A DNA stretch of 64,000 nucleotides. Origin: an uncultured Alphaproteobacteria bacterium (GTDB taxonomy: Bacteria > Pseudomonadota > Alphaproteobacteria > RF32 > CAG-239). The DNA lies in contig CASFTO010000015.1 of assembly GCA_949297665.1 (NCBI GenBank), positions 3,395 to 67,394 of the forward strand, read 5' to 3'. Shown in pieces: positions 1 to 64,000 of the stretch (position 1 is the stretch's first letter; the number at the start of each line of letters is the position of its first letter). A model generated the notes under the pieces. That model saw nothing but the letters and a program-made list of their open reading frames with translations, did no database searches and was not told the origin of the DNA. The translations under genes and the position numbers were made by a program.

Positions 1-816
1 GGCAAAATCATGGTGTTCAACCAGTGTCGTTAATTCATTTAAGAGCTCTGCTTGCTCATCATTTTGTATATTTTTTTTAACCACCACGACCCTGTCAAAA
101 TTAAGTCCGGCAACAGTATCTTTGATTAGCGCAATACTTTTAGCCATAGCACTTTCACTAGAGGAAGAGCCATTTTGTTGTGTAACATTTTTATCATTTT
201 CAAAATCAAGATTTTCAGCAATATCATTAAACCGAGCGGCCAATTGCAAATCATCGGGAATATAATAAGTTTTCATATCAGAAATAGTTTGAATGGCAGA
301 AGTTAAGATAGGCTGATTTTGCGTCAATTGAGCCAATATTTCCGTTTCATTGGCAAAACTGCGATGATAAAGTGCATTTTCTTTAATAATCAAAGCAACA
401 CTTAAAGCCAGAGCTTCAGAATTTTTAGTTTCCTCCAACGCCTCCAGTTTATGAGCGAAAACACCGAACTGTTGCATTAAAATTCCGAATTTATTATTAC
501 CGACCTCATTTTTCAGCTCATTAAAATTTTCGGTAACAGACTTTAAGTTATCTTCCGTTGCTGAAATTCTCTGAGTGTTGGCAGAAATAATCGCCGGCAA
601 ATTTTGTAATTCGGCGATATAAGTATTTTGCTGAGATAATTTACGGACGAGATCATCAAAAGCCAACTGTTGAGATTTGTTTTTCGATTCGATAATAAAA
701 TAAGCCCCACCAATTGCGATACATTCAATAACAACGACAGCAAATCCTAAGGCAATCCATTTAAAATAGTTCTTATTAATTTTTTTATTTTCGGACTTAA
801 TAGGCTTATCTGACAT
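1..816 (-). CDS. Membrane-anchored coiled-coil protein, N-terminal part only (C-terminus lies beyond the window start)
   Basis: Missing from the ORF track because it has no stop codon in the window. Hand translation of the minus strand from the ATG (complement of 816-814) stays open for all 272 codons down to base 1: MSDKPIKSENKKINKNYFKWIALGFAVVVIECIAIGGAYFII...LVEHHDFA. A GGAGGAG Shine-Dalgarno sits on the minus strand (complement of 824-830). The product has one N-terminal TM helix followed by a polar helical region. Track ORF 543..743(-) is a different frame inside it. A HemX/Mic60-type identity is only a guess from topology and the divergent position next to tsaD. Confidence 0.6.
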   Translation of the reverse strand, partial: MSDKPIKSENKKINKNYFKWIALGFAVVVIECIAIGGAYFIIESKNKSQQLAFDDLVRKLSQQNTYIAELQNLPAIISANTQRISATEDNLKSVTENFNELKNEVGNNKFGILMQQFGVFAHKLEALEETKNSEALALSVALIIKENALYHRSFANETEILAQLTQNQPILTSAIQTISDMKTYYIPDDLQLAARFNDIAENLDFENDKNVTQQNGSSSSESAMAKSIALIKDTVAGLNFDRVVVVKKNIQNDEQAELLNELTTLVEHHDFA

Positions 817-896
817 TTTCTGTCTCCTCCATACAATAGTTGATTGCATTATTTGAAATATAGTTTATAAAATAAAAAAATAAACTTCAATATTTA

Positions 897-1985
897 TTGG
901 ATAAAGAGATGATAGTTTTAGGAATAGAAAGCAGTTGCGATGAAACAGCTGCTGCACTGGTTAATGAAAAAAAGGAAATTTTAGGAGAAGCACTCCTATC
1001 GCAAGAAGAACACAAAGCATTTGGAGGCGTTGTTCCGGAAATAGCCGCACGCTCGCACCTTGATCATATAGACAATATATTAGAACAATGTTTTGCTAAA
1101 ACAAATTTATCATTAGCAGATGTTGACGCCATTGCAGCATCCTCAGGACCGGGGTTAATAGGAGGAGTTGTTGTTGGTGTTATGACTGCAAAAGCCTTAT
1201 CAATAGCATTAAACAAGCCATTTATTGCGGTAAATCACTTAGAAGGTCATGCTCTTTCGGCGCGTATCAGTAATGATGTGACATTTCCATATTTACTGCT
1301 ACTGGTATCGGGAGGTCACTGTCAAATACTCGTAGTCAAAGATGTAGATAAATATGAACGTTTGGGTACGACCATAGATGATGCGGTAGGGGAGGCTTTT
1401 GATAAAGTCGCAAAAATGCTTGGGTTGGGATATCCGGGAGGTCCCGCGGTAGAAAAATTAGCAGCCACAGGAGATGAAAACAGGTTCACATTACCGCGTC
1501 CGTTAATTGGCAGTCAGGATTGTAACTTGTCTTTTTCGGGATTGAAAACAGCGGTAAGAAAGATTGTTGAAACGTATGCACCGGATGGAGAAATTGCGCA
1601 TGCGGATATTCCAAAGCATGATTTAGCAGATATCTGTGCTTGTTTCCAATATACGGCAACGGATTGTTTATGTCGGAAATTAAAAAGAGCAATTACCTAT
1701 TTTAAAGAAAAATATCCTAAAGGTAAGAATTTGGTTGTATCCGGAGGTGTCGCATCAAATACATATCTGCGAGCCAAGCTCCAAAAATTAGCAGACGATA
1801 ATGATTTAGTGTTTGCAGCGCCGCCGATTCGTTTTTGTACGGATAACGGGGTGATGATAGCATGGGCGGGTTTGGAGCGCTTTCGTAAAGGTTACACGAG
1901 CGAATTAGATTTCAAGCCCAGACCGCGATGGCCGTTAGACAGTGAAGCACCAAAGGCTGCCGGCGCAGGAGGTGTTAAGGCTTAG
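897..1985 (+). CDS. tsaD: tRNA N6-adenosine threonylcarbamoyltransferase TsaD (Gcp/Kae1 family)
   Basis: 362-aa ORF with the GIESSCDETAAALV N-terminus, the AVNHLEGHAL metal-binding His pair, and VSGGVASN and CTDNGVMIAWAG motifs. The track start is TTG at 897. ATG at 909 (MIVLGIESS) is the more likely start. Confidence 0.95.
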   Translation: MDKEMIVLGIESSCDETAAALVNEKKEILGEALLSQEEHKAFGGVVPEIAARSHLDHIDNILEQCFAKTNLSLADVDAIAASSGPGLIGGVVVGVMTAKALSIALNKPFIAVNHLEGHALSARISNDVTFPYLLLLVSGGHCQILVVKDVDKYERLGTTIDDAVGEAFDKVAKMLGLGYPGGPAVEKLAATGDENRFTLPRPLIGSQDCNLSFSGLKTAVRKIVETYAPDGEIAHADIPKHDLADICACFQYTATDCLCRKLKRAITYFKEKYPKGKNLVVSGGVASNTYLRAKLQKLADDNDLVFAAPPIRFCTDNGVMIAWAGLERFRKGYTSELDFKPRPRWPLDSEAPKAAGAGGVKA

Positions 1986-1998
1986 AAGGGGGAAATTA

Positions 1999-2640
1999 AT
2001 GCGTAAAAAACAAGAGATTTTAGCCATAATGGAAATTTTTAATCAAGAAAATCCCAATCCGCGGTGTGAACTAAATTATACCAATGCATATACATTGCTG
2101 GTGGCCGTGATGTTATCAGCGCAAACGACGGATAAAGGTGTGAATAAAGCAACAGTAGAATTATTTAAGATAGTTGATACACCACAAAAAATGTTAGAGT
2201 TAGGAGAAGAAAGGCTCATTTCCCATATCCGTACAATAGGTTTGTTTAACAACAAGGCAAAAAATATTCTATCAATGAGTAAAGATTTGATAGAGCGCTT
2301 TAACGGAGAAGTGCCGTCAAAGAGAGAGGATTTGGTAACATTAGCCGGAGTAGGGCGTAAAACGGCCAATGTAGTACTTAATGTTTGGTATAAAAAACCG
2401 GCACTAGCTGTCGATACACATGTATTAAGGATTTCGCATCGTCTTGATTTTAGCCAAGGAAAAACGCCTCTGGCCGTAGAAAACGACCTGCTGAATATTT
2501 TGCCGGAAAAATATATAATCAATGCTAATCATTGGTTGGTGCTGTTTGGGCGATATATTTGCAAAGCTCAAAATCCGCAATGCAATGAATGTCCGATTTA
2601 TGTATATTGTCACAGCAAGGATAAAAAACAAATAAATTAG
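1999..2640 (+). CDS. nth: Endonuclease III (DNA glycosylase/AP lyase)
   Basis: Contains LVAVMLSAQTTD, the HhH-GPD element LAGVGRKTANVVL, and a C-terminal 4Fe-4S Cys ladder CKAQNPQCNECPIYVYC. The track ORF begins at 1942 inside tsaD. ATG at 1999 (MRKKQEIL), just after the tsaD stop, is preferred. Confidence 0.95.
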   Translation: MRKKQEILAIMEIFNQENPNPRCELNYTNAYTLLVAVMLSAQTTDKGVNKATVELFKIVDTPQKMLELGEERLISHIRTIGLFNNKAKNILSMSKDLIERFNGEVPSKREDLVTLAGVGRKTANVVLNVWYKKPALAVDTHVLRISHRLDFSQGKTPLAVENDLLNILPEKYIINANHWLVLFGRYICKAQNPQCNECPIYVYCHSKDKKQIN

Positions 2641-2683
2641 AAAGTTTTTAACTATAATGCCATAAGATTAATATAACAAAATT

Positions 2684-4204
2684 ATGTTAAAGCGAGGCAA
2701 AATGACGGCTGAAACAGAAAAAGGATATTTCGCAAAAATATTCGCTAAAGCAATAATTTGGTGTTTAATAGCATATGGAATAGGTTTTGCGGTATGGACA
2801 ATTTTTTTTACAGAAACCGGGAATGGCGATAATGTAGAACATATCCATGCAACATGGTTGATTGCAAACGGTCGAGTACCATATCGAGATTTTTTCCAAC
2901 ATCATAATCCCTTGCTGTGGTATCTTTTTGCTCCGTTTATGCTATTAATAAAAACACCTATAAACATATTAAACATATTAGATATAGCGCATGCGGTCGC
3001 ATTAATTACCGGAATAGGCGCATTTTTTATTGTTTACAAAACAAGTAAGACTTTTTTTGCAACTAAATATGCCTCAGTATTAAGTTTATTAATTTTGTGC
3101 CCGCCTTATTATTACATTTATTGTTTCAATTATAATCCAGATACATTTATGGTTTTATTTTTTGCGGTAGGCCTGCATTTTCTTTTCACATACTGGCGAG
3201 ATAAAAAGAATAAAGATTTAGTATTATCTTTTATGAGCTTTTTTATAGCGGTACTGTTCACGCAAAAGATTCTGACTATTTTAGCGCCGTTAGGAGTAAT
3301 CAGCATTTATGTTTTCTATAAAGAAAAGACGCCGCTCAAAGATATAGGATATGCGCTGATAATTCCGACATTAGGGACGATATGTTTCTTGTCGTATTTA
3401 TACTATGAAGATGCTTTGAATTTGTATTGGCAATCAAATTTTGTATTTAACATAAGAATGCAAGAATATTATGGAAACAAAAAAATAGATATACTGGACT
3501 GTCAAGTTTTTTATACATCAGTTTTTTTTGCATTGGTAAGCATAATGACGCAATGGAAAAAAAGCGATATTTTCTATAAAACCACGGCTATTTTGTTTAT
3601 TTTAGAATTATTGCAACGGTGTTTTTATTTTTCAATTGCACCATATTATATGCTACCGTTAATGATGTTTACTGTGTATTTAAACAGTGTTCTGATAAAA
3701 AAGATGGCGGAAAGAAGCATGGTATTGATATACGCTTTATTAGTACTGTCATTATATTATGCTGGCATTTCTGAAACACGCTATTTACTATATAGAATCA
3801 CGGATAGAAGTTTCGCAAGGTATTTGGCAGCTAATGTGACGCCATGTGACTATGTCATAAATGGCTTTTTAGGCAATCAATCCATATTAAACAAGGATCC
3901 ACATTATTACTGGTCATTATTGGGGCATGTGGATATTGCAGGCGACGAATTAAAAATATATCCAAAACCGAATTTAAATGCGCTTGTTTTAAAGTACAAA
4001 CCCAAATTAGTAAGCGGAGAAATATATTGGAATAATTACTATTTAAATCGAGGGACAAATGTTTATGTTCAACAAATTTCACCTCAAATTTTAGATATGT
4101 ATTATTTGCCAACACCATTTAATGGTATGTATATTCTAAAATACGAATATCATGGAAAAAATTGTCACTATGATAAAGAGAATAGAGATTGGATGTATGA
4201 CTGA
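2684..4204 (+). CDS. Polytopic membrane protein, GT-C-type glycosyltransferase-like (ArnT/PMT/DUF2029-like), paralogue 1
   Basis: 506-aa ORF with many hydrophobic helices by eye. The first-loop motif GDNVEHIHATWLIANGRVPYRDFFQHHNPLLWYLFAPF resembles the Asp-containing loop plus aromatic-Pro motif of GT-C enzymes. It has a soluble C-terminal domain of about 130 aa ending NCHYDKENRDWMYD. Family assignment is from pattern memory only. Confidence 0.5.
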   Translation: MLKRGKMTAETEKGYFAKIFAKAIIWCLIAYGIGFAVWTIFFTETGNGDNVEHIHATWLIANGRVPYRDFFQHHNPLLWYLFAPFMLLIKTPINILNILDIAHAVALITGIGAFFIVYKTSKTFFATKYASVLSLLILCPPYYYIYCFNYNPDTFMVLFFAVGLHFLFTYWRDKKNKDLVLSFMSFFIAVLFTQKILTILAPLGVISIYVFYKEKTPLKDIGYALIIPTLGTICFLSYLYYEDALNLYWQSNFVFNIRMQEYYGNKKIDILDCQVFYTSVFFALVSIMTQWKKSDIFYKTTAILFILELLQRCFYFSIAPYYMLPLMMFTVYLNSVLIKKMAERSMVLIYALLVLSLYYAGISETRYLLYRITDRSFARYLAANVTPCDYVINGFLGNQSILNKDPHYYWSLLGHVDIAGDELKIYPKPNLNALVLKYKPKLVSGEIYWNNYYLNRGTNVYVQQISPQILDMYYLPTPFNGMYILKYEYHGKNCHYDKENRDWMYD

Positions 4205-5675
4205 AAATAAAATACAAAAGTTATTGTATATATATATGTTTGCAACGTTTCTGGCGTGCAGCTATATATATTGCTTTGTAGTCAAAGCGAATGGAGATAA
4301 TGTTGAACACTTGCATTTTTCGTGGTTAGTTTGGCAAGGATATGTTCCGTACAAAGATTTTTTCCAACACCACAATCCGTTAACATGGTATTTATTTGCA
4401 CCATTTGTGAATTTGCTGATAGATAATAAGATGATTTTTTCAATATTCAATCAAGTGAGTTATGTTGCTGTTTGCATAATGGCCTACTATCAATACCAAA
4501 TAATGATTCATAACCAAAACAGTAGAACAGCAGGACTATTTCTGATAGCAACGATAATTTCATCATATTCAATAGTGTGGGCGCTAAATTTCCGTCCGGA
4601 TACATTTGCATATATGAGTTTGGTTGCTGGTTTATTATATTTATTTAAATATATAAAAGATAGCCAATTATGGCAGTTGGTGGTTTCCTTTTTGAGCTTT
4701 TTTATAGCGTTTATGTTTACGCAAAAAGTCTTAATAAACCTAGTCATACCGGCAATGGGAATAATATATTTGCTATATAAAAAACAAATAAATTTTAAGG
4801 ATTTTACTTTATCCTGCATACTACCGATTTTACTCCTAGCGACATGGAGTGCATATTTATATAGTAAAGATATACTGGAATTGTATTGGCTCTCAAATTT
4901 TCCATATAACACCGGTATACCAGAGATATTTGCAGACAATAGAATAATTTTCCCACCAAAAGAATTTTATGAGTTTTACATATTTATACCATCAGGGTGC
5001 CTGGCATCTATTTATTTTCTGCTAAAAGGTAATGCGATAGAAAAAATTATGAGTTTAATGTTTATTGAGGAGGGAATAGTATGTCTTTTTTACTTTTCGG
5101 CATTTTTGCATTACAGTATATTTTGGTTAATATTGGGGATAATGGTAACGATAATGTTTTTAGATAAATTTTGTTCCCCAAAAATTATCAAAATAGTTTT
5201 AGGAACAATTTTTTTACTTTTTTCGCTATGGTACAATTACGAAAAGACGTATAAAGTTGAAGCACCAAAGCAAGGTTATATAAACGGGAATGAATTGGCG
5301 TTTAATGAATTAACTCCTTGTGATACAGCTATAAATGGGTACTATGCCGTTTATAATTTAAAAGCCAAAGATGCCGGATATTATGCTATTCTGTTGGGGC
5401 AAATAGATGTTTTGGGAGAAAAAAAAGGAATTGCCCCCAAAGCTGATTTGAATCATTTAATAAAGTCCAAGAAGCCTAAATTAATATCTGCTGGAATATA
5501 TTGGGATACATATTGGGAACAAAGAGGCATAAAAGTTCCGGCCCATCAAATTGATGAAGCTCTAGTGAATACTTACTATAATTACACAGGGATCGGAGAT
5601 ATATTTATACTCAAGCCGGAGTACCAAAGACAAGGATGTCACTATAATGGCAAGAGATGGGAGTATAAAGATTAA
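4197..5675 (+). CDS. Polytopic membrane protein, GT-C-type glycosyltransferase-like, paralogue 2
   Basis: Same architecture and motifs as the upstream gene (GDNVEHLHFSWLVWQGYVPYKDFFQHHNPLTWYLFAPF, C-terminal GCHYNGKRWEYKD). The track ORF starts at 4152. ATG at 4197 (MTENKIQKLL) overlaps the upstream stop by 8 nt and is the likely start. Confidence 0.5.
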   Translation: MTENKIQKLLYIYMFATFLACSYIYCFVVKANGDNVEHLHFSWLVWQGYVPYKDFFQHHNPLTWYLFAPFVNLLIDNKMIFSIFNQVSYVAVCIMAYYQYQIMIHNQNSRTAGLFLIATIISSYSIVWALNFRPDTFAYMSLVAGLLYLFKYIKDSQLWQLVVSFLSFFIAFMFTQKVLINLVIPAMGIIYLLYKKQINFKDFTLSCILPILLLATWSAYLYSKDILELYWLSNFPYNTGIPEIFADNRIIFPPKEFYEFYIFIPSGCLASIYFLLKGNAIEKIMSLMFIEEGIVCLFYFSAFLHYSIFWLILGIMVTIMFLDKFCSPKIIKIVLGTIFLLFSLWYNYEKTYKVEAPKQGYINGNELAFNELTPCDTAINGYYAVYNLKAKDAGYYAILLGQIDVLGEKKGIAPKADLNHLIKSKKPKLISAGIYWDTYWEQRGIKVPAHQIDEALVNTYYNYTGIGDIFILKPEYQRQGCHYNGKRWEYKD

Positions 5676-7481
5676 ATGTTTGATATAAAAAGAGGATTGG
5701 AAGTACTGCGCCAAAATGTAAAAATTGCGCCGGAAGCCCCCGGTGTATATAGAATGCTTAATGAAAAAGATGAAGTTTTGTATGTAGGTAAAGCAAAAAA
5801 CATCAAAAAAAGAATAGTGGCCTATACCCGAATAGAACAACTTACGACCAGGCTGCAAAGAATGGTTGCGGAGGTTGTTCGGATGGAATTTATAATTGTT
5901 GAAAATGAAAATAGGGCTTTGGTTGTAGAGAATGAATTAATAAAAAAACTCCATCCCAAATACAATATTTTATTAAAAGATGATAAATCGTATCCTCACT
6001 TGATGATGAATTTACAAGAAGAATATCCGGCTCTGAGAAAATTCCGAGGCCATCGAGGTGGAAACTGTCGATATTTTGGACCATATGCCAGTGCGACGGC
6101 GGTAAACGAAGTAATGGACACAATCCAAAAGGTTTTTATGCTGAGAAGTTGCCGCGATAATATGTTTTATAATAGGGAACGCCCATGTTTATTATATCAA
6201 ATAAAAAGGTGCAGTGCGCCATGTGTGGGCAAGATAAGCAAAGCAGATTATGATAAATCAGTAAAAGAGGTGATAGCCTTTCTGGAAGGAAAGAGTGCGT
6301 CAATACAAGAAGAGCTGTCAGCAAGAATGCAACAAGCAAGTGAGGCGGAAAATTTTGAAGAAGCCATAGTTTTACGCGAACGAATAAGAGCATTAACGGG
6401 AATACAAACCCATGCAAATTTAGAATATTCAGGACTAAAGTCTGTAGATATAATAGGCATTTCCTATAAAGATGAGTGGTACTGTATAGAAATATTTTTC
6501 ATCCGAGGCGGTCAGAATTGTGGAAACGCGCCATACTTTATCAAAAGGACAGAAGAAGCGTCTCCGGCAGAAGTTTTGGAGGCATTTTTAAGTAGTTTTT
6601 ACACCAATCATATAGCGCCCAAAGAAATATATGTATCAGAAAATCTAGAGAACAAGGAATTCTTAGAAGATGCGCTAGGCGCAAAGATTAGCAATTTCAG
6701 TAAAGGTAACAAATATAAACTTTTGGAAAATGCCAAGAAAAATGCCCTGGCGGCGATTGAACGCCGTCAGGCGGAACACCAAAGTATTCATAAAAATTTA
6801 GAAGAAATGCAAAAGTATTTTGATTTACCTCAAATACCCTCCAGAATAGAAATATACGATAACTCTCATAACCAAGGTAGCTATGCAGTCGGAGCAATGG
6901 TTGTAGCAACTCCGGAAGGATTTGATAAAAAATCATACAGAACATTTAACATAAAAGACAAATCTATTACAAATGATGACTTTGCAATGATGAAAGAAGT
7001 ATTACATCGTCGCTTTGAACGGATGAGTGAAGAAAATCGTCCGGATGTTATATTATTGGATGGGGGATTAGGACAATTACACGCAGTTCACGAAAGTTTA
7101 GCAGACTACGATTTAAGCGGAATAAGTATTATAGCAATATCTAAAGGAGTGGATAGAAATGCGGGTAAAGAATTTTATCATCAGAAAGGAAAAGAAAGTT
7201 TTGCTTTACCATATAGGTCGCCGATAGCCTTTTATCTGCAAATCCTAAGAGATGAAGCTCATAGATTCGCAATCGGTACACACCGAAAAAAACGAGCAAA
7301 ATCCATGACAAGATCAAGTTTGGATGAAATCGAAGGGATAGGAGCAAAGCGTAAAAAGGATTTATTACATCATTTCGGATCAGTTGACGCAATTAAAGAC
7401 GCCTCTGTAGAAGATATAAGCAAAGTATCTGGAATCAATAAAAAAACAGCTGAAAACATATATAATTACTTCCATAAATAA
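5676..7481 (+). CDS. uvrC: Excinuclease ABC subunit C
   Basis: 601 aa with the GIY-YIG motif GVYRMLNEKDEVLYVGKAKNIKKR, a central UVR-like helix region, an Endo V-like domain, and C-terminal (HhH)2 IEGIGAKRKKDLLHHFGS. Confidence 0.95.
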   Translation: MFDIKRGLEVLRQNVKIAPEAPGVYRMLNEKDEVLYVGKAKNIKKRIVAYTRIEQLTTRLQRMVAEVVRMEFIIVENENRALVVENELIKKLHPKYNILLKDDKSYPHLMMNLQEEYPALRKFRGHRGGNCRYFGPYASATAVNEVMDTIQKVFMLRSCRDNMFYNRERPCLLYQIKRCSAPCVGKISKADYDKSVKEVIAFLEGKSASIQEELSARMQQASEAENFEEAIVLRERIRALTGIQTHANLEYSGLKSVDIIGISYKDEWYCIEIFFIRGGQNCGNAPYFIKRTEEASPAEVLEAFLSSFYTNHIAPKEIYVSENLENKEFLEDALGAKISNFSKGNKYKLLENAKKNALAAIERRQAEHQSIHKNLEEMQKYFDLPQIPSRIEIYDNSHNQGSYAVGAMVVATPEGFDKKSYRTFNIKDKSITNDDFAMMKEVLHRRFERMSEENRPDVILLDGGLGQLHAVHESLADYDLSGISIIAISKGVDRNAGKEFYHQKGKESFALPYRSPIAFYLQILRDEAHRFAIGTHRKKRAKSMTRSSLDEIEGIGAKRKKDLLHHFGSVDAIKDASVEDISKVSGINKKTAENIYNYFHK

Positions 7482-7538
7482 AAAAACAGATTATGATACA
7501 TAAAAAATGGACTTAAATTAAGAGGAAAGGAATGTGTC

Positions 7539-8192
7539 GTGTATAGTCTACCGAATTTGCTGACAATTTCTAGGATTGTTGTCATACCGCTAATTTTCTT
7601 ATCAGTATATACCAAATGTGAGTTTTTTAATTATATGGCAGGAATACTGTTTATAGCCGCATCAATTACCGATTATTACGATGGTAAATTGGCGAGAGAT
7701 AGGGGGGAAGTATCCGCATTTGGACGGCTGTTGGACCCAATTGCCGATAAATTACTGGTGGCAACAGCATTAGTAGTAATTTTGGCTAAACCCGGAATGA
7801 TACACGAAATTAGCTATATTCCCGTTTTTGTGATTTTATGCCGTGAGTTGTTGGTTTCAGGATTGAGAGAATTTTTACGTGAAGTTAACGTAGGTTTACC
7901 AGTAACACGTCTTGCAAAATGGAAAACCGGTTTTCAAATGACAGCTTTAGCAATGATATTGTTTAAAGGGTGGTGGATATGGGCAAACATCGGAGAATGT
8001 TTATTGTGGGTTGCTGGTGTCCTAACCTTTGTCACCGGGTATCAATATTTTGAAAAAAGTTTGGAATATATAAGAAATGAAACAAAAGAAAAAGAGTCAA
8101 AGACGGAGGTGAAGAGCTCAGAAACTCATCAAGAAAAGAGAGCCCATAAAGTTACGAAAACTAAAAAAACAGTAGCAAAAGCTAAAAAATAG
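7539..8192 (+). CDS. pgsA: CDP-diacylglycerol--glycerol-3-phosphate 3-phosphatidyltransferase with a Lys-rich C-terminal tail
   Basis: Carries the CDP-alcohol phosphatidyltransferase motif DYYDGKLARDRGEVSAFGRLLDPIADK and several TM helices. The start is GTG. The last ~38 aa (NETKEKESKTEVKSSETHQEKRAHKVTKTKKTVAKAKK) form a charged extension. Confidence 0.9.
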   Translation: MYSLPNLLTISRIVVIPLIFLSVYTKCEFFNYMAGILFIAASITDYYDGKLARDRGEVSAFGRLLDPIADKLLVATALVVILAKPGMIHEISYIPVFVILCRELLVSGLREFLREVNVGLPVTRLAKWKTGFQMTALAMILFKGWWIWANIGECLLWVAGVLTFVTGYQYFEKSLEYIRNETKEKESKTEVKSSETHQEKRAHKVTKTKKTVAKAKK

Positions 8193-8201
8193 AGAGAAGC
8201 A

Positions 8202-8891
8202 ATGCAGGAGACGAAAAAACACATATTAGTCGTAGATGACGATACGCGTCTACGCAGTCTCCTGCAAAGATATTTGCGAGAGCAAAGTTTTCTGGTATCT
8301 GCAGCAAAAGATGCAATGGAAGCAGAAGATTTTATACAAAATTATTTATTCGACTTGCTAATAGTAGATGTAATGATGCCGAAAATAAGTGGGCTTGAAT
8401 TTCTGCACAAATTAAGACAAAAGGGAAATAGTATTCCGGTTATTATGTTAACGGCAATGGGAGAAACAGCCGATAGGATTTGTGGTTTAGAAACTGGTGC
8501 CGATGACTATATTCCAAAACCTTTTGAACCAAAAGAATTAGTATTACGTATTAACAATATACTAAAAAGAACTATAAAAGTTAAAGAGCAGTCTTCGAAA
8601 TTGATTTTTCATGGATTAAGTTATGATATAGAAAAAAGTGAGCTTAGAGATAATAATGGAAAAACAATACATATAACTCCGGTAGAAAAAACTCTGTTAA
8701 ATTTATTCGGTAGAAACGTAGGCGAAGTATATACACGAGAAGAATTAGCAGAAATATTAGGTGTTATGGAAAATCAAAGAACGGTGGATGTTCAAATAAC
8801 CAGATTGCGTAAAAAAATCGAAACAGATACAAAAAATCCTCGCTATTTGCAAACAGTAAGGGGAAAAGGTTATATGTTAATTTCAGACTAA
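8202..8891 (+). CDS. OmpR-family response regulator
   Basis: Receiver domain (ILVVDDD, DLLIVDVMMP, IPKPF) followed by a winged-helix output domain (RTVDVQITRLRKKIE...YLQTVRGKGYML). Confidence 0.9.
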   Translation: MQETKKHILVVDDDTRLRSLLQRYLREQSFLVSAAKDAMEAEDFIQNYLFDLLIVDVMMPKISGLEFLHKLRQKGNSIPVIMLTAMGETADRICGLETGADDYIPKPFEPKELVLRINNILKRTIKVKEQSSKLIFHGLSYDIEKSELRDNNGKTIHITPVEKTLLNLFGRNVGEVYTREELAEILGVMENQRTVDVQITRLRKKIETDTKNPRYLQTVRGKGYMLISD

Positions 8892-8901
8892 GGAGAGCAA
8901 A

Positions 8902-10263
8902 ATGCATGTAAAGTTTCCTGATAAGATAGAAAGAGCACTACAATATTTAAAATTAAAAATATTCCCACAAACATTATTCTTCAGAACAATGTTACTGATT
9001 TTTATTCCGTTAATATTGGTGCAGGTTGTGTCAGTGGTTGCTTTTTTCAACGGAAACTGGGAAAAAGTAGGCCGTAGACTATCAGATAATCTATCAAACA
9101 ATGTCGCATTTGCGGTAGAAACAATATCAAAGAATGAGTATATGTTACCTGAAATTACGGATTTGTATAAACAAAACTACGGCATAAAGGTAGAATTAAT
9201 AACCGGAGATGAGCAACTGAAAGTAAAAGCGAATACTCACTATGATAAGGAATATAAAATCGTGACAGGATTTTTGGAAAAATCTTTACATCGAAAATTT
9301 CCCAATTCCATAACAAGTGTATATTTGGCCAATGATAAAGATGACGTGATAATTTTAATAGAAGCACCAGAAGGACTATATCGATTTACCACATCAACAA
9401 AGAGTATATTTAGTACATCAATATTTGGTTTCGTAGCATGGATGGTTGGAACATCGTTATTGCTGTTTGTTGTTGCAACACTGTTTTTGCGCATACAAGT
9501 ACGTTCAATTGCAACATTAGCTCAAGTAGCAGAAAATTTTGGTAAAGGTATTAATACGCCTTTCAAACCATATGGTTCATCGGAAGTAAGAAAAGCTGGT
9601 ATAGCATTTATTAAAATGAAAGAACGAATACAAAAACAAATTTCAGAAAGAACTCAAATGCTGGCCGGAGTATCGCATGATTTACGAACCCCGTTGACCA
9701 GAATGAGATTACAATTAGCCATGTTGCCGGAAAGTCCTGATAATAAAGAGTTTATTGATGACATCGGAGAGATGGAAAAAATGTTGGATGGTTATTTGGC
9801 CTTTGTATCGGGAGAGGGGGGGGAAAAAAATACCTTTATTGATATGAACGAATTGATATTAAGTATTATCAATAAATTCAGAAATACAAAAGCAATGATA
9901 CGCTATTCTACAAATGATCAAGTAAGTGCTATTCAAGGTCGAGAACAAGCATTGAAACGAGCGATAACCAATATCATATCGAATGCTTTTACCTATGGCA
10001 AGAATATAGCGGTAGCGCTTGAAAGCAACAATAATAAAATGGAAATAACCGTAGACGACGATGGTCCAGGTATTCCTGCAGATAAACGCGAAGATGTATT
10101 TAAAGCATTTTATCGTTTAGATGAGTCACGGAACAAAGAAACCGGAGGTGTTGGATTAGGATTGTCCATAGCAAGGGATATTATTACATCACACGGTGGA
10201 AAAATTGAGTTAAGCGACAGTGAATTAGGAGGCTTGAGGGTACTCATTTCTATTCCCTTATAA
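8902..10263 (+). CDS. EnvZ-like sensor histidine kinase
   Basis: Two TM segments flank a periplasmic region of about 130 aa. H-box is SHDLRTPLTRM, N-box ITNIISNAFTYG, G1 DDDGPGIP, G2 GGVGLGLSIA. The gene lies directly downstream of the response regulator. Confidence 0.9.
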   Translation: MHVKFPDKIERALQYLKLKIFPQTLFFRTMLLIFIPLILVQVVSVVAFFNGNWEKVGRRLSDNLSNNVAFAVETISKNEYMLPEITDLYKQNYGIKVELITGDEQLKVKANTHYDKEYKIVTGFLEKSLHRKFPNSITSVYLANDKDDVIILIEAPEGLYRFTTSTKSIFSTSIFGFVAWMVGTSLLLFVVATLFLRIQVRSIATLAQVAENFGKGINTPFKPYGSSEVRKAGIAFIKMKERIQKQISERTQMLAGVSHDLRTPLTRMRLQLAMLPESPDNKEFIDDIGEMEKMLDGYLAFVSGEGGEKNTFIDMNELILSIINKFRNTKAMIRYSTNDQVSAIQGREQALKRAITNIISNAFTYGKNIAVALESNNNKMEITVDDDGPGIPADKREDVFKAFYRLDESRNKETGGVGLGLSIARDIITSHGGKIELSDSELGGLRVLISIPL

Positions 10264-10321
10264 CTCTCACATACGAAAATATGTGTTCCGCTGTGGTAAC
10301 TAAAAAGCGCGGAAAAGAAAA

Positions 10322-10348
10322 AGGAGGCTACATATAGTCTCCTTTTTT
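10322..10348. terminator. Bidirectional rho-independent terminator between convergent genes
   Basis: Hairpin AGGAGGCTA-CATA-TAGTCTCCT (one G-T pair) is followed by a T6 run on the plus strand and preceded by an A-rich run. It lies between the kinase stop (10263) and the stop of the minus-strand ORF (10361). Confidence 0.7.
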
Positions 10349-10360
10349 GAAAACAAGTTT

Positions 10361-10945
10361 TTACAAAAGAGCAGGAACAAAATTATAACCGACACTATGG
10401 AAAACAGGGGCGGGCAACCCTAAATTATGAAATATATCAAAGGCAATATTTTGCCATAAGGATAAATTCGTAATATTTTTAGGATTCGCATCTGCAGATA
10501 GAATTAGATTATCATTATCCAAGTCAACAATACCGGTTGAAATATGTATTCCTGAAGAAATTTGATATTGTTTTGCAATTTTCTGCCAAGCACAACCAAT
10601 CTCGTGCATATTTCCAACAACAGACGCTGAAAACCCTAAGGAAGGCAAGCCATAATCCCTAATAGGGACATTCAAAGTAACCTGACGCAAAGCAGTTCTA
10701 AGATACTCTGCGGTGGCAAGAATCTCTGAAACACTACCTGATAACTGTAAAGCACCGACCGGTTCACCCCCTAAAGGACAGCCACGGTCGTAAGGATAAA
10801 CAGCACTCCCACCGTAAACACAAGTATTTAATTCCTTTAAGGATAGTAAATCCTTGACAATTTTAGCAGCCAAAGCGGGAGTAAATTCTGAAACATTATG
10901 ATAACCGGGTTGCACGCCGCAAAATATAAACTTAGATGTAGTCAT
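10361..10945 (-). CDS. Hypothetical protein (194 aa), family not recognised
   Basis: Clean ORF in a dense region with no TM segment or signal peptide seen. The sequence MTTSKFIFCGVQPGYHNVSEF...GCPLGGEPVGALQLSG matches no motif I recognise. Confidence 0.55.
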   Translation of the reverse strand: MTTSKFIFCGVQPGYHNVSEFTPALAAKIVKDLLSLKELNTCVYGGSAVYPYDRGCPLGGEPVGALQLSGSVSEILATAEYLRTALRQVTLNVPIRDYGLPSLGFSASVVGNMHEIGCAWQKIAKQYQISSGIHISTGIVDLDNDNLILSADANPKNITNLSLWQNIAFDIFHNLGLPAPVFHSVGYNFVPALL

Positions 10946-10989
10946 AGATGCTAAAAAATAACAAAATATAAAAAGGTAACAACAAATAT

Positions 10990-11014
10990 AAAAAGCGAGA
11001 AACCTCGCTTTTTA
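10990..11014 (-). terminator. Rho-independent terminator downstream of trxA
   Basis: Hairpin AGCGAG-AAAC-CTCGCT (10994-11009) is flanked by an A-run on one side and a T-run on the other, so it could function in either orientation. It lies about 25 nt past the trxA stop. Confidence 0.6.
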
Positions 11015-11038
11015 CAAAGAAGAATCAAGATAGAAATT

Positions 11039-11353
11039 CTAGATATGAGAATTAAGCCAATCTTCAATAGTTGCCTGAGAATTGAAACCGACTTTTGAAT
11101 CGATTTTCTCACCATCTTTGAATAAGAAAAGAGTAGGAATACTTCTAATTTCAAAGCTAGCGGCAGTAGTAGGTGCCTCATCAACATTCATTTTACAAAT
11201 TTTCACTTTATTACCCATTTCCTTAGAAACTTCTTCCAAAACAGGTCCCAACTGGCGACAAGGCCCACACCATTCAGCCCAAAAATCCACCAACACCAAT
11301 CCTTTAGATTGCAAAACTTCTTGTTCAAATTGGCTATCATTAATAGATATCAT
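11039..11353 (-). CDS. trxA: Thioredoxin
   Basis: 104 aa with VLVDFWAEWCGPCR containing the WCGPC active site and a typical thioredoxin length. Track ORF 11082..11384(+) is its antisense shadow. Confidence 0.95.
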   Translation of the reverse strand: MISINDSQFEQEVLQSKGLVLVDFWAEWCGPCRQLGPVLEEVSKEMGNKVKICKMNVDEAPTTAASFEIRSIPTLFLFKDGEKIDSKVGFNSQATIEDWLNSHI

Positions 11354-11445
11354 TGTTATCCCTTTCGCAATAAATATTCACTAATATTAATATAGTTTAT
11401 ATCATTAAAATATTAAAGATTTATCTACATAATAATCCTAAAGTT

Positions 11446-14400
11446 TTATAGTTTCATCATATTACAAGTATTAGTCCACAACAAGTAAGTTTCAACTATT
11501 TTATCAGGGTAGATACGTTGTATTAACTCCTTATAAGCTCGAAGCTGAGAAAAGTAGACATCAGGAACATCGTTTAAAGATTTAGCCGCCGGACGATTCG
11601 TTTTATAATCAACAACAATGACCTTGTCTGGCAAAACCAGAAGTCTATCGATTTTAGCAGAAATAATTTTCCCGTTAATTTCGCCGATAATAGGAACTTC
11701 CGCTTGAGAATTTTCTGAAAAAAGTTCCGGAAAATGATTACATAAACTCAAGATTTCAGTAACAATTTGTCGATATTCGGATTCGGAAAAATCGGATAGT
11801 TGTTTTCTAAGAAATTCAAAAGCAGCCTCTTCTCGTTGATTTTCTTTAAGCGCACCGATATACTGCAACAATTTATGAATAACTGTACCGCGTCTATAAA
11901 AGTTACCTTGTTCGACCAAAGGCGACGCTACAATTTCTTCCTCATCTAAGATATCTTTAGATGGGGTATATGGTTTAGCGAGAGGATTCTCAACGGGAGC
12001 CGGAGAGAGAATGGTTGAATAATCAATATAAGTTGGCTCTTCATGCTGTATTTTTTCTTTTACATCAACAATATTCTGCTGAGGAACAGTATAGACGATA
12101 CGCTTATCGTCACTTGATAATGTCACATTAGATTTAAGATTATTTGCCAAAAGTTTATACCAAGATTGTTCATCAGCACCTTTTGTTTTATTAAAACCGG
12201 CAATATAGAGTCTATCTTCCGCCCGAGTAAGTGCTACATATAATAGCCGACGATATTCATCAAAATCCGCATCCAGATTTGCATTTTTTATTGAGTTGCA
12301 ATTATCATCATAAGAACCGGCAGACAAAGGAAAATAGAATAAATCATCTTTATCCCACAAAAATTCACTTTTTCTAGCTTTGTTTTTTATTTTTGTAGTA
12401 TCCGCTAAAATAACAATAGGCGCCTGCAAACCTTTAGAACCGTGAACAGTCATAATTTTAACGGTATTACTTTCCCCTTGTTCCATTTCTTTTTGAATAA
12501 TAACTTCATCTTGTACTATCCAAGAGATAAAAGCCTCAAGAGAAGGTGTATGAGTTTGTTCAAAAATAATAGCCAGATTTAAGAATTCATCTAAAACATC
12601 TTCGACTTCATTACCCATTCGGGCGATAAAGTTAGAACGCCCTTTGAGTTGCACCAAAACAGTATTAAATAATTCAAAAGGACGAACAAACCCGACTAAA
12701 TTTAATAAAGATTTAAGTTGTTCTGCAATTGAAACATAATCAGAACATTTTAAAAGATTTTTGAATAAAGAGCCGTCTCTGCTAAAGCACAATTTAAATA
12801 AATCGTCATCATTGAGATTAAAAATAGGAGATTTAAGCACTTCGGCAAGAGATAAATCATCTGTTGGGAGCAAAAGAAATTTACCGAGAGAAATTAAATC
12901 TTGTACCGCAATTTGTTCTAAAAGTTTAAGTTTATCGACACCTGCAACATTAACCCCGATATCTTTGCAAGCTCGCACAAATTCCTCAACAAAACTTTTA
13001 CGTTGTTGAACAAGAAACATAAAATCGCCATATTGAATAGGCCGATTCTTTGATTCTAAAATTTCTTTATTTTCGACCATTTGTTTAATATTTAGAGCAA
13101 TTTGTCGAGCAAGAATATTGGAAACGGAAGAGTTTTGTTCACGACTAATCGGAATAAACCAATTATATTTATCTTTTGAGGCATTTTCTTCTTGTTGCAG
13201 AAGTGGAAAGATTTCGACTTTACCGCCGTCGCCTAAGCGAAAAGGTTGGTGATTAATATGTTCGCCATCAGGAATAACGCCTTTTTTAGCATCATCAACT
13301 TCAAAGAGTAAGTTGACACAATCCATGATAGCCTTTGTAGAACGAAACGAAACATCAAGATGTACTTTTTTGAAATCATGGATATGTTCATCAAAATAAT
13401 GATACATTTTATCAAATTCGTTAGGGTCTGCACCTTGAAAACTGTAAATGGATTGTTTTCTATCTCCCACAACAAACACCGTACGCGGTAAAGCATTTTG
13501 ATAAGAACCTAATCCGGCAAAAAATTCCTGTGTCAAAGCGCGAACGATAGCCCACTGTGAAGGAGAAGTATCTTGTGCCTCGTCAATTAAAATATGGTCG
13601 ATTCCGCCATCGAGTTTAAACAAGACCCAATCGGCAACAGATTTATCCTCTAATAAACGTCGTGTAATAACAATCAAATCTTCATAATCAAGAGCCGCGT
13701 AAAGATCTTTATATTCTCGATAGCGAGAAATAATGCATTGAGCGATATAAAGCACTGCAACAGTTGATTTTAACACATTTAAAGCGGCAATGCGTTGTTC
13801 GGCGACAAGAATTTTATCCGCTTCATTTGTCATAAAAGGTATAATTTCCGGAAATTTATTGGCAATAGCTTTTGTGGCCAAAGAATCTCGGACTTCTCCA
13901 TCATTATTTAAGAAGACTTTTTTATATTTTTCATATAGTGAAGAAGAAAATTGGGCAGTTGCAATTTCCGTAAAAGTTTGAGCACGTTTCAAATCAGTTT
14001 TACTACCCTGATTAAAAGCATTAATAGCAAATTTTAACTTATCTTTATCAATAGAAGATAATACAGCTTGTTGAATATCCTCAATATTGAGAGAAATTTT
14101 GACATCAAGTTTCTCTTCCAATAATTGAATAATGGGAGAGATATCGTTATCAAATTTCTGTAGCAGATTATCAATTTTGCTTCGATTCTCTGTAATTAAA
14201 TTCATTATTTCTGGGAATTTGTATTCATTTGTATTTTGCGTCAAATATGTAATAGCCAGAGCTAAAGGCTCAGATGCATTGACATCGGCTTGTCTTAGAA
14301 GTTCAACTTTTAGATTTTGCAGGATTTCCTTAGAACGTCTATCATCCATAACCTCAAAGTAAGGGGAAATGCCGGCTTCTAAAGGAAAACGTTTAAGAAT

Positions 14401-14826
14401 ATCCTGACAAAAACTGTGTATGGTTTGAATCTTCATTCCTCCCGGCGTATCCAATAATGTCGCAAATAATGTTCTCGCAAAAACGAGCAACTGTTTTTTA
14501 TCTGTTGAGGAGTAGTCGTTATTAAGAAGTTTATCTAATTCTTTAGATAATTCCTCATCACTTTCAACCGCCCAAATACTAAGTCTTTTAGCAATACGTT
14601 CGTTCATTTCAACGGCGGCAGCTTTTGTGTAGGTCAAGCAAAGAATTTTAGCCGGATTAACATTTGAAAGTAACAAACGTAAAACTCTATCGGACAACAC
14701 TTTTGTCTTTCCAGTACCGGCAGAAGCCTCCACCCAAACGGAGTTAAGAGGATTCGAAGCAGAAGATTGCTGGCGAGTAGCTAAATGTGATAAATTATCT
14801 TTTTCAATATCAATATTAGTCTTCAT
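11446..14826 (-). CDS. addA: Double-strand break repair helicase-nuclease AddA (UvrD/Rep-type helicase with C-terminal PD-(D/E)XK nuclease)
   Basis: Walker A is EASAGTGKTKVL and the DExx box is LIDEAQDTSP. UvrD motifs follow, and the C-terminal nuclease motif is KIDRLLVLPDKVIVVDYKTN. The track ORF extends to 14955 over addB. ATG at 14826 (MKTNIDIEKDN) is preferred and gives an 11-nt overlap with the addB stop. Confidence 0.9.
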   Translation of the reverse strand: MKTNIDIEKDNLSHLATRQQSSASNPLNSVWVEASAGTGKTKVLSDRVLRLLLSNVNPAKILCLTYTKAAAVEMNERIAKRLSIWAVESDEELSKELDKLLNNDYSSTDKKQLLVFARTLFATLLDTPGGMKIQTIHSFCQDILKRFPLEAGISPYFEVMDDRRSKEILQNLKVELLRQADVNASEPLALAITYLTQNTNEYKFPEIMNLITENRSKIDNLLQKFDNDISPIIQLLEEKLDVKISLNIEDIQQAVLSSIDKDKLKFAINAFNQGSKTDLKRAQTFTEIATAQFSSSLYEKYKKVFLNNDGEVRDSLATKAIANKFPEIIPFMTNEADKILVAEQRIAALNVLKSTVAVLYIAQCIISRYREYKDLYAALDYEDLIVITRRLLEDKSVADWVLFKLDGGIDHILIDEAQDTSPSQWAIVRALTQEFFAGLGSYQNALPRTVFVVGDRKQSIYSFQGADPNEFDKMYHYFDEHIHDFKKVHLDVSFRSTKAIMDCVNLLFEVDDAKKGVIPDGEHINHQPFRLGDGGKVEIFPLLQQEENASKDKYNWFIPISREQNSSVSNILARQIALNIKQMVENKEILESKNRPIQYGDFMFLVQQRKSFVEEFVRACKDIGVNVAGVDKLKLLEQIAVQDLISLGKFLLLPTDDLSLAEVLKSPIFNLNDDDLFKLCFSRDGSLFKNLLKCSDYVSIAEQLKSLLNLVGFVRPFELFNTVLVQLKGRSNFIARMGNEVEDVLDEFLNLAIIFEQTHTPSLEAFISWIVQDEVIIQKEMEQGESNTVKIMTVHGSKGLQAPIVILADTTKIKNKARKSEFLWDKDDLFYFPLSAGSYDDNCNSIKNANLDADFDEYRRLLYVALTRAEDRLYIAGFNKTKGADEQSWYKLLANNLKSNVTLSSDDKRIVYTVPQQNIVDVKEKIQHEEPTYIDYSTILSPAPVENPLAKPYTPSKDILDEEEIVASPLVEQGNFYRRGTVIHKLLQYIGALKENQREEAAFEFLRKQLSDFSESEYRQIVTEILSLCNHFPELFSENSQAEVPIIGEINGKIISAKIDRLLVLPDKVIVVDYKTNRPAAKSLNDVPDVYFSQLRAYKELIQRIYPDKIVETYLLWTNTCNMMKL

Positions 14827-17725
14827 TGCTTTCTCCATCTTCTTGAACTGACCACTCTTTAATACGAGCCAAATGCTCATAATCACTATTTTTAGGAATA
14901 AACTTTGGGATAGGACGAGAATGATAAGGAGTAGTTTCAAAATCAAAAGTTTCAATTAATTTTAAAAGGTACTCTTCTGTTCTTTGCAAAATATCTTCAT
15001 TTTGCGGTGTAATTTCCAAGACAGAACTTCCTAATTGCCAATAAATGAGTTTTTGAACATTCGTGTTAGGAATATTTTCGAATTTTCCCTTAGAAGCGAT
15101 AAGGCCCTCCAGAGGAAGTTGTAATGCGTGACCGCTCTTGACTTCGTTAGAAGAAGGAATTTTACCGGTTTTATAATCAAGAATATTTAAGTAACCGTCC
15201 TGTAATTCGTCAATACGATCGGCTTTTGCCGTAAAAGTAAAAGGACCATTGGGAAAATTATAGGTAATTTCTCCTTTAATTTCATTATGGATAAGTTTAA
15301 CCGAAGGACGATAATCCGTTTCTTTCTGGACAATCCATTCAGCAGTTTTCAAAAATTTTGGCCACCAAAATGCCTCTAAATCTGGAGAAATATCAAAATC
15401 AGCAAAATATTTTCTACCTAAAGCGATTAAAACTTCCAAAGGATTTTCTGGGAGTTCAGAGGGATAAGTGTTGTTAAATTCCTCAATAACGGCATGAACA
15501 AGTGTACCATAATCCCGTTGGTCTTTCTCTTGATCCAAATCATCAAGAGGATAAAGTTTCAAGATATATTTCGCAAAAACAGAATAAGGATCTTGAACAA
15601 GCAAATCAACGCCGCTTGCGGATAAGCGCCGTGGGCGTGCAGAAAGCGGAGGACAAGGAGCCGGAGCTTTTATCGGGGTATAAGATGTCGGTTTATCTAA
15701 TCGATTCGCAAATAAAGAGAAGCCGTCATCGGTAATTTTTAAAATATCCGATTGCATAGCTTTCAGTACGGTTTCAAATCGAAGCAACCAACGAGATTTT
15801 TTCATCGGGACGCCATCAACCCGCTCAGCTCTGGTAAGAACAACTTGCGGCGCAGCTAAAAATCCACATAAATCAGCCCCCAAAATACCAATAGCTTTTT
15901 CGGGTAAACTAAAGCCGAAGTCTTTTTTCATCGGACGCGACATCCACATATCGGCCTGTGCCGGTTTAGGCCAAATACCTTCATTAACCTCACCGAGAAT
16001 AACGGTATCAAAATGATGTAATCTTGCTTCAATCGGTCCAAGAATACTCAAACGAGGATGTGTGCCATATCTGGCTCTAACACTTTCAAGTCCCATTAAT
16101 TCGCATAATAGAGGTAAATAATCTTGTCCATTAATATTCCCCAATGTTTCGGAAGAGGATAATAATTGAGTGAAAAATTTGGCAGCAGTTTTACCGGCAT
16201 CACCTTTCCACAAAGTTGAATTTCCAGAAGATGTATCCGAAGCGGCACAAACTTCAGCCAAAGAAATATGTTTTATCAAAATTTCTTTAAAGGAAACCGA
16301 AGGATTCGCTAAATATGAAGAAAAGTCGGAAAGTATTGATTTAATTTTGTTAATAAAGTCCATAATTTCATCAGAAAGACTTTGTACCTTAGACTGACGC
16401 AAAGCCGTTTCGTATGTATAAACCATATTTCTAAATACAGCCGCATTAGAACCGACAAGCATGAAAGGATGTTTTAGCAAAGTAATAAAAGCAATATCCG
16501 ATTCGCCGTTAGCAGCAGCTTCAGCCAATAAACGGAAAAAAATACCGATAGAGGTTAAGGAAAGAGGTAATCCGGCAGAGTCGTCAATTTTGATTTCAAA
16601 CCGCTCTAATTCAGAAGCCACACGACGAGCCAAATTTCGGTCATAAGTAATAAGAGCGGCTGTTTTTTCAGGAGTATTGAGAACTTCACGCATTTTAAGG
16701 GCGATAGCCAAGGCTTCATCACGTTGTGAATGACAATTGATAACGGAAATATTTTTAACGGCATTATCCAAATCAAAGGTTCCGTAGATTTGGCGCCATT
16801 CATCAGAAACGGATGCCGGCCGCATAATTTCAGAAATAAGCTGTTCGCGTTCAAGCAGAGAAGGTGCAACAACATCAACAACATCGGTTAGAGATATTTC
16901 CAACAATTCAAGAAGAGCTTTAGTTTCAAACAAAGGATGAGTTTCGTCCACAGCTTCCCAATAGGATTGATTGGCAAAACGGTCAATACCGGAGAAATAA
17001 ATTTCACCATTAGGTAAATTCATAATACTTTTCAAAAGAGCAATAATGGCCGGAAAACTAGCCGTTACACCGGCAACAACAATATTTTGGGATACGGGAT
17101 TTGTAGTCCAAATTTGCGCTTGTCTGAATAATAGAGAATTTTTCATAGAGCAAGCATCAACAGCATTTCTTTCTTTTAAAATCATAGGCCAAAATTCGGT
17201 AATGATTTTAAGTAATTTAAGAGTTTCCTGCCAATGTGTTGCATATTTCTCAGGTACTAAATCTTGTAATTTATCAAAAGACAATCCTTGATTAATGGCT
17301 GTATCAATTAAGTTAGCCAAATCGACTGCCAGATTAAGAGCTTGAGCCAAGGAAATTTGTTTCAGTCCGAAATCAGAAGGTTTCGACATGATTAAGCGAG
17401 TGAAAAGAAACAATCGTTCATCGCGACTAATTGTCTGACACTCCGCATTGAACATTTCATCAAGATTAAAACCGTTAAAAAACACTTCATCATCATCCAT
17501 ATCGGCAATGGGTAACATTTGTGGCAAGATGACCGGAGCTTGACCGTGGATTCGCACAAAAGCATTAGTCAAATCGACGCATGCACGTCGATTTGGCAAT
17601 AAAAAGAGCACATTAGCCAGTTGTAAATAATCACCTTGATATTTATCAATATAAATTTCAGCCAATGTATCCCAAAAAGAGCGACTAAGCGGAATATTAA
17701 AAAGATGAGAAGAAGTATTCGTCAT
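14816..17725 (-). CDS. addB: Double-strand break repair protein AddB (alphaproteobacterial type)
   Basis: 969 aa immediately upstream of addA. The C-terminal PD-(D/E)XK motif is ADRIDELQDGYLNILDYKTGK. No P-loop is visible at the N-terminus. Confidence 0.85.
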   Translation of the reverse strand: MTNTSSHLFNIPLSRSFWDTLAEIYIDKYQGDYLQLANVLFLLPNRRACVDLTNAFVRIHGQAPVILPQMLPIADMDDDEVFFNGFNLDEMFNAECQTISRDERLFLFTRLIMSKPSDFGLKQISLAQALNLAVDLANLIDTAINQGLSFDKLQDLVPEKYATHWQETLKLLKIITEFWPMILKERNAVDACSMKNSLLFRQAQIWTTNPVSQNIVVAGVTASFPAIIALLKSIMNLPNGEIYFSGIDRFANQSYWEAVDETHPLFETKALLELLEISLTDVVDVVAPSLLEREQLISEIMRPASVSDEWRQIYGTFDLDNAVKNISVINCHSQRDEALAIALKMREVLNTPEKTAALITYDRNLARRVASELERFEIKIDDSAGLPLSLTSIGIFFRLLAEAAANGESDIAFITLLKHPFMLVGSNAAVFRNMVYTYETALRQSKVQSLSDEIMDFINKIKSILSDFSSYLANPSVSFKEILIKHISLAEVCAASDTSSGNSTLWKGDAGKTAAKFFTQLLSSSETLGNINGQDYLPLLCELMGLESVRARYGTHPRLSILGPIEARLHHFDTVILGEVNEGIWPKPAQADMWMSRPMKKDFGFSLPEKAIGILGADLCGFLAAPQVVLTRAERVDGVPMKKSRWLLRFETVLKAMQSDILKITDDGFSLFANRLDKPTSYTPIKAPAPCPPLSARPRRLSASGVDLLVQDPYSVFAKYILKLYPLDDLDQEKDQRDYGTLVHAVIEEFNNTYPSELPENPLEVLIALGRKYFADFDISPDLEAFWWPKFLKTAEWIVQKETDYRPSVKLIHNEIKGEITYNFPNGPFTFTAKADRIDELQDGYLNILDYKTGKIPSSNEVKSGHALQLPLEGLIASKGKFENIPNTNVQKLIYWQLGSSVLEITPQNEDILQRTEEYLLKLIETFDFETTPYHSRPIPKFIPKNSDYEHLARIKEWSVQEDGESNED

Positions 17726-18327
17726 TAATTTTCATGTTCTCCGATTAAATAAGCGACAAATTTCTGCAAAGCACGTCCGCGGTGGGAGATTTTATTTTTT
17801 TCTTCACTGGTAAATTCGGCAAAAGAACGAGAAAAGCCCGTCGGAATAAAAATCGGATCATATCCAAAGCCTGCAGAACCGGTTTTGGATAGAGCGATAT
17901 TTCCATCAACTCTGCCTTCAAAGGATTTGTAAGAGCCATCCGGTTGAGCAAAAACAATAACGCAAGAAAAATGAGCAGCTCTATTTTTAGAATTTGTTTC
18001 ATCTAATTCTTTTAATAACTTATCCATTCCGAGGTTAAAGTCGCGATTCGGAGCATAACGTGCCGTATACACACCGGGTTTTCCGCCGATTGCATCTACA
18101 CACAATCCGGAGTCATCGGCAAAACAAGGAATATTCTGAGCTTTAGCCGCAGCAAGGGCTTTAATATAAGCATTTTCTTCAAAAGTTTTTCCGGTTTCTT
18201 CAACATCAGGTAGATTTAAATCCCGAGCAGATAAAACATTAACCCCATAAGGAGCTAAAAGCTCACGAATTTCTGCAATTTTTCCCAGATTATGACTGGC
18301 AAAAATAATTTCCTTATATTTCAACAT
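17725..18327 (-). CDS. rdgB: Non-canonical purine NTP pyrophosphatase (RdgB/HAM1 family)
   Basis: 200 aa with [35 protein letters not shown] and GFGYDPIF motifs. Its stop overlaps the addB ATG by 1 nt (TAATG). Confidence 0.9.
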
Positions 18328-19033
18328 TTTTTAATGCCTCTTTTTGTTTTTGAATTAATAACGCCACACCTTTCTGAGCAAGGTTCATCAAATGAGTATA
18401 ATCGTCTTGAGAAAAGGGTTCACCTTCGGCTGTTCCTTGAATTTCAACAATTCTACCGCTTTCCGTTAAAACAAAATTTGCATCAACTTGAGCAGAAGAG
18501 TCTTCAACATACTCTAAATCCAACAAAAACTCGCCATGACAAATTCCCGCCGAAATTGCGGCAACAAATTCTCTAATAGGATTATGAGAAATTTTACCTT
18601 CTTTAACCATTTTTGCAAGAGCGATATAAAGAGCAACGAAACTACCGGTAATAGAAGCTGTTCTGGTTCCTCCATCGGCTTGAATAACATCACAGTCAAT
18701 CAAAATAGAAAAGCCTTTCAAAACAGATAAATCAACGACAGAGCGCAAAGAACGTCCGATAAGACGTTGAATTTCATGAGTGCGTCCGCCAATACCATGA
18801 GTCTCACGTGATACTCGAGTCGAGGTAGCTCTGGGCAAAAGGGCATACTCGGCAGTAATCCATCCTTTTTCTTCATTTTTAAGCCATAAAGGGACCTTGT
18901 CATCAACAGAAGCCGTACAAATAACATGCGTTTGACCGCATTTAATAAGACAAGAGCCCTCGGCATAAGGATTAAAATTAGGTATAATTTCAACAGTTCT
19001 GAGTTCATCAGAAAAACGGTTCAATGTTCTCAT
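18314..19033 (-). CDS. rph: Ribonuclease PH
   Basis: 239 aa with [32 protein letters not shown] and [17 protein letters not shown] motifs. Confidence 0.95.
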
Positions 19034-19587
19034 GAAATATCCCCTTTGTCAGATTGATTATTTAGATAATTTTCAATAGCCGTCAAAACCCGTCCGACGG
19101 TACAATCAACAGCTTCGTTTTTTGTTTCAACCATAATATCAGCTTCGGAATAATAAGGATATTCCTCATCAATATAGGTTTGCAATTTACTTTTAATTTT
19201 AGAGTCGCTGCATTGTAAAAAAGGACGTCTCTTCCGACCGGCTGTTCGATTGTATAAAACATCAATATCCGCTTTAAGCCAAATGGTTAAGGCATTTTTT
19301 TTAGCAAGCATTCTGGTTTGTTCAGCCACAAAAGCACCTCCCCCGGAGGCTAAAACACAAGGAGCACCGGACAAAAGTCGTTTCATGATTCTTTCTTCGC
19401 CGGCTCTATATTCTTCCCCCCCAAAGCATTTAAAGACGTCAATAACAGAAAGTCCCGCAGCTTTTTCAATTTCTTGATCGCCATCAATAAAAGGAAGTCC
19501 GAGTTTTTTTGCAAGTCGTTTTCCGACGCTTGTTTTTCCGCTACCGATAAGTCCTACCAGCAATATAATTTTATTAATCGTTGTCAT
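19030..19587 (-). CDS. aroK: Shikimate kinase
   Basis: 185 aa with the P-loop [32 protein letters not shown]. Its stop overlaps the rph start in an ATGA overlap. Confidence 0.9.
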
Positions 19588-19707
19588 ATTAGTCTTCGCA
19601 AAAAAATATTATTCACACTTTACAATCAAGGATATATTGATAATAATAATAATCAACATCTATTTAACGAAAAAGGAAAATCTGGAATTCATGAAGGGAG
19701 AGAAAAG

Positions 19708-19848
19708 GTGAAAAACAGAAATAATAGATATGTGTTATATTTAATTTTAGGAGTAGTTATAATAGGCACGGTATATACAGCTTGTAAAGATATAACCCCT
19801 GAACAACAACGTATAGAAACGAAAGTGGAATTAAAGCTTAGCAAATGA
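19708..19848 (+). CDS. Small single-TM protein (46 aa), hypothetical
   Basis: Only the 3' part of track ORF 19474..19848 is plausible, because the 5' part is antisense to aroK. GTG at 19708 is preceded by GGGAGAG. The product is VKNRNNRYVLYLILGVVIIGTVYTACKD..., and an ATGA overlap with the xerD start suggests translational coupling. Confidence 0.4.
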   Translation: MKNRNNRYVLYLILGVVIIGTVYTACKDITPEQQRIETKVELKLSK

Positions 19849-20753
19849 GAGACTATATAAATGAATTTTTAGATGCCAAGGCAGTAGAAAAGGGAGCCTC
19901 GCTTAATACCCTTAAAGCGTATAAAAATGATGTAAGACAATTTTTTGCCTCTATTCCACAACAAAATATGGAAAATATAACAACGGAAGATATAGAACAA
20001 TATCTTAAAGAGTTAAAGGACAAAGGAAGTACAGCAAAAACGTTATCCCGAAAAATATCATGTATAAGAGAATTTTTCAAGTTTTTGCAAAGTGAAAACA
20101 TAATAAAAGAAAGTCCGGCAAACAGGCTGAGAACCCCTAAAATCGGCAAAAGTTTACCCTATTTTCTTACAGCAAAAGAAGTAAAAAAAATTTACACTGT
20201 AGCAAAATTACAAAAAAGTTTTGCTTTTATGAAAATGTATGTAATGGTAAAGCTGATGTATTCAGCGGGCTTGAGAGTTTCTGAGTTGGTATCCCTTCCA
20301 GAGAATGCAATTAATTATGATATGCAGCAAATATTAATATGCGGCAAAGGAAGTAAAGAAAGGATTGTCCCGATAACCAAAGAAGTAATAGGTGATATAT
20401 TAGAGTATTTGAATGTCCGGGATAAAAAGAGAAGAAGTCAAAAGGGAAGCTGGCTGTTTCCTTCAGAAAAATCACTATCCGGACATGTGACACGCAACGG
20501 TTTCTTTAAAAGTCTAAAAAAATTGGCTGCAATGGCAGGGATTTCTCCGGAAAAGGTACATCCACACATTTTAAGACATTCCTTTGCAACAAGATTAGTA
20601 AATAATAATGCGGATTTGCGCTCTATACAAAAAATGTTAGGTCATGAGAATATTACAACGACAGAAATATATACTCACATTACGACAGAAAGATTAATAG
20701 ATGAAGTGAAGAAACGCCATCCATTGACACAACAACGAGAAGAAAACAAATAA
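19845..20753 (+). CDS. xerD: Tyrosine site-specific recombinase XerD
   Basis: 302 aa with an N-terminal SAM-like core-binding domain. Catalytic box residues appear in GLRVSELVSL, HPHILRHSFATRLV and LGHENITTTEIYTH. Confidence 0.9.
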   Translation: MRDYINEFLDAKAVEKGASLNTLKAYKNDVRQFFASIPQQNMENITTEDIEQYLKELKDKGSTAKTLSRKISCIREFFKFLQSENIIKESPANRLRTPKIGKSLPYFLTAKEVKKIYTVAKLQKSFAFMKMYVMVKLMYSAGLRVSELVSLPENAINYDMQQILICGKGSKERIVPITKEVIGDILEYLNVRDKKRRSQKGSWLFPSEKSLSGHVTRNGFFKSLKKLAAMAGISPEKVHPHILRHSFATRLVNNNADLRSIQKMLGHENITTTEIYTHITTERLIDEVKKRHPLTQQREENK

Positions 20754-20758
20754 AAGAT

Positions 20759-21274
20759 ATGAAAAAAATCAAAATACACATATCGGAAGAACCCCATTGT
20801 AAAGATTTAGAAAGTCTGGGTAGTATTTTTAAGCCATTAGTAAAAGACATAATGTCGGCAGAAGATTTCGTGGAAGCAGATATTTTGTTGAATTGGAAAG
20901 AAATTGTAGGGCAAGATATAGCTGCATATGCATATCCGATAAAAGTAAAATATAATCATAAAGAAAACATCAGAACGTTATATATGGAAGTCCCGGTCGG
21001 AGGATTCGCGCTAGAAGTTCAACATAAAGAAGATTATTTGTTGGAGAAGTTAAATGCATATTTTGGTTACAAGGCTGTCCATAAAATAAATATCAGCCAA
21101 AATATTCGATTAAGACCACAAATAAAGTCAACAAAAGAAACAAAAGAAAGAGTAAAATTAAGTGATACGGAAAAAAAGTATGTAGAAAGTGTCGTTGATG
21201 GAATAAAAGACGATAAATTAAAGGAAATTTTAACAAAATTAGGTGAAAGTGTAGTATTATCAAATCGGGAGTAA
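20759..21274 (+). CDS. DUF721/DciA-like protein
   Basis: 171 aa. ILLNWKEIVGQDIAAYAYPIKVKY...TLYMEVPVGGFALEVQHKEDYLLEKLNAYFGYKAVHKINI fits my memory of the DUF721 pattern. Assignment is by recollection only. Confidence 0.55.
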   Translation: MKKIKIHISEEPHCKDLESLGSIFKPLVKDIMSAEDFVEADILLNWKEIVGQDIAAYAYPIKVKYNHKENIRTLYMEVPVGGFALEVQHKEDYLLEKLNAYFGYKAVHKINISQNIRLRPQIKSTKETKERVKLSDTEKKYVESVVDGIKDDKLKEILTKLGESVVLSNRE

Positions 21275-21279
21275 ATGGG

Positions 21280-21993
21280 ATGATGAAGATAATTAAGCGA
21301 ACAAGTCGAGCATTGGCCTTAATCGTTGTCTATATCATGTGCGCATACGGATATTTGAGTGCAAAAGGATTTATTATTAAGGACGGGATTCCCATATTAA
21401 ACAATACCGCTCAAGCCGATACTGAATTTTCAGAAAAAGTAAGAGGAGATGTTCTGTTAAGTTCAACACAAATGCGCATAGAGGGGAAAGAAAATGCCCC
21501 GTTAACCATGTATGCTTTTTCGTCAATGGCATGCTCTCATTGCAGCGATTTTCATAATTACATATTGCCTAAAATCAGAAGAGATTTTATAGAAACGGGA
21601 AAACTTAAATACATATATATTCATTTTCCGATAGATGCCGTATCAATGAGGGTAGCAAAATTATCATATTGTCTTCCCCCTGAAAAATATGAAGGATTTA
21701 TTTCTGCACTATATAAAAAGAAAGATTGGTTCTATTCAGGTAAGAAAGAAACTTTAAATAAGTATGCAAAAGAATTTGGTATGAGCGATGAAGATATAAA
21801 AAAGTGCGATGAGGATAAAAAGCTAACCAGCGATATATTGATGACGTTTAATCATGCACTGAAGACATTTAACATTGAGGGTACGCCGTCATTTATAATA
21901 CAAGGAAAAGATGGGGAAGAATTGATAAAAGGATCGCGAAGTTATGATGATTTAAGTGATTATCTGAACAAGCGCCTATCCGGAGAAAAATAG
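21280..21993 (+). CDS. Periplasmic DsbA/Com1-like thiol:disulfide oxidoreductase
   Basis: Has an N-terminal signal/anchor, a thioredoxin-fold CSHC active site (SSMACSHCSDFH), and the downstream EGTPSFII cis-Pro loop motif. Confidence 0.8.
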   Translation: MMKIIKRTSRALALIVVYIMCAYGYLSAKGFIIKDGIPILNNTAQADTEFSEKVRGDVLLSSTQMRIEGKENAPLTMYAFSSMACSHCSDFHNYILPKIRRDFIETGKLKYIYIHFPIDAVSMRVAKLSYCLPPEKYEGFISALYKKKDWFYSGKKETLNKYAKEFGMSDEDIKKCDEDKKLTSDILMTFNHALKTFNIEGTPSFIIQGKDGEELIKGSRSYDDLSDYLNKRLSGEK

Positions 21994-22302
21994 ATGCAAA
22001 TTCCCGAAGACATAAAAGCATTAGATGAAAAAATAGCTAAAGCGAAGTTATTAAAACAACAAGAAGAACCACAAAGTAAACATTCGGATTTTTCCCATTT
22101 AACAATGGGATTGCGATTAGGCGTAGAACTGGCTTCGGGTACAATTGTCGGAGCGGCAATCGGTTATACTTTAGACGAAGTATTTGACTTTAAGTATATA
22201 ATGCTGTTAATATTCACTATATTTGGAGGATGTGCCGGTATGTTAAATGCATATCGCTACATAAAGAGTATAAATACAAACGAGGAAAAAGAGGGAGAAT
22301 AA
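21994..22302 (+). CDS. atpI: ATP synthase protein I (AtpI/AtpR-like)
   Basis: 102 aa with two hydrophobic helices (LGVELASGTIVGAAIGYTLD, IMLLIFTIFGGCAGMLNAY). It sits directly upstream of atpB, as in alphaproteobacterial F0 operons. Confidence 0.75.
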   Translation: MQIPEDIKALDEKIAKAKLLKQQEEPQSKHSDFSHLTMGLRLGVELASGTIVGAAIGYTLDEVFDFKYIMLLIFTIFGGCAGMLNAYRYIKSINTNEEKEGE

Positions 22303-22304
22303 TC

Positions 22305-23027
22305 GTGTCCGGTCCAATGGAACAATTTGAAATTAAAAAGTTAGTCCCGATAGAGATAGGGGGATATGACATTAGTTTCACGAATTCCGCATTATGTATG
22401 GTTCTTGCGGCAACTTTAGTTGTTTCAATTTTTGCATTGTGTCTGCGCAAAAGAACATTAGTTCCCGGAGTATATCAAAATATTCCGGAAAGTATTTATG
22501 AATTTATTTATAAAATAGTTCTGGATAACGTAGGGAAGGAAGGACTAAAATATTTTTCTTTTATATTCACCTTATCACTTTTTATAGCATCAGGAAACAT
22601 ACTTGGTCTATTCCCATATAGTTTTACATTTACATCACATTTAGCAGCTGTAGGGGCATTATCGATATTTGCTTTATTGTTCAATATGATTGTTGGGATA
22701 AGAAAGAAAAAATGGGGGTATTTAAGAACTTTTATGCCACGAGGGATACCATGGCCGTTGGCACCACTGATAATACCGATAGAAACGATATCGTTGTTAT
22801 CAAAACCCTTCAGTTTAACGGTAAGATTAGTTGCAAATATGACGGTAGGACATATTATGTTAAAAATAATAGCCGGTTTTGTTGCAGCACTAGGGGTATG
22901 TGGTGTAGTTCCACTATTCTTTGATGGATGTATTATAGCGTTTGAGCTATTTATCGCAGTATTGCAGGCTTATATATATACAATTTTATCTTGTATTTAT
23001 TTGAGTGACGCGCTTCATTATCATTAA
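22305..23027 (+). CDS. atpB: F0F1 ATP synthase subunit a
   Basis: The conserved Arg helix is SLTVRLVANMTVGH, and the protein is polytopic. The track ORF starts at 22230 inside atpI. GTG at 22305 or ATG at 22317 (MEQFEIKK) is the realistic start. Confidence 0.9.
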   Translation: MSGPMEQFEIKKLVPIEIGGYDISFTNSALCMVLAATLVVSIFALCLRKRTLVPGVYQNIPESIYEFIYKIVLDNVGKEGLKYFSFIFTLSLFIASGNILGLFPYSFTFTSHLAAVGALSIFALLFNMIVGIRKKKWGYLRTFMPRGIPWPLAPLIIPIETISLLSKPFSLTVRLVANMTVGHIMLKIIAGFVAALGVCGVVPLFFDGCIIAFELFIAVLQAYIYTILSCIYLSDALHYH

Positions 23028-23049
23028 TTAATTTAGGAAAGGAAAAGAG

Positions 23050-23286
23050 ATGGAAAATATAATAGCATCAGATGCCGCAATGTATTTTGGGGCAGCATTG
23101 TGTACCATACCGATGGCCGCATCAGCCTGGGGGGTAGCAAAATTATGGATAACCATGATTGAAACGGTAGGACGCAATCCTCAAGTAAAGAAGGATGTAG
23201 ACACATACGGTTGGGCAGGGTTTGCAGCCATTGAAGCGATTGCATTATACTGCTTAGTAGTTGCATTAATAATGTTAAATAAATAA
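23050..23286 (+). CDS. atpE: F0F1 ATP synthase subunit c
   Basis: 78-aa hairpin protein with the GRNPQ loop and a carboxylate in AAIEAIALY. Confidence 0.95.
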   Translation: MENIIASDAAMYFGAALCTIPMAASAWGVAKLWITMIETVGRNPQVKKDVDTYGWAGFAAIEAIALYCLVVALIMLNK

Positions 23287-23297
23287 AGGTAATAAAG

Positions 23298-23777
23298 ATG
23301 CCGCAGTTAGAGATATCGTCTTATTTAACCCAGATATTTTGGGTAATAACGACCTTTATCATATTTTGGATGATAATGGATTATGTACTAATACCGAAGA
23401 TATCTGAAACAATAGAGGCGAGAAAACGCAAATATGATGATTTCATAATGAAAGCTGAGGAAATAAATAAAAAAGCCTTAGGAACATTAGAGCGTTATGA
23501 AACTACTTTAGCTGCGGCAAAATTAAAAGCCTCTGAACAGATTAAAGCAAATGAAGACGCCCTTAGAAAAATAATAGAAGAGCGAGAAGATGAAATAAAT
23601 CAACAATTAAAAACCAAAATAGCGGAACATGAAGAAAGATTGAGAGCAGACAAAGCAGCGACATTATCAAAAATTGAAGAGTTATCAGAAATAGCTGCTG
23701 CAACAATAATTAAACAATTAGATTTAAAGACAATAACAGAATCAGATATCCAACAAGTTGCCCAACAGAAAGAGTAA
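23298..23777 (+). CDS. F0F1 ATP synthase subunit b' (b-prime)
   Basis: 159 aa with an N-terminal TM followed by a long charged helix. It is the first of two b-type genes, as in alphaproteobacteria. Confidence 0.8.
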   Translation: MPQLEISSYLTQIFWVITTFIIFWMIMDYVLIPKISETIEARKRKYDDFIMKAEEINKKALGTLERYETTLAAAKLKASEQIKANEDALRKIIEEREDEINQQLKTKIAEHEERLRADKAATLSKIEELSEIAAATIIKQLDLKTITESDIQQVAQQKE

Positions 23778-23781
23778 GGTT

Positions 23782-24339
23782 ATGTCCCCTAGTATACAAC
23801 AGGAAATATCAGAAACAGTAAACATGCCAGAAGCTCACATGGAAGTATTTTACTTAAGTGGAGAGTTTTGGGTTGCCGTAGCATTTATTTTGGTAATGGC
23901 AGTTTTGCTAAAGCCGCTTATGAAAGCTGGGAAAAATCTTATAACCAAAAGGATAATAAGAATAAAAAGGGAACTTCAGGAAGCAGAAAATTTAAAACTT
24001 GAAGCTCAAAAATTATATGCGGAATATGAACGGAAGTTTTTAAATACAGATAAAGAAGTGTTGGATATTGTTAAAGAACAAGAGAATACGATAGAAGAAA
24101 CTAAAGAAAGAAAGATAAGAGAACTAAATTTATATTTGCAAAGAAAGTCAAATGAAGTAGATAACAGAATAGAACAAGAATTTGAGCAAGCCGGACAAGA
24201 AATAAATAACATGATTAGCAACAGAACGGAAGAAATATTGATATCTGTAATTAGCTCAAAATTAACCAAATCGGATTATAATCATTTAATAGAAAGATCA
24301 ATTACACAAATAAAAAACGGTCTCTCGGCAAACAAATAA
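23782..24339 (+). CDS. atpF: F0F1 ATP synthase subunit b
   Basis: Has a TM segment (FWVAVAFILVMAVLL) followed by a long charged helix. The track ORF starts at 23758 and overlaps b'. ATG at 23782, just after the b' stop, is preferred. Confidence 0.8.
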   Translation: MSPSIQQEISETVNMPEAHMEVFYLSGEFWVAVAFILVMAVLLKPLMKAGKNLITKRIIRIKRELQEAENLKLEAQKLYAEYERKFLNTDKEVLDIVKEQENTIEETKERKIRELNLYLQRKSNEVDNRIEQEFEQAGQEINNMISNRTEEILISVISSKLTKSDYNHLIERSITQIKNGLSANK

Positions 24340-24355
24340 TACCTTGGAGATTTAA

Positions 24356-25303
24356 ATGGAGCTTTTACAATATAGTTTTTCAGATTTGTATATAAATTCC
24401 AACAAAGATTTCTATATCTCAGATGAGAAATATGCAAATAGTTTAAAAAGAGTTGAACCAAGTGATAAGGAAGAATTTTGTGAACAACTTTTTTTAATAA
24501 TGCATCAAACCAGCTCCTATTCAATGAATTACAAGGGAACATTTTTCCGTGTTGAAAATGTATTGAGCGTAAATGGTGAACTGTATTGTTTAAGGAGAAT
24601 GCCGCTAACCATACCCAGCATTCACAATCTTGGGTTTGATCATCGCTTTGTTCAATATATGCTCTCACTATCAGCACAAAGTGGGCTGATAATATGGGGT
24701 GGCGCAACCGGTTCGGGGAAGACGACATCGATATCAAGTTTATTAGCAGAATATTTAAATTTAGAAGGAGGATTTGCTTATACAATTGAAGATCCTGCAG
24801 AAATGCCTCTGGAGGGAGAATATCAATCCTTTAATGGCTCTATAGGTTTTTGCAAACAAACAGAAGTACAAAATGACAACTGGAGAGATCCGCTAAAGTC
24901 TGCTTTACGCTCAAAACCTAGATACATTTTGATTGGAGAGATAAGAACACCGGATGCGGCATGCGAGTGCTTACGAGCCTCAATATCAGGACACTTGGTT
25001 TTAACAACAATTCACGCAAGTTCAATAACAGATGCTCTAAGCTCATTAGTTAAATATGCGAGTTTTAGTATGAGTGAAAGTTCTGCATTTGATATATTGT
25101 CCAGAGGCATACTTTCGGTAATTAAGCAAGATTTAGTAGGTACAGAAATGCATAGGAAACCAAAAATTGAAACACTGTTTGCTAATCCAGATTTAAATAA
25201 AGGATGTTCTGTACGTTCCATAATTCGTAGCGGAAAATTAAATCTAGCAACATCAATAGAAATGCAAGCCGCAAGAATGGCACAATCATTACCGATATTC
25301 TAA
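24356..25303 (+). CDS. PilT/DotB-family secretion ATPase (hexameric AAA+-like)
   Basis: 315 aa. Walker A is WGGATGSGKTTSISSL, the Asp box is YTIEDPAEMPLEG, Walker B is PRYILIGEIRTPDAA, and the His box GHLVLTTIHASS is closest to the PilT/DotB signature. It is convergent with the pilus operon. Confidence 0.8.
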   Translation: MELLQYSFSDLYINSNKDFYISDEKYANSLKRVEPSDKEEFCEQLFLIMHQTSSYSMNYKGTFFRVENVLSVNGELYCLRRMPLTIPSIHNLGFDHRFVQYMLSLSAQSGLIIWGGATGSGKTTSISSLLAEYLNLEGGFAYTIEDPAEMPLEGEYQSFNGSIGFCKQTEVQNDNWRDPLKSALRSKPRYILIGEIRTPDAACECLRASISGHLVLTTIHASSITDALSSLVKYASFSMSESSAFDILSRGILSVIKQDLVGTEMHRKPKIETLFANPDLNKGCSVRSIIRSGKLNLATSIEMQAARMAQSLPIF

Positions 25304-25324
25304 AAGAAACAAATACTTTCTAAG

Positions 25325-25987
25325 CTATTTTAACGACCAAATAAGAGTGTTATTACGATTAGAGCAAAAATTTTTACTGGAATATTTCTCAACAGGAAGA
25401 GGATTTTCAGCTCCCCATGTATAAACAAAAGTTCCGTTACTATTGTGAATAGTTATTTTATCTAAGACCAACAATTGAGATTTAGTAAGTTGAGCCTCTG
25501 CGTAAGACAAACATTGAGCTTTATTAAGATTAGGCATGACAATATCAAAAGTGACAGAACGCGGAGAAACAGGAGCAGCCTCAAACCCTTCACCTAACAG
25601 AATATAAATATCATCTTTAAGTACAATATTTCCATCTTTTACATATTGAATCGGAATAACTTTATCATGTAATAATGTGTCAGTAGAAAGTTTCCAATAA
25701 TCAGGTTTATCGGCATAATAAACTCTGGTATATTCTGCAATTCGAAAAATAGCATCTAAGTTAAAAGACAGCGCGCGACGCGATGAAGAACAAGAATAAA
25801 ATAAAATAGTAATCAGCAAAAAGGGGATAGAAACTTTAATAACCAGATTTTTATTTTTAAGAAGATACTCTTTACCTCTAAGAAAATAATCACGCAAATC
25901 AGAAGAATACATATTAACCACTACCACTTTGTATGAGGTAAGTAAATTCCGCAATTTAAGATAAAAAGGTAAAAACTTTTCGAGCAT
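25325..25987 (-). CDS. Last gene of the pilus operon; pilin-position protein without a canonical prepilin signal
   Basis: 220 aa, or 195 aa from the internal ATG at 25912 (MYSSDLRDYFLRG...). It has one hydrophobic segment (VIKVSIPFLLITILFY) and two Cys in the C-terminal third (NKAQCLSY...KNFCSNR), reminiscent of a pilin D-region disulfide. No G/xxxxE cleavage motif is present. Confidence 0.45.
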   Translation of the reverse strand: MLEKFLPFYLKLRNLLTSYKVVVVNMYSSDLRDYFLRGKEYLLKNKNLVIKVSIPFLLITILFYSCSSSRRALSFNLDAIFRIAEYTRVYYADKPDYWKLSTDTLLHDKVIPIQYVKDGNIVLKDDIYILLGEGFEAAPVSPRSVTFDIVMPNLNKAQCLSYAEAQLTKSQLLVLDKITIHNSNGTFVYTWGAENPLPVEKYSSKNFCSNRNNTLIWSLK

Positions 25988-25992
25988 ACCAA

Positions 25993-27114
25993 TTACCCCA
26001 TTGCGCTAGTAATCTGGTCTTGCATTTCAAACACGCCAAACACAGCCCAAGCGATAATACCGGAAATTGCAAACATTGCTACCATGTTCAAAATAGAAGC
26101 CTTTTGCTCAACAGCTTCAGCAGATTCGTCAAGCCAATCGTTAGCAAGCCGATCGAGTGCTTCCTCAAAGTTATCAAGCTCAGCATAAATGCGCAAATCA
26201 GCAACAATATCTTTATCAGGGAAATTCAACTTTGTTTTAGAAAGAGCCTCTCCCAAGTTATCACCATTTTTAATAAAATCCATAGCTCTATCAATACGCT
26301 CTTGCAAATACCTATTAGAATCTTTTCTCAAGGAAGTCAAAGCGACGGAAATAGGCACACCACCTTTTATTAAAGCAGACAAAGAAAGTAACCAAGTAAT
26401 ACCCATAAACATTTTATACAATGACCACGGCGGACAATCGTCAATAGCCTTTCTTGTAGGTCCAGTCCAAATACCGATAGTAGCATAAATAAGAAGAAAG
26501 ATAGCTGGAAAGAAAGCGAAAGCTAATAACCAATTCTTTTGAATCCACAAAGAAACAGCAACTAAATCTTTAGCTGTACCCGCCCATCTCGCATTAGGAG
26601 CGGCATCCATCATAGGAGGCACCATATACGCACCAATAGCATAAATAACTAAAACGGACATAAGCAACAAGAAAGACGGATAAGCAATAGCTCCGATAAT
26701 AGGCTTCAACATTTTCTCAGTACCTTCAGCCACACGGATCAAGTTCATCAAAGCACTTTCCAAGTCAGACATATCACCAACCGAAAGCATCAATCTTTCA
26801 CGACTTGGCGCCCACCCCTTAAGGGCATCGGAGAAAGCATAACCATTTTGAAGAGCTTTACCCCAGGACGCAATAGCAATAGCCATAGGCTCACTTGAAT
26901 GTTTACCATTATCGGTAATACTATCATACATAATATCTAAAGCATTCATCAAAGAAAATCTGTTTCTAAGCAAAGATGCCAATTTTTTATAAACTTTTAA
27001 CCGAGCCTTACCCGCCATACCAATACGAAACTGAGCAAAAGAAACTTCCAACGAGCCTAAAGACTTCATTGCTTTATTAAAGGCACCTGTATTTGTTTCT
27101 TCTTTTTTAGCCAT
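25993..27114 (-). CDS. Type IV pilus platform protein (GspF/PilC family; R64 PilR / TcpE / BfpE size class)
   Basis: 373 aa with a duplicated T2SS-F-like module (KVYKKLASLLRNRFSLMNALDIM...ALQNGYAFSDAL and SLSALIKGGVPISVALTSL...IKNGDNLGEAL). Three TM segments are visible. Confidence 0.85.
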   Translation of the reverse strand: MAKKEETNTGAFNKAMKSLGSLEVSFAQFRIGMAGKARLKVYKKLASLLRNRFSLMNALDIMYDSITDNGKHSSEPMAIAIASWGKALQNGYAFSDALKGWAPSRERLMLSVGDMSDLESALMNLIRVAEGTEKMLKPIIGAIAYPSFLLLMSVLVIYAIGAYMVPPMMDAAPNARWAGTAKDLVAVSLWIQKNWLLAFAFFPAIFLLIYATIGIWTGPTRKAIDDCPPWSLYKMFMGITWLLSLSALIKGGVPISVALTSLRKDSNRYLQERIDRAMDFIKNGDNLGEALSKTKLNFPDKDIVADLRIYAELDNFEEALDRLANDWLDESAEAVEQKASILNMVAMFAISGIIAWAVFGVFEMQDQITSAMG

Positions 27115-27123
27115 AGTAATCTC

Positions 27124-28788
27124 CTAGTAGACAGGACGTTGGTCAATCAAGCCGCACCAACGTTCGACTTCATCCATATCAATTTGTCCTTTAATCATAC
27201 GTTCAATAGCAGCATCTTTTAAAGGACGTCCATTTAATTCACTAACCCAATAGTCAATAGCTTTAGCTGTTTCGTTATCAATCATAAGTCTCAAGAAGCG
27301 AGAGTCAGGCAAAATAATTTCATCAACAGCCATTCTACCTTTAAAACCTTTATAACCACACGCTTTACACCCAGGACCACTGACATAAACATTTTCAATA
27401 CCATAATCACCCAATGCATTACGCAAACGATCAAATTCAGGAGATCCTTCTTTCGTCTTAATTGATTGTCTGCAATTAGGACATAATTTTCTAAACAGAC
27501 GTTGAGAAACAAGTCCTTTAACCAATTCAGGGTCATTAAGTAGATAGGGTTGAATACCCATATCACGCAAACGAGTAACAATAGCCGGAGCCGAGTTTGC
27601 GTGCAAAGTAGTCCAAACTCCGTGACCAGATAGAGCACCTTTAAAGGTTAATTCAGCAGTAGACAACGAACGAGTTTCCCCCACAAGAATAACGTCAGGG
27701 TCGGAACGAAGCGCTGCAGACAATGCTTTAGTAAATTGCTCATTTTTTTCTTCTTCAGTATTTGCGTTAGTAACAGGCATCTGGCGAGCACCAGGAATAG
27801 GATACTCTGGAGGATCTTCCACGGTCAACAAGTTAATCTGATAATTTTTTTCTTGTAATAATTTAATCATATTACGTTGCAAAGTTGTAGATTTACCCGA
27901 ACCAGTAGGGCCAGCAACAACGTTCAAGCCTACAGCCATACTTCTCATTTTATAAAAAAGATCTTCTTCATATTTCCCAAGCCCCAAAGAGCGTAAATCT
28001 GAGCTTCCCTCAGGGTTATCATCAGCATACAAAAGACGCATAACCAGATATTGGGAACCAAACGCGATAGGGTTAAATTGAAGACGGATAGCCAAAACAT
28101 TATGAGGGAGCATCAACTTACCTTTAGAGCCGCGCAAAGGTGTGGAACCTAATTTTTGAGCACCCTGAAATTCATTTTGAGAATAGTTCGAGTCTGAAAT
28201 ATCGGCAGAAGCAAAAACCGAACGAACAAAGGCTTCCCCCCATTCTCCGCCATATTCATTTTGTTTAACCATAATACCGTTTTCACGAAATAATACGGTA
28301 GAAGACGAGCCGACGATAATATGAACGTCGGACACTTTTTTTTGAGAAGCTCTTTGAATAATATTAATAAAGTCGATTTGCATCTGCATATCTTCAGCTT
28401 CTTCTGCAGACACATCAACGGTACCGGCACCACGTTCAGCATAAGCGTAAATAGCAGATATTTCATTAAGAGTAACATAACGAGGTGCTTTTATTGGAAT
28501 TTTTCTTCTTTTAACATTTGCCTCAAAGTTATAAACAGCACCGTCAAATCTGTTATCCTTAGAAACAAGATACGTTCCATCTGAAAACAATGCCAACAAA
28601 CGTCTTGTTTCATTAGAGATAGCAAAATCGGAACCATTAACAGTCAGTAGCTTATTACCGTTGGCAAAAAGCTGATCAAACAGATTAACTTTTTTAGGCT
28701 GCTCACCACCCGCATCTTCATCTTCAAAATTAGAAGTCGGATTAGCTTGTCCGTTAACTATGTTATCTTTCTTTAACTCTTCCGCCAT
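27124..28788 (-). CDS. Type IV pilus assembly ATPase (GspE/PilB family; R64 PilQ equivalent)
   Basis: 554 aa. Walker A is VAGPTGSGKSTTL, the Asp box is TVEDPPEYPIPG, Walker B is PDVILVGETRS, and the His box is GHGVWTTLHANS. A tetracysteine CPNC...CKAC is also present. Confidence 0.9.
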   Translation of the reverse strand: MAEELKKDNIVNGQANPTSNFEDEDAGGEQPKKVNLFDQLFANGNKLLTVNGSDFAISNETRRLLALFSDGTYLVSKDNRFDGAVYNFEANVKRRKIPIKAPRYVTLNEISAIYAYAERGAGTVDVSAEEAEDMQMQIDFINIIQRASQKKVSDVHIIVGSSSTVLFRENGIMVKQNEYGGEWGEAFVRSVFASADISDSNYSQNEFQGAQKLGSTPLRGSKGKLMLPHNVLAIRLQFNPIAFGSQYLVMRLLYADDNPEGSSDLRSLGLGKYEEDLFYKMRSMAVGLNVVAGPTGSGKSTTLQRNMIKLLQEKNYQINLLTVEDPPEYPIPGARQMPVTNANTEEEKNEQFTKALSAALRSDPDVILVGETRSLSTAELTFKGALSGHGVWTTLHANSAPAIVTRLRDMGIQPYLLNDPELVKGLVSQRLFRKLCPNCRQSIKTKEGSPEFDRLRNALGDYGIENVYVSGPGCKACGYKGFKGRMAVDEIILPDSRFLRLMIDNETAKAIDYWVSELNGRPLKDAAIERMIKGQIDMDEVERWCGLIDQRPVY

Positions 28789-28826
28789 ACTTTACACCCG
28801 CAAACAGCAATTAAAATATTAATCAA

Positions 28827-30347
28827 TTATTTTTTCTTTTTCTCGTCTAGAAGTCCGAGAGTAGGAACATACCCATCAATAGATTTACCGACATAGAGAT
28901 AATCATCACTACCATCTCTGCTAAATTTAGCATAATCGGAACCTATTTCGCTGAGAATATGTCCGCTAGGCAAAGGCGAACCGACTTTCAATGACAAAGG
29001 TTGTCCGTTAATATCTATAACATCGACAGATATATTTCCTGCTCTCCCCGTAATACCCAAGATTGCATATTGAGCACTTAATTTTTCAGGAACAACCTCT
29101 TCTTCTATTTCTTCAGTGCTATCAATGTTTGCAGAAGCAACATCACTAACTGCAGCAGCTGCGGCAGCTGAAGCATTTTTATCTTTCAATTCTTCAATAG
29201 ATTTGGAGGCTAAATACATATTATTCTTAGCATTTTTGATAATTTGAGCATCAGCTTCAACTCTTTTACGGAGTTGTTCATTTCTAGCCTTTAAGTTTTT
29301 AACAATTCTTTCAAAGTTTGCACGAGCGGCCTCCGCAACTTGTATATTTTTAGCAGAAGCGTCTAAAACTCTATTAATGCGCTCTTTAAATAACTCTATA
29401 AGTTCTTTTTTCTCAATTTCGAGAGCAGAGATTTGAGCATAAAGGTTTTCTTTTTCTTTCAACCATTCTTGTTGATTAACAAGCATTTGGTTCATATATG
29501 CATTAAGAAGTTTTCTTTGTTTTAAGACCTCGAAAAGTTTCTCTTTATCAAGAAGTTCTTGTTTTTCCTTTAAAACTTGAGCTTCAATTTTCTTCTTACG
29601 CTCAAGATCTTGCAATTTCTGTTCTTCTTTCAATCTAGCTTGATCATCAATATTTTTCTGCCGAATAGCCTTTTGCGCTTCAATTTCATTACGAATTTTC
29701 TCTCTCCGTAATTCCAAAGTCAGCAAAGTTGTACTTTTTTCAATTTCAGACATTTGGGAAAACAAATCGCTATCCATCTGCGACAAGATACTATTTCCGA
29801 GAGCTTCCACTGGATTCGCTTTATACTGAATGTCTTTAGGTAAATCTGCATCATTGATAGCTGAATTAGCAGTAGCAGAAGACTGTGCTTGTCCACTAGG
29901 TTGTTGAGGTGCCGGCGCATTAAGATTTTTCATTTTCAAATCAAAATTAAAATCATCACCAGCCGAAGATTGCGGAAGTGGTGCATTAGGTGCAGGATTC
30001 TGAGCCTGCTGAGAAACAGAAGGAGGAAGGCCGGCAGAATTACTACCCTGAGCAACATTCGGGAGAGAAGCTGTTGGCTGTGCTGCCGCTACATTATTTA
30101 CATTAGCTGAATTTTGTGCTGGCACCACAGGAGCGGCCGTTGGCGCAACAACCTTTGCCTGAGATGGAGAAACTAAAGCATTGGCATTTTGAGTAACATT
30201 TGCGGCATCAGCAGATTGGGATGCAACATTTAAAGATAGGTTAGCGGCATTAGCCGAAGCATCAGCAACACTAACTGCATAGGCATTAGCAACATTAACA
30301 ACAAACGCTGATATAATTAATCCATAAAATTTATTTCTACTGAACAT
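28827..30347 (-). CDS. PilP-like pilus biogenesis protein with long low-complexity and coiled-coil extension
   Basis: The signal peptide is MFSRNKFYGLIISAFVVNVANAYA (ATG at 30347; the track ORF starts at 30380). About 150 aa are rich in Ala/Asn/Gln/Pro/Ser, followed by a charged coiled coil of about 220 aa. The C-terminal beta domain YAILGITGRAGNISVDVIDINGQPLSLKVGSPLPSGHILSEIGSDYAKF resembles the PilP/GspC-HR fold pattern. Confidence 0.5.
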   Translation of the reverse strand: MFSRNKFYGLIISAFVVNVANAYAVSVADASANAANLSLNVASQSADAANVTQNANALVSPSQAKVVAPTAAPVVPAQNSANVNNVAAAQPTASLPNVAQGSNSAGLPPSVSQQAQNPAPNAPLPQSSAGDDFNFDLKMKNLNAPAPQQPSGQAQSSATANSAINDADLPKDIQYKANPVEALGNSILSQMDSDLFSQMSEIEKSTTLLTLELRREKIRNEIEAQKAIRQKNIDDQARLKEEQKLQDLERKKKIEAQVLKEKQELLDKEKLFEVLKQRKLLNAYMNQMLVNQQEWLKEKENLYAQISALEIEKKELIELFKERINRVLDASAKNIQVAEAARANFERIVKNLKARNEQLRKRVEADAQIIKNAKNNMYLASKSIEELKDKNASAAAAAAVSDVASANIDSTEEIEEEVVPEKLSAQYAILGITGRAGNISVDVIDINGQPLSLKVGSPLPSGHILSEIGSDYAKFSRDGSDDYLYVGKSIDGYVPTLGLLDEKKKK

Positions 30348-31614
30348 AAATTGTCCCCTCATAATTCCATACGCCACCATTATAACGTATATTATTAATC
30401 TTAAGTCCTGAAAATTTTGTTAACATCGGTTTCCAAATTTCAGGATCGTATCTTGAATTGATTTTAAAATTCAACGCCTCATAAATTTTATTTCCTGCTT
30501 TAACTTTACCATTAGACAAAGAGATAGACATATTAAGTGTCTGAAATAAATCATTAACCATATTTCGTAATTCAGACATTGTCTTAGTTGGAATAGAATT
30601 AACTTTTTTAACAGACTGAAATGGTATAGAAACAGTAACAGATGTACCTCTATCATCAACAGTTTTATTAGTAAAAGACATCCCCGAATAAGTCAAAGCC
30701 ATTTCAATCCACGACAAACGTCCAAACTCTCTTCTCCAAGAAGTAACAATTCCCGAAGCAGAACAAGTTATACCGCCATTTTTCCATCCCGGAGTAGTGA
30801 TAGCAGCTAGCGATTGCATTGTCGTTCTGCAATTATCAAGTAACCAGTTTGTTTCGACCATAGATTCCCAAGGAGCCGGGACGATTTTTTCGACCTCTTT
30901 AACAACTTTCTTTTTAGCTCTTCGAGTAACGACTTTGTTTTCCTGGGTTTTAGTTGCAAAGAAAGTATTGGCTATGAACATAACCATCCAAGCGCCGGCA
31001 GCGATAGAGAGAACCACAACAATAGCTAACTCTGCACCGCGCAATGCATTAATTTTCTCTAATTGAACATCAAGTCCCTGGGCAAAGACTTCAGAAATAT
31101 CTTTTTGCTCAGTATCTTCAATTCCCCATTCTTGCGGAGCTATTTTTCTAGACCAGTCAGGAACGGATAGCATAGACATAAACTGTTCTCTAGCATCTTC
31201 TTCTTTAACAAAGAGAACATCGCCATCAGATAAGATAACATCATTTCTGACACACAGATACCAATAACCGGCATCAACTTTAAACACCGCCAATAAGGAT
31301 GATGCATCACTCATTGCCGTAACAGCTGTAACAGCTGCAACATTCATACCTTTTTTGAAACCCTGAGAAGAAACAGCAAGACCAAGTTGCGGAGATTTAC
31401 CATGTTTTACACAAAATAAATCAGCTCCGACCAAAACATTTTCAGCCGCTTCTTTCGCATCTAAAAACGGAGCATCAACATTCTGCAAACTTTCCCAGAA
31501 TATACTTGCAGCATACTGTATCCCGTCAACAGTAAAGCTAGAAGCCCATTCTTTACTGTTCTCGCGAGAAGTTTCCTCTGAAACATCTAAATCTTTGTCT
31601 TCTTCTTCAGACAC
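30337..31614 (-). CDS. Bitopic membrane protein in the PilO (R64 pilin accessory protein) position
   Basis: 425 aa with a central TM (LAIVVVLSIAAGAWMVMFIANTFFA). Its size and its position between the secretin and the PilP-like gene match R64 PilO. No diagnostic motif was recognised. Confidence 0.35.
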   Translation of the reverse strand: MSEEEDKDLDVSEETSRENSKEWASSFTVDGIQYAASIFWESLQNVDAPFLDAKEAAENVLVGADLFCVKHGKSPQLGLAVSSQGFKKGMNVAAVTAVTAMSDASSLLAVFKVDAGYWYLCVRNDVILSDGDVLFVKEEDAREQFMSMLSVPDWSRKIAPQEWGIEDTEQKDISEVFAQGLDVQLEKINALRGAELAIVVVLSIAAGAWMVMFIANTFFATKTQENKVVTRRAKKKVVKEVEKIVPAPWESMVETNWLLDNCRTTMQSLAAITTPGWKNGGITCSASGIVTSWRREFGRLSWIEMALTYSGMSFTNKTVDDRGTSVTVSIPFQSVKKVNSIPTKTMSELRNMVNDLFQTLNMSISLSNGKVKAGNKIYEALNFKINSRYDPEIWKPMLTKFSGLKINNIRYNGGVWNYEGTIYVQ

Positions 31615-31623
31615 TGTCTACTC

Positions 31624-33252
31624 CTAAAATTTCATACGAGATTCCGGCATCAAAGGCGATTCTAACACAACAGGAGTTAATAAAATAACAACAATACTAC
31701 GAGTCTTATCAACTTTCTGATGACCACCTAAAATATTATTATTAACAGCTCCCAAACCCGTTTTATCACTGGTTGTTTCGACACGCTCATAACCTGACAG
31801 AACCAAAGTTTCACCAGATTTTAATGCAACTTCTTGAGAAAAGCCTCTCTCCTCAATAATTGGATTTTGAATATATCCGGATTCTTCCGAACTGTCTAAG
31901 TTAACATTTTCCAAATCCAACAAATCAGACAAGCTAAGACTAAACAACATCATCAAACGACCATGATCCATAATTCTTGGCAAAACATCCAGTGTAAAAC
32001 CTGTTTCTATTTCTTCCGTTTCAACAGTTACATCGTAGCTAGCCTCACCACCGACTGTACCATTGTTCGTTTTAGTATATTCAGAGATATAATTTTGCGT
32101 TTTAACTACTTGAATAGGAGCCGGTTTATTATTCATTGTCGTGACCGTACCACTGGTAACCAAAGTCGTAACCCCTTGTGTGGAAAGAGCCTGAATAGCC
32201 GCATTAACGGTAACATCTCCGCTTAAAATCTTCATAGACATACCGCTGTTACCATCAACCAGCCCTGTTGGGCCAAAGTTATTATCTCCCAAAGTGATAT
32301 TACCACCGGAAGCTGTTCTATCTTTGAAGGCTGCGTTTAAGTCGAAACCGAAACCACGAGATTCATCTACTTCGACTTGCAGTACCTTTACGCTAATAGC
32401 AACTTGTCTTGATAATCTGATGTTTTGTTCATTAACAAATTTTGAAACTTTTTTAATTTCCGTTGGAGTAGCTGTAATTGTCAATGTTCCGTTCATCGGA
32501 TCTGTAACCAAGCTAGACCCAGTGCCCAACATAGACTTAACCGCTGTAACAATATTTGCCCATAAATCTATACTAGACACGCCACTGGTAATACTACCAC
32601 CACCGGAAGAACTACTAACGCTGGATGTCATAGACGGCTTAGTCGGCAAGGTATACAAAGTAAATGTTTTCGTTGTATATTTATAGATATAAATTTCTCC
32701 GTTTTCATATTTCCACCATACGCCAAAATGGGAACATACCTCATCTAACAAACCGCTTAAAGAACCTTTATATGAAACGAGCATACGCGAAGTATCTGAC
32801 CATTTTGAACCGACTTTAGAAATCGTTGGCGCGTTTTTATCGGCAGCAGCCTTAGCCGCAGCTTCTAACTGTGGTGCAAAACGCACTTTAATAGATGTAA
32901 TCTGCCCTACCATATTACCTATTTCATAAAGAGTAATCGGTCTATTACTGACTAAAGTAACTCCGTCAGAAGTTTCAAGGTAATGCGGTAAAGGTTTATC
33001 CCCTTCATATTCTATCTCACTTGTATCACCTAGCCAGATATCATCTTTGATTCTAATAACATCTGTATCTGCGACAGTTTGAGGCGCTTTAGCATCCTCT
33101 TTATGTTTAATTGTAGCATCAACATCTCTTTCCAAAGCTGCATCATAATCTGTTGGCAACGAACAAGAAGCAACACCTAAAAGTAAAAAAGCTGCAAATC
33201 CGAGTAAATATTTTTTATTAGTATGCATTCTCATTCTCCATTGTTTCAACAA
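31624..33252 (-). CDS. Lipoprotein secretin (R64 PilN / type IVb secretin class)
   Basis: Has a lipobox LLLGVASCS. The likely start is the MRMHTNKK or MHTNKK Met at 33234 or 33228. The C-terminal secretin domain reads TTLVTSGTVTTMNNKPAPIQVV...ETGFTLDVLPRIMDHGRLMMLFSLSLSDL...ALKSGETLVLSGYERV...SIVVILLTPVVLE. Confidence 0.85.
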   Translation of the reverse strand: MLKQWRMRMHTNKKYLLGFAAFLLLGVASCSLPTDYDAALERDVDATIKHKEDAKAPQTVADTDVIRIKDDIWLGDTSEIEYEGDKPLPHYLETSDGVTLVSNRPITLYEIGNMVGQITSIKVRFAPQLEAAAKAAADKNAPTISKVGSKWSDTSRMLVSYKGSLSGLLDEVCSHFGVWWKYENGEIYIYKYTTKTFTLYTLPTKPSMTSSVSSSSGGGSITSGVSSIDLWANIVTAVKSMLGTGSSLVTDPMNGTLTITATPTEIKKVSKFVNEQNIRLSRQVAISVKVLQVEVDESRGFGFDLNAAFKDRTASGGNITLGDNNFGPTGLVDGNSGMSMKILSGDVTVNAAIQALSTQGVTTLVTSGTVTTMNNKPAPIQVVKTQNYISEYTKTNNGTVGGEASYDVTVETEEIETGFTLDVLPRIMDHGRLMMLFSLSLSDLLDLENVNLDSSEESGYIQNPIIEERGFSQEVALKSGETLVLSGYERVETTSDKTGLGAVNNNILGGHQKVDKTRSIVVILLTPVVLESPLMPESRMKF

Positions 33253-34306
33253 CTATAACACGATTCCCTTTATAATAAGTAGCAATAGGCGCTGGTCTTG
33301 CTCTTGCAAAAGCTCTAATCAAAGCAGAACTTACATCTGCAAATTTACCCTTAAACATGACGCCTGCGTTCAAGATATAATTTCTATTAGTATTCCACAA
33401 GAGTTTCCAACCGGACATTGCGCTCCACTTAGTCAGTAACTCACGTAAATTTTCACCTTCTTCAGCTTCCCAAGTCAATACCGTATCATCGCCGACTTGT
33501 ATTTCATTAATATCGATATCTGTAACAAGTTGTTTACCGTTTCCGACTTCAGTAAACTCAATATTCTCGTCATCTATATAATCGGCAATATCAAAAGCCT
33601 CCTCCGTAAATTCAGAAGTAATAACATCGTCGTTATCCATTATTTCTTCGCAATTTTCCTCGCATACAATTTCATAAGAAGAACCATCTTCTGTAACACT
33701 CTTTTTAATTTGTCTTATTTCTTTAATTTCAGGTAATTTAACATTATCAGCGTGTTTAATTACATTCTGTTGTTTAGGGGATTCTACAGGAGATGTTAAA
33801 GGTTTCTGTTCGTCCAAACTATAATTACTGGGGGCTTTATAAGCATCTTGTGGAGTTTCTAATTCCAATTTAGCTGTTTCACTAAACACGCCATCGTCAA
33901 CAATATATTTGGGATTTCTATTTTTTCTGACAGTATCACTAACGGTCACGGTCTGAGTAACAATATCATCTTCTATATCAGGTTGAATTGTCGCAGTAAG
34001 ATTATTGCCGGCAGCAGACTGTGTGTATAAGTGATCTCTTTTGGTTCTTTCGCCATAAGCTCTATAATCAGCTTCTGTTTTGGTATAATTAACCAAGGCA
34101 GTATCATTGCAGCTAATTCCATTAACGCCACAACGATTATTCGGATTAATCGTAGCATCAATAACCGGAGCATCTTCTTCAGGGATAAAGACGCTGGTTT
34201 GATTTTTATCTGAGAAACCGCTACAAGCAGAAACACTACACATACATAATACACAAAACGGTAATAAAAAACTCTTTTTCATATTTTGACCCATTTTAAA
34301 ATCCAA
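33218..34306 (-). CDS. Lipoprotein with a C-terminal TcpQ/PilL-like domain
   Basis: Has a lipobox CMCSVSACSG. The likely start is MKKSFLLPF at 34282. An acidic middle region is followed by the C-terminal sequence VLTWEAEEGENLRELLTKWSAMSGWKLLWNTNRNYILNAGVMFKGKFADVSSALIRAF. This matches my memory of the TcpQ/PilL secretin-partner domain. Confidence 0.55.
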   Translation of the reverse strand: MDFKMGQNMKKSFLLPFCVLCMCSVSACSGFSDKNQTSVFIPEEDAPVIDATINPNNRCGVNGISCNDTALVNYTKTEADYRAYGERTKRDHLYTQSAAGNNLTATIQPDIEDDIVTQTVTVSDTVRKNRNPKYIVDDGVFSETAKLELETPQDAYKAPSNYSLDEQKPLTSPVESPKQQNVIKHADNVKLPEIKEIRQIKKSVTEDGSSYEIVCEENCEEIMDNDDVITSEFTEEAFDIADYIDDENIEFTEVGNGKQLVTDIDINEIQVGDDTVLTWEAEEGENLRELLTKWSAMSGWKLLWNTNRNYILNAGVMFKGKFADVSSALIRAFARARPAPIATYYKGNRVIVVETMENENAY

Positions 34307-34389
34307 CCTAACTCTACAATAAATATTAAAAAATAATTAATCAAGCATAACACTTTATTTATAAAACGTTTTGTTGATTAAATTTTCAA

Positions 34390-35862
34390 CTACTCCTGAA
34401 TTTTTATTGTTCTAATAATAAAAGTATTTGGTTCTGTTAAAGAAAATACCGTATCGACTTTTTTGAAATCAACGCCGTTATTCATAAAAATAGTGTAAAG
34501 AAGATTTAAACGTTTTCTTTGTAATTCGATAGAAGCGGTTGCATCTAAGCGAACTTGAAGATAATAACGCTTTTCTTTTGCTTTTTCCGAAAAAGCTCTA
34601 AGCCAACGGAGTGTTTGTCCGGATATCTCGGCTCTGTCTGGCTGAAACGAGAGTTTTAGCTCTGATGGAATTATTTTGTTCAGAGCTTGCTCCTTCTGTG
34701 TTTCTTGAATTGTTTCATAAAAACTAACCAGAGCATCATTTGAAGATAAATCAGCATTATGGGGCTGATCACCTTGGCTGCTATATAATGGCTTGGCTTT
34801 ATCTTTATTTTTGTTTTTTGATGGAGAGGATGCTGAAGTATCCTTTTTATCAAAGGATGGAGAAAACCACGAAGATATATTGCTAAGAATACCTTTACTT
34901 TCTTCCGTGGATTGCGAAGATAGCTTGGTGTCGGGTTCTTTCTTCGGGATAATCTTTAAAGACGAAACATCTTCTTGAGGAGGTGTTTGTGTTTTAGGAG
35001 ATGTTGTTGGTTTCTTTTCTTGATGTTTACGGTACTCTGTTGTGGTTGTTCGAGGTTTTGTGGTGATAAATGTGGGGGTTAAATTTTCATCATTTAATAT
35101 CTCGTCAGGAATGGGAAAAATGATGCTTTGCTTGATTCGTTCTGCTACTTTGTAAGACAAATCATCATCTTTATTGGCTAATTGCTCGGGGGTATCACTA
35201 AATAGGGGTGTAGCGTTATCAGATGCATACTGCTCCAATAATTTTTTATTTTTTATGTGTTTGCCACCTTGAGCAATGACCCAAGGTGAATCAAAAGAAC
35301 TGTCGATATTACTCGCAGAAACATCGGTAGGCAAAAGAGCTATTTGATTATCGGTATCGTTACCATAAGAAATTTCCGCATCGTAAGAATAATCTTGCTG
35401 ATTCTCGAAATCTATTGGAATAGAGTTATTGTCAACATTAATGCTAAGGATTTCGTCATCTTCTAAACCGTTAAGCTCTTGCGGAGAATATACAATATCT
35501 AAATTTGCAGGGTTTATATCGTTTTTTACAGAAGATGTATCCGCTAATATTATCTCGGAGGGCTGTGGAGAAGACAATATATTTCCCTGTGATAACTGAG
35601 TATCAAGTAAAGAATTTTTCCGAATTTCTGCGAAAGAAATATTTCTCAATGCTGTATCGTTTTGTTTGAAAAGTTCTATTTGGATGGTGGAATGATTAGG
35701 ATAAATATGTGATATATGTGCGGAGGAAGCTAATAAGTGGCTGGTTAATGAAGTACCAACCAGAGACAAGCTAAAGCCTAAAATAAAATTTTTAAATTCC
35801 CACATAAAACACTTTCCGGACATAAACAGTAAAATCAAAAGTATTAACCATATTTTAAACAT
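34390..35862 (-). CDS. First gene of the pilus operon: secreted protein with a disordered Thr/Pro/Lys-rich centre, unknown function
   Basis: 490 aa with an N-terminal signal-like hydrophobic region, a KPRTTTTEYRKHQEKKPTTSPKTQTPPQ segment, and a structured C-terminal stretch of about 100 aa. No family was recognised. Confidence 0.6.
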   Translation of the reverse strand: MFKIWLILLILLFMSGKCFMWEFKNFILGFSLSLVGTSLTSHLLASSAHISHIYPNHSTIQIELFKQNDTALRNISFAEIRKNSLLDTQLSQGNILSSPQPSEIILADTSSVKNDINPANLDIVYSPQELNGLEDDEILSINVDNNSIPIDFENQQDYSYDAEISYGNDTDNQIALLPTDVSASNIDSSFDSPWVIAQGGKHIKNKKLLEQYASDNATPLFSDTPEQLANKDDDLSYKVAERIKQSIIFPIPDEILNDENLTPTFITTKPRTTTTEYRKHQEKKPTTSPKTQTPPQEDVSSLKIIPKKEPDTKLSSQSTEESKGILSNISSWFSPSFDKKDTSASSPSKNKNKDKAKPLYSSQGDQPHNADLSSNDALVSFYETIQETQKEQALNKIIPSELKLSFQPDRAEISGQTLRWLRAFSEKAKEKRYYLQVRLDATASIELQRKRLNLLYTIFMNNGVDFKKVDTVFSLTEPNTFIIRTIKIQE

Positions 35863-35955
35863 TAAATAAAAACATTAGCAAGTATATTTACAAACTAATA
35901 ACAACAAAATCACTTACCATTTTAAGGAAAAAATATAAAAACAAAGGAGTGATTA

Positions 35956-36006
35956 GTGTGAAGTTTTTGTTACAAGGGCAAAAAGATAGAAAAATCAATA
36001 CGATAG
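35956..36006 (+). promoter_or_regulatory. Conserved bipartite upstream element, copy A (upstream of virB2 paralogue 1)
   Basis: GTGTGAAGTTTTTGTTACA (35956-35974), an 18-nt spacer, then AATCAATA-N-GATAG (35993-36006). The same two blocks with the same 18-nt spacing recur at 37187-37237. Confidence 0.6.
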
Positions 36007-36093
36007 AAAGGGGTAAGAAGGCGTCAAAAGACTTGAATTTTTTTAAAATTTGCTGTAAAGTAAATAGTGTATAATGAATTTAGGAGAACTGAT

Positions 36094-36444
36094 ATGAGAA
36101 ACTTAAAAAAGATGTTTACACTCTGCTCATTAGCATTAGTGTTCACAGTATTGCTTGCAGATGCATCATTCGCAGAAGATAGCGTTATGCAAACAGGTAT
36201 GAATAAAGCATTGCAATTATTCAAACATATTAGAACGATTATTTTCGTAGTAGGTGCATTCGGTTTAATCGGTATTGCATTCCAAGCTATTTTCGGAAAA
36301 GTAAAATGGACATGGTTTGCAGGTTTGGCAGTTGGTTTGGCGATTTTGGCTGCAGCCGGTGCGATTGTTAACTATGCTACGGGTGGTAATATTGACTCTA
36401 CTCAGACAGGTGATACATTCTCTCAGTCGGGTACAGGTATATAA
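36094..36444 (+). CDS. virB2: VirB2/TrbC-type T4SS pilin, paralogue 1
   Basis: ATG at 36094 follows an AGGAG site (the track ORF starts at 36067). The signal peptide is MRNLKKMFTLCSLALVFTVLLADASFA, followed by two hydrophobic helices joined by GKVKW (IIFVVGAFGLIGIAFQAIFGKVKWTWFAGLAVGLAILAAAGAIVNY). Confidence 0.8.
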   Translation: MRNLKKMFTLCSLALVFTVLLADASFAEDSVMQTGMNKALQLFKHIRTIIFVVGAFGLIGIAFQAIFGKVKWTWFAGLAVGLAILAAAGAIVNYATGGNIDSTQTGDTFSQSGTGI

Positions 36445-36469
36445 TTAACCAACAAACAAATAATGAAAA

Positions 36470-36494
36470 GGAGCGATTTTATCGCTCCTTTTTT
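36470..36494 (+). terminator. Strong rho-independent terminator after virB2 paralogue 1
   Basis: Perfect 8-bp stem GGAGCGAT-TTT-ATCGCTCC followed by a T6 run. Confidence 0.85.
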
Positions 36495-37085
36495 ATAACA
36501 AGAAAACTACCGGTTAGACCGGTGGTTCCAAAGAGCTTACAGTCTTACACATAAAATACACATACAACATGGAAAAGCAAATATTACGTAGTCTTTGCTC
36601 TCAGATATCGTAGGAAAGTCTTTTTCTGTTGGTATCGCCTGAAAATAGGGGGTAAGAAAATTGTGCCGTTGGAAAGGGATAAATATGATAGAAACAGAGA
36701 TCTGTCTCGACTGTGGCTAATAAAGATATTTCCGAAATTTTCGGTGAGTTCGGCTAAGGGCTAACTCAAAGGTAAAAGTGGTTTAGCAATATATGAACGA
36801 TGAGAAAATGCAAAATTTCGATATAGAAACAGAGAATTTGGGTGTTGTGGATATTATGTGGATACAACAAGGAAGAATACTCAAAAAATTACTGAGTATA
36901 TCCGAAATCAACTTAAAGAAGATGTTGAGCGGGTTAATTAACGAAAGATTTTGACATATTAACAGGTAACAAGTAATCTTCCCTCCGGTCAGACCGTTAT
37001 ACGCTCTTAAGGCATTTGCCGGCACTATTAGTGGGATACCCGTTAAAGAAGAGCCACTGGCTCAACCTATGGGTTTCTTTTTTTG
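36495..37085 (+). other. Unassigned terminator-bounded unit (candidate structured RNA or small-ORF transcript)
   Basis: About 590 nt with no convincing ORF of 60 aa or more. Several local hairpins are present (CCGAAATTTTCGG, GAGTT..AACTC, GTTGT..ACAAC, ATACTCA..TGAGTAT). The 13-mer ATAGAAACAGAGA occurs twice (36688-36700 and 36823-36835). The unit ends in a hairpin plus T-run (37040-37083). Confidence 0.3.
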
Positions 37086-37186
37086 TATTTGTTTTGTGGG
37101 GAAAGTGATAAATAAAAGTTAAAAACAAAAACATCAAAAGGTAATGATATAATCCACGAAGGATATCTCCTCAAAAAAAGTATGAT

Positions 37187-37237
37187 GTGTGAAGTTTTTG
37201 TTACAGAGTAATAAAATGCGTGGAATCAATAGGATAG
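37187..37237 (+). promoter_or_regulatory. Conserved bipartite upstream element, copy B (upstream of virB2 paralogue 2)
   Basis: GTGTGAAGTTTTTGTTACA (37187-37205), an 18-nt spacer, then AATCAATA-N-GATAG (37224-37237). Both blocks are identical to copy A, while the spacers differ. Confidence 0.6.
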
Positions 37238-37318
37238 GCAGGAGGGAGGTATGTATTTTTTTCTGGCTATTTATTTGAATTTGTGATATACTAAGAACAA
37301 TTATAGGGGAGATTGAAA

Positions 37319-37639
37319 ATGCAAAGAGATAACAGAATTTTCTACGCATTGATTATACTGACTTTATTGGCGCCTTCAGTGGCATACGCTGGAGCATTTG
37401 ACTCTTTAATATCGTCAGGAAAAGAAATTTTCACGGGGTTAAGAGAAATTATTTACCCGGCTTCAGCAGTTGGTATAATTGCTGTTTGTATTGGTGGTTT
37501 TTTTGGAAATATTAACTGGAAATGGTTAACGGCGATTATTCTGGGTCTAATAGTAATCAGCTTGTGTGCTGGTTTTGTAAAAATATTTGCACCGGAAGGA
37601 GCCAGCGCAATAGCAGATAATATAGCTTTAGGAACATAG
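37319..37639 (+). CDS. virB2: VirB2/TrbC-type T4SS pilin, paralogue 2
   Basis: ATG at 37319 (the track start is TTG at 37313). The signal peptide is MQRDNRIFYALIILTLLAPSVAYA, followed by two hydrophobic helices joined by GNINWKW. Confidence 0.75.
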   Translation: MQRDNRIFYALIILTLLAPSVAYAGAFDSLISSGKEIFTGLREIIYPASAVGIIAVCIGGFFGNINWKWLTAIILGLIVISLCAGFVKIFAPEGASAIADNIALGT

Positions 37640-37649
37640 GAGATAGGAA

Positions 37650-38012
37650 ATGACAAAAAGAAGTATGTTTCTCTGTATTGCATGTATCATAGCAGTTTTA
37701 ATGATAAGCAGCGATGCGATGGCAGCGGGTGTTTTTGCTGAATTAAGGACAAGAACAATATCGTTTGCATCTCAATTACGAAATTTGGCTTATGCGATAT
37801 CATGCTTTGGTATAGTAATGTTTACCTTTTTGGCGATTAGCGGAAAGATTAATTTTAAGCATTTGGGATATATTTTTATCAGTTTATTTATGCTTTCTGC
37901 TACAGGAGCTATAATAGATTACTTTACTGGTAGTCACGCAAATTTAGCTGCTGAGTATAATCTAAACGATACATACATGAAAACGGTACAACATAGCAGC
38001 CTGGGAAGTTAG
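37650..38012 (+). CDS. virB2: VirB2/TrbC-type T4SS pilin, paralogue 3
   Basis: The signal peptide is MTKRSMFLCIACIIAVLMISSDAMA, followed by two hydrophobic helices joined by GKINFKH. The gene starts 10 nt after paralogue 2. Confidence 0.75.
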   Translation: MTKRSMFLCIACIIAVLMISSDAMAAGVFAELRTRTISFASQLRNLAYAISCFGIVMFTFLAISGKINFKHLGYIFISLFMLSATGAIIDYFTGSHANLAAEYNLNDTYMKTVQHSSLGS

Positions 38013-38088
38013 AAAAAATAATTACAAATTTAATAATTTTTAAGATTTTCGGGCTTAATATGAGAAGATAAAAAAGAGGGGTTAAGCC

Positions 38089-38379
38089 ATGAAGGATATA
38101 ATATTAAAAGCAGTAGCCAATCCTCCCAAATTATTTTGGGGGCCGGTATTGCCGACAGCGTTAAATGCTGGGTTGCAAATACCTTTTATGTTCATGGCGA
38201 TAGGAATGGCAGATGTAAACCCTCTGATTTTTATTATAAGTATAGTTACAGGGCATTTAATAGTTGTTGCATTAGGAGCAAAAGATCCGCATCTGTCAGG
38301 AATGATACAAGCCTTCGGGCAGACTAATATAGTGCCGCAAAATTTATACAAAGTGAAAGGGCACAAATTTGAACCTTAA
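38089..38379 (+). CDS. virB3: T4SS protein VirB3
   Basis: 96 aa with a VirB3-like N-terminus (ILKAVANPPKLFWGPVLPTALNAG), one or two TM helices, and a DPHLSGMIQAF motif. It lies directly upstream of virB4 and overlaps it. Confidence 0.75.
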   Translation: MKDIILKAVANPPKLFWGPVLPTALNAGLQIPFMFMAIGMADVNPLIFIISIVTGHLIVVALGAKDPHLSGMIQAFGQTNIVPQNLYKVKGHKFEP

Positions 38380-40822
38380 TTTTGACTTTTATACTTTATT
38401 TATAGCAGGTCTGCAAAGTGCGGATGCGATTGTTGCGACTTTAGGAATTATATCTGCTGCCGCAATAGCAATTTCGTTGGTATCAAAAATAGGCACATGG
38501 GTTTTACCGCAACCAAGTGAGTCAAGAGTTGCGGATTTTTTACCTTTTGATAGTTTGTTATCAGATGGTTCAACATTAAGATGCAGTAATGGTACATATG
38601 TAAGAGTATTTAAGGTTGAGGGGGTAGATTTAACATCTGCTCGTGATGAAACGGTTTTATCCATGTTTGAAGCTCGAAAGTCATGGCTTGATAACATGGC
38701 AGATTTACAAGTAACATGCCGTGTTATAACGATACGAGATCGCGTTCCAATGGAAAAGAACAAGGCTGATTTTGGAAATAAGTGGTTAAAGATAGTAGAT
38801 GACACATGGCGAGAGAATTTAAGCCGCGTATATAAGAATGATCATTACATTATTTTATCAATAGAAGACAGAAAAGAAGCGGTTAAAGATTTAAACTACG
38901 CATCACAATCCGTAATGGCGAATTTAAATGATTATGGGATAAAAGTTTTATATGAGGATGATGAAAGCACGGCAGAAATGAGCCCGGTATATCCGTTTGT
39001 AAGAATTTTAAATCCGATAAGTAAACCGATGCCGAAAGTAAGAGATGCACGGGGTTTTCAACTAAAAGAAATGCTTAGCTCAGATGGTATCCATTTTACA
39101 GGAGAGGAAGGGATAATCAAGTTCTTTTCGGGCGGGAAAGAAAAATTTGCATTAACCATGGGGATACGTAATTCCGGAGACTATATGGATGAAGGGATGA
39201 TATCATCGCTGTTGGCAATAGATTGTGAGTTGACAGTTCTACATCACATACATCCGTTATTTAAGCCCAAAGCCAGAATGATATTAATCCAGCAACAGAA
39301 AATGGCGGAAGTAACAAGTTTCTCCTCGGATGTAGTGGAGCAATACAGTGAGGCGTTGGCGGCCATAGAGGATAGTGATGCTGATCACCAATCATTAGTA
39401 GAATATTCAATGAGTTTTATATTAAAGGGTGATACGATAAAAGAGATAGAATTCGGAGAAAGTGAAGTTCAAAGAATATGTCGTTTATTTAGTGTAACAC
39501 CGGTACGAGAAAATTGGATAGCGCAAGCGACATTTTTCAATCAATTTCCGGGATACGATACATGTGGCAGAACTTATTTTTATCTATCAAGAATAGTTTC
39601 ATTGGCCGTATCTTTTGAGCAACTATCGACAGGTTTGCCGAGAAGTGACTGGGGTGAAGGCGCGATTACTGTATTTAGGACCATGAGTGGCTCACCATAC
39701 AGATTCCAATTTCATATATCTGCAGCAGAATCAGCAGTAGCACACTGTTGCATTGTAGGACCGACCGGACAAGGTAAAACAACATTATTAACATTTTTAG
39801 CCGGTCAAGCGATGCGTCACGGTGATTTAAAAGTATACTTTTTTGACAGACATCGAGGTGCAGAAATATTTACGCATATGGTAAAAGGCGCATACGTTGG
39901 ATTTAGTGGAGACAGGAAGAATGTATCATTAAATCCGTTTGATTCGCGCGATACGATGAGTAACAGAGCATTTTTAAGAAACTGGCTAAAAGCAATAACC
40001 ATGGCAAATGATGCGCTATCAGAAAGAGAAGCGGCTCGAGCTGTTACAACCGCATTTGATTATTTGCGTCCGGAAGAGCGGGTGTTGAAAAATCTATATA
40101 AAAGCTGTTTTTCACCAACAGGTACGATGCGGCGAGAATTATATAGATGGGTAAATCCGGACCAATATGGCAATATATTTAATGCGGAACATGATAGCTT
40201 AGATTTAAGTGCAAACAGATTTGTGGCATTTGATTTTACGGAAATTTTTGATGATGACGTACTGGCAGCAGCATCAATTAGTTATATCATGCATAGAATA
40301 CAATCAGAAAGCACCGAAACCGGAACGCCTGCCTTAATAATGATAGATGAAACAGCACCGATGTTGAAGCACGAAATGTTTAGAGATAATTTTATCAAAG
40401 GATTACAAGAAGGGCGTAAAAAGCGTCAAGCCTATTTATGTGCTTTTCAACAACCGAATATAGTAGATTCACTAGGGGTCGGCGATGCAGTAAGAGGGCA
40501 ATGCAAGACGATGATATTCTTCAGAAATACGCAAGCAACGCCAGAATCTTATGCAAAATGGAATTTAACGGATAGTGAATATGATTTCATAAGTGGTAAA
40601 TCATACAGAGATTGTCCGTATGCAATATTGTTAAAGCGTCCGGATGCGGGAGAAAATGGTGAAGGGGAGTCAGTGATTTTGGATGTAAACTTAAGTGGAT
40701 TAGGCCCGTATCTAAAGTTATATAATTCAGGCATCAAGAATGTGTTATTGGTAGAAAGTTTAGTAAAAGAGTTTGGCGAAGACGGATTCGTAACAAAATA
40801 TCTTAATGGATTAGGCGGATAA
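38369..40822 (+). CDS. virB4: T4SS ATPase VirB4
   Basis: 817 aa starting at TTG. Walker A is CIVGPTGQGKTTLLTFL and Walker B is ALIMIDETAPML. Length and position are typical of VirB4/TrbE. Confidence 0.9.
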   Translation: MNLNFDFYTLFIAGLQSADAIVATLGIISAAAIAISLVSKIGTWVLPQPSESRVADFLPFDSLLSDGSTLRCSNGTYVRVFKVEGVDLTSARDETVLSMFEARKSWLDNMADLQVTCRVITIRDRVPMEKNKADFGNKWLKIVDDTWRENLSRVYKNDHYIILSIEDRKEAVKDLNYASQSVMANLNDYGIKVLYEDDESTAEMSPVYPFVRILNPISKPMPKVRDARGFQLKEMLSSDGIHFTGEEGIIKFFSGGKEKFALTMGIRNSGDYMDEGMISSLLAIDCELTVLHHIHPLFKPKARMILIQQQKMAEVTSFSSDVVEQYSEALAAIEDSDADHQSLVEYSMSFILKGDTIKEIEFGESEVQRICRLFSVTPVRENWIAQATFFNQFPGYDTCGRTYFYLSRIVSLAVSFEQLSTGLPRSDWGEGAITVFRTMSGSPYRFQFHISAAESAVAHCCIVGPTGQGKTTLLTFLAGQAMRHGDLKVYFFDRHRGAEIFTHMVKGAYVGFSGDRKNVSLNPFDSRDTMSNRAFLRNWLKAITMANDALSEREAARAVTTAFDYLRPEERVLKNLYKSCFSPTGTMRRELYRWVNPDQYGNIFNAEHDSLDLSANRFVAFDFTEIFDDDVLAAASISYIMHRIQSESTETGTPALIMIDETAPMLKHEMFRDNFIKGLQEGRKKRQAYLCAFQQPNIVDSLGVGDAVRGQCKTMIFFRNTQATPESYAKWNLTDSEYDFISGKSYRDCPYAILLKRPDAGENGEGESVILDVNLSGLGPYLKLYNSGIKNVLLVESLVKEFGEDGFVTKYLNGLGG

Positions 40823-40827
40823 TTTTA

Positions 40828-40856
40828 TTGACAAAAATATAAAAATATGCTATACT
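40828..40856 (+). promoter_or_regulatory. Near-consensus sigma70-type promoter upstream of the coiled-coil gene array
   Basis: TTGACA (40828-40833), a 17-nt spacer, then TATACT (40851-40856). It lies in the 68-nt gap between virB4 and the next gene. Confidence 0.55.
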
Positions 40857-40890
40857 TCTAAAGTTAAAAATTATTTAAGCGGGGGGAATT

Positions 40891-42042
40891 ATGGATAGAA
40901 CTAAAGTTTTGGGTATTGTTGCATTAAGTTGTGCCATAGTGATAAGTAGTCCCGCAAAGGCATTTTGGCCTGTATTTGACTTTGGAGAAGTACCGGTAAT
41001 TGTGTCTAAAGTAACGACAGCATTTGAAGCATTATCAGAAAATAAAGAACAATTAATGAAGATGAATGGTGCATTAGATGCTATGGGAAAGAGTATAGAT
41101 AATATAGCACAGTTTGGTCAAGATTTAAGAGGTCTTACAGAAGATATACAAGACGTAGTCAATAATACGGTGGATGGAATAAACGAAAATTCCGGAGCAG
41201 ATATAAAGGTTCCCGAAAGTATAAATAACGGATTAACAATAACAAATGATGCTCTGGGAGATGGACTGGAAGATATAATCGACAAGACCCAAGAGACGCT
41301 AAAACCCGGAGAAGATATATTAGAAGAAGGAGCCTCGGGAATAGATAATGCACAAAAAGGAGCAAATCAGGTCAATGAAGGGATGAAAAAGTTAGAAGAA
41401 AAGAATGAAGAAGAAAACGCCAAGAGAGAAGAAAAAAAACAAAGCCAAACGGATGAAGCAATAGAGGAGGAAGAAGAAGAGGAGGAAATTGCGGAAGAGT
41501 CGAGAGACATCATTAAAGAAGAAATAATGGTAAGCATTGATGAATTTGAAAGTGAGAGCAAACAAATAATAGCACAAATGAATGATGTTTTAGACACGGG
41601 TATTAATACGCTGAATAAGTCAGCTCAAAACACAAAAAAAATACTGGATAATTTAGGAAAGTCTATAAAAGAAACAGAACAACTGAATGAAAGCGATAAA
41701 GAAATATTACTTCAAAGAATAGAAAAATTAAAAATGCAACATCAAAACGTGTCAGATAAAACAATAGCCATTGTTGAAAATGCAAAAGAATCCTATAATC
41801 AAGAATACGAGAACAAACTCATAGATGGATTAGCAAATTACAGAAATACGATAGAGCGTTATCTCAGAGGAGACATAAGTAAGGATATTGTAGTAAAAAA
41901 AGGAGAGGAATTGAAGTTAGCGGTTAAGCAAATTGACACAACTATAGATAAAGAAACGTTAGATACACAACGTCAAGAAACAGAAGATATAAAAAAAGAA
42001 ATAAAAGCAATAGCGGCAGAAATTGCAGCAAAGAAAAGGTAG
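40891..42042 (+). CDS. Secreted acidic coiled-coil protein, array member 1 of 5 (VirB5/TrbJ-like N-terminus)
   Basis: 383 aa. The signal peptide ends SSPAKA and the mature N-terminus is FWPVFDFGEVPVIVSKVTTAFEALSENKEQL. The rest is charged helical sequence including an E8 run. No TM segments are present. The CDS is confident; the function is not. Confidence 0.55.
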   Translation: MDRTKVLGIVALSCAIVISSPAKAFWPVFDFGEVPVIVSKVTTAFEALSENKEQLMKMNGALDAMGKSIDNIAQFGQDLRGLTEDIQDVVNNTVDGINENSGADIKVPESINNGLTITNDALGDGLEDIIDKTQETLKPGEDILEEGASGIDNAQKGANQVNEGMKKLEEKNEEENAKREEKKQSQTDEAIEEEEEEEEIAEESRDIIKEEIMVSIDEFESESKQIIAQMNDVLDTGINTLNKSAQNTKKILDNLGKSIKETEQLNESDKEILLQRIEKLKMQHQNVSDKTIAIVENAKESYNQEYENKLIDGLANYRNTIERYLRGDISKDIVVKKGEELKLAVKQIDTTIDKETLDTQRQETEDIKKEIKAIAAEIAAKKR

Positions 42043-42114
42043 TTTATTAACACATTATCAATAAGTTTAAGATAATTAGTAAATAATGATATAGATTATT
42101 AGGGAGGGCGCGAT

Positions 42115-44301
42115 ATGATAAAAAGGATAATATCCGAAGTTGTAAAAGGGGCAATGATAATAAGTCTTTGTCTGACATTGAGTGTGCGCTCGGCAAAAGC
42201 CTTTGTCTGGCCAGTAATAGACTTAACAGAAATAGTTTCGTTTGTAAACAGTATTACGACCGGTTTGAACCAAGTAACAAATGCAAAGAGTCAATTAGAT
42301 AATATAACAAATGTCATAAAAACGATAGGAGATCAAGTTTCCTCTGTAAGAAAATATGCTGCAGATTTAAAAGGAACAATAAAGAACATCAAAGACAATG
42401 TTGAAAGAATAACAACAAATGTGAAAGATACGACAAATAATCTGGATGATATAGCCTCTGACGTTAATAAAACATTAGAGGATACCTTAAATAAAGAAGA
42501 AGAGAATGCAGAGAACACAACAGAAACGATAGAAGATCAGGTAGATTCAGGAGCCACCGAAGAAGAAGTACAAGAAACGTTAGATGAAGCAAAAGAGGAA
42601 TCTGATGCAAACAAAGCAGAAACAGATAAAGTGCTAGACAAAGCAGAAGAAACAATAAACGATTCAATGGAAAAAGCACAAACTGCTTTAGATATGTTAA
42701 TGGAGACAATAAATAAAAACGGCGATTTAAATGAAGCAGATAAAACAAGGTTAAATGAAGAAGCAAATGATATTAAAGATGATATAGAAGACTTAAAAGA
42801 AACCGCATCAAATGCTATAAGTAGTGTAAAAGAAGAATTCGATACACTTTATAGCGAAGAAATATCAGTTGCATTTGATACATATAGCCAAGCGATAAGC
42901 GACTACTATGCCGGCAAAATAACTAGAGAGGGGTTGACAGCAGCAGGAGAAACATTTAAAAATGATATGTCAGGGTTAGAAGCAGGCATAGATGCCAATG
43001 TAATAGATAACATAGTAAACAACGCGCAGGACATAGCAAATAAGATAGATGCATTTGAAGAAGATTTGATGAATAGCATAAGCAATTCAAAAGGATATTC
43101 AGATGGCAGTGAAGAGGCAAATTGCGAAAGAATAATAAAAAGGAGATACGCTTTTAACTATGTTTCTGATTATGAACATCAATTATTAAAAGGAATATAT
43201 GCGGAGGATGCCGATAAAAGTTTTTTGCTGTCGAAAGAATTAGCATGCGATAATTTAGATGTTTCAAAAATAGAAGAAGATCCGAGTGATTTTAGGGAAT
43301 GCGTAGTAAAAGCAAAAGCAGAAGTAGAATTATATCCGGATATATATGAAGAAGCGCTCTATAAGGATTATAAAAAAGATGGTATATACAAGCATTTGCG
43401 CGAAGATTACAGTATAGCAAATATAGTAAGTGTCAGCAAAGCAAAACAATTCTCAGCGACGTGGGGATCATTAGAGCCGGACAATGATACCAACAAAGGG
43501 ACATTATATGTTTTAAGAAAGACATTAAAGGATGTAGACAATACGCGCGCCGGATATCAATTAATGGGGATGACAGATATAGAATCACCTAAACTATGGA
43601 GTGAAATACGAAGAGTAGATGCTCTGAAACGAGCAAAAGGAGTGATTCAAGATTTCGAAACGGGAATGACTTTATATCTAGATGGAAGAGATGAAGATTT
43701 TGTAGAAGCAACAAATAAAAATTGGGGAACAATGCAATCAGACGACAGAGACAACGATGAGAGTGAAGCGGTAATAGACAAAGCTATTTTTTCAAATGTG
43801 ATAATGTATAAGTGTGGTTTAAGAGCAAAAGATATTTCGGTATCCGAAAAGAAAAAAGCAGATATGTCAGCCATTGCGGAAAAAGAAAAAAACATAGCGG
43901 ATTGTTTATATAAATATGCATTAGAAGCCAGTAGAGGTTCAGAGATAGAAAAGAAGGTCGGAAGGGAAAATCAAAGAAAAGCCTATAATGACTCTGCATT
44001 TAACAATTTAACATTAGCGACAATAAATAATTACAAATCAAGTTTAGATTACGTTGATCCAGAGAAGTTACCTGATCCGAGCAAAGACAAAAACATAGTA
44101 AGTTTACAAGACGGATTGAAAGAAAGTACAACAACCAAAGATGATTACTCGATTGGAGCACAAATTAATTATTATACCACACAGCAAATATTAAGTGTTG
44201 TTGATGCTGATGCACAAAACCAGCAAACAGAAATTTTAAAAGATTTAGAAACTTTTAACTATAACTACTTTGGTCAACAAGAGGAAGGAGAAGCACAATG
44301 A
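42115..44301 (+). CDS. Secreted acidic coiled-coil protein, array member 2 of 5
   Basis: 728 aa. The signal peptide ends RSAKA and the mature N-terminus is FVWPVIDLTEIVSFVNSITTGLNQVTNAKSQL. About 300 aa of helical acidic region is followed by a mixed domain containing several Cys. Confidence 0.55.
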   Translation: MIKRIISEVVKGAMIISLCLTLSVRSAKAFVWPVIDLTEIVSFVNSITTGLNQVTNAKSQLDNITNVIKTIGDQVSSVRKYAADLKGTIKNIKDNVERITTNVKDTTNNLDDIASDVNKTLEDTLNKEEENAENTTETIEDQVDSGATEEEVQETLDEAKEESDANKAETDKVLDKAEETINDSMEKAQTALDMLMETINKNGDLNEADKTRLNEEANDIKDDIEDLKETASNAISSVKEEFDTLYSEEISVAFDTYSQAISDYYAGKITREGLTAAGETFKNDMSGLEAGIDANVIDNIVNNAQDIANKIDAFEEDLMNSISNSKGYSDGSEEANCERIIKRRYAFNYVSDYEHQLLKGIYAEDADKSFLLSKELACDNLDVSKIEEDPSDFRECVVKAKAEVELYPDIYEEALYKDYKKDGIYKHLREDYSIANIVSVSKAKQFSATWGSLEPDNDTNKGTLYVLRKTLKDVDNTRAGYQLMGMTDIESPKLWSEIRRVDALKRAKGVIQDFETGMTLYLDGRDEDFVEATNKNWGTMQSDDRDNDESEAVIDKAIFSNVIMYKCGLRAKDISVSEKKKADMSAIAEKEKNIADCLYKYALEASRGSEIEKKVGRENQRKAYNDSAFNNLTLATINNYKSSLDYVDPEKLPDPSKDKNIVSLQDGLKESTTTKDDYSIGAQINYYTTQQILSVVDADAQNQQTEILKDLETFNYNYFGQQEEGEAQ

Positions 44302-44996
44302 AAAAGAAAATATTTTTAATTCTCTTTTTCTCATTATTTGTATATACACGCGAAGCATATGCAATATTTGATATTATGGCAAAAGTTCAATCAGTGTTAG
44401 AATACTACAAAGATATAGAAAATAAGGTTCAAGAATATCAGAAGAAACTAAGAGATGTAGAAAAAAGAGCAAGACAAGGATTTGATTTAGCAAGCAATTG
44501 TTATAAAAATCCGACCAAATGTGATGCCAAAGCGATAGAAGCCTTCGCTAAAGATTCTGAAAGTTACGTTAAAAGTTTAAAAGAGGTTAAGGTAATGCCG
44601 GGAGCAGAAGAATTAAAAGAAGGCGATTTAAAGAAAAAGAGCGACAGTAGCTTAGCGCAGACGGTAGAGAACACATATATATACCAAAGAGGACAAGGAC
44701 AAGATATCGAAAAGACGGCAGAAAATCGTCAATATTTAAATGCGATAGTCGCAGATGACACAGCCTTACTATTTGCTAAAGGTGTATCAGCCCGTCAAAG
44801 TATTTTAGTAGAAGATGGCTCGCTTTATCAGTCAGAATTTAAGAATGAGAATATGGATGAGATACTAAATGCTCAAAACATAGTTGCAATAGCCACGGAA
44901 CAAAGATTAAATAGGATATTAGAAATGCGTGCCTACATGACGAGTGCCGGCTCGACAGCCGAATTAACGCAACAAACCAGAGAAGCGGATGAATAG
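44298..44996 (+). CDS. Secreted coiled-coil protein, array member 3 of 5
   Basis: 232 aa with an ATGA overlap with member 2. The signal peptide ends REAYA and the mature N-terminus is IFDIMAKVQSVLEYYKDIENKVQEYQ. Its size is close to canonical VirB5/TrbJ. Confidence 0.55.
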   Translation: MKKKIFLILFFSLFVYTREAYAIFDIMAKVQSVLEYYKDIENKVQEYQKKLRDVEKRARQGFDLASNCYKNPTKCDAKAIEAFAKDSESYVKSLKEVKVMPGAEELKEGDLKKKSDSSLAQTVENTYIYQRGQGQDIEKTAENRQYLNAIVADDTALLFAKGVSARQSILVEDGSLYQSEFKNENMDEILNAQNIVAIATEQRLNRILEMRAYMTSAGSTAELTQQTREADE

Positions 44997-45006
44997 GAGA
45001 AGCACA

Positions 45007-46353
45007 ATGAAGAAATTTATATTAATCGTCTGCATAGCACTTGGCATATATGGAAGCAACATACGCGCAGCTCAAGCATTAATTATAGATGCGCCGGCAC
45101 TGGCGGCAAAGATTAGTGAGTGGGTTGGTAGGCTAGCTGATGCAACGACAAAGATTTCCCAACAAGTATCGCAAGTAAAGCAAATGAGCTCACAAGGATT
45201 TAACAAAGAAGAATTATTCAACTTAGCCGAAGAATACGCAACGGAATATGGTAAAAATTTACTTCAAACTAAAATGAAAAAGGTTGTAGAAGGAACTAAA
45301 AAGAAAAATAAAGACAAGTTGGAAACAGATAAAGAAGCTTATGTAACATCCAAAAATTTATATTATGACGAAAAGATAGCCATCATGGATGAAAGTATAA
45401 AAGAGACCGAAACGATGAAGGCTCAAAAACACAATGAAATGATGTTAAAGAAAGCAGAGGTAAATCAGAAAAAAGATTACTATGAAAGTGTAAAAGGTAT
45501 ATTATCAGTAGAAGCGGAAGCATACGATAAATATATCAAAGCGGAGATGGAATATCAGGAATTAGAAACAGCGTATAACGAATTGGATGAGCTAATACTT
45601 ACGCTTGAATCCCAAAAGAGCAAATTAGAAGCGGAGAAAGCCAAAGTAGGTACAATGGATGATCCCGAATATGTTTTATACGAAAAACGGTTAGAAGAGA
45701 TGGAACAAGAGGTTGAAGAAGCCGATGGAGAAGGCGGATCTGAAGATATTGTAAATAAATCAGGCGGCAATGATGCGGAATGGGATGATGAAGACATCGT
45801 GGACAGTTTTTCGCCAACGGAGAAGGACTATACGGATTTTATAAAAAGATATTTTTACAATCCTGAAGATTTATCAGCAACCGGAAGCGATGCTCGAGTT
45901 GAAAATCAAACTAAAATAGATGCAGCAACAAGGGAACGTCGTTTCTTATTAGTAAACAGTGCAGCGCATTTATTACAAGTTTCCGCATCGTTAAGACGAG
46001 AAATTCCTATTCGCAGCGAAATAATTGATGAGATGTTCCAAAATACGCCTAAAGCACCGGGAGAATTAGAAGCAATTTCATCATATTCGGCAACAAGAAT
46101 AGAAAGTATGAAAGCTCTATTAATGTACGCAAAATTACAGAGTGCAAGATTACAATACATGGCGGCAAAGCAATTACTAAAAACCAATGTTTCAAAAGTT
46201 CCGAACGGAGAATATTTGAAATTTGATTTAGAAAAATACATCCTGACAAAAGAAGATGTTGATAATGCGATAGAAGAAGCGAATAAAACCAGTAAAAATA
46301 TAGATGATACATTTAATGTAAATGTGGGAGACTACCAATGGTTAAAGTATTAA
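45007..46353 (+). CDS. Secreted coiled-coil protein, array member 4 of 5
   Basis: ATG at 45007 follows an AGGAG site (the track ORF starts at 44989). The signal peptide ends IRAAQA and the mature N-terminus is LIIDAPALAAKISEWVGRLADATTKISQQVSQVKQ. Confidence 0.55.
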   Translation: MKKFILIVCIALGIYGSNIRAAQALIIDAPALAAKISEWVGRLADATTKISQQVSQVKQMSSQGFNKEELFNLAEEYATEYGKNLLQTKMKKVVEGTKKKNKDKLETDKEAYVTSKNLYYDEKIAIMDESIKETETMKAQKHNEMMLKKAEVNQKKDYYESVKGILSVEAEAYDKYIKAEMEYQELETAYNELDELILTLESQKSKLEAEKAKVGTMDDPEYVLYEKRLEEMEQEVEEADGEGGSEDIVNKSGGNDAEWDDEDIVDSFSPTEKDYTDFIKRYFYNPEDLSATGSDARVENQTKIDAATRERRFLLVNSAAHLLQVSASLRREIPIRSEIIDEMFQNTPKAPGELEAISSYSATRIESMKALLMYAKLQSARLQYMAAKQLLKTNVSKVPNGEYLKFDLEKYILTKEDVDNAIEEANKTSKNIDDTFNVNVGDYQWLKY

Positions 46354-49300
46354 GAATGCTACAAAATCTGATCTTAGGTGTACTTATCTTAGGCTCAGGA
46401 ATTCAAGAGGCCAAAGCATTTTTCTTATTGCCACCGATGCCATGGGATATAGAAGTGGATGTACCGGCTAATGCCAATAAGATAGTGTCCAATGTAAAAA
46501 CCCTATATCGTCAGGCACAAACCATAAAGTCTGAATTAAACAGTCAGAAATTGGAAATTCTGAAAAAAGGGCAAGCCTTTTTAAATACAAAATTTAAAAA
46601 ATACGAAGAAGGCGGAAAAAACAAAGCCCCTGGGAGAGGGGAGCTCAGCAATAGTAGTCTGCTGAAAATAACGGAACACGGATTGAATGAAGAAGAAAAC
46701 TTTAACGCATTTCATACATTATTTTTGGTATATCCCCCCAAGAGTTCATATCCGGACAACTATCCTGCGGCCAAAGTGGCCTATATGCGTAAAGCCGATG
46801 AGTACAAGCAAGATGTGATTATGGAAACATACTTAACCGGTCGAGTAACGGAAAATTACCTAGCCTTAGTAGAAAAAACAATTGAGCGTTTGGATCACTG
46901 CCAAAAAGGCTTATATACCGAAGCCGAGATGGCAGAGCATTGTGTATTTTTCGGTTTACAAATGGCCTATGTTGAACCGAATAAAGAAAATCTGGATAAT
47001 GAAGGAAGTCCGGAAGAGAGTACAAATCCCGGACAATATGGAGAAGTCTTAAATGCTTATATTGTAACAACCGTTTACGATAGGCTAATGCGTATTGTAG
47101 AAGATTTAACCGGTACGGAAGCCCAATTCATATCAGCTATACAAATTGATAGTGTAGATCCGATAGAGCCTGAAGAACAGAGTTCCGCAGAGGAATATAT
47201 TGAAAACGGATATAGGTTTGCATATAGCGAGAGCAAAACATATGCTTTAGCGACAGGGCAAATGCTTGGCGGAGATTATATTCGCAGTCAAGAATGTGCA
47301 AATGGTGGGAAAAACTGTCCTGATGAGAACGAGGATATAGCCGAGATTAAAAATACGGATGACACGGCAATATTAGGTAAATTACTACCGATTGACGAGC
47401 AATTAAGAAATGCAATGAATTTGCACAATTTAAAGTCCAAATTAGACGAATATAAGACTCAATACAGAAAATACCTTAAATCAAAAGAAATACATGAAAG
47501 AATGATGAAGGTACTAAAGAAGAGTGAGGAAAGTGTAGTTAGTTTCTTAGATAGATACAGTGGCGGCAAGGGTGAAACAATTTGGTATAACGGAAATAAG
47601 CCGGCAAAAGTAAACGAGCACGAAAATCGCGGAGGTTTATCGAAAGAAGTAATTTTAGAGTATCAAGAAGACACGACAGACAAGTTAATAGGTACGGATA
47701 CTGGTGAATGTGACGGATTTTATGAATCATGTCCGGATGGATATGAATTAGATAGTGGCAATCCATGCGTATATACAGATAATAATGGAAACAGTGTAAC
47801 GAGCGCAACAATGTTTGCTTGTGTATTAAAAACCGTAACATCAGATACCGATCCGGAGGGAGATCCGAAAGTTTCTTTTGAACCAAAATTAGAAGAAAAT
47901 TACAGTATAGCAGGAGAAAATAATCAACGCGATTATAATGATACGGACTACTTTGAAGAAGGTAACGAAGCGGAAGTCGTAGAAGTAGACAATCGTGTCA
48001 AAGCCGAGAAGAATTGGCGTATCGGCTATGATAAAATTATGAAATTAACGGAAGATGGCACATTGAAGTTTGAGCCGTGGAATGACCAGAAAAACCTGCA
48101 AACAGAATATTTGCGCAACAAATATCGCAATATGAGAATGATAGTCAAAACAGCGGATCAAGGTCTATTATCGCAACGAGTAGCCAAAGTATTAGCTAAT
48201 GAGAGCAAAAATGTCGGCCCGATAGAAGAAGTATTACCAGCGGTATCTGTCTGCAAATTAACGACAGACGCAACGGAAGATGCATTTAATCAAGACTGCT
48301 CAGACTATAGTGGTTCGTGCTCACAAGGAGGAGACACCGCATCGTGCTCTGGTACTAAAGTAATACAATGTCCGGCATATGATTCGGAAGGTAATTTATA
48401 TTACTATTCAGTAACATTAACCTGTACGGTAAATGGTGATAACAACACCGGAAAGATTAACGGCTCCAAAGAAGTCGGATGCAGTAAGAGTACTGTTGGC
48501 ATAAGTTACAGCCAAACGATTAAGAGTTTATCTGGAGGATGCGATTTCACAAAAGCCGGAAGTGATTATCACGCCGTCGAGGATACAAGTGAAACATGTC
48601 CAAGCAAATGGGATTTAACCACTAAATTCCTGGTACGCAGATACATTCCTGGTGTAACGGCAAGTTGGATAAATGGTGGCAGTTATGAATCCCAATGTCA
48701 GATGGATTTAGGAACAGAAACATTGGATAAAGAAAATGCACATTTATATACAAACACCAACGCAGCCGGAAGAGTTGTTGCCTCAGATCATTTCCAAGAG
48801 CTTATAGAAATGCGTAAAGAGCTTGAGAAAAAATTAAAAGCGATGGTTGATGAATATGAGAAGAGCATGCAAAGTCTAAAAGCAACGCTACGCGCAACAA
48901 TTGCAAGCAGAAGTGAGTATGGTCAAAAACTAAGTGACAAGACGGATGAAAAGAATGAGCTTGTGCAACAGCGCCAACGTTCATTAAAACGAGCAACGGC
49001 AATTATAGCGCAAATAGAGGAATTAAATACACGCGTCGAAGAATTGCAAGCACATCTGGATGAAAGAAAGCCAACTCCCAAGAGTTTACAAAAGGAGATT
49101 GAATCACTAACGATTGGTGCCGGTGAAGATATGGATAAATTTGAAAATCCGACTTTGGCGCAAAGGATAGGACAGATTCCAGCCTTAAAAGAAGAATTAG
49201 CCTTTATCTGTTACAAAGCACCGACAAACGACGATGATTATAAGGTATGCAAAGAATATAGTGGTACAGCTAATAAAGAAGAACCGTATGACGAAAATAC

Positions 49301-51773
49301 GCGAGAAGAAGATAAATTCGAAAACGTAGCCGATTTACATACAAAAATTACTGCTAAAAACACGGAAATTGACAGTATATCCTCAATGATGCAAGTTCTT
49401 CAAGATAGGATAGATTCGTTAAATGAGCAAATAGAACAAAAGGCTCTCGAATTTGCGGATAATTATGTAAAAACATCAGAAGAAGGCCAAAGAGCCCTTG
49501 AAGCTGCCAACCGAATATTTGAGAATAAATTGGAAATTAAAGAAGATGGAGTTTCTGAACCGGATAGAATGGTCAGCAATAGCAGGGAATGGTGCAAAGG
49601 ATATGGTCCTTTGGGAGTTATATGTCGAGATGGATACAGCCATGAATATAAATATGACAATCTGAGTTGGACAATAGCCCGAGTAATGTATGGCAATGGC
49701 TCGGCGAATAGCGAAAGTGCCGTTGCCGGAGAATTACCGGAATTAGTCAAAAAAGGTATTGAAGACAGATGGTTTGCAGATGGTTCATGGCTAAGCTACG
49801 CGGCAAATAAACTAAGTAACGAAGGAAAAGTAGTCAGAAAATTTGTTGTAGAAGGAGGCTGCTTGGCACCATATGGTGTAGCAGATGGGCTATATACACC
49901 AACAACGCTGGCAAAAGCCCTAAAAGAGAAATCCGTAGAGGAAGCGGTGGCTGATTTATCCATCGGAAGTGAAGCCTACATCAACAAAGCAGACAAGATC
50001 ATTAAAGATGAAATTGACGCTGCGGTAGAAGAGATTACGGATGTGATGGAACTATGGGGCGTAACCGGAGAAGAAGGCACAGAAGCAAATCCTGCCATTT
50101 TTGAGCATAGCAATTATGCTGATGATGGAGCGACAGAAGGAACGCAATCTGTAACGAAAACACACTATGAGTTGTTGGAAGATTTAAATAAAGCCGAAAA
50201 TCAAAGTATACTGGATGCCGCAAGCATTGAGTTAAAAGAGGTATTTGGTATGCCGGATTCTGTTGCGACGGATGATGACTACTTTGCAGCTTTACCGGCA
50301 AGAGGTTATTTTGCAGGCAAAGATACCTATGTACAATTTGGTCGCGACAATGAAAAATTTGTCTTTGACGAGAATGATGGTCGAGATTATCGTGCGCCGA
50401 GAAAACCATTAATGAACCTTGCGCCGATAAGAGAAGTATTTTACTTTAGTGCTCTTGATTATGATGACGTACCGCAAAAAGACGGAAAACCATCACTATC
50501 GGCATTGATTGATGTAAAATACAAAAATGTAGACATTGCAAGTGCAAAAGAAGTAGAATATCTACCGGAAGCATGGAGATATTTACTGGCGACACCAAAT
50601 CTAAGAAAAGGACCGGAAAAATATCAACATACATTTGTTGAGCGCGGCTATGGTTTGGATAAATTGAAGAAATATCTAAACAATGAAAATATAGACGGAG
50701 CCGAAGAATGGCATTACCGCGCTATTATCGGAAGAGGCGGAGTATATCCGTGTAACTTAGGCGGTCGCGTCATAGATGTCGGTGGAGGCGATGGTGTTGG
50801 AGATATCCAATTTAAGCAAAGAAGCAGCTTACCAGCCGATATATTGAAAGCGGAAGAGTGCCAGGAAGTTGAATCCTATAAAGGAGGAGTTCGTCAATTG
50901 TTGGCCGATCATGATGCCAAAGATGACAGCAAGTCAAAAGCGCTTCAAGGAAGTCTAGGAGGAACAACAGAGCCGATGTACTTGAAGTATAGTGAATTAG
51001 GTCAATTCCTGAATGGAGATTTGCAATATCGTCCAATATTAAAGAACATCTACGATTATTTACTAAGTGAAGATAATCAAGAAAACAACATAGAGCGTCA
51101 ACGCGCGGATACAGCAGTGTTCAAACGTAATGTTATAGGCTCATTCTTAGAGTCGGTAAATGCAGAACATACGGCACAGAAAGCGCTGGAAAAGAATGAA
51201 CAAGAAGCAAAAGATTCTCTGAAAAACTTGTGTATGCAACTTCATAATTTTGGCACGAGTGTCAATGGCGAGAGTTGCGAAGACAAAGAAGATAGCGAAT
51301 GCATGGAAGAGATTGCGGAAACCTGCGCTGAATTCATAATGGAAAACGGAGGTCTTGCAAAAGATTCGTTCGACGACAAGTACGATGTAGATTGTAGCCA
51401 GTCCGGTTCAAACTCTTACTATGAAACGATATTCTGCAAACTGAATGATTTAAAAGATGAAGCAGTGAAGAAAGCAGAAGAAGGATACAGTGAAGGAGAA
51501 AATGAGTATGAAGGTTACAACGAAGTAAAAGGCATGGAAGGAAACGAAAAGATAGAAGAACGTAAAAAGTTGATAGAGAACTATCTTGAAATCTTTAAAG
51601 AAACGGATGCCGATGAATTGTCGTATGTACAACCGGATGCGACGCCGGAAGAAGTTGCGGAAGCCGTAGAAGAGGCTAAAGCAAACAGAGAAGCATCTCT
51701 GGACGCAACAGAAGAAGGTCTGACATCAATGGATAACCAAAGCCAAGCCGTACCATACGCACCTGTATATTAA
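46338..51773 (+). CDS. Giant secreted protein (1811 aa), array member 5 of 5
   Basis: The signal peptide ends IQEAKA and the mature N-terminus is FFLLPPMPWDIEVDVPANANKIVSNVKTLYRQAQTIKSEL. Cys-rich segments (about 47.7-48.7 kb), coiled coils (about 48.8-49.5 kb) and an acidic C-terminus follow. No TM segments were seen. The start overlaps the member 4 stop by 16 nt. Confidence 0.6.
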   Translation: MVKVLRMLQNLILGVLILGSGIQEAKAFFLLPPMPWDIEVDVPANANKIVSNVKTLYRQAQTIKSELNSQKLEILKKGQAFLNTKFKKYEEGGKNKAPGRGELSNSSLLKITEHGLNEEENFNAFHTLFLVYPPKSSYPDNYPAAKVAYMRKADEYKQDVIMETYLTGRVTENYLALVEKTIERLDHCQKGLYTEAEMAEHCVFFGLQMAYVEPNKENLDNEGSPEESTNPGQYGEVLNAYIVTTVYDRLMRIVEDLTGTEAQFISAIQIDSVDPIEPEEQSSAEEYIENGYRFAYSESKTYALATGQMLGGDYIRSQECANGGKNCPDENEDIAEIKNTDDTAILGKLLPIDEQLRNAMNLHNLKSKLDEYKTQYRKYLKSKEIHERMMKVLKKSEESVVSFLDRYSGGKGETIWYNGNKPAKVNEHENRGGLSKEVILEYQEDTTDKLIGTDTGECDGFYESCPDGYELDSGNPCVYTDNNGNSVTSATMFACVLKTVTSDTDPEGDPKVSFEPKLEENYSIAGENNQRDYNDTDYFEEGNEAEVVEVDNRVKAEKNWRIGYDKIMKLTEDGTLKFEPWNDQKNLQTEYLRNKYRNMRMIVKTADQGLLSQRVAKVLANESKNVGPIEEVLPAVSVCKLTTDATEDAFNQDCSDYSGSCSQGGDTASCSGTKVIQCPAYDSEGNLYYYSVTLTCTVNGDNNTGKINGSKEVGCSKSTVGISYSQTIKSLSGGCDFTKAGSDYHAVEDTSETCPSKWDLTTKFLVRRYIPGVTASWINGGSYESQCQMDLGTETLDKENAHLYTNTNAAGRVVASDHFQELIEMRKELEKKLKAMVDEYEKSMQSLKATLRATIASRSEYGQKLSDKTDEKNELVQQRQRSLKRATAIIAQIEELNTRVEELQAHLDERKPTPKSLQKEIESLTIGAGEDMDKFENPTLAQRIGQIPALKEELAFICYKAPTNDDDYKVCKEYSGTANKEEPYDENTREEDKFENVADLHTKITAKNTEIDSISSMMQVLQDRIDSLNEQIEQKALEFADNYVKTSEEGQRALEAANRIFENKLEIKEDGVSEPDRMVSNSREWCKGYGPLGVICRDGYSHEYKYDNLSWTIARVMYGNGSANSESAVAGELPELVKKGIEDRWFADGSWLSYAANKLSNEGKVVRKFVVEGGCLAPYGVADGLYTPTTLAKALKEKSVEEAVADLSIGSEAYINKADKIIKDEIDAAVEEITDVMELWGVTGEEGTEANPAIFEHSNYADDGATEGTQSVTKTHYELLEDLNKAENQSILDAASIELKEVFGMPDSVATDDDYFAALPARGYFAGKDTYVQFGRDNEKFVFDENDGRDYRAPRKPLMNLAPIREVFYFSALDYDDVPQKDGKPSLSALIDVKYKNVDIASAKEVEYLPEAWRYLLATPNLRKGPEKYQHTFVERGYGLDKLKKYLNNENIDGAEEWHYRAIIGRGGVYPCNLGGRVIDVGGGDGVGDIQFKQRSSLPADILKAEECQEVESYKGGVRQLLADHDAKDDSKSKALQGSLGGTTEPMYLKYSELGQFLNGDLQYRPILKNIYDYLLSEDNQENNIERQRADTAVFKRNVIGSFLESVNAEHTAQKALEKNEQEAKDSLKNLCMQLHNFGTSVNGESCEDKEDSECMEEIAETCAEFIMENGGLAKDSFDDKYDVDCSQSGSNSYYETIFCKLNDLKDEAVKKAEEGYSEGENEYEGYNEVKGMEGNEKIEERKKLIENYLEIFKETDADELSYVQPDATPEEVAEAVEEAKANREASLDATEEGLTSMDNQSQAVPYAPVY

Positions 51774-51791
51774 GAGGAACAATAGCAAAGA

Positions 51792-52550
51792 ATGGTCAAT
51801 TTAATAAATCAAAAAATACTGCGTCTAACCGACAGAGTTCGAGCCAAAGAAGCACCTGCTTTTATAACAGAAGATGTTGTAGAAGTAAAACGAGCAAAAT
51901 TGATTTATTACAAATGGATAAGTAGGTTAATGGCTATGTTGGCTACTATATCTTTGCTATATGGTGTATGCACGACGTTGTCGATTTTGAAGTTAGCCCC
52001 TGAAATAATAATAGATCCGCAACTATTTGTAGAATTATCAGATTCACAATCAATGGTAAAACGAGAAAGAGTTGATCGCTGGATGGAGTCTCGTGAAAAG
52101 ATAATGATAAATTTTATGAAACAATATGTAGAGCTTCGAAATACATACATAAAAGATGAGAAAGAAATGAATAATCGCTGGCTATGGGGAGGTCTAGTTT
52201 CATATTTATCGACATATCCTGTTTATAAGGAGTTCGAAAAAGTATTCCCCAAATTTAAAGAGGAGATGGTAGAAAAGGAGGGCAGTCGCTCGGTAGAAAT
52301 TCTTTCGGTAGAGAGAACGGGAGGGGAAAACAGTAATACATGGAAGATAGAATTTAAGACCTATGATTTTACTTTCAAGCAAAATCGGCTAAACCGTCGA
52401 GCCAGTATTACGCCAACAATAGAAGAAAGATATTGGACAGCAAATATTCGCGGCTATGTTGATCCAAACAGGAGAACCGCATATCGTCGTCTATTAAATC
52501 CATTAGGCTTTGTTGTATACAGTTATTTTCAAAGTGAAATAGAGATTTAA
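51792..52550 (+). CDS. virB8: T4SS protein VirB8, paralogue a
   Basis: 252 aa, bitopic (TM LMAMLATISLLYGVCTTLSIL). The periplasmic NTF2-like region ends RRLLNPLGFVVYSYFQSE, containing the VirB8 NPLGF motif. Confidence 0.8.
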   Translation: MVNLINQKILRLTDRVRAKEAPAFITEDVVEVKRAKLIYYKWISRLMAMLATISLLYGVCTTLSILKLAPEIIIDPQLFVELSDSQSMVKRERVDRWMESREKIMINFMKQYVELRNTYIKDEKEMNNRWLWGGLVSYLSTYPVYKEFEKVFPKFKEEMVEKEGSRSVEILSVERTGGENSNTWKIEFKTYDFTFKQNRLNRRASITPTIEERYWTANIRGYVDPNRRTAYRRLLNPLGFVVYSYFQSEIEI

Positions 52551-52692
52551 AAAAATTTTAAGTATTAAGAAGCTATAATATCCACAAACGATTTAGCCTG
52601 TTGATAAGTCGAGACAATTTATTTTCTCGTTAGACTTTTAAAAATAAAAGTTTTAGATATAAATAGACAGGAAATTATTTAGAGGGGTAATC

Positions 52693-52881
52693 ATGTATAA
52701 AGCATTAGTTATCGGGTTTGCTGTATTAATATTAGCTGCTTGTAATTTAATAGGAAGTTATTATGAACCGGAACCAGTAGGCATAGGTAAAGATGTTTAC
52801 GAATTAAAATTATCACCATGTGCATGCATAGAAGTTGAATTGCCCAAGACTTTACCGGATTGGTTTAAGGCAATAAGCTAA
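52693..52881 (+). CDS. virB7: Small lipoprotein in the VirB7 position
   Basis: 62 aa with signal peptide and lipobox VLILAAC. It lies between two virB8 paralogues, exactly as rvhB7 does in Rickettsiales. No sequence motif beyond the lipobox was recognised. Confidence 0.55.
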   Translation: MYKALVIGFAVLILAACNLIGSYYEPEPVGIGKDVYELKLSPCACIEVELPKTLPDWFKAIS

Positions 52882-52901
52882 ATAAGTTAGGGCAAAATGT
52901 A

Positions 52902-53660
52902 ATGGTAGAGCAGATATCCTCAGAGAACACTAAGAAACTTTTATTGGAAGGGCGAGGAATTGAAAAGCCTCAGCCAAGGGTAGCACGACCTCAAAAAAGA
53001 GGAAATGCAGATATTATAGTAGAAAATGCAACTGAAAAAAGGTATCTGTGGACTGCTCGTGCTTTTGCTATAATTTTTGCAGTCAGTTTATGCTGCAATT
53101 TAATTTTAACGTATGTAATCATAGCAATCATGCCATTATATCGCATTGAACCATATTTATTCAGCTTTGCAGAAAAAAAAGATCAAATATATACGATACA
53201 TCCAGTTAAAAACATTTATGAATATAAATATTTGACAGAAATTTTTGTACGTGAGTATGTTTTACTTCGAAATACATTTGTAAACAACGTGGAAGAAATG
53301 GAACAGCGATGGGGGGCTGGTGGAACGTTGCAAGAAATGTCTTCACCAGGGGTATATAGTCAATTTCGCGAGAATTTTGCAGATAAAGCAATTGATTTGA
53401 TACGAAATCATAACATAACCAGAAATATAAAAATATCATCGGTAACGGAAGTTGGTGGTAAGAATGGTGAAATGTGGTGGCAGGTAGAATTCAGAGTAGA
53501 AGATATGATGCCGGAATACGAAACCCCGAGATTAAGTGTGTGGTTAGCCTCAATAAAAATACAATATAGAGCCAAAAGAGTAACATTTGGGGAGAGACTG
53601 AAAAATCCTTTAGGATTTACGGTGCTTGACTATAAACAAGTCGAAAGAAAAACGAATTAA
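52902..53660 (+). CDS. virB8: T4SS protein VirB8, paralogue b
   Basis: 252 aa, bitopic (TM AFAIIFAVSLCCNLILTYVIIAIM), ending ERLKNPLGFTVLDYKQVE. Confidence 0.8.
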   Translation: MVEQISSENTKKLLLEGRGIEKPQPRVARPQKRGNADIIVENATEKRYLWTARAFAIIFAVSLCCNLILTYVIIAIMPLYRIEPYLFSFAEKKDQIYTIHPVKNIYEYKYLTEIFVREYVLLRNTFVNNVEEMEQRWGAGGTLQEMSSPGVYSQFRENFADKAIDLIRNHNITRNIKISSVTEVGGKNGEMWWQVEFRVEDMMPEYETPRLSVWLASIKIQYRAKRVTFGERLKNPLGFTVLDYKQVERKTN

Positions 53661-53680
53661 ATAAATGTAGGAATTAGAAG

Positions 53681-55663
53681 ATGAAAGTAGTAAATATTTT
53701 ATCCATAGTAATGATATCAATGGGGATGATAATTCCTACAGTATCCGCGCAGGTAACAAAAGATAATCTAGATCAAAATGCAGATCAAAGCCAAGGGAAT
53801 TACGCTGCAACTAATTTAAACTATTTGGGCGGAGGCGGTTCATTAGGCATGATGCAAAGTGCATGGAAAGATCCTTTGCAACACATGGGAGAAGGACAAA
53901 CACGTCCCGGATACACAAAATACTACTGGACACCGGAATTAGTTCTACCGGTAAGAGTAAGAGAAGGTATGTACACTTTAATAAACTTTCCGAATTGGGA
54001 AGTTATAGAGAATGTATATATTGGAGATGGACAATCGTTTAATGCGGAAATACAAGGTCCGTCAAGTTTAATGGTGTATCCTGATTCTTCGCAATTTGTC
54101 GGTGTAGATACCAATATGATTGTTTTTGGTCGATCTGGAAACAAATATGTTTTTTATGTACAAAGTGAAACAGTTAATACCGATAGAATAACCAATGCGA
54201 TAATAGATATAGAAGTAGTCAAAAGGCGTCAAAACGCAACAGGCTCTGCCGTGATAGGGAGCAACAATGGAGGTGGACATATAAATGCAAATACATATGG
54301 GCACAATGGCAGCAGTGCGGATGCGACTTTTACAAGGGATTTACAAAAAGAAGACTGGATTGAAAAAATTCCGGTAGATCCAACAAAGTTCCGTTTTGAT
54401 ATAGAAGTATATGTCCCCAATCCCGATGATATTGTAATAGCACCGGAGCGTGTATGGCGTGACAATATTTTCACTTATATAGACTTGGGAGACAAAGCAT
54501 TAACTGCAAATCAAAGACCGATAGTAACATTAATTGTGGAACGCTCAGAAACCCCTATTGGTTTTAGAACAGCGGGACCGAATAATCGTCTGATAATAGT
54601 AGAAGGCATGGGAGATATGGTTCTTCGCAGTGGAAAGAGAATAGTATGCCTAAAATTAAGAAGAGCGGATTCGGATGGTTTGGAAAATACAGTATATGCG
54701 AAGACAAATGAATGGGATTTGCAGGCTAAGAATTATCAAAAAACAACCGAAGGAAAAGAAAATAATACAGGATCATATGAGAATGTGTATGAGGGTGATG
54801 TCCAAAAAGAAAATAATCAAAAGAAATCATTCTTTGGTATCAGTTCGTTCTTTGGAGGTTCACAAAATACGGATAGTTCATCAACAGATACCAATGGCTT
54901 AAGTTATGAAGATATGATAAGCGATAAAAAGAATACGTCCGGTCAACAATCCGAGAAAGCAACAAATATGGAAGAAATAACCCCGCAAGATAAGATTAAG
55001 CCGCAAACAAATCTAGAAAGCAAAACTGAAGAAACAACTCTGTTGAATTCAATACCTAAGGCTAAAACATATGTAGCAGCTCCAACTCCTCAAGAAAGGG
55101 GAATAGAATTAACAGGACAGTATGATACAAAAGCGGATGGAGCCGAATTAGTGACACCACAATATGAAAATAAGCCTGATGTATCAGTAACCTACCAGAA
55201 AGAAGTTGAGCAAAATACAACAATTCCGGAAAGTATTAAGCAAAATACATCAACTCAATTTGGAACCTCAAGCAATAATTCAAGACCTATCTTGATTACT
55301 CCTAAAGATGAAAATCTAGCAAAACAGAATTCATTGGTAAGCGCGGAAACAGAGGCTTTGCTCAAAGAATTTAGAGATGGAAGGGCTTTTTCAAATAGAG
55401 ATGAAAGCAACATTTCCATAGAATTAGGAACAGATAAAGATGTAAATAATTTAGAAAAATTATGGAATGATATTTCTAAAAATTACTCAGCAACATTAGG
55501 TAAATATCAGCCGTTTTATTCAGTAGATACACCGGCAGATGGACAAGGAAAAGAAGTATTTCATCTTCGTGTAGGTCCTGTAAAATCATTAGATGAAGGG
55601 GACAATATATGCAGCCAATTAGGTCGTAACGGAATATTTTGCAGCGTGGTCAGAATACAATGA
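53681..55663 (+). CDS. virB9: T4SS outer-membrane core protein VirB9 fused to a C-terminal SPOR-like domain
   Basis: 660 aa with a signal peptide. The VirB9 N-domain reads YTKYYWTPELVLPVRVREGMYTLINFPNWEVIENVYIGDGQSFNAEIQGPSSLMVYP...TNMIVFGRSGNKYVFYVQS. The VirB9 C-domain reads FRFDIEVYVP...IAPERVWRDNIFTYIDLG...RLIIVEGMGDMVLRSGKRIVCLKL. A low-complexity linker of about 240 aa follows. The last ~80 aa read ISIELGTDKDVNNLEKLWNDISKNY...FHLRVGPVKSLDEGDNICSQLGRNGIFCSVVRI, which is SPOR-like. Confidence 0.8.
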   Translation: MKVVNILSIVMISMGMIIPTVSAQVTKDNLDQNADQSQGNYAATNLNYLGGGGSLGMMQSAWKDPLQHMGEGQTRPGYTKYYWTPELVLPVRVREGMYTLINFPNWEVIENVYIGDGQSFNAEIQGPSSLMVYPDSSQFVGVDTNMIVFGRSGNKYVFYVQSETVNTDRITNAIIDIEVVKRRQNATGSAVIGSNNGGGHINANTYGHNGSSADATFTRDLQKEDWIEKIPVDPTKFRFDIEVYVPNPDDIVIAPERVWRDNIFTYIDLGDKALTANQRPIVTLIVERSETPIGFRTAGPNNRLIIVEGMGDMVLRSGKRIVCLKLRRADSDGLENTVYAKTNEWDLQAKNYQKTTEGKENNTGSYENVYEGDVQKENNQKKSFFGISSFFGGSQNTDSSSTDTNGLSYEDMISDKKNTSGQQSEKATNMEEITPQDKIKPQTNLESKTEETTLLNSIPKAKTYVAAPTPQERGIELTGQYDTKADGAELVTPQYENKPDVSVTYQKEVEQNTTIPESIKQNTSTQFGTSSNNSRPILITPKDENLAKQNSLVSAETEALLKEFRDGRAFSNRDESNISIELGTDKDVNNLEKLWNDISKNYSATLGKYQPFYSVDTPADGQGKEVFHLRVGPVKSLDEGDNICSQLGRNGIFCSVVRIQ

Positions 55664-64000: not shown

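Follow-up and report, generated by a model that had tools for sequence, protein, structure and literature searches.

A cassette of secreted helical proteins, some with a candidate TrbJ/VirB5-type N-terminus, in a type IV secretion operon on the chromosome of uncultured gut Alphaproteobacteria

Proteins of the TrbJ/VirB5 type (RP4-type TrbJ, A. tumefaciens VirB5, TrwJ of R388 and TraC of pKM101) are encoded after a VirB4-type ATPase, carry a Sec signal peptide but no transmembrane helix, and begin in their mature form with a hydrophobic-x-Asp motif followed by a long helix. In the Cag system of Helicobacter, the adjacent genes cagH, cagI and cagL encode secreted, dissimilar T4SS proteins that have only a short C-terminal motif in common and are required for pilus formation; CagL is taken as a VirB5 analogue mainly by its structure, and the locus possesses a VirB6 (CagW). 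VirB5 itself forms a pentamer on VirB6, its N-terminal part projecting outward (PMC9259494). Both VirB2 and VirB5 are amplified in the Trw system of Bartonella (PMC12857230). TraH of the F plasmid, a 458-aa protein with a signal peptide, was proposed as a VirB5 homologue although the link is undetectable by sequence and fold save for an N-terminal helix-loop-helix (bioRxiv 10.64898/2026.07.31.741991). The rvh system of Rickettsiales has no recognisable VirB5 (PMC2653234).

The window analysed here, a stretch of 64,000 nucleotides, holds five co-oriented genes, hereafter the cassette, between VirB3-VirB4 and VirB8 (PF04335) in a chromosomal T4SS operon of uncultured gut Alphaproteobacteria (Table 1). 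They directly follow virB4, the slot of virB5 or trbJ in Vir and Trb operons, and the tight packing first described for them is borne out by the coordinates: g728 and g232 overlap by ATGA (-4), g454 and g1811 by 16 nt. Starting g454 at its second ATG (45007) gives 448 aa, and thereby the 10-nt gap and roughly the 449 aa of the original prediction. From related contigs, the operon was reconstructed from three virB2 genes to virB11. PF04956 (TrbC) is found in orthologues of VirB2 paralogue a (loci L001, L025 and L028), the 62-aa lipoprotein gene lies between both virB8 genes in all loci (75-98% identity), and the N-terminus of the 2100-aa protein, a cytoplasmic tail with one transmembrane helix, is kept across related operons; no TrbI domain was found in this protein. 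In L089 and L083, where the VirB10 counterpart is full-length, a TrbI domain closes the protein (E 3e-32 and 2e-33, respectively) and a 322-aa VirB11-type ATPase follows. Neither virB6 nor virD4 was seen from virB2 to virB11, and no virB6 or trbL adjoins the cassette, unlike in TrbJ/VirB5 loci. VirB6 is the partner needed by VirB5, and its lack in the operon speaks against a VirB5-type reading.

Table 1. Genes of the type IV secretion operon in the window
Feature	Coordinates	Strand	Description
VirB2/TrbC-like pilin paralogue a	36067..36444	+	125 aa; signal peptide and two hydrophobic helices
VirB2/TrbC-like pilin paralogue b	37313..37639	+	108 aa; topology as paralogue a
VirB2/TrbC-like pilin paralogue c	37650..38012	+	120 aa; topology as paralogue a
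VirB3-like	38089..38379	+	96 aa; called from position, size and two hydrophobic segments
VirB4 ATPase	38369..40822	+	817 aa; TIGR00929 E 5e-113, PF03135 E 4e-10
g383	40891..42042	+	383 aa; cassette family A, short paralogue
g728	42115..44301	+	728 aa; cassette family A, long paralogue
g232	44298..44996	+	232 aa; cassette family B
g454	44989..46353	+	454 aa; cassette family C
g1811	46338..51773	+	1811 aa; cassette family D
VirB8 paralogue a	51792..52550	+	PF04335 E 3e-12
62-aa lipoprotein, VirB7-like by position	52693..52881	+	lipobox LAAC
VirB8 paralogue b	52902..53660	+	PF04335 E 8.5e-18
VirB9 with C-terminal SPOR-like domain	53681..55663	+	PF03524 CagX E 9e-14; PF05036 SPOR E 6e-4, just under the model's cut-off
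2100-aa beta-flower repeat protein, one N-terminal transmembrane helix	55639..61941	+	PF21785 E 4e-137
VirB10, N-terminal part, beta-flower repeats	61913..64000, continues beyond window	+	PF21785 E 5e-37 (in window)

All five cassette proteins are acidic and helical, and the signal peptide claimed for each could be read in every sequence as a basic N-region, a hydrophobic core and an A-x-A site. Cleavage is predicted between AKA and F in g383, g728 and g1811, between AYA and I in g232, and between AQA and L in g454, with mature starts FWPVFDFGEV (g383), IFDIMAKVQS (g232), LIIDAPALAAKISEW (g454) and FFLLPPMPWDIEVD (g1811). Past residue 35 no transmembrane helix was found, the highest 19-residue Kyte-Doolittle mean being 0.23-1.04, against 1.8-2.5 by the same measure in VirB8, VirB3 and VirB2. 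Nor did any of the five match TrbL/VirB6 at E <= 1 in either Pfam or NCBIfam, and PDB-sequence and Foldseek searches gave no VirB6 either, in line with the earlier view that none has a polytopic VirB6 topology.

These observations bear on a comparison with rvh. Both operons belong to chromosomal alphaproteobacterial T4SSs, with a duplicated virB8 and extra genes after virB3-virB4, and we take the rickettsial locus to have likewise a small lipoprotein gene between its two virB8 genes and a virB8-virB7-virB8-virB9-like order. The cassette genes might then be VirB6 paralogues that have degenerated or been truncated, with homology to the hydrophilic extensions of rickettsial RvhB6, which would explain the five genes after virB4; their place and number do match the Rickettsia locus (PMC2653234). 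However, the rvh genes after virB4 encode polytopic VirB6 paralogues, whereas the cassette encodes soluble secreted proteins that do not form one family, in an operon devoid of VirB6. The number is also lineage-specific: more distant operons carry four cassette genes, or five by another duplication, so the match to five rickettsial virB6 genes drawn in the original prediction is a coincidence. With no transmembrane segment, no VirB6 match and a variable gene count, a VirB6 ancestry is close to refuted and highly improbable.

The cassette consists of four protein families, and its five genes include one lineage-specific duplication. When the five proteins were compared mutually, paralogy could be demonstrated only between g383 and g728, over the N-terminal ~330 aa of the latter (hhalign E 7.5e-45; mature proteins 1e-37), which does away with the idea of a single expanded family. 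In family A, g383 is a secreted helical protein of pI 4.5 with a conserved poly-Glu run. Its longer paralogue g728, for which a database search gave 32 homologues, unnamed and about 730 aa long, has an additional conserved all-alpha C-terminal domain (about 360-725) and the invariant residues A29, F30, W32 and P33; its AlphaFold model (pLDDT 72.6) is confident for the helices at 100-325 and for the C-terminal domain, and Foldseek returned nothing for it at E <= 0.001.

The three other genes represent separate families, distinct from family A. VirB5-sized and secreted, g232 has two invariant Cys and obtained 95 matches when its profile was run against 1.84 billion representative proteins; every distant match whose genomic context was checked lies within the same kind of operon. 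Its AlphaFold model, of modest quality (pLDDT 68, pTM 0.45), comprises three long helices and an insert, and retrieved nothing with Foldseek. In g454, which has 41 unnamed homologues, the N-terminal half is helical and the C-terminal 190 aa are strongly conserved; one orthologue gave a sub-threshold match to PF13605 (DUF4141) over residues 6-44. The 200-kDa secreted g1811 has 31 Cys and ends in a conserved sequence (..QAVPYAPVY); every related operon carries a counterpart of 1164-1868 aa. Neither g1811 nor 13 of its orthologues matched anything in Pfam, NCBIfam or the PDB.

A likeness to a known system was seen at the mature N-termini, which we compared as 90-aa profiles with hhalign, using column shuffles as the null. 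Over about 40 residues from the mature start, g383, g728, g232 and g454 align in register with one another and with the N-terminus of TrbJ, and all scored alignments begin at the first mature residues. Alone, g383 reached E 9e-4 and a score of 32 against TrbJ. Family A scored 23.8 against TrbJ, where 100 column shuffles, a lenient null, gave a mean of 9.5, sd 1.9 and a maximum of 15.4; the scores were 17.7 for g232 (shuffle maximum 17.2) and 17.6 for g454 (14.9). Between cassette families, A against g454 gave 24.1 (17.9) and g232 against g454 gave 25.7. The accepted pair TrbJ-VirB5 scored 29.4 by the same method, so that the cassette-TrbJ similarity is comparable though weaker, its profile scores being lower, and the mature N-terminus of VirB9, a negative control, scored 8-12. 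In g383, g728, g232 and g454 the N-terminal window was the best against TrbJ (among 7, 15, 4 and 9 windows, respectively). The likeness is short and weak, about 40 residues of helix-prone sequence, with hhalign probabilities of only 4-34% for mature sequences, and the background is high: a reversed-sequence control between two such helical families gave E 1.7e-4. The same profile and window comparisons found no TrbJ-like N-terminus in g1811, and a direct comparison of the cassette N-termini with Agrobacterium-type VirB5 was not significant. Of the VirB5-like N-termini originally proposed for all five proteins, four are supported and that of g1811 is not.

The mature start itself is real: the hydrophobic-x-Asp pattern is conserved in orthologues, and AlphaFold places a long helix right behind it (26-70 in g232, 37-144 in g728), as anticipated. 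Among windows, the first 12 mature residues rank second in conservation in g383 and g232, and fifth in g728 and g454.

In other respects the cassette departs from TrbJ/VirB5. None of the five proteins is recognised by a family database; the VirB5 and TrbJ models of Pfam and NCBIfam matched neither them nor 30 g232-type and 17 g454-type orthologues scanned singly. PDB profile searches yielded coiled-coil noise, and Foldseek with the AlphaFold models returned no VirB5, TraC, CagL or TrwJ (best E-values 1.7 and 0.066). The proposed VirB5/TrbJ/CagL relationship found no profile match at any threshold tried and no significant fold or structure match. Its sole trace is an alignment of the g383 family profile with R388 TrwJ/VirB5 (PDB 7o3v_A) from residue 2, at a non-significant E of 0.28; no other T4SS protein appeared among the 49 weak PDB matches. 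Only g232 has the size of TrbJ/VirB5, three of the four candidates measuring 383 to 728 aa, and where TrbJ/VirB5 is one gene, the TrbJ-like cassette proteins form three unrelated families. Adjacent, secreted and dissimilar, the cassette proteins resemble CagH-CagI-CagL, but the searches showed no likeness to these in sequence or fold; the TrbJ-like segment of the cassette proteins is N-terminal, unlike the C-terminal Cag motif. F TraH sets a precedent for VirB5-type proteins that are oversized and highly divergent, as g454 would be, although no similarity to it was detected (TraH is absent from the Pfam matches).

The gene order of the cassette is the same in 22 related gut MAG loci, the synteny that had been called for, and this order together with dN/dS of 0.03-0.19 indicates real genes. 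Selection on the cassette is purifying but relaxed. Non-synonymous change is 5-20 times faster than in VirB3 (dN/dS 0.01), VirB4 and VirB8. The fastest-evolving genes of the operon are g383, with its highest dN/dS (0.13-0.19), and the VirB2 paralogues, as expected for surface-exposed parts; paralogue b shows 84% identity where VirB4 shows 99%, and paralogue c 82-84% to its closest relative.

Several VirB2 paralogues together with several tip-protein candidates, both the fastest-evolving, and no VirD4 in the operon are features shared with Bartonella Trw (trwL/VirB2 and trwJ/VirB5 copies), and the three VirB2 genes that accompany the cassette accord with the likeness first suggested. The Trw copies differ in being recent tandem duplicates of one family, next to trwI/VirB6 copies; the cassette families are old, in fixed order, with paralogy limited to g383-g728.

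The strict gene order inside a structural operon in every relative, and purifying selection on all five genes, could also mark a lineage-specific periplasmic scaffold that builds or decorates the stalk or cylinder rather than the pilus tip, like the accessory proteins found in the expanded Cag and Dot/Icm machines. The machine is indeed expanded, with a SPOR-like domain on VirB9 and hundreds of beta-flower repeats in VirB10 and an extra membrane protein, and the cassette might even compensate for the VirB6 platform missing between virB2 and virB11. Yet the rapid non-synonymous change fits exposed parts better than a core scaffold, and anchorless soluble proteins cannot substitute for the membrane-embedded base given by VirB6, which may be encoded elsewhere, as with the scattered T4SS genes of Rickettsia (PMC2653234). 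We consider such a scaffold rather unlikely.

Less probable still, the five could stand outside the machine as surface adhesins or Sec-dependent cargo, with a two-step export by way of the T4SS outer-membrane complex. Pertussis toxin, with five signal-peptide-bearing subunits encoded next to ptl, has this arrangement. The signal peptides of the cassette proteins and the adhesin- or toxin-sized, Cys-rich g1811 agree with it, as does an operon in which no virD4 is seen up to virB11, as in Ptl and Trw (PMC12857230). Against it, no toxin, enzyme or adhesin domain was detected in the proteins or their orthologues, cargo genes usually vary between lineages while the cassette is fixed in order and content, and a structural interaction is suggested by the TrbJ-like N-terminus held in common.

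With close to an even chance of being right, our preferred reading is that the cassette encodes Sec-exported stalk or pilus-tip proteins sharing a VirB5-type N-terminal docking segment and differing in their distal domains. Families A, B and C would expose, right after cleavage, a TrbJ/VirB5-type segment of ~40 residues, hydrophobic-x-Asp and then an amphipathic helix, which may serve for docking or oligomerisation. Through it these proteins would sit on the T4SS stalk and be carried outward by polymerising VirB2 pilin, in the way proposed for the R388 VirB5 pentamer. What the sequences show is the secretion signals, the lack of transmembrane helices, the conserved synteny under purifying but relaxed selection, the paralogy within family A and the in-register N-terminal likeness to TrbJ; stalk docking, tip location and adhesion are inferred. 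Of the pilus-tip or adhesin family first envisaged, the secreted, helical character and the VirB5/VirB6 slot are retained, the single family and the g1811 N-terminus are not. Possibly, as in the fallback of the original prediction, the proteins form a new class of periplasmic or surface proteins associated with T4SSs. The cassette is best explained as the module that Sec exports, to the periplasm or outside the cell, for a distinct chromosomal T4SS of the P-type (VirB-like). In such a module, the unrelated, faster-evolving distal parts would serve as tip and adhesin domains, either alternative or co-assembled, and g1811 may be their large accessory surface or periplasmic partner.

The five cassette genes between virB4 and virB8 (g383, g728, g232, g454 and g1811, named by protein length) form a real, conserved and unannotated feature of this T4SS. 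As originally predicted, they are co-oriented and tightly packed: g383 begins 68 nt downstream of virB4, and the successive spacings are +72, -4 (an ATGA overlap), -8 (+10 with the later g454 start) and -16 nt. The predicted cleavable signal peptides were likewise recovered, all five N-termini passing from a basic stretch through a hydrophobic core to A-x-A; after cleavage the proteins are hydrophilic and have an acidic pI of 4.4-5.0.

Related loci occur in uncultured Alphaproteobacteria MAGs from human, mouse and ruminant gut, presumably members of GTDB RF32, and human-gut and rumen metagenomes yielded 161 relatives of VirB9; a literature search on secretion systems in these bacteria yielded no paper. 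Synteny holds in related genomes: the stretch that starts with virB2, includes the five genes and ends at virB9 has the same order in all 22 genome loci. Across these loci, VirB4 is 83-99% identical and the five cassette proteins 24-97%. VirB3 and VirB4 have a dN/dS ratio of 0.01, the cassette genes one of 0.03-0.19, with g383 at the top (0.13-0.19); for the VirB2 paralogues it is 0.01-0.16. The cassette ORFs are real genes under purifying selection, with a constraint much looser than that on the core. Residues 192-200 of g383 (window 41464-41490) form a run of 8 or 9 Glu, invariant in 17 aligned orthologues and located within the least conserved region of the protein.

Features of the T4SS operon and of the neighbouring pilus cluster (window coordinates)
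Feature	Position	Strand	Remarks
Separate T2SSE-family ATPase, 315 aa	24356-25303	+	Beside the type IVb pilus cluster
Type IVb pilus cluster	25325-35862	-	Bundlin-like, T2SSF, T2SSE, PilO, secretin and TcpQ genes
Three VirB2/TrbC-like pilin paralogues	36067-38012	+	Four in related locus L001
g383	40891-42042	+	ORF, 383 aa
g728	42115-44301	+	ORF, 728 aa
g232	44298-44996	+	ORF, 232 aa
g454	44989-46353	+	ORF, 454 aa; 448 aa if the ATG at 45007 is used
g1811	46338-51773	+	ORF, 1811 aa
62-aa lipoprotein gene	52693-52881	+	Lipobox LAAC; between two virB8 paralogues
VirB9 SPOR-like domain (peptidoglycan-binding type)	53681-55663, residues 586-658	+	PF05036 E 6e-4, 20.5 bits (cut-off 21 bits)
Beta-flower proteins	55639-61941 and 61913-64000	+	PF21785 E 4e-137 and 5e-37; one N-terminal transmembrane helix each

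None of the cassette proteins is a membrane protein. Past residue 35, their highest 19-residue Kyte-Doolittle mean is 0.23-1.04, while genuine membrane segments encoded by this operon (VirB8, VirB3, VirB2) score 1.8-2.5, and the VirB6-like topology is absent from all five, as had been expected. The original prediction had placed them in the slot of the five virB6 genes of Rickettsiales (PMC2653234), and it is this position and count that would speak for VirB6 remnants. We rejected that origin as close to inconceivable: no hydrophobic segment follows the signal peptide, the hydropathy values fall short of five or more transmembrane helices, and no TrbL/VirB6 match was obtained with Pfam or NCBIfam at E <= 1 for these proteins, nor any elsewhere in the window. 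The parallel with five rvhB6 genes was abandoned as well, the count being coincidental: distant cassettes hold four genes (L025) or a different five (L028), and the g383/g728 duplication is lineage-specific. The cassette is not related to VirB6.

The proposal of one expanded VirB5-like family did not hold either, the cassette comprising four families: A (g383 and g728), B (g232), C (g454) and D (g1811). Mutual alignment upheld common ancestry for a single pair, g383 and the N-terminal ~330 residues of g728 being homologous (BLASTP E 5e-17; hhalign E 7.5e-45, and 1e-37 without signal peptides). Other pairs showed no hhalign relation beyond the N-terminus, where at most about 40 residues are shared, and a five-member paralogous family was discarded. 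The distant operons L025 (388, 223, 415 and 1297 aa) and L028 (364, 397, 500, 412 and 1411 aa) carry their own versions, and cassette fragments of the same kind were found in L026 and L027. Because the distant operons differ in cassette content, we regard the conserved unit as four families plus a lineage-specific duplication. A HMMER search of 1.84 billion representative proteins with the g232 family profile retrieved 95 proteins that carry no Pfam family and provided no bridge to annotated VirB5; every match checked for context lay in the same operon type. The g454 profile retrieved nothing but unnamed proteins of comparable size. With its three VirB2 copies the operon resembles the Trw-type VirB2/VirB5 arrays, but those contain several mutually similar VirB5 copies, whereas only g383 and g728 are paralogous here.

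The cassette shares with VirB5/TrbJ a Sec signal peptide, the lack of a membrane anchor and a location next to virB4; in the fetched plasmid records, trbJ and virB5 lie directly 3' of trbE and virB4. The VirB5/TrbJ family also has a conserved mature N-terminus, in which hydrophobic-x-D-P leads into a Q/N-rich helix. With signal peptides removed, the first 90 mature residues were compared by hhalign with profiles built from plasmid-encoded proteins annotated as TrbJ (seven) or VirB5 (five); the pairs given with a maximum were set against a lenient null of 100 column shuffles. Against TrbJ, family A scored 23.8 (shuffles: mean 9.5, sd 1.9, maximum 15.4), g232 17.7 (maximum 17.2) and g454 17.6 (maximum 14.9). 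Between cassette members, g454 scored 24.1 with family A (maximum 17.9) and 25.7 with g232. The positive control, VirB5 against TrbJ, reached 29.4 (maximum 17.0), and the mature VirB9 N-terminus, as negative control, gave 8-12 with each. None of these alignments begins later than the fourth mature residue in either partner, and the best TrbJ-scoring window is the N-terminal one in g383, g728, g232 and g454 (of 7, 15, 4 and 9 windows). The prediction of VirB5/TrbJ-like mature N-termini is tentatively retained for these four proteins, whose scores exceed the shuffle maxima, and dropped for g1811, whose N-terminus showed no significant similarity to TrbJ. The cassette N-termini were not significantly similar to Agrobacterium VirB5. 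Probabilities of the mature N-terminal matches are only 4-34%, and a reversed-sequence control with two of these helical families produced E 1.7e-4, a high background; the 88-95% obtained at full length with signal peptides included was misleadingly high and was discounted after trimming. The TrbJ-like signal in g383, g728, g232 and g454 appears weak but consistent.

Family models and folds did not extend this signal. No VirB5/TrbJ model (Pfam PF07996; NCBIfam TrbJ and VirB5) matched the five proteins at E <= 1, nor 30 g232-type and 17 g454-type orthologues scanned singly at E <= 10, nor ten g454-type N-terminal fragments, and CagL and TraH models matched neither the five proteins nor the g232- and g454-type orthologues; the VirB5/TrbJ/CagL profile similarity implied by the original prediction is lacking. 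Pfam and NCBIfam scans assigned the five proteins and their orthologues to no family; the only specific lead is DUF4141, at 19 bits (cut-off 30), over the signal peptide and N-terminus of one g454 orthologue. Profile searches of the PDB for all five proteins' families returned coiled-coil noise except for R388 TrwJ (7o3v_A), matched by the g383 family profile from residue 2 at E 0.28 and the sole T4SS protein among 49 weak matches; a genuine TrbJ profile found no VirB5 structure there. The AlphaFold model of g232, of modest quality (pLDDT 68, pTM 0.45), places long helices at 26-70, 136-171 and 186-224 around an insert at 71-135, a helix-insert-two-helices layout that may correspond to the VirB5-type three-helix bundle with its globular appendage (TraC 1R8I, CagL, TrwJ); Foldseek gave it no significant match in the PDB (best E 1.7). 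The g728 model (pLDDT 72.6) had no significant match either (best E 0.066, to designed bundles); its confidently predicted parts are long helices at 100-325 and an all-alpha domain at 360-725.

Upstream of the cassette stand the three pilins, VirB3 and VirB4 (TIGR00929 E 5e-113). No + strand ORF of at least 80 aa occupies the 868-nt gap after the first pilin, and pilins b and c are 82-84% identical to the closest relative, compared with 99% for VirB4 of the same pair. In L025, a 378-aa protein between the pilin genes and virB3 (L025:4763-5899) combines a VirB2-like N-terminus (signal peptide and two hydrophobic helices) with a long C-terminal extension, and is possibly a fusion of a pilin with an additional domain. 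Downstream follow VirB8, the lipoprotein, a second VirB8 and VirB9, whose C-terminus, with its SPOR-like tail, is strongly conserved in distant relatives. The lipoprotein, 75-98% identical across all related loci, resembles VirB7 in position; no P[ILV]NK motif of the kind described for RvhB7 can be seen in it. Next comes a 2100-aa beta-flower repeat protein that looks like a VirB10-type N-terminus without TrbI domain, and then a second beta-flower protein extending past the window edge.

Beyond that edge, the operon was reconstructed from related metagenome contigs with shorter repeats. There, the counterpart of the last window protein has a C-terminal TrbI domain (E 3e-32), by which we identify that protein as VirB10, its inserted repeats exceeding 1000 aa. 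Counterparts of both giants lie at L089:11551-19705, and repeat length varies greatly by lineage (about 980-3190 aa). A 322-aa VirB11-type ATPase follows virB10, after which the conserved order stops in contigs extending further. No polytopic ORF and no VirD4 were found between virB2 and virB11 in the window and related contigs; virB6 and virD4 may reside elsewhere in these genomes. The T4SS is chromosomal, since it shares the window with housekeeping genes (tsaD, uvrC, addAB, rph, atpB and others in the first 24 kb) and with a type IVb pilus cluster at 25.3-35.9 kb on the opposite strand, which includes two ORFs of 517 and 490 aa without family and also neighbours the T4SS in L001 and L028. 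Over the T4SS operon (36000-64000), coding-strand skew is strongly positive for both GC (0.15-0.45) and AT (0.2-0.3), much above the housekeeping part and peaking in the repeat genes.

This setting bears on two other readings. The fixed order within a structural operon devoid of VirB6 would suit periplasmic scaffold proteins peculiar to this lineage in an expanded machine, which we consider rather unlikely given non-synonymous rates 5-20x those of the core. Signal peptides and an operon without virD4 up to virB11 would suit Sec-dependent cargo or adhesins in the manner of pertussis toxin; this is a distinctly poorer prospect, as gene content is fixed and no toxin, enzyme or adhesin domain was found in the five proteins or in their orthologues, 13 of g1811 among them.

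The cassette is best filed under the VirB5/pilus-tip theme and, because the family profiles failed to recognise it, outside the VirB5 family. Among the core parts of T4SS, none is less conserved than VirB5, and for a long time it was believed to be absent from several well-studied systems. The R388 machine carries a VirB5 pentamer mounted on one of VirB6; the N-terminal part of VirB5 projects outward, and pilin is thought to insert beneath the VirB5 pentamer (PMC9259494). According to a preprint, F TraH (458 aa) is a VirB5 homologue whose only recognisable features are its interface and an N-terminal helix-loop-helix that is conserved locally (10.64898/2026.07.31.741991). With these precedents, and because in families A, B and C the mature N-terminal segment ranks with the best-conserved windows, we tentatively suggest, at slightly less than even chances, that this common segment docks or oligomerises the proteins on the stalk or pilus tip; their divergent distal parts would then act as surface domains, either alternative or co-assembled. 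Surface exposure would fit the fast evolution of g383 and the pilin paralogues. A bolder version, which we hold to be a long shot, is a T4SS without VirB6 whose central stalk and pilus base would consist of several unrelated soluble proteins, each recruited through a common VirB5-type N-terminus, alongside a Cys-rich protein of 200 kDa. If true, such a VirB6-less stalk would represent a modular tip/stalk architecture; we know of none in any characterised T4SS.

This T4SS is widespread in human-gut and rumen metagenomes, and three unannotated families after its virB4 share only a VirB5/TrbJ-like N-terminal segment. Should the segment prove to be a docking element, it would offer a simple sequence handle for hidden VirB5 equivalents and show one machine presenting different distal domains. 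An otherwise complete virB2-virB11 operon without virB6 and virD4 also raises the questions of how the machine assembles and what role it plays in these as yet uncultured gut bacteria.
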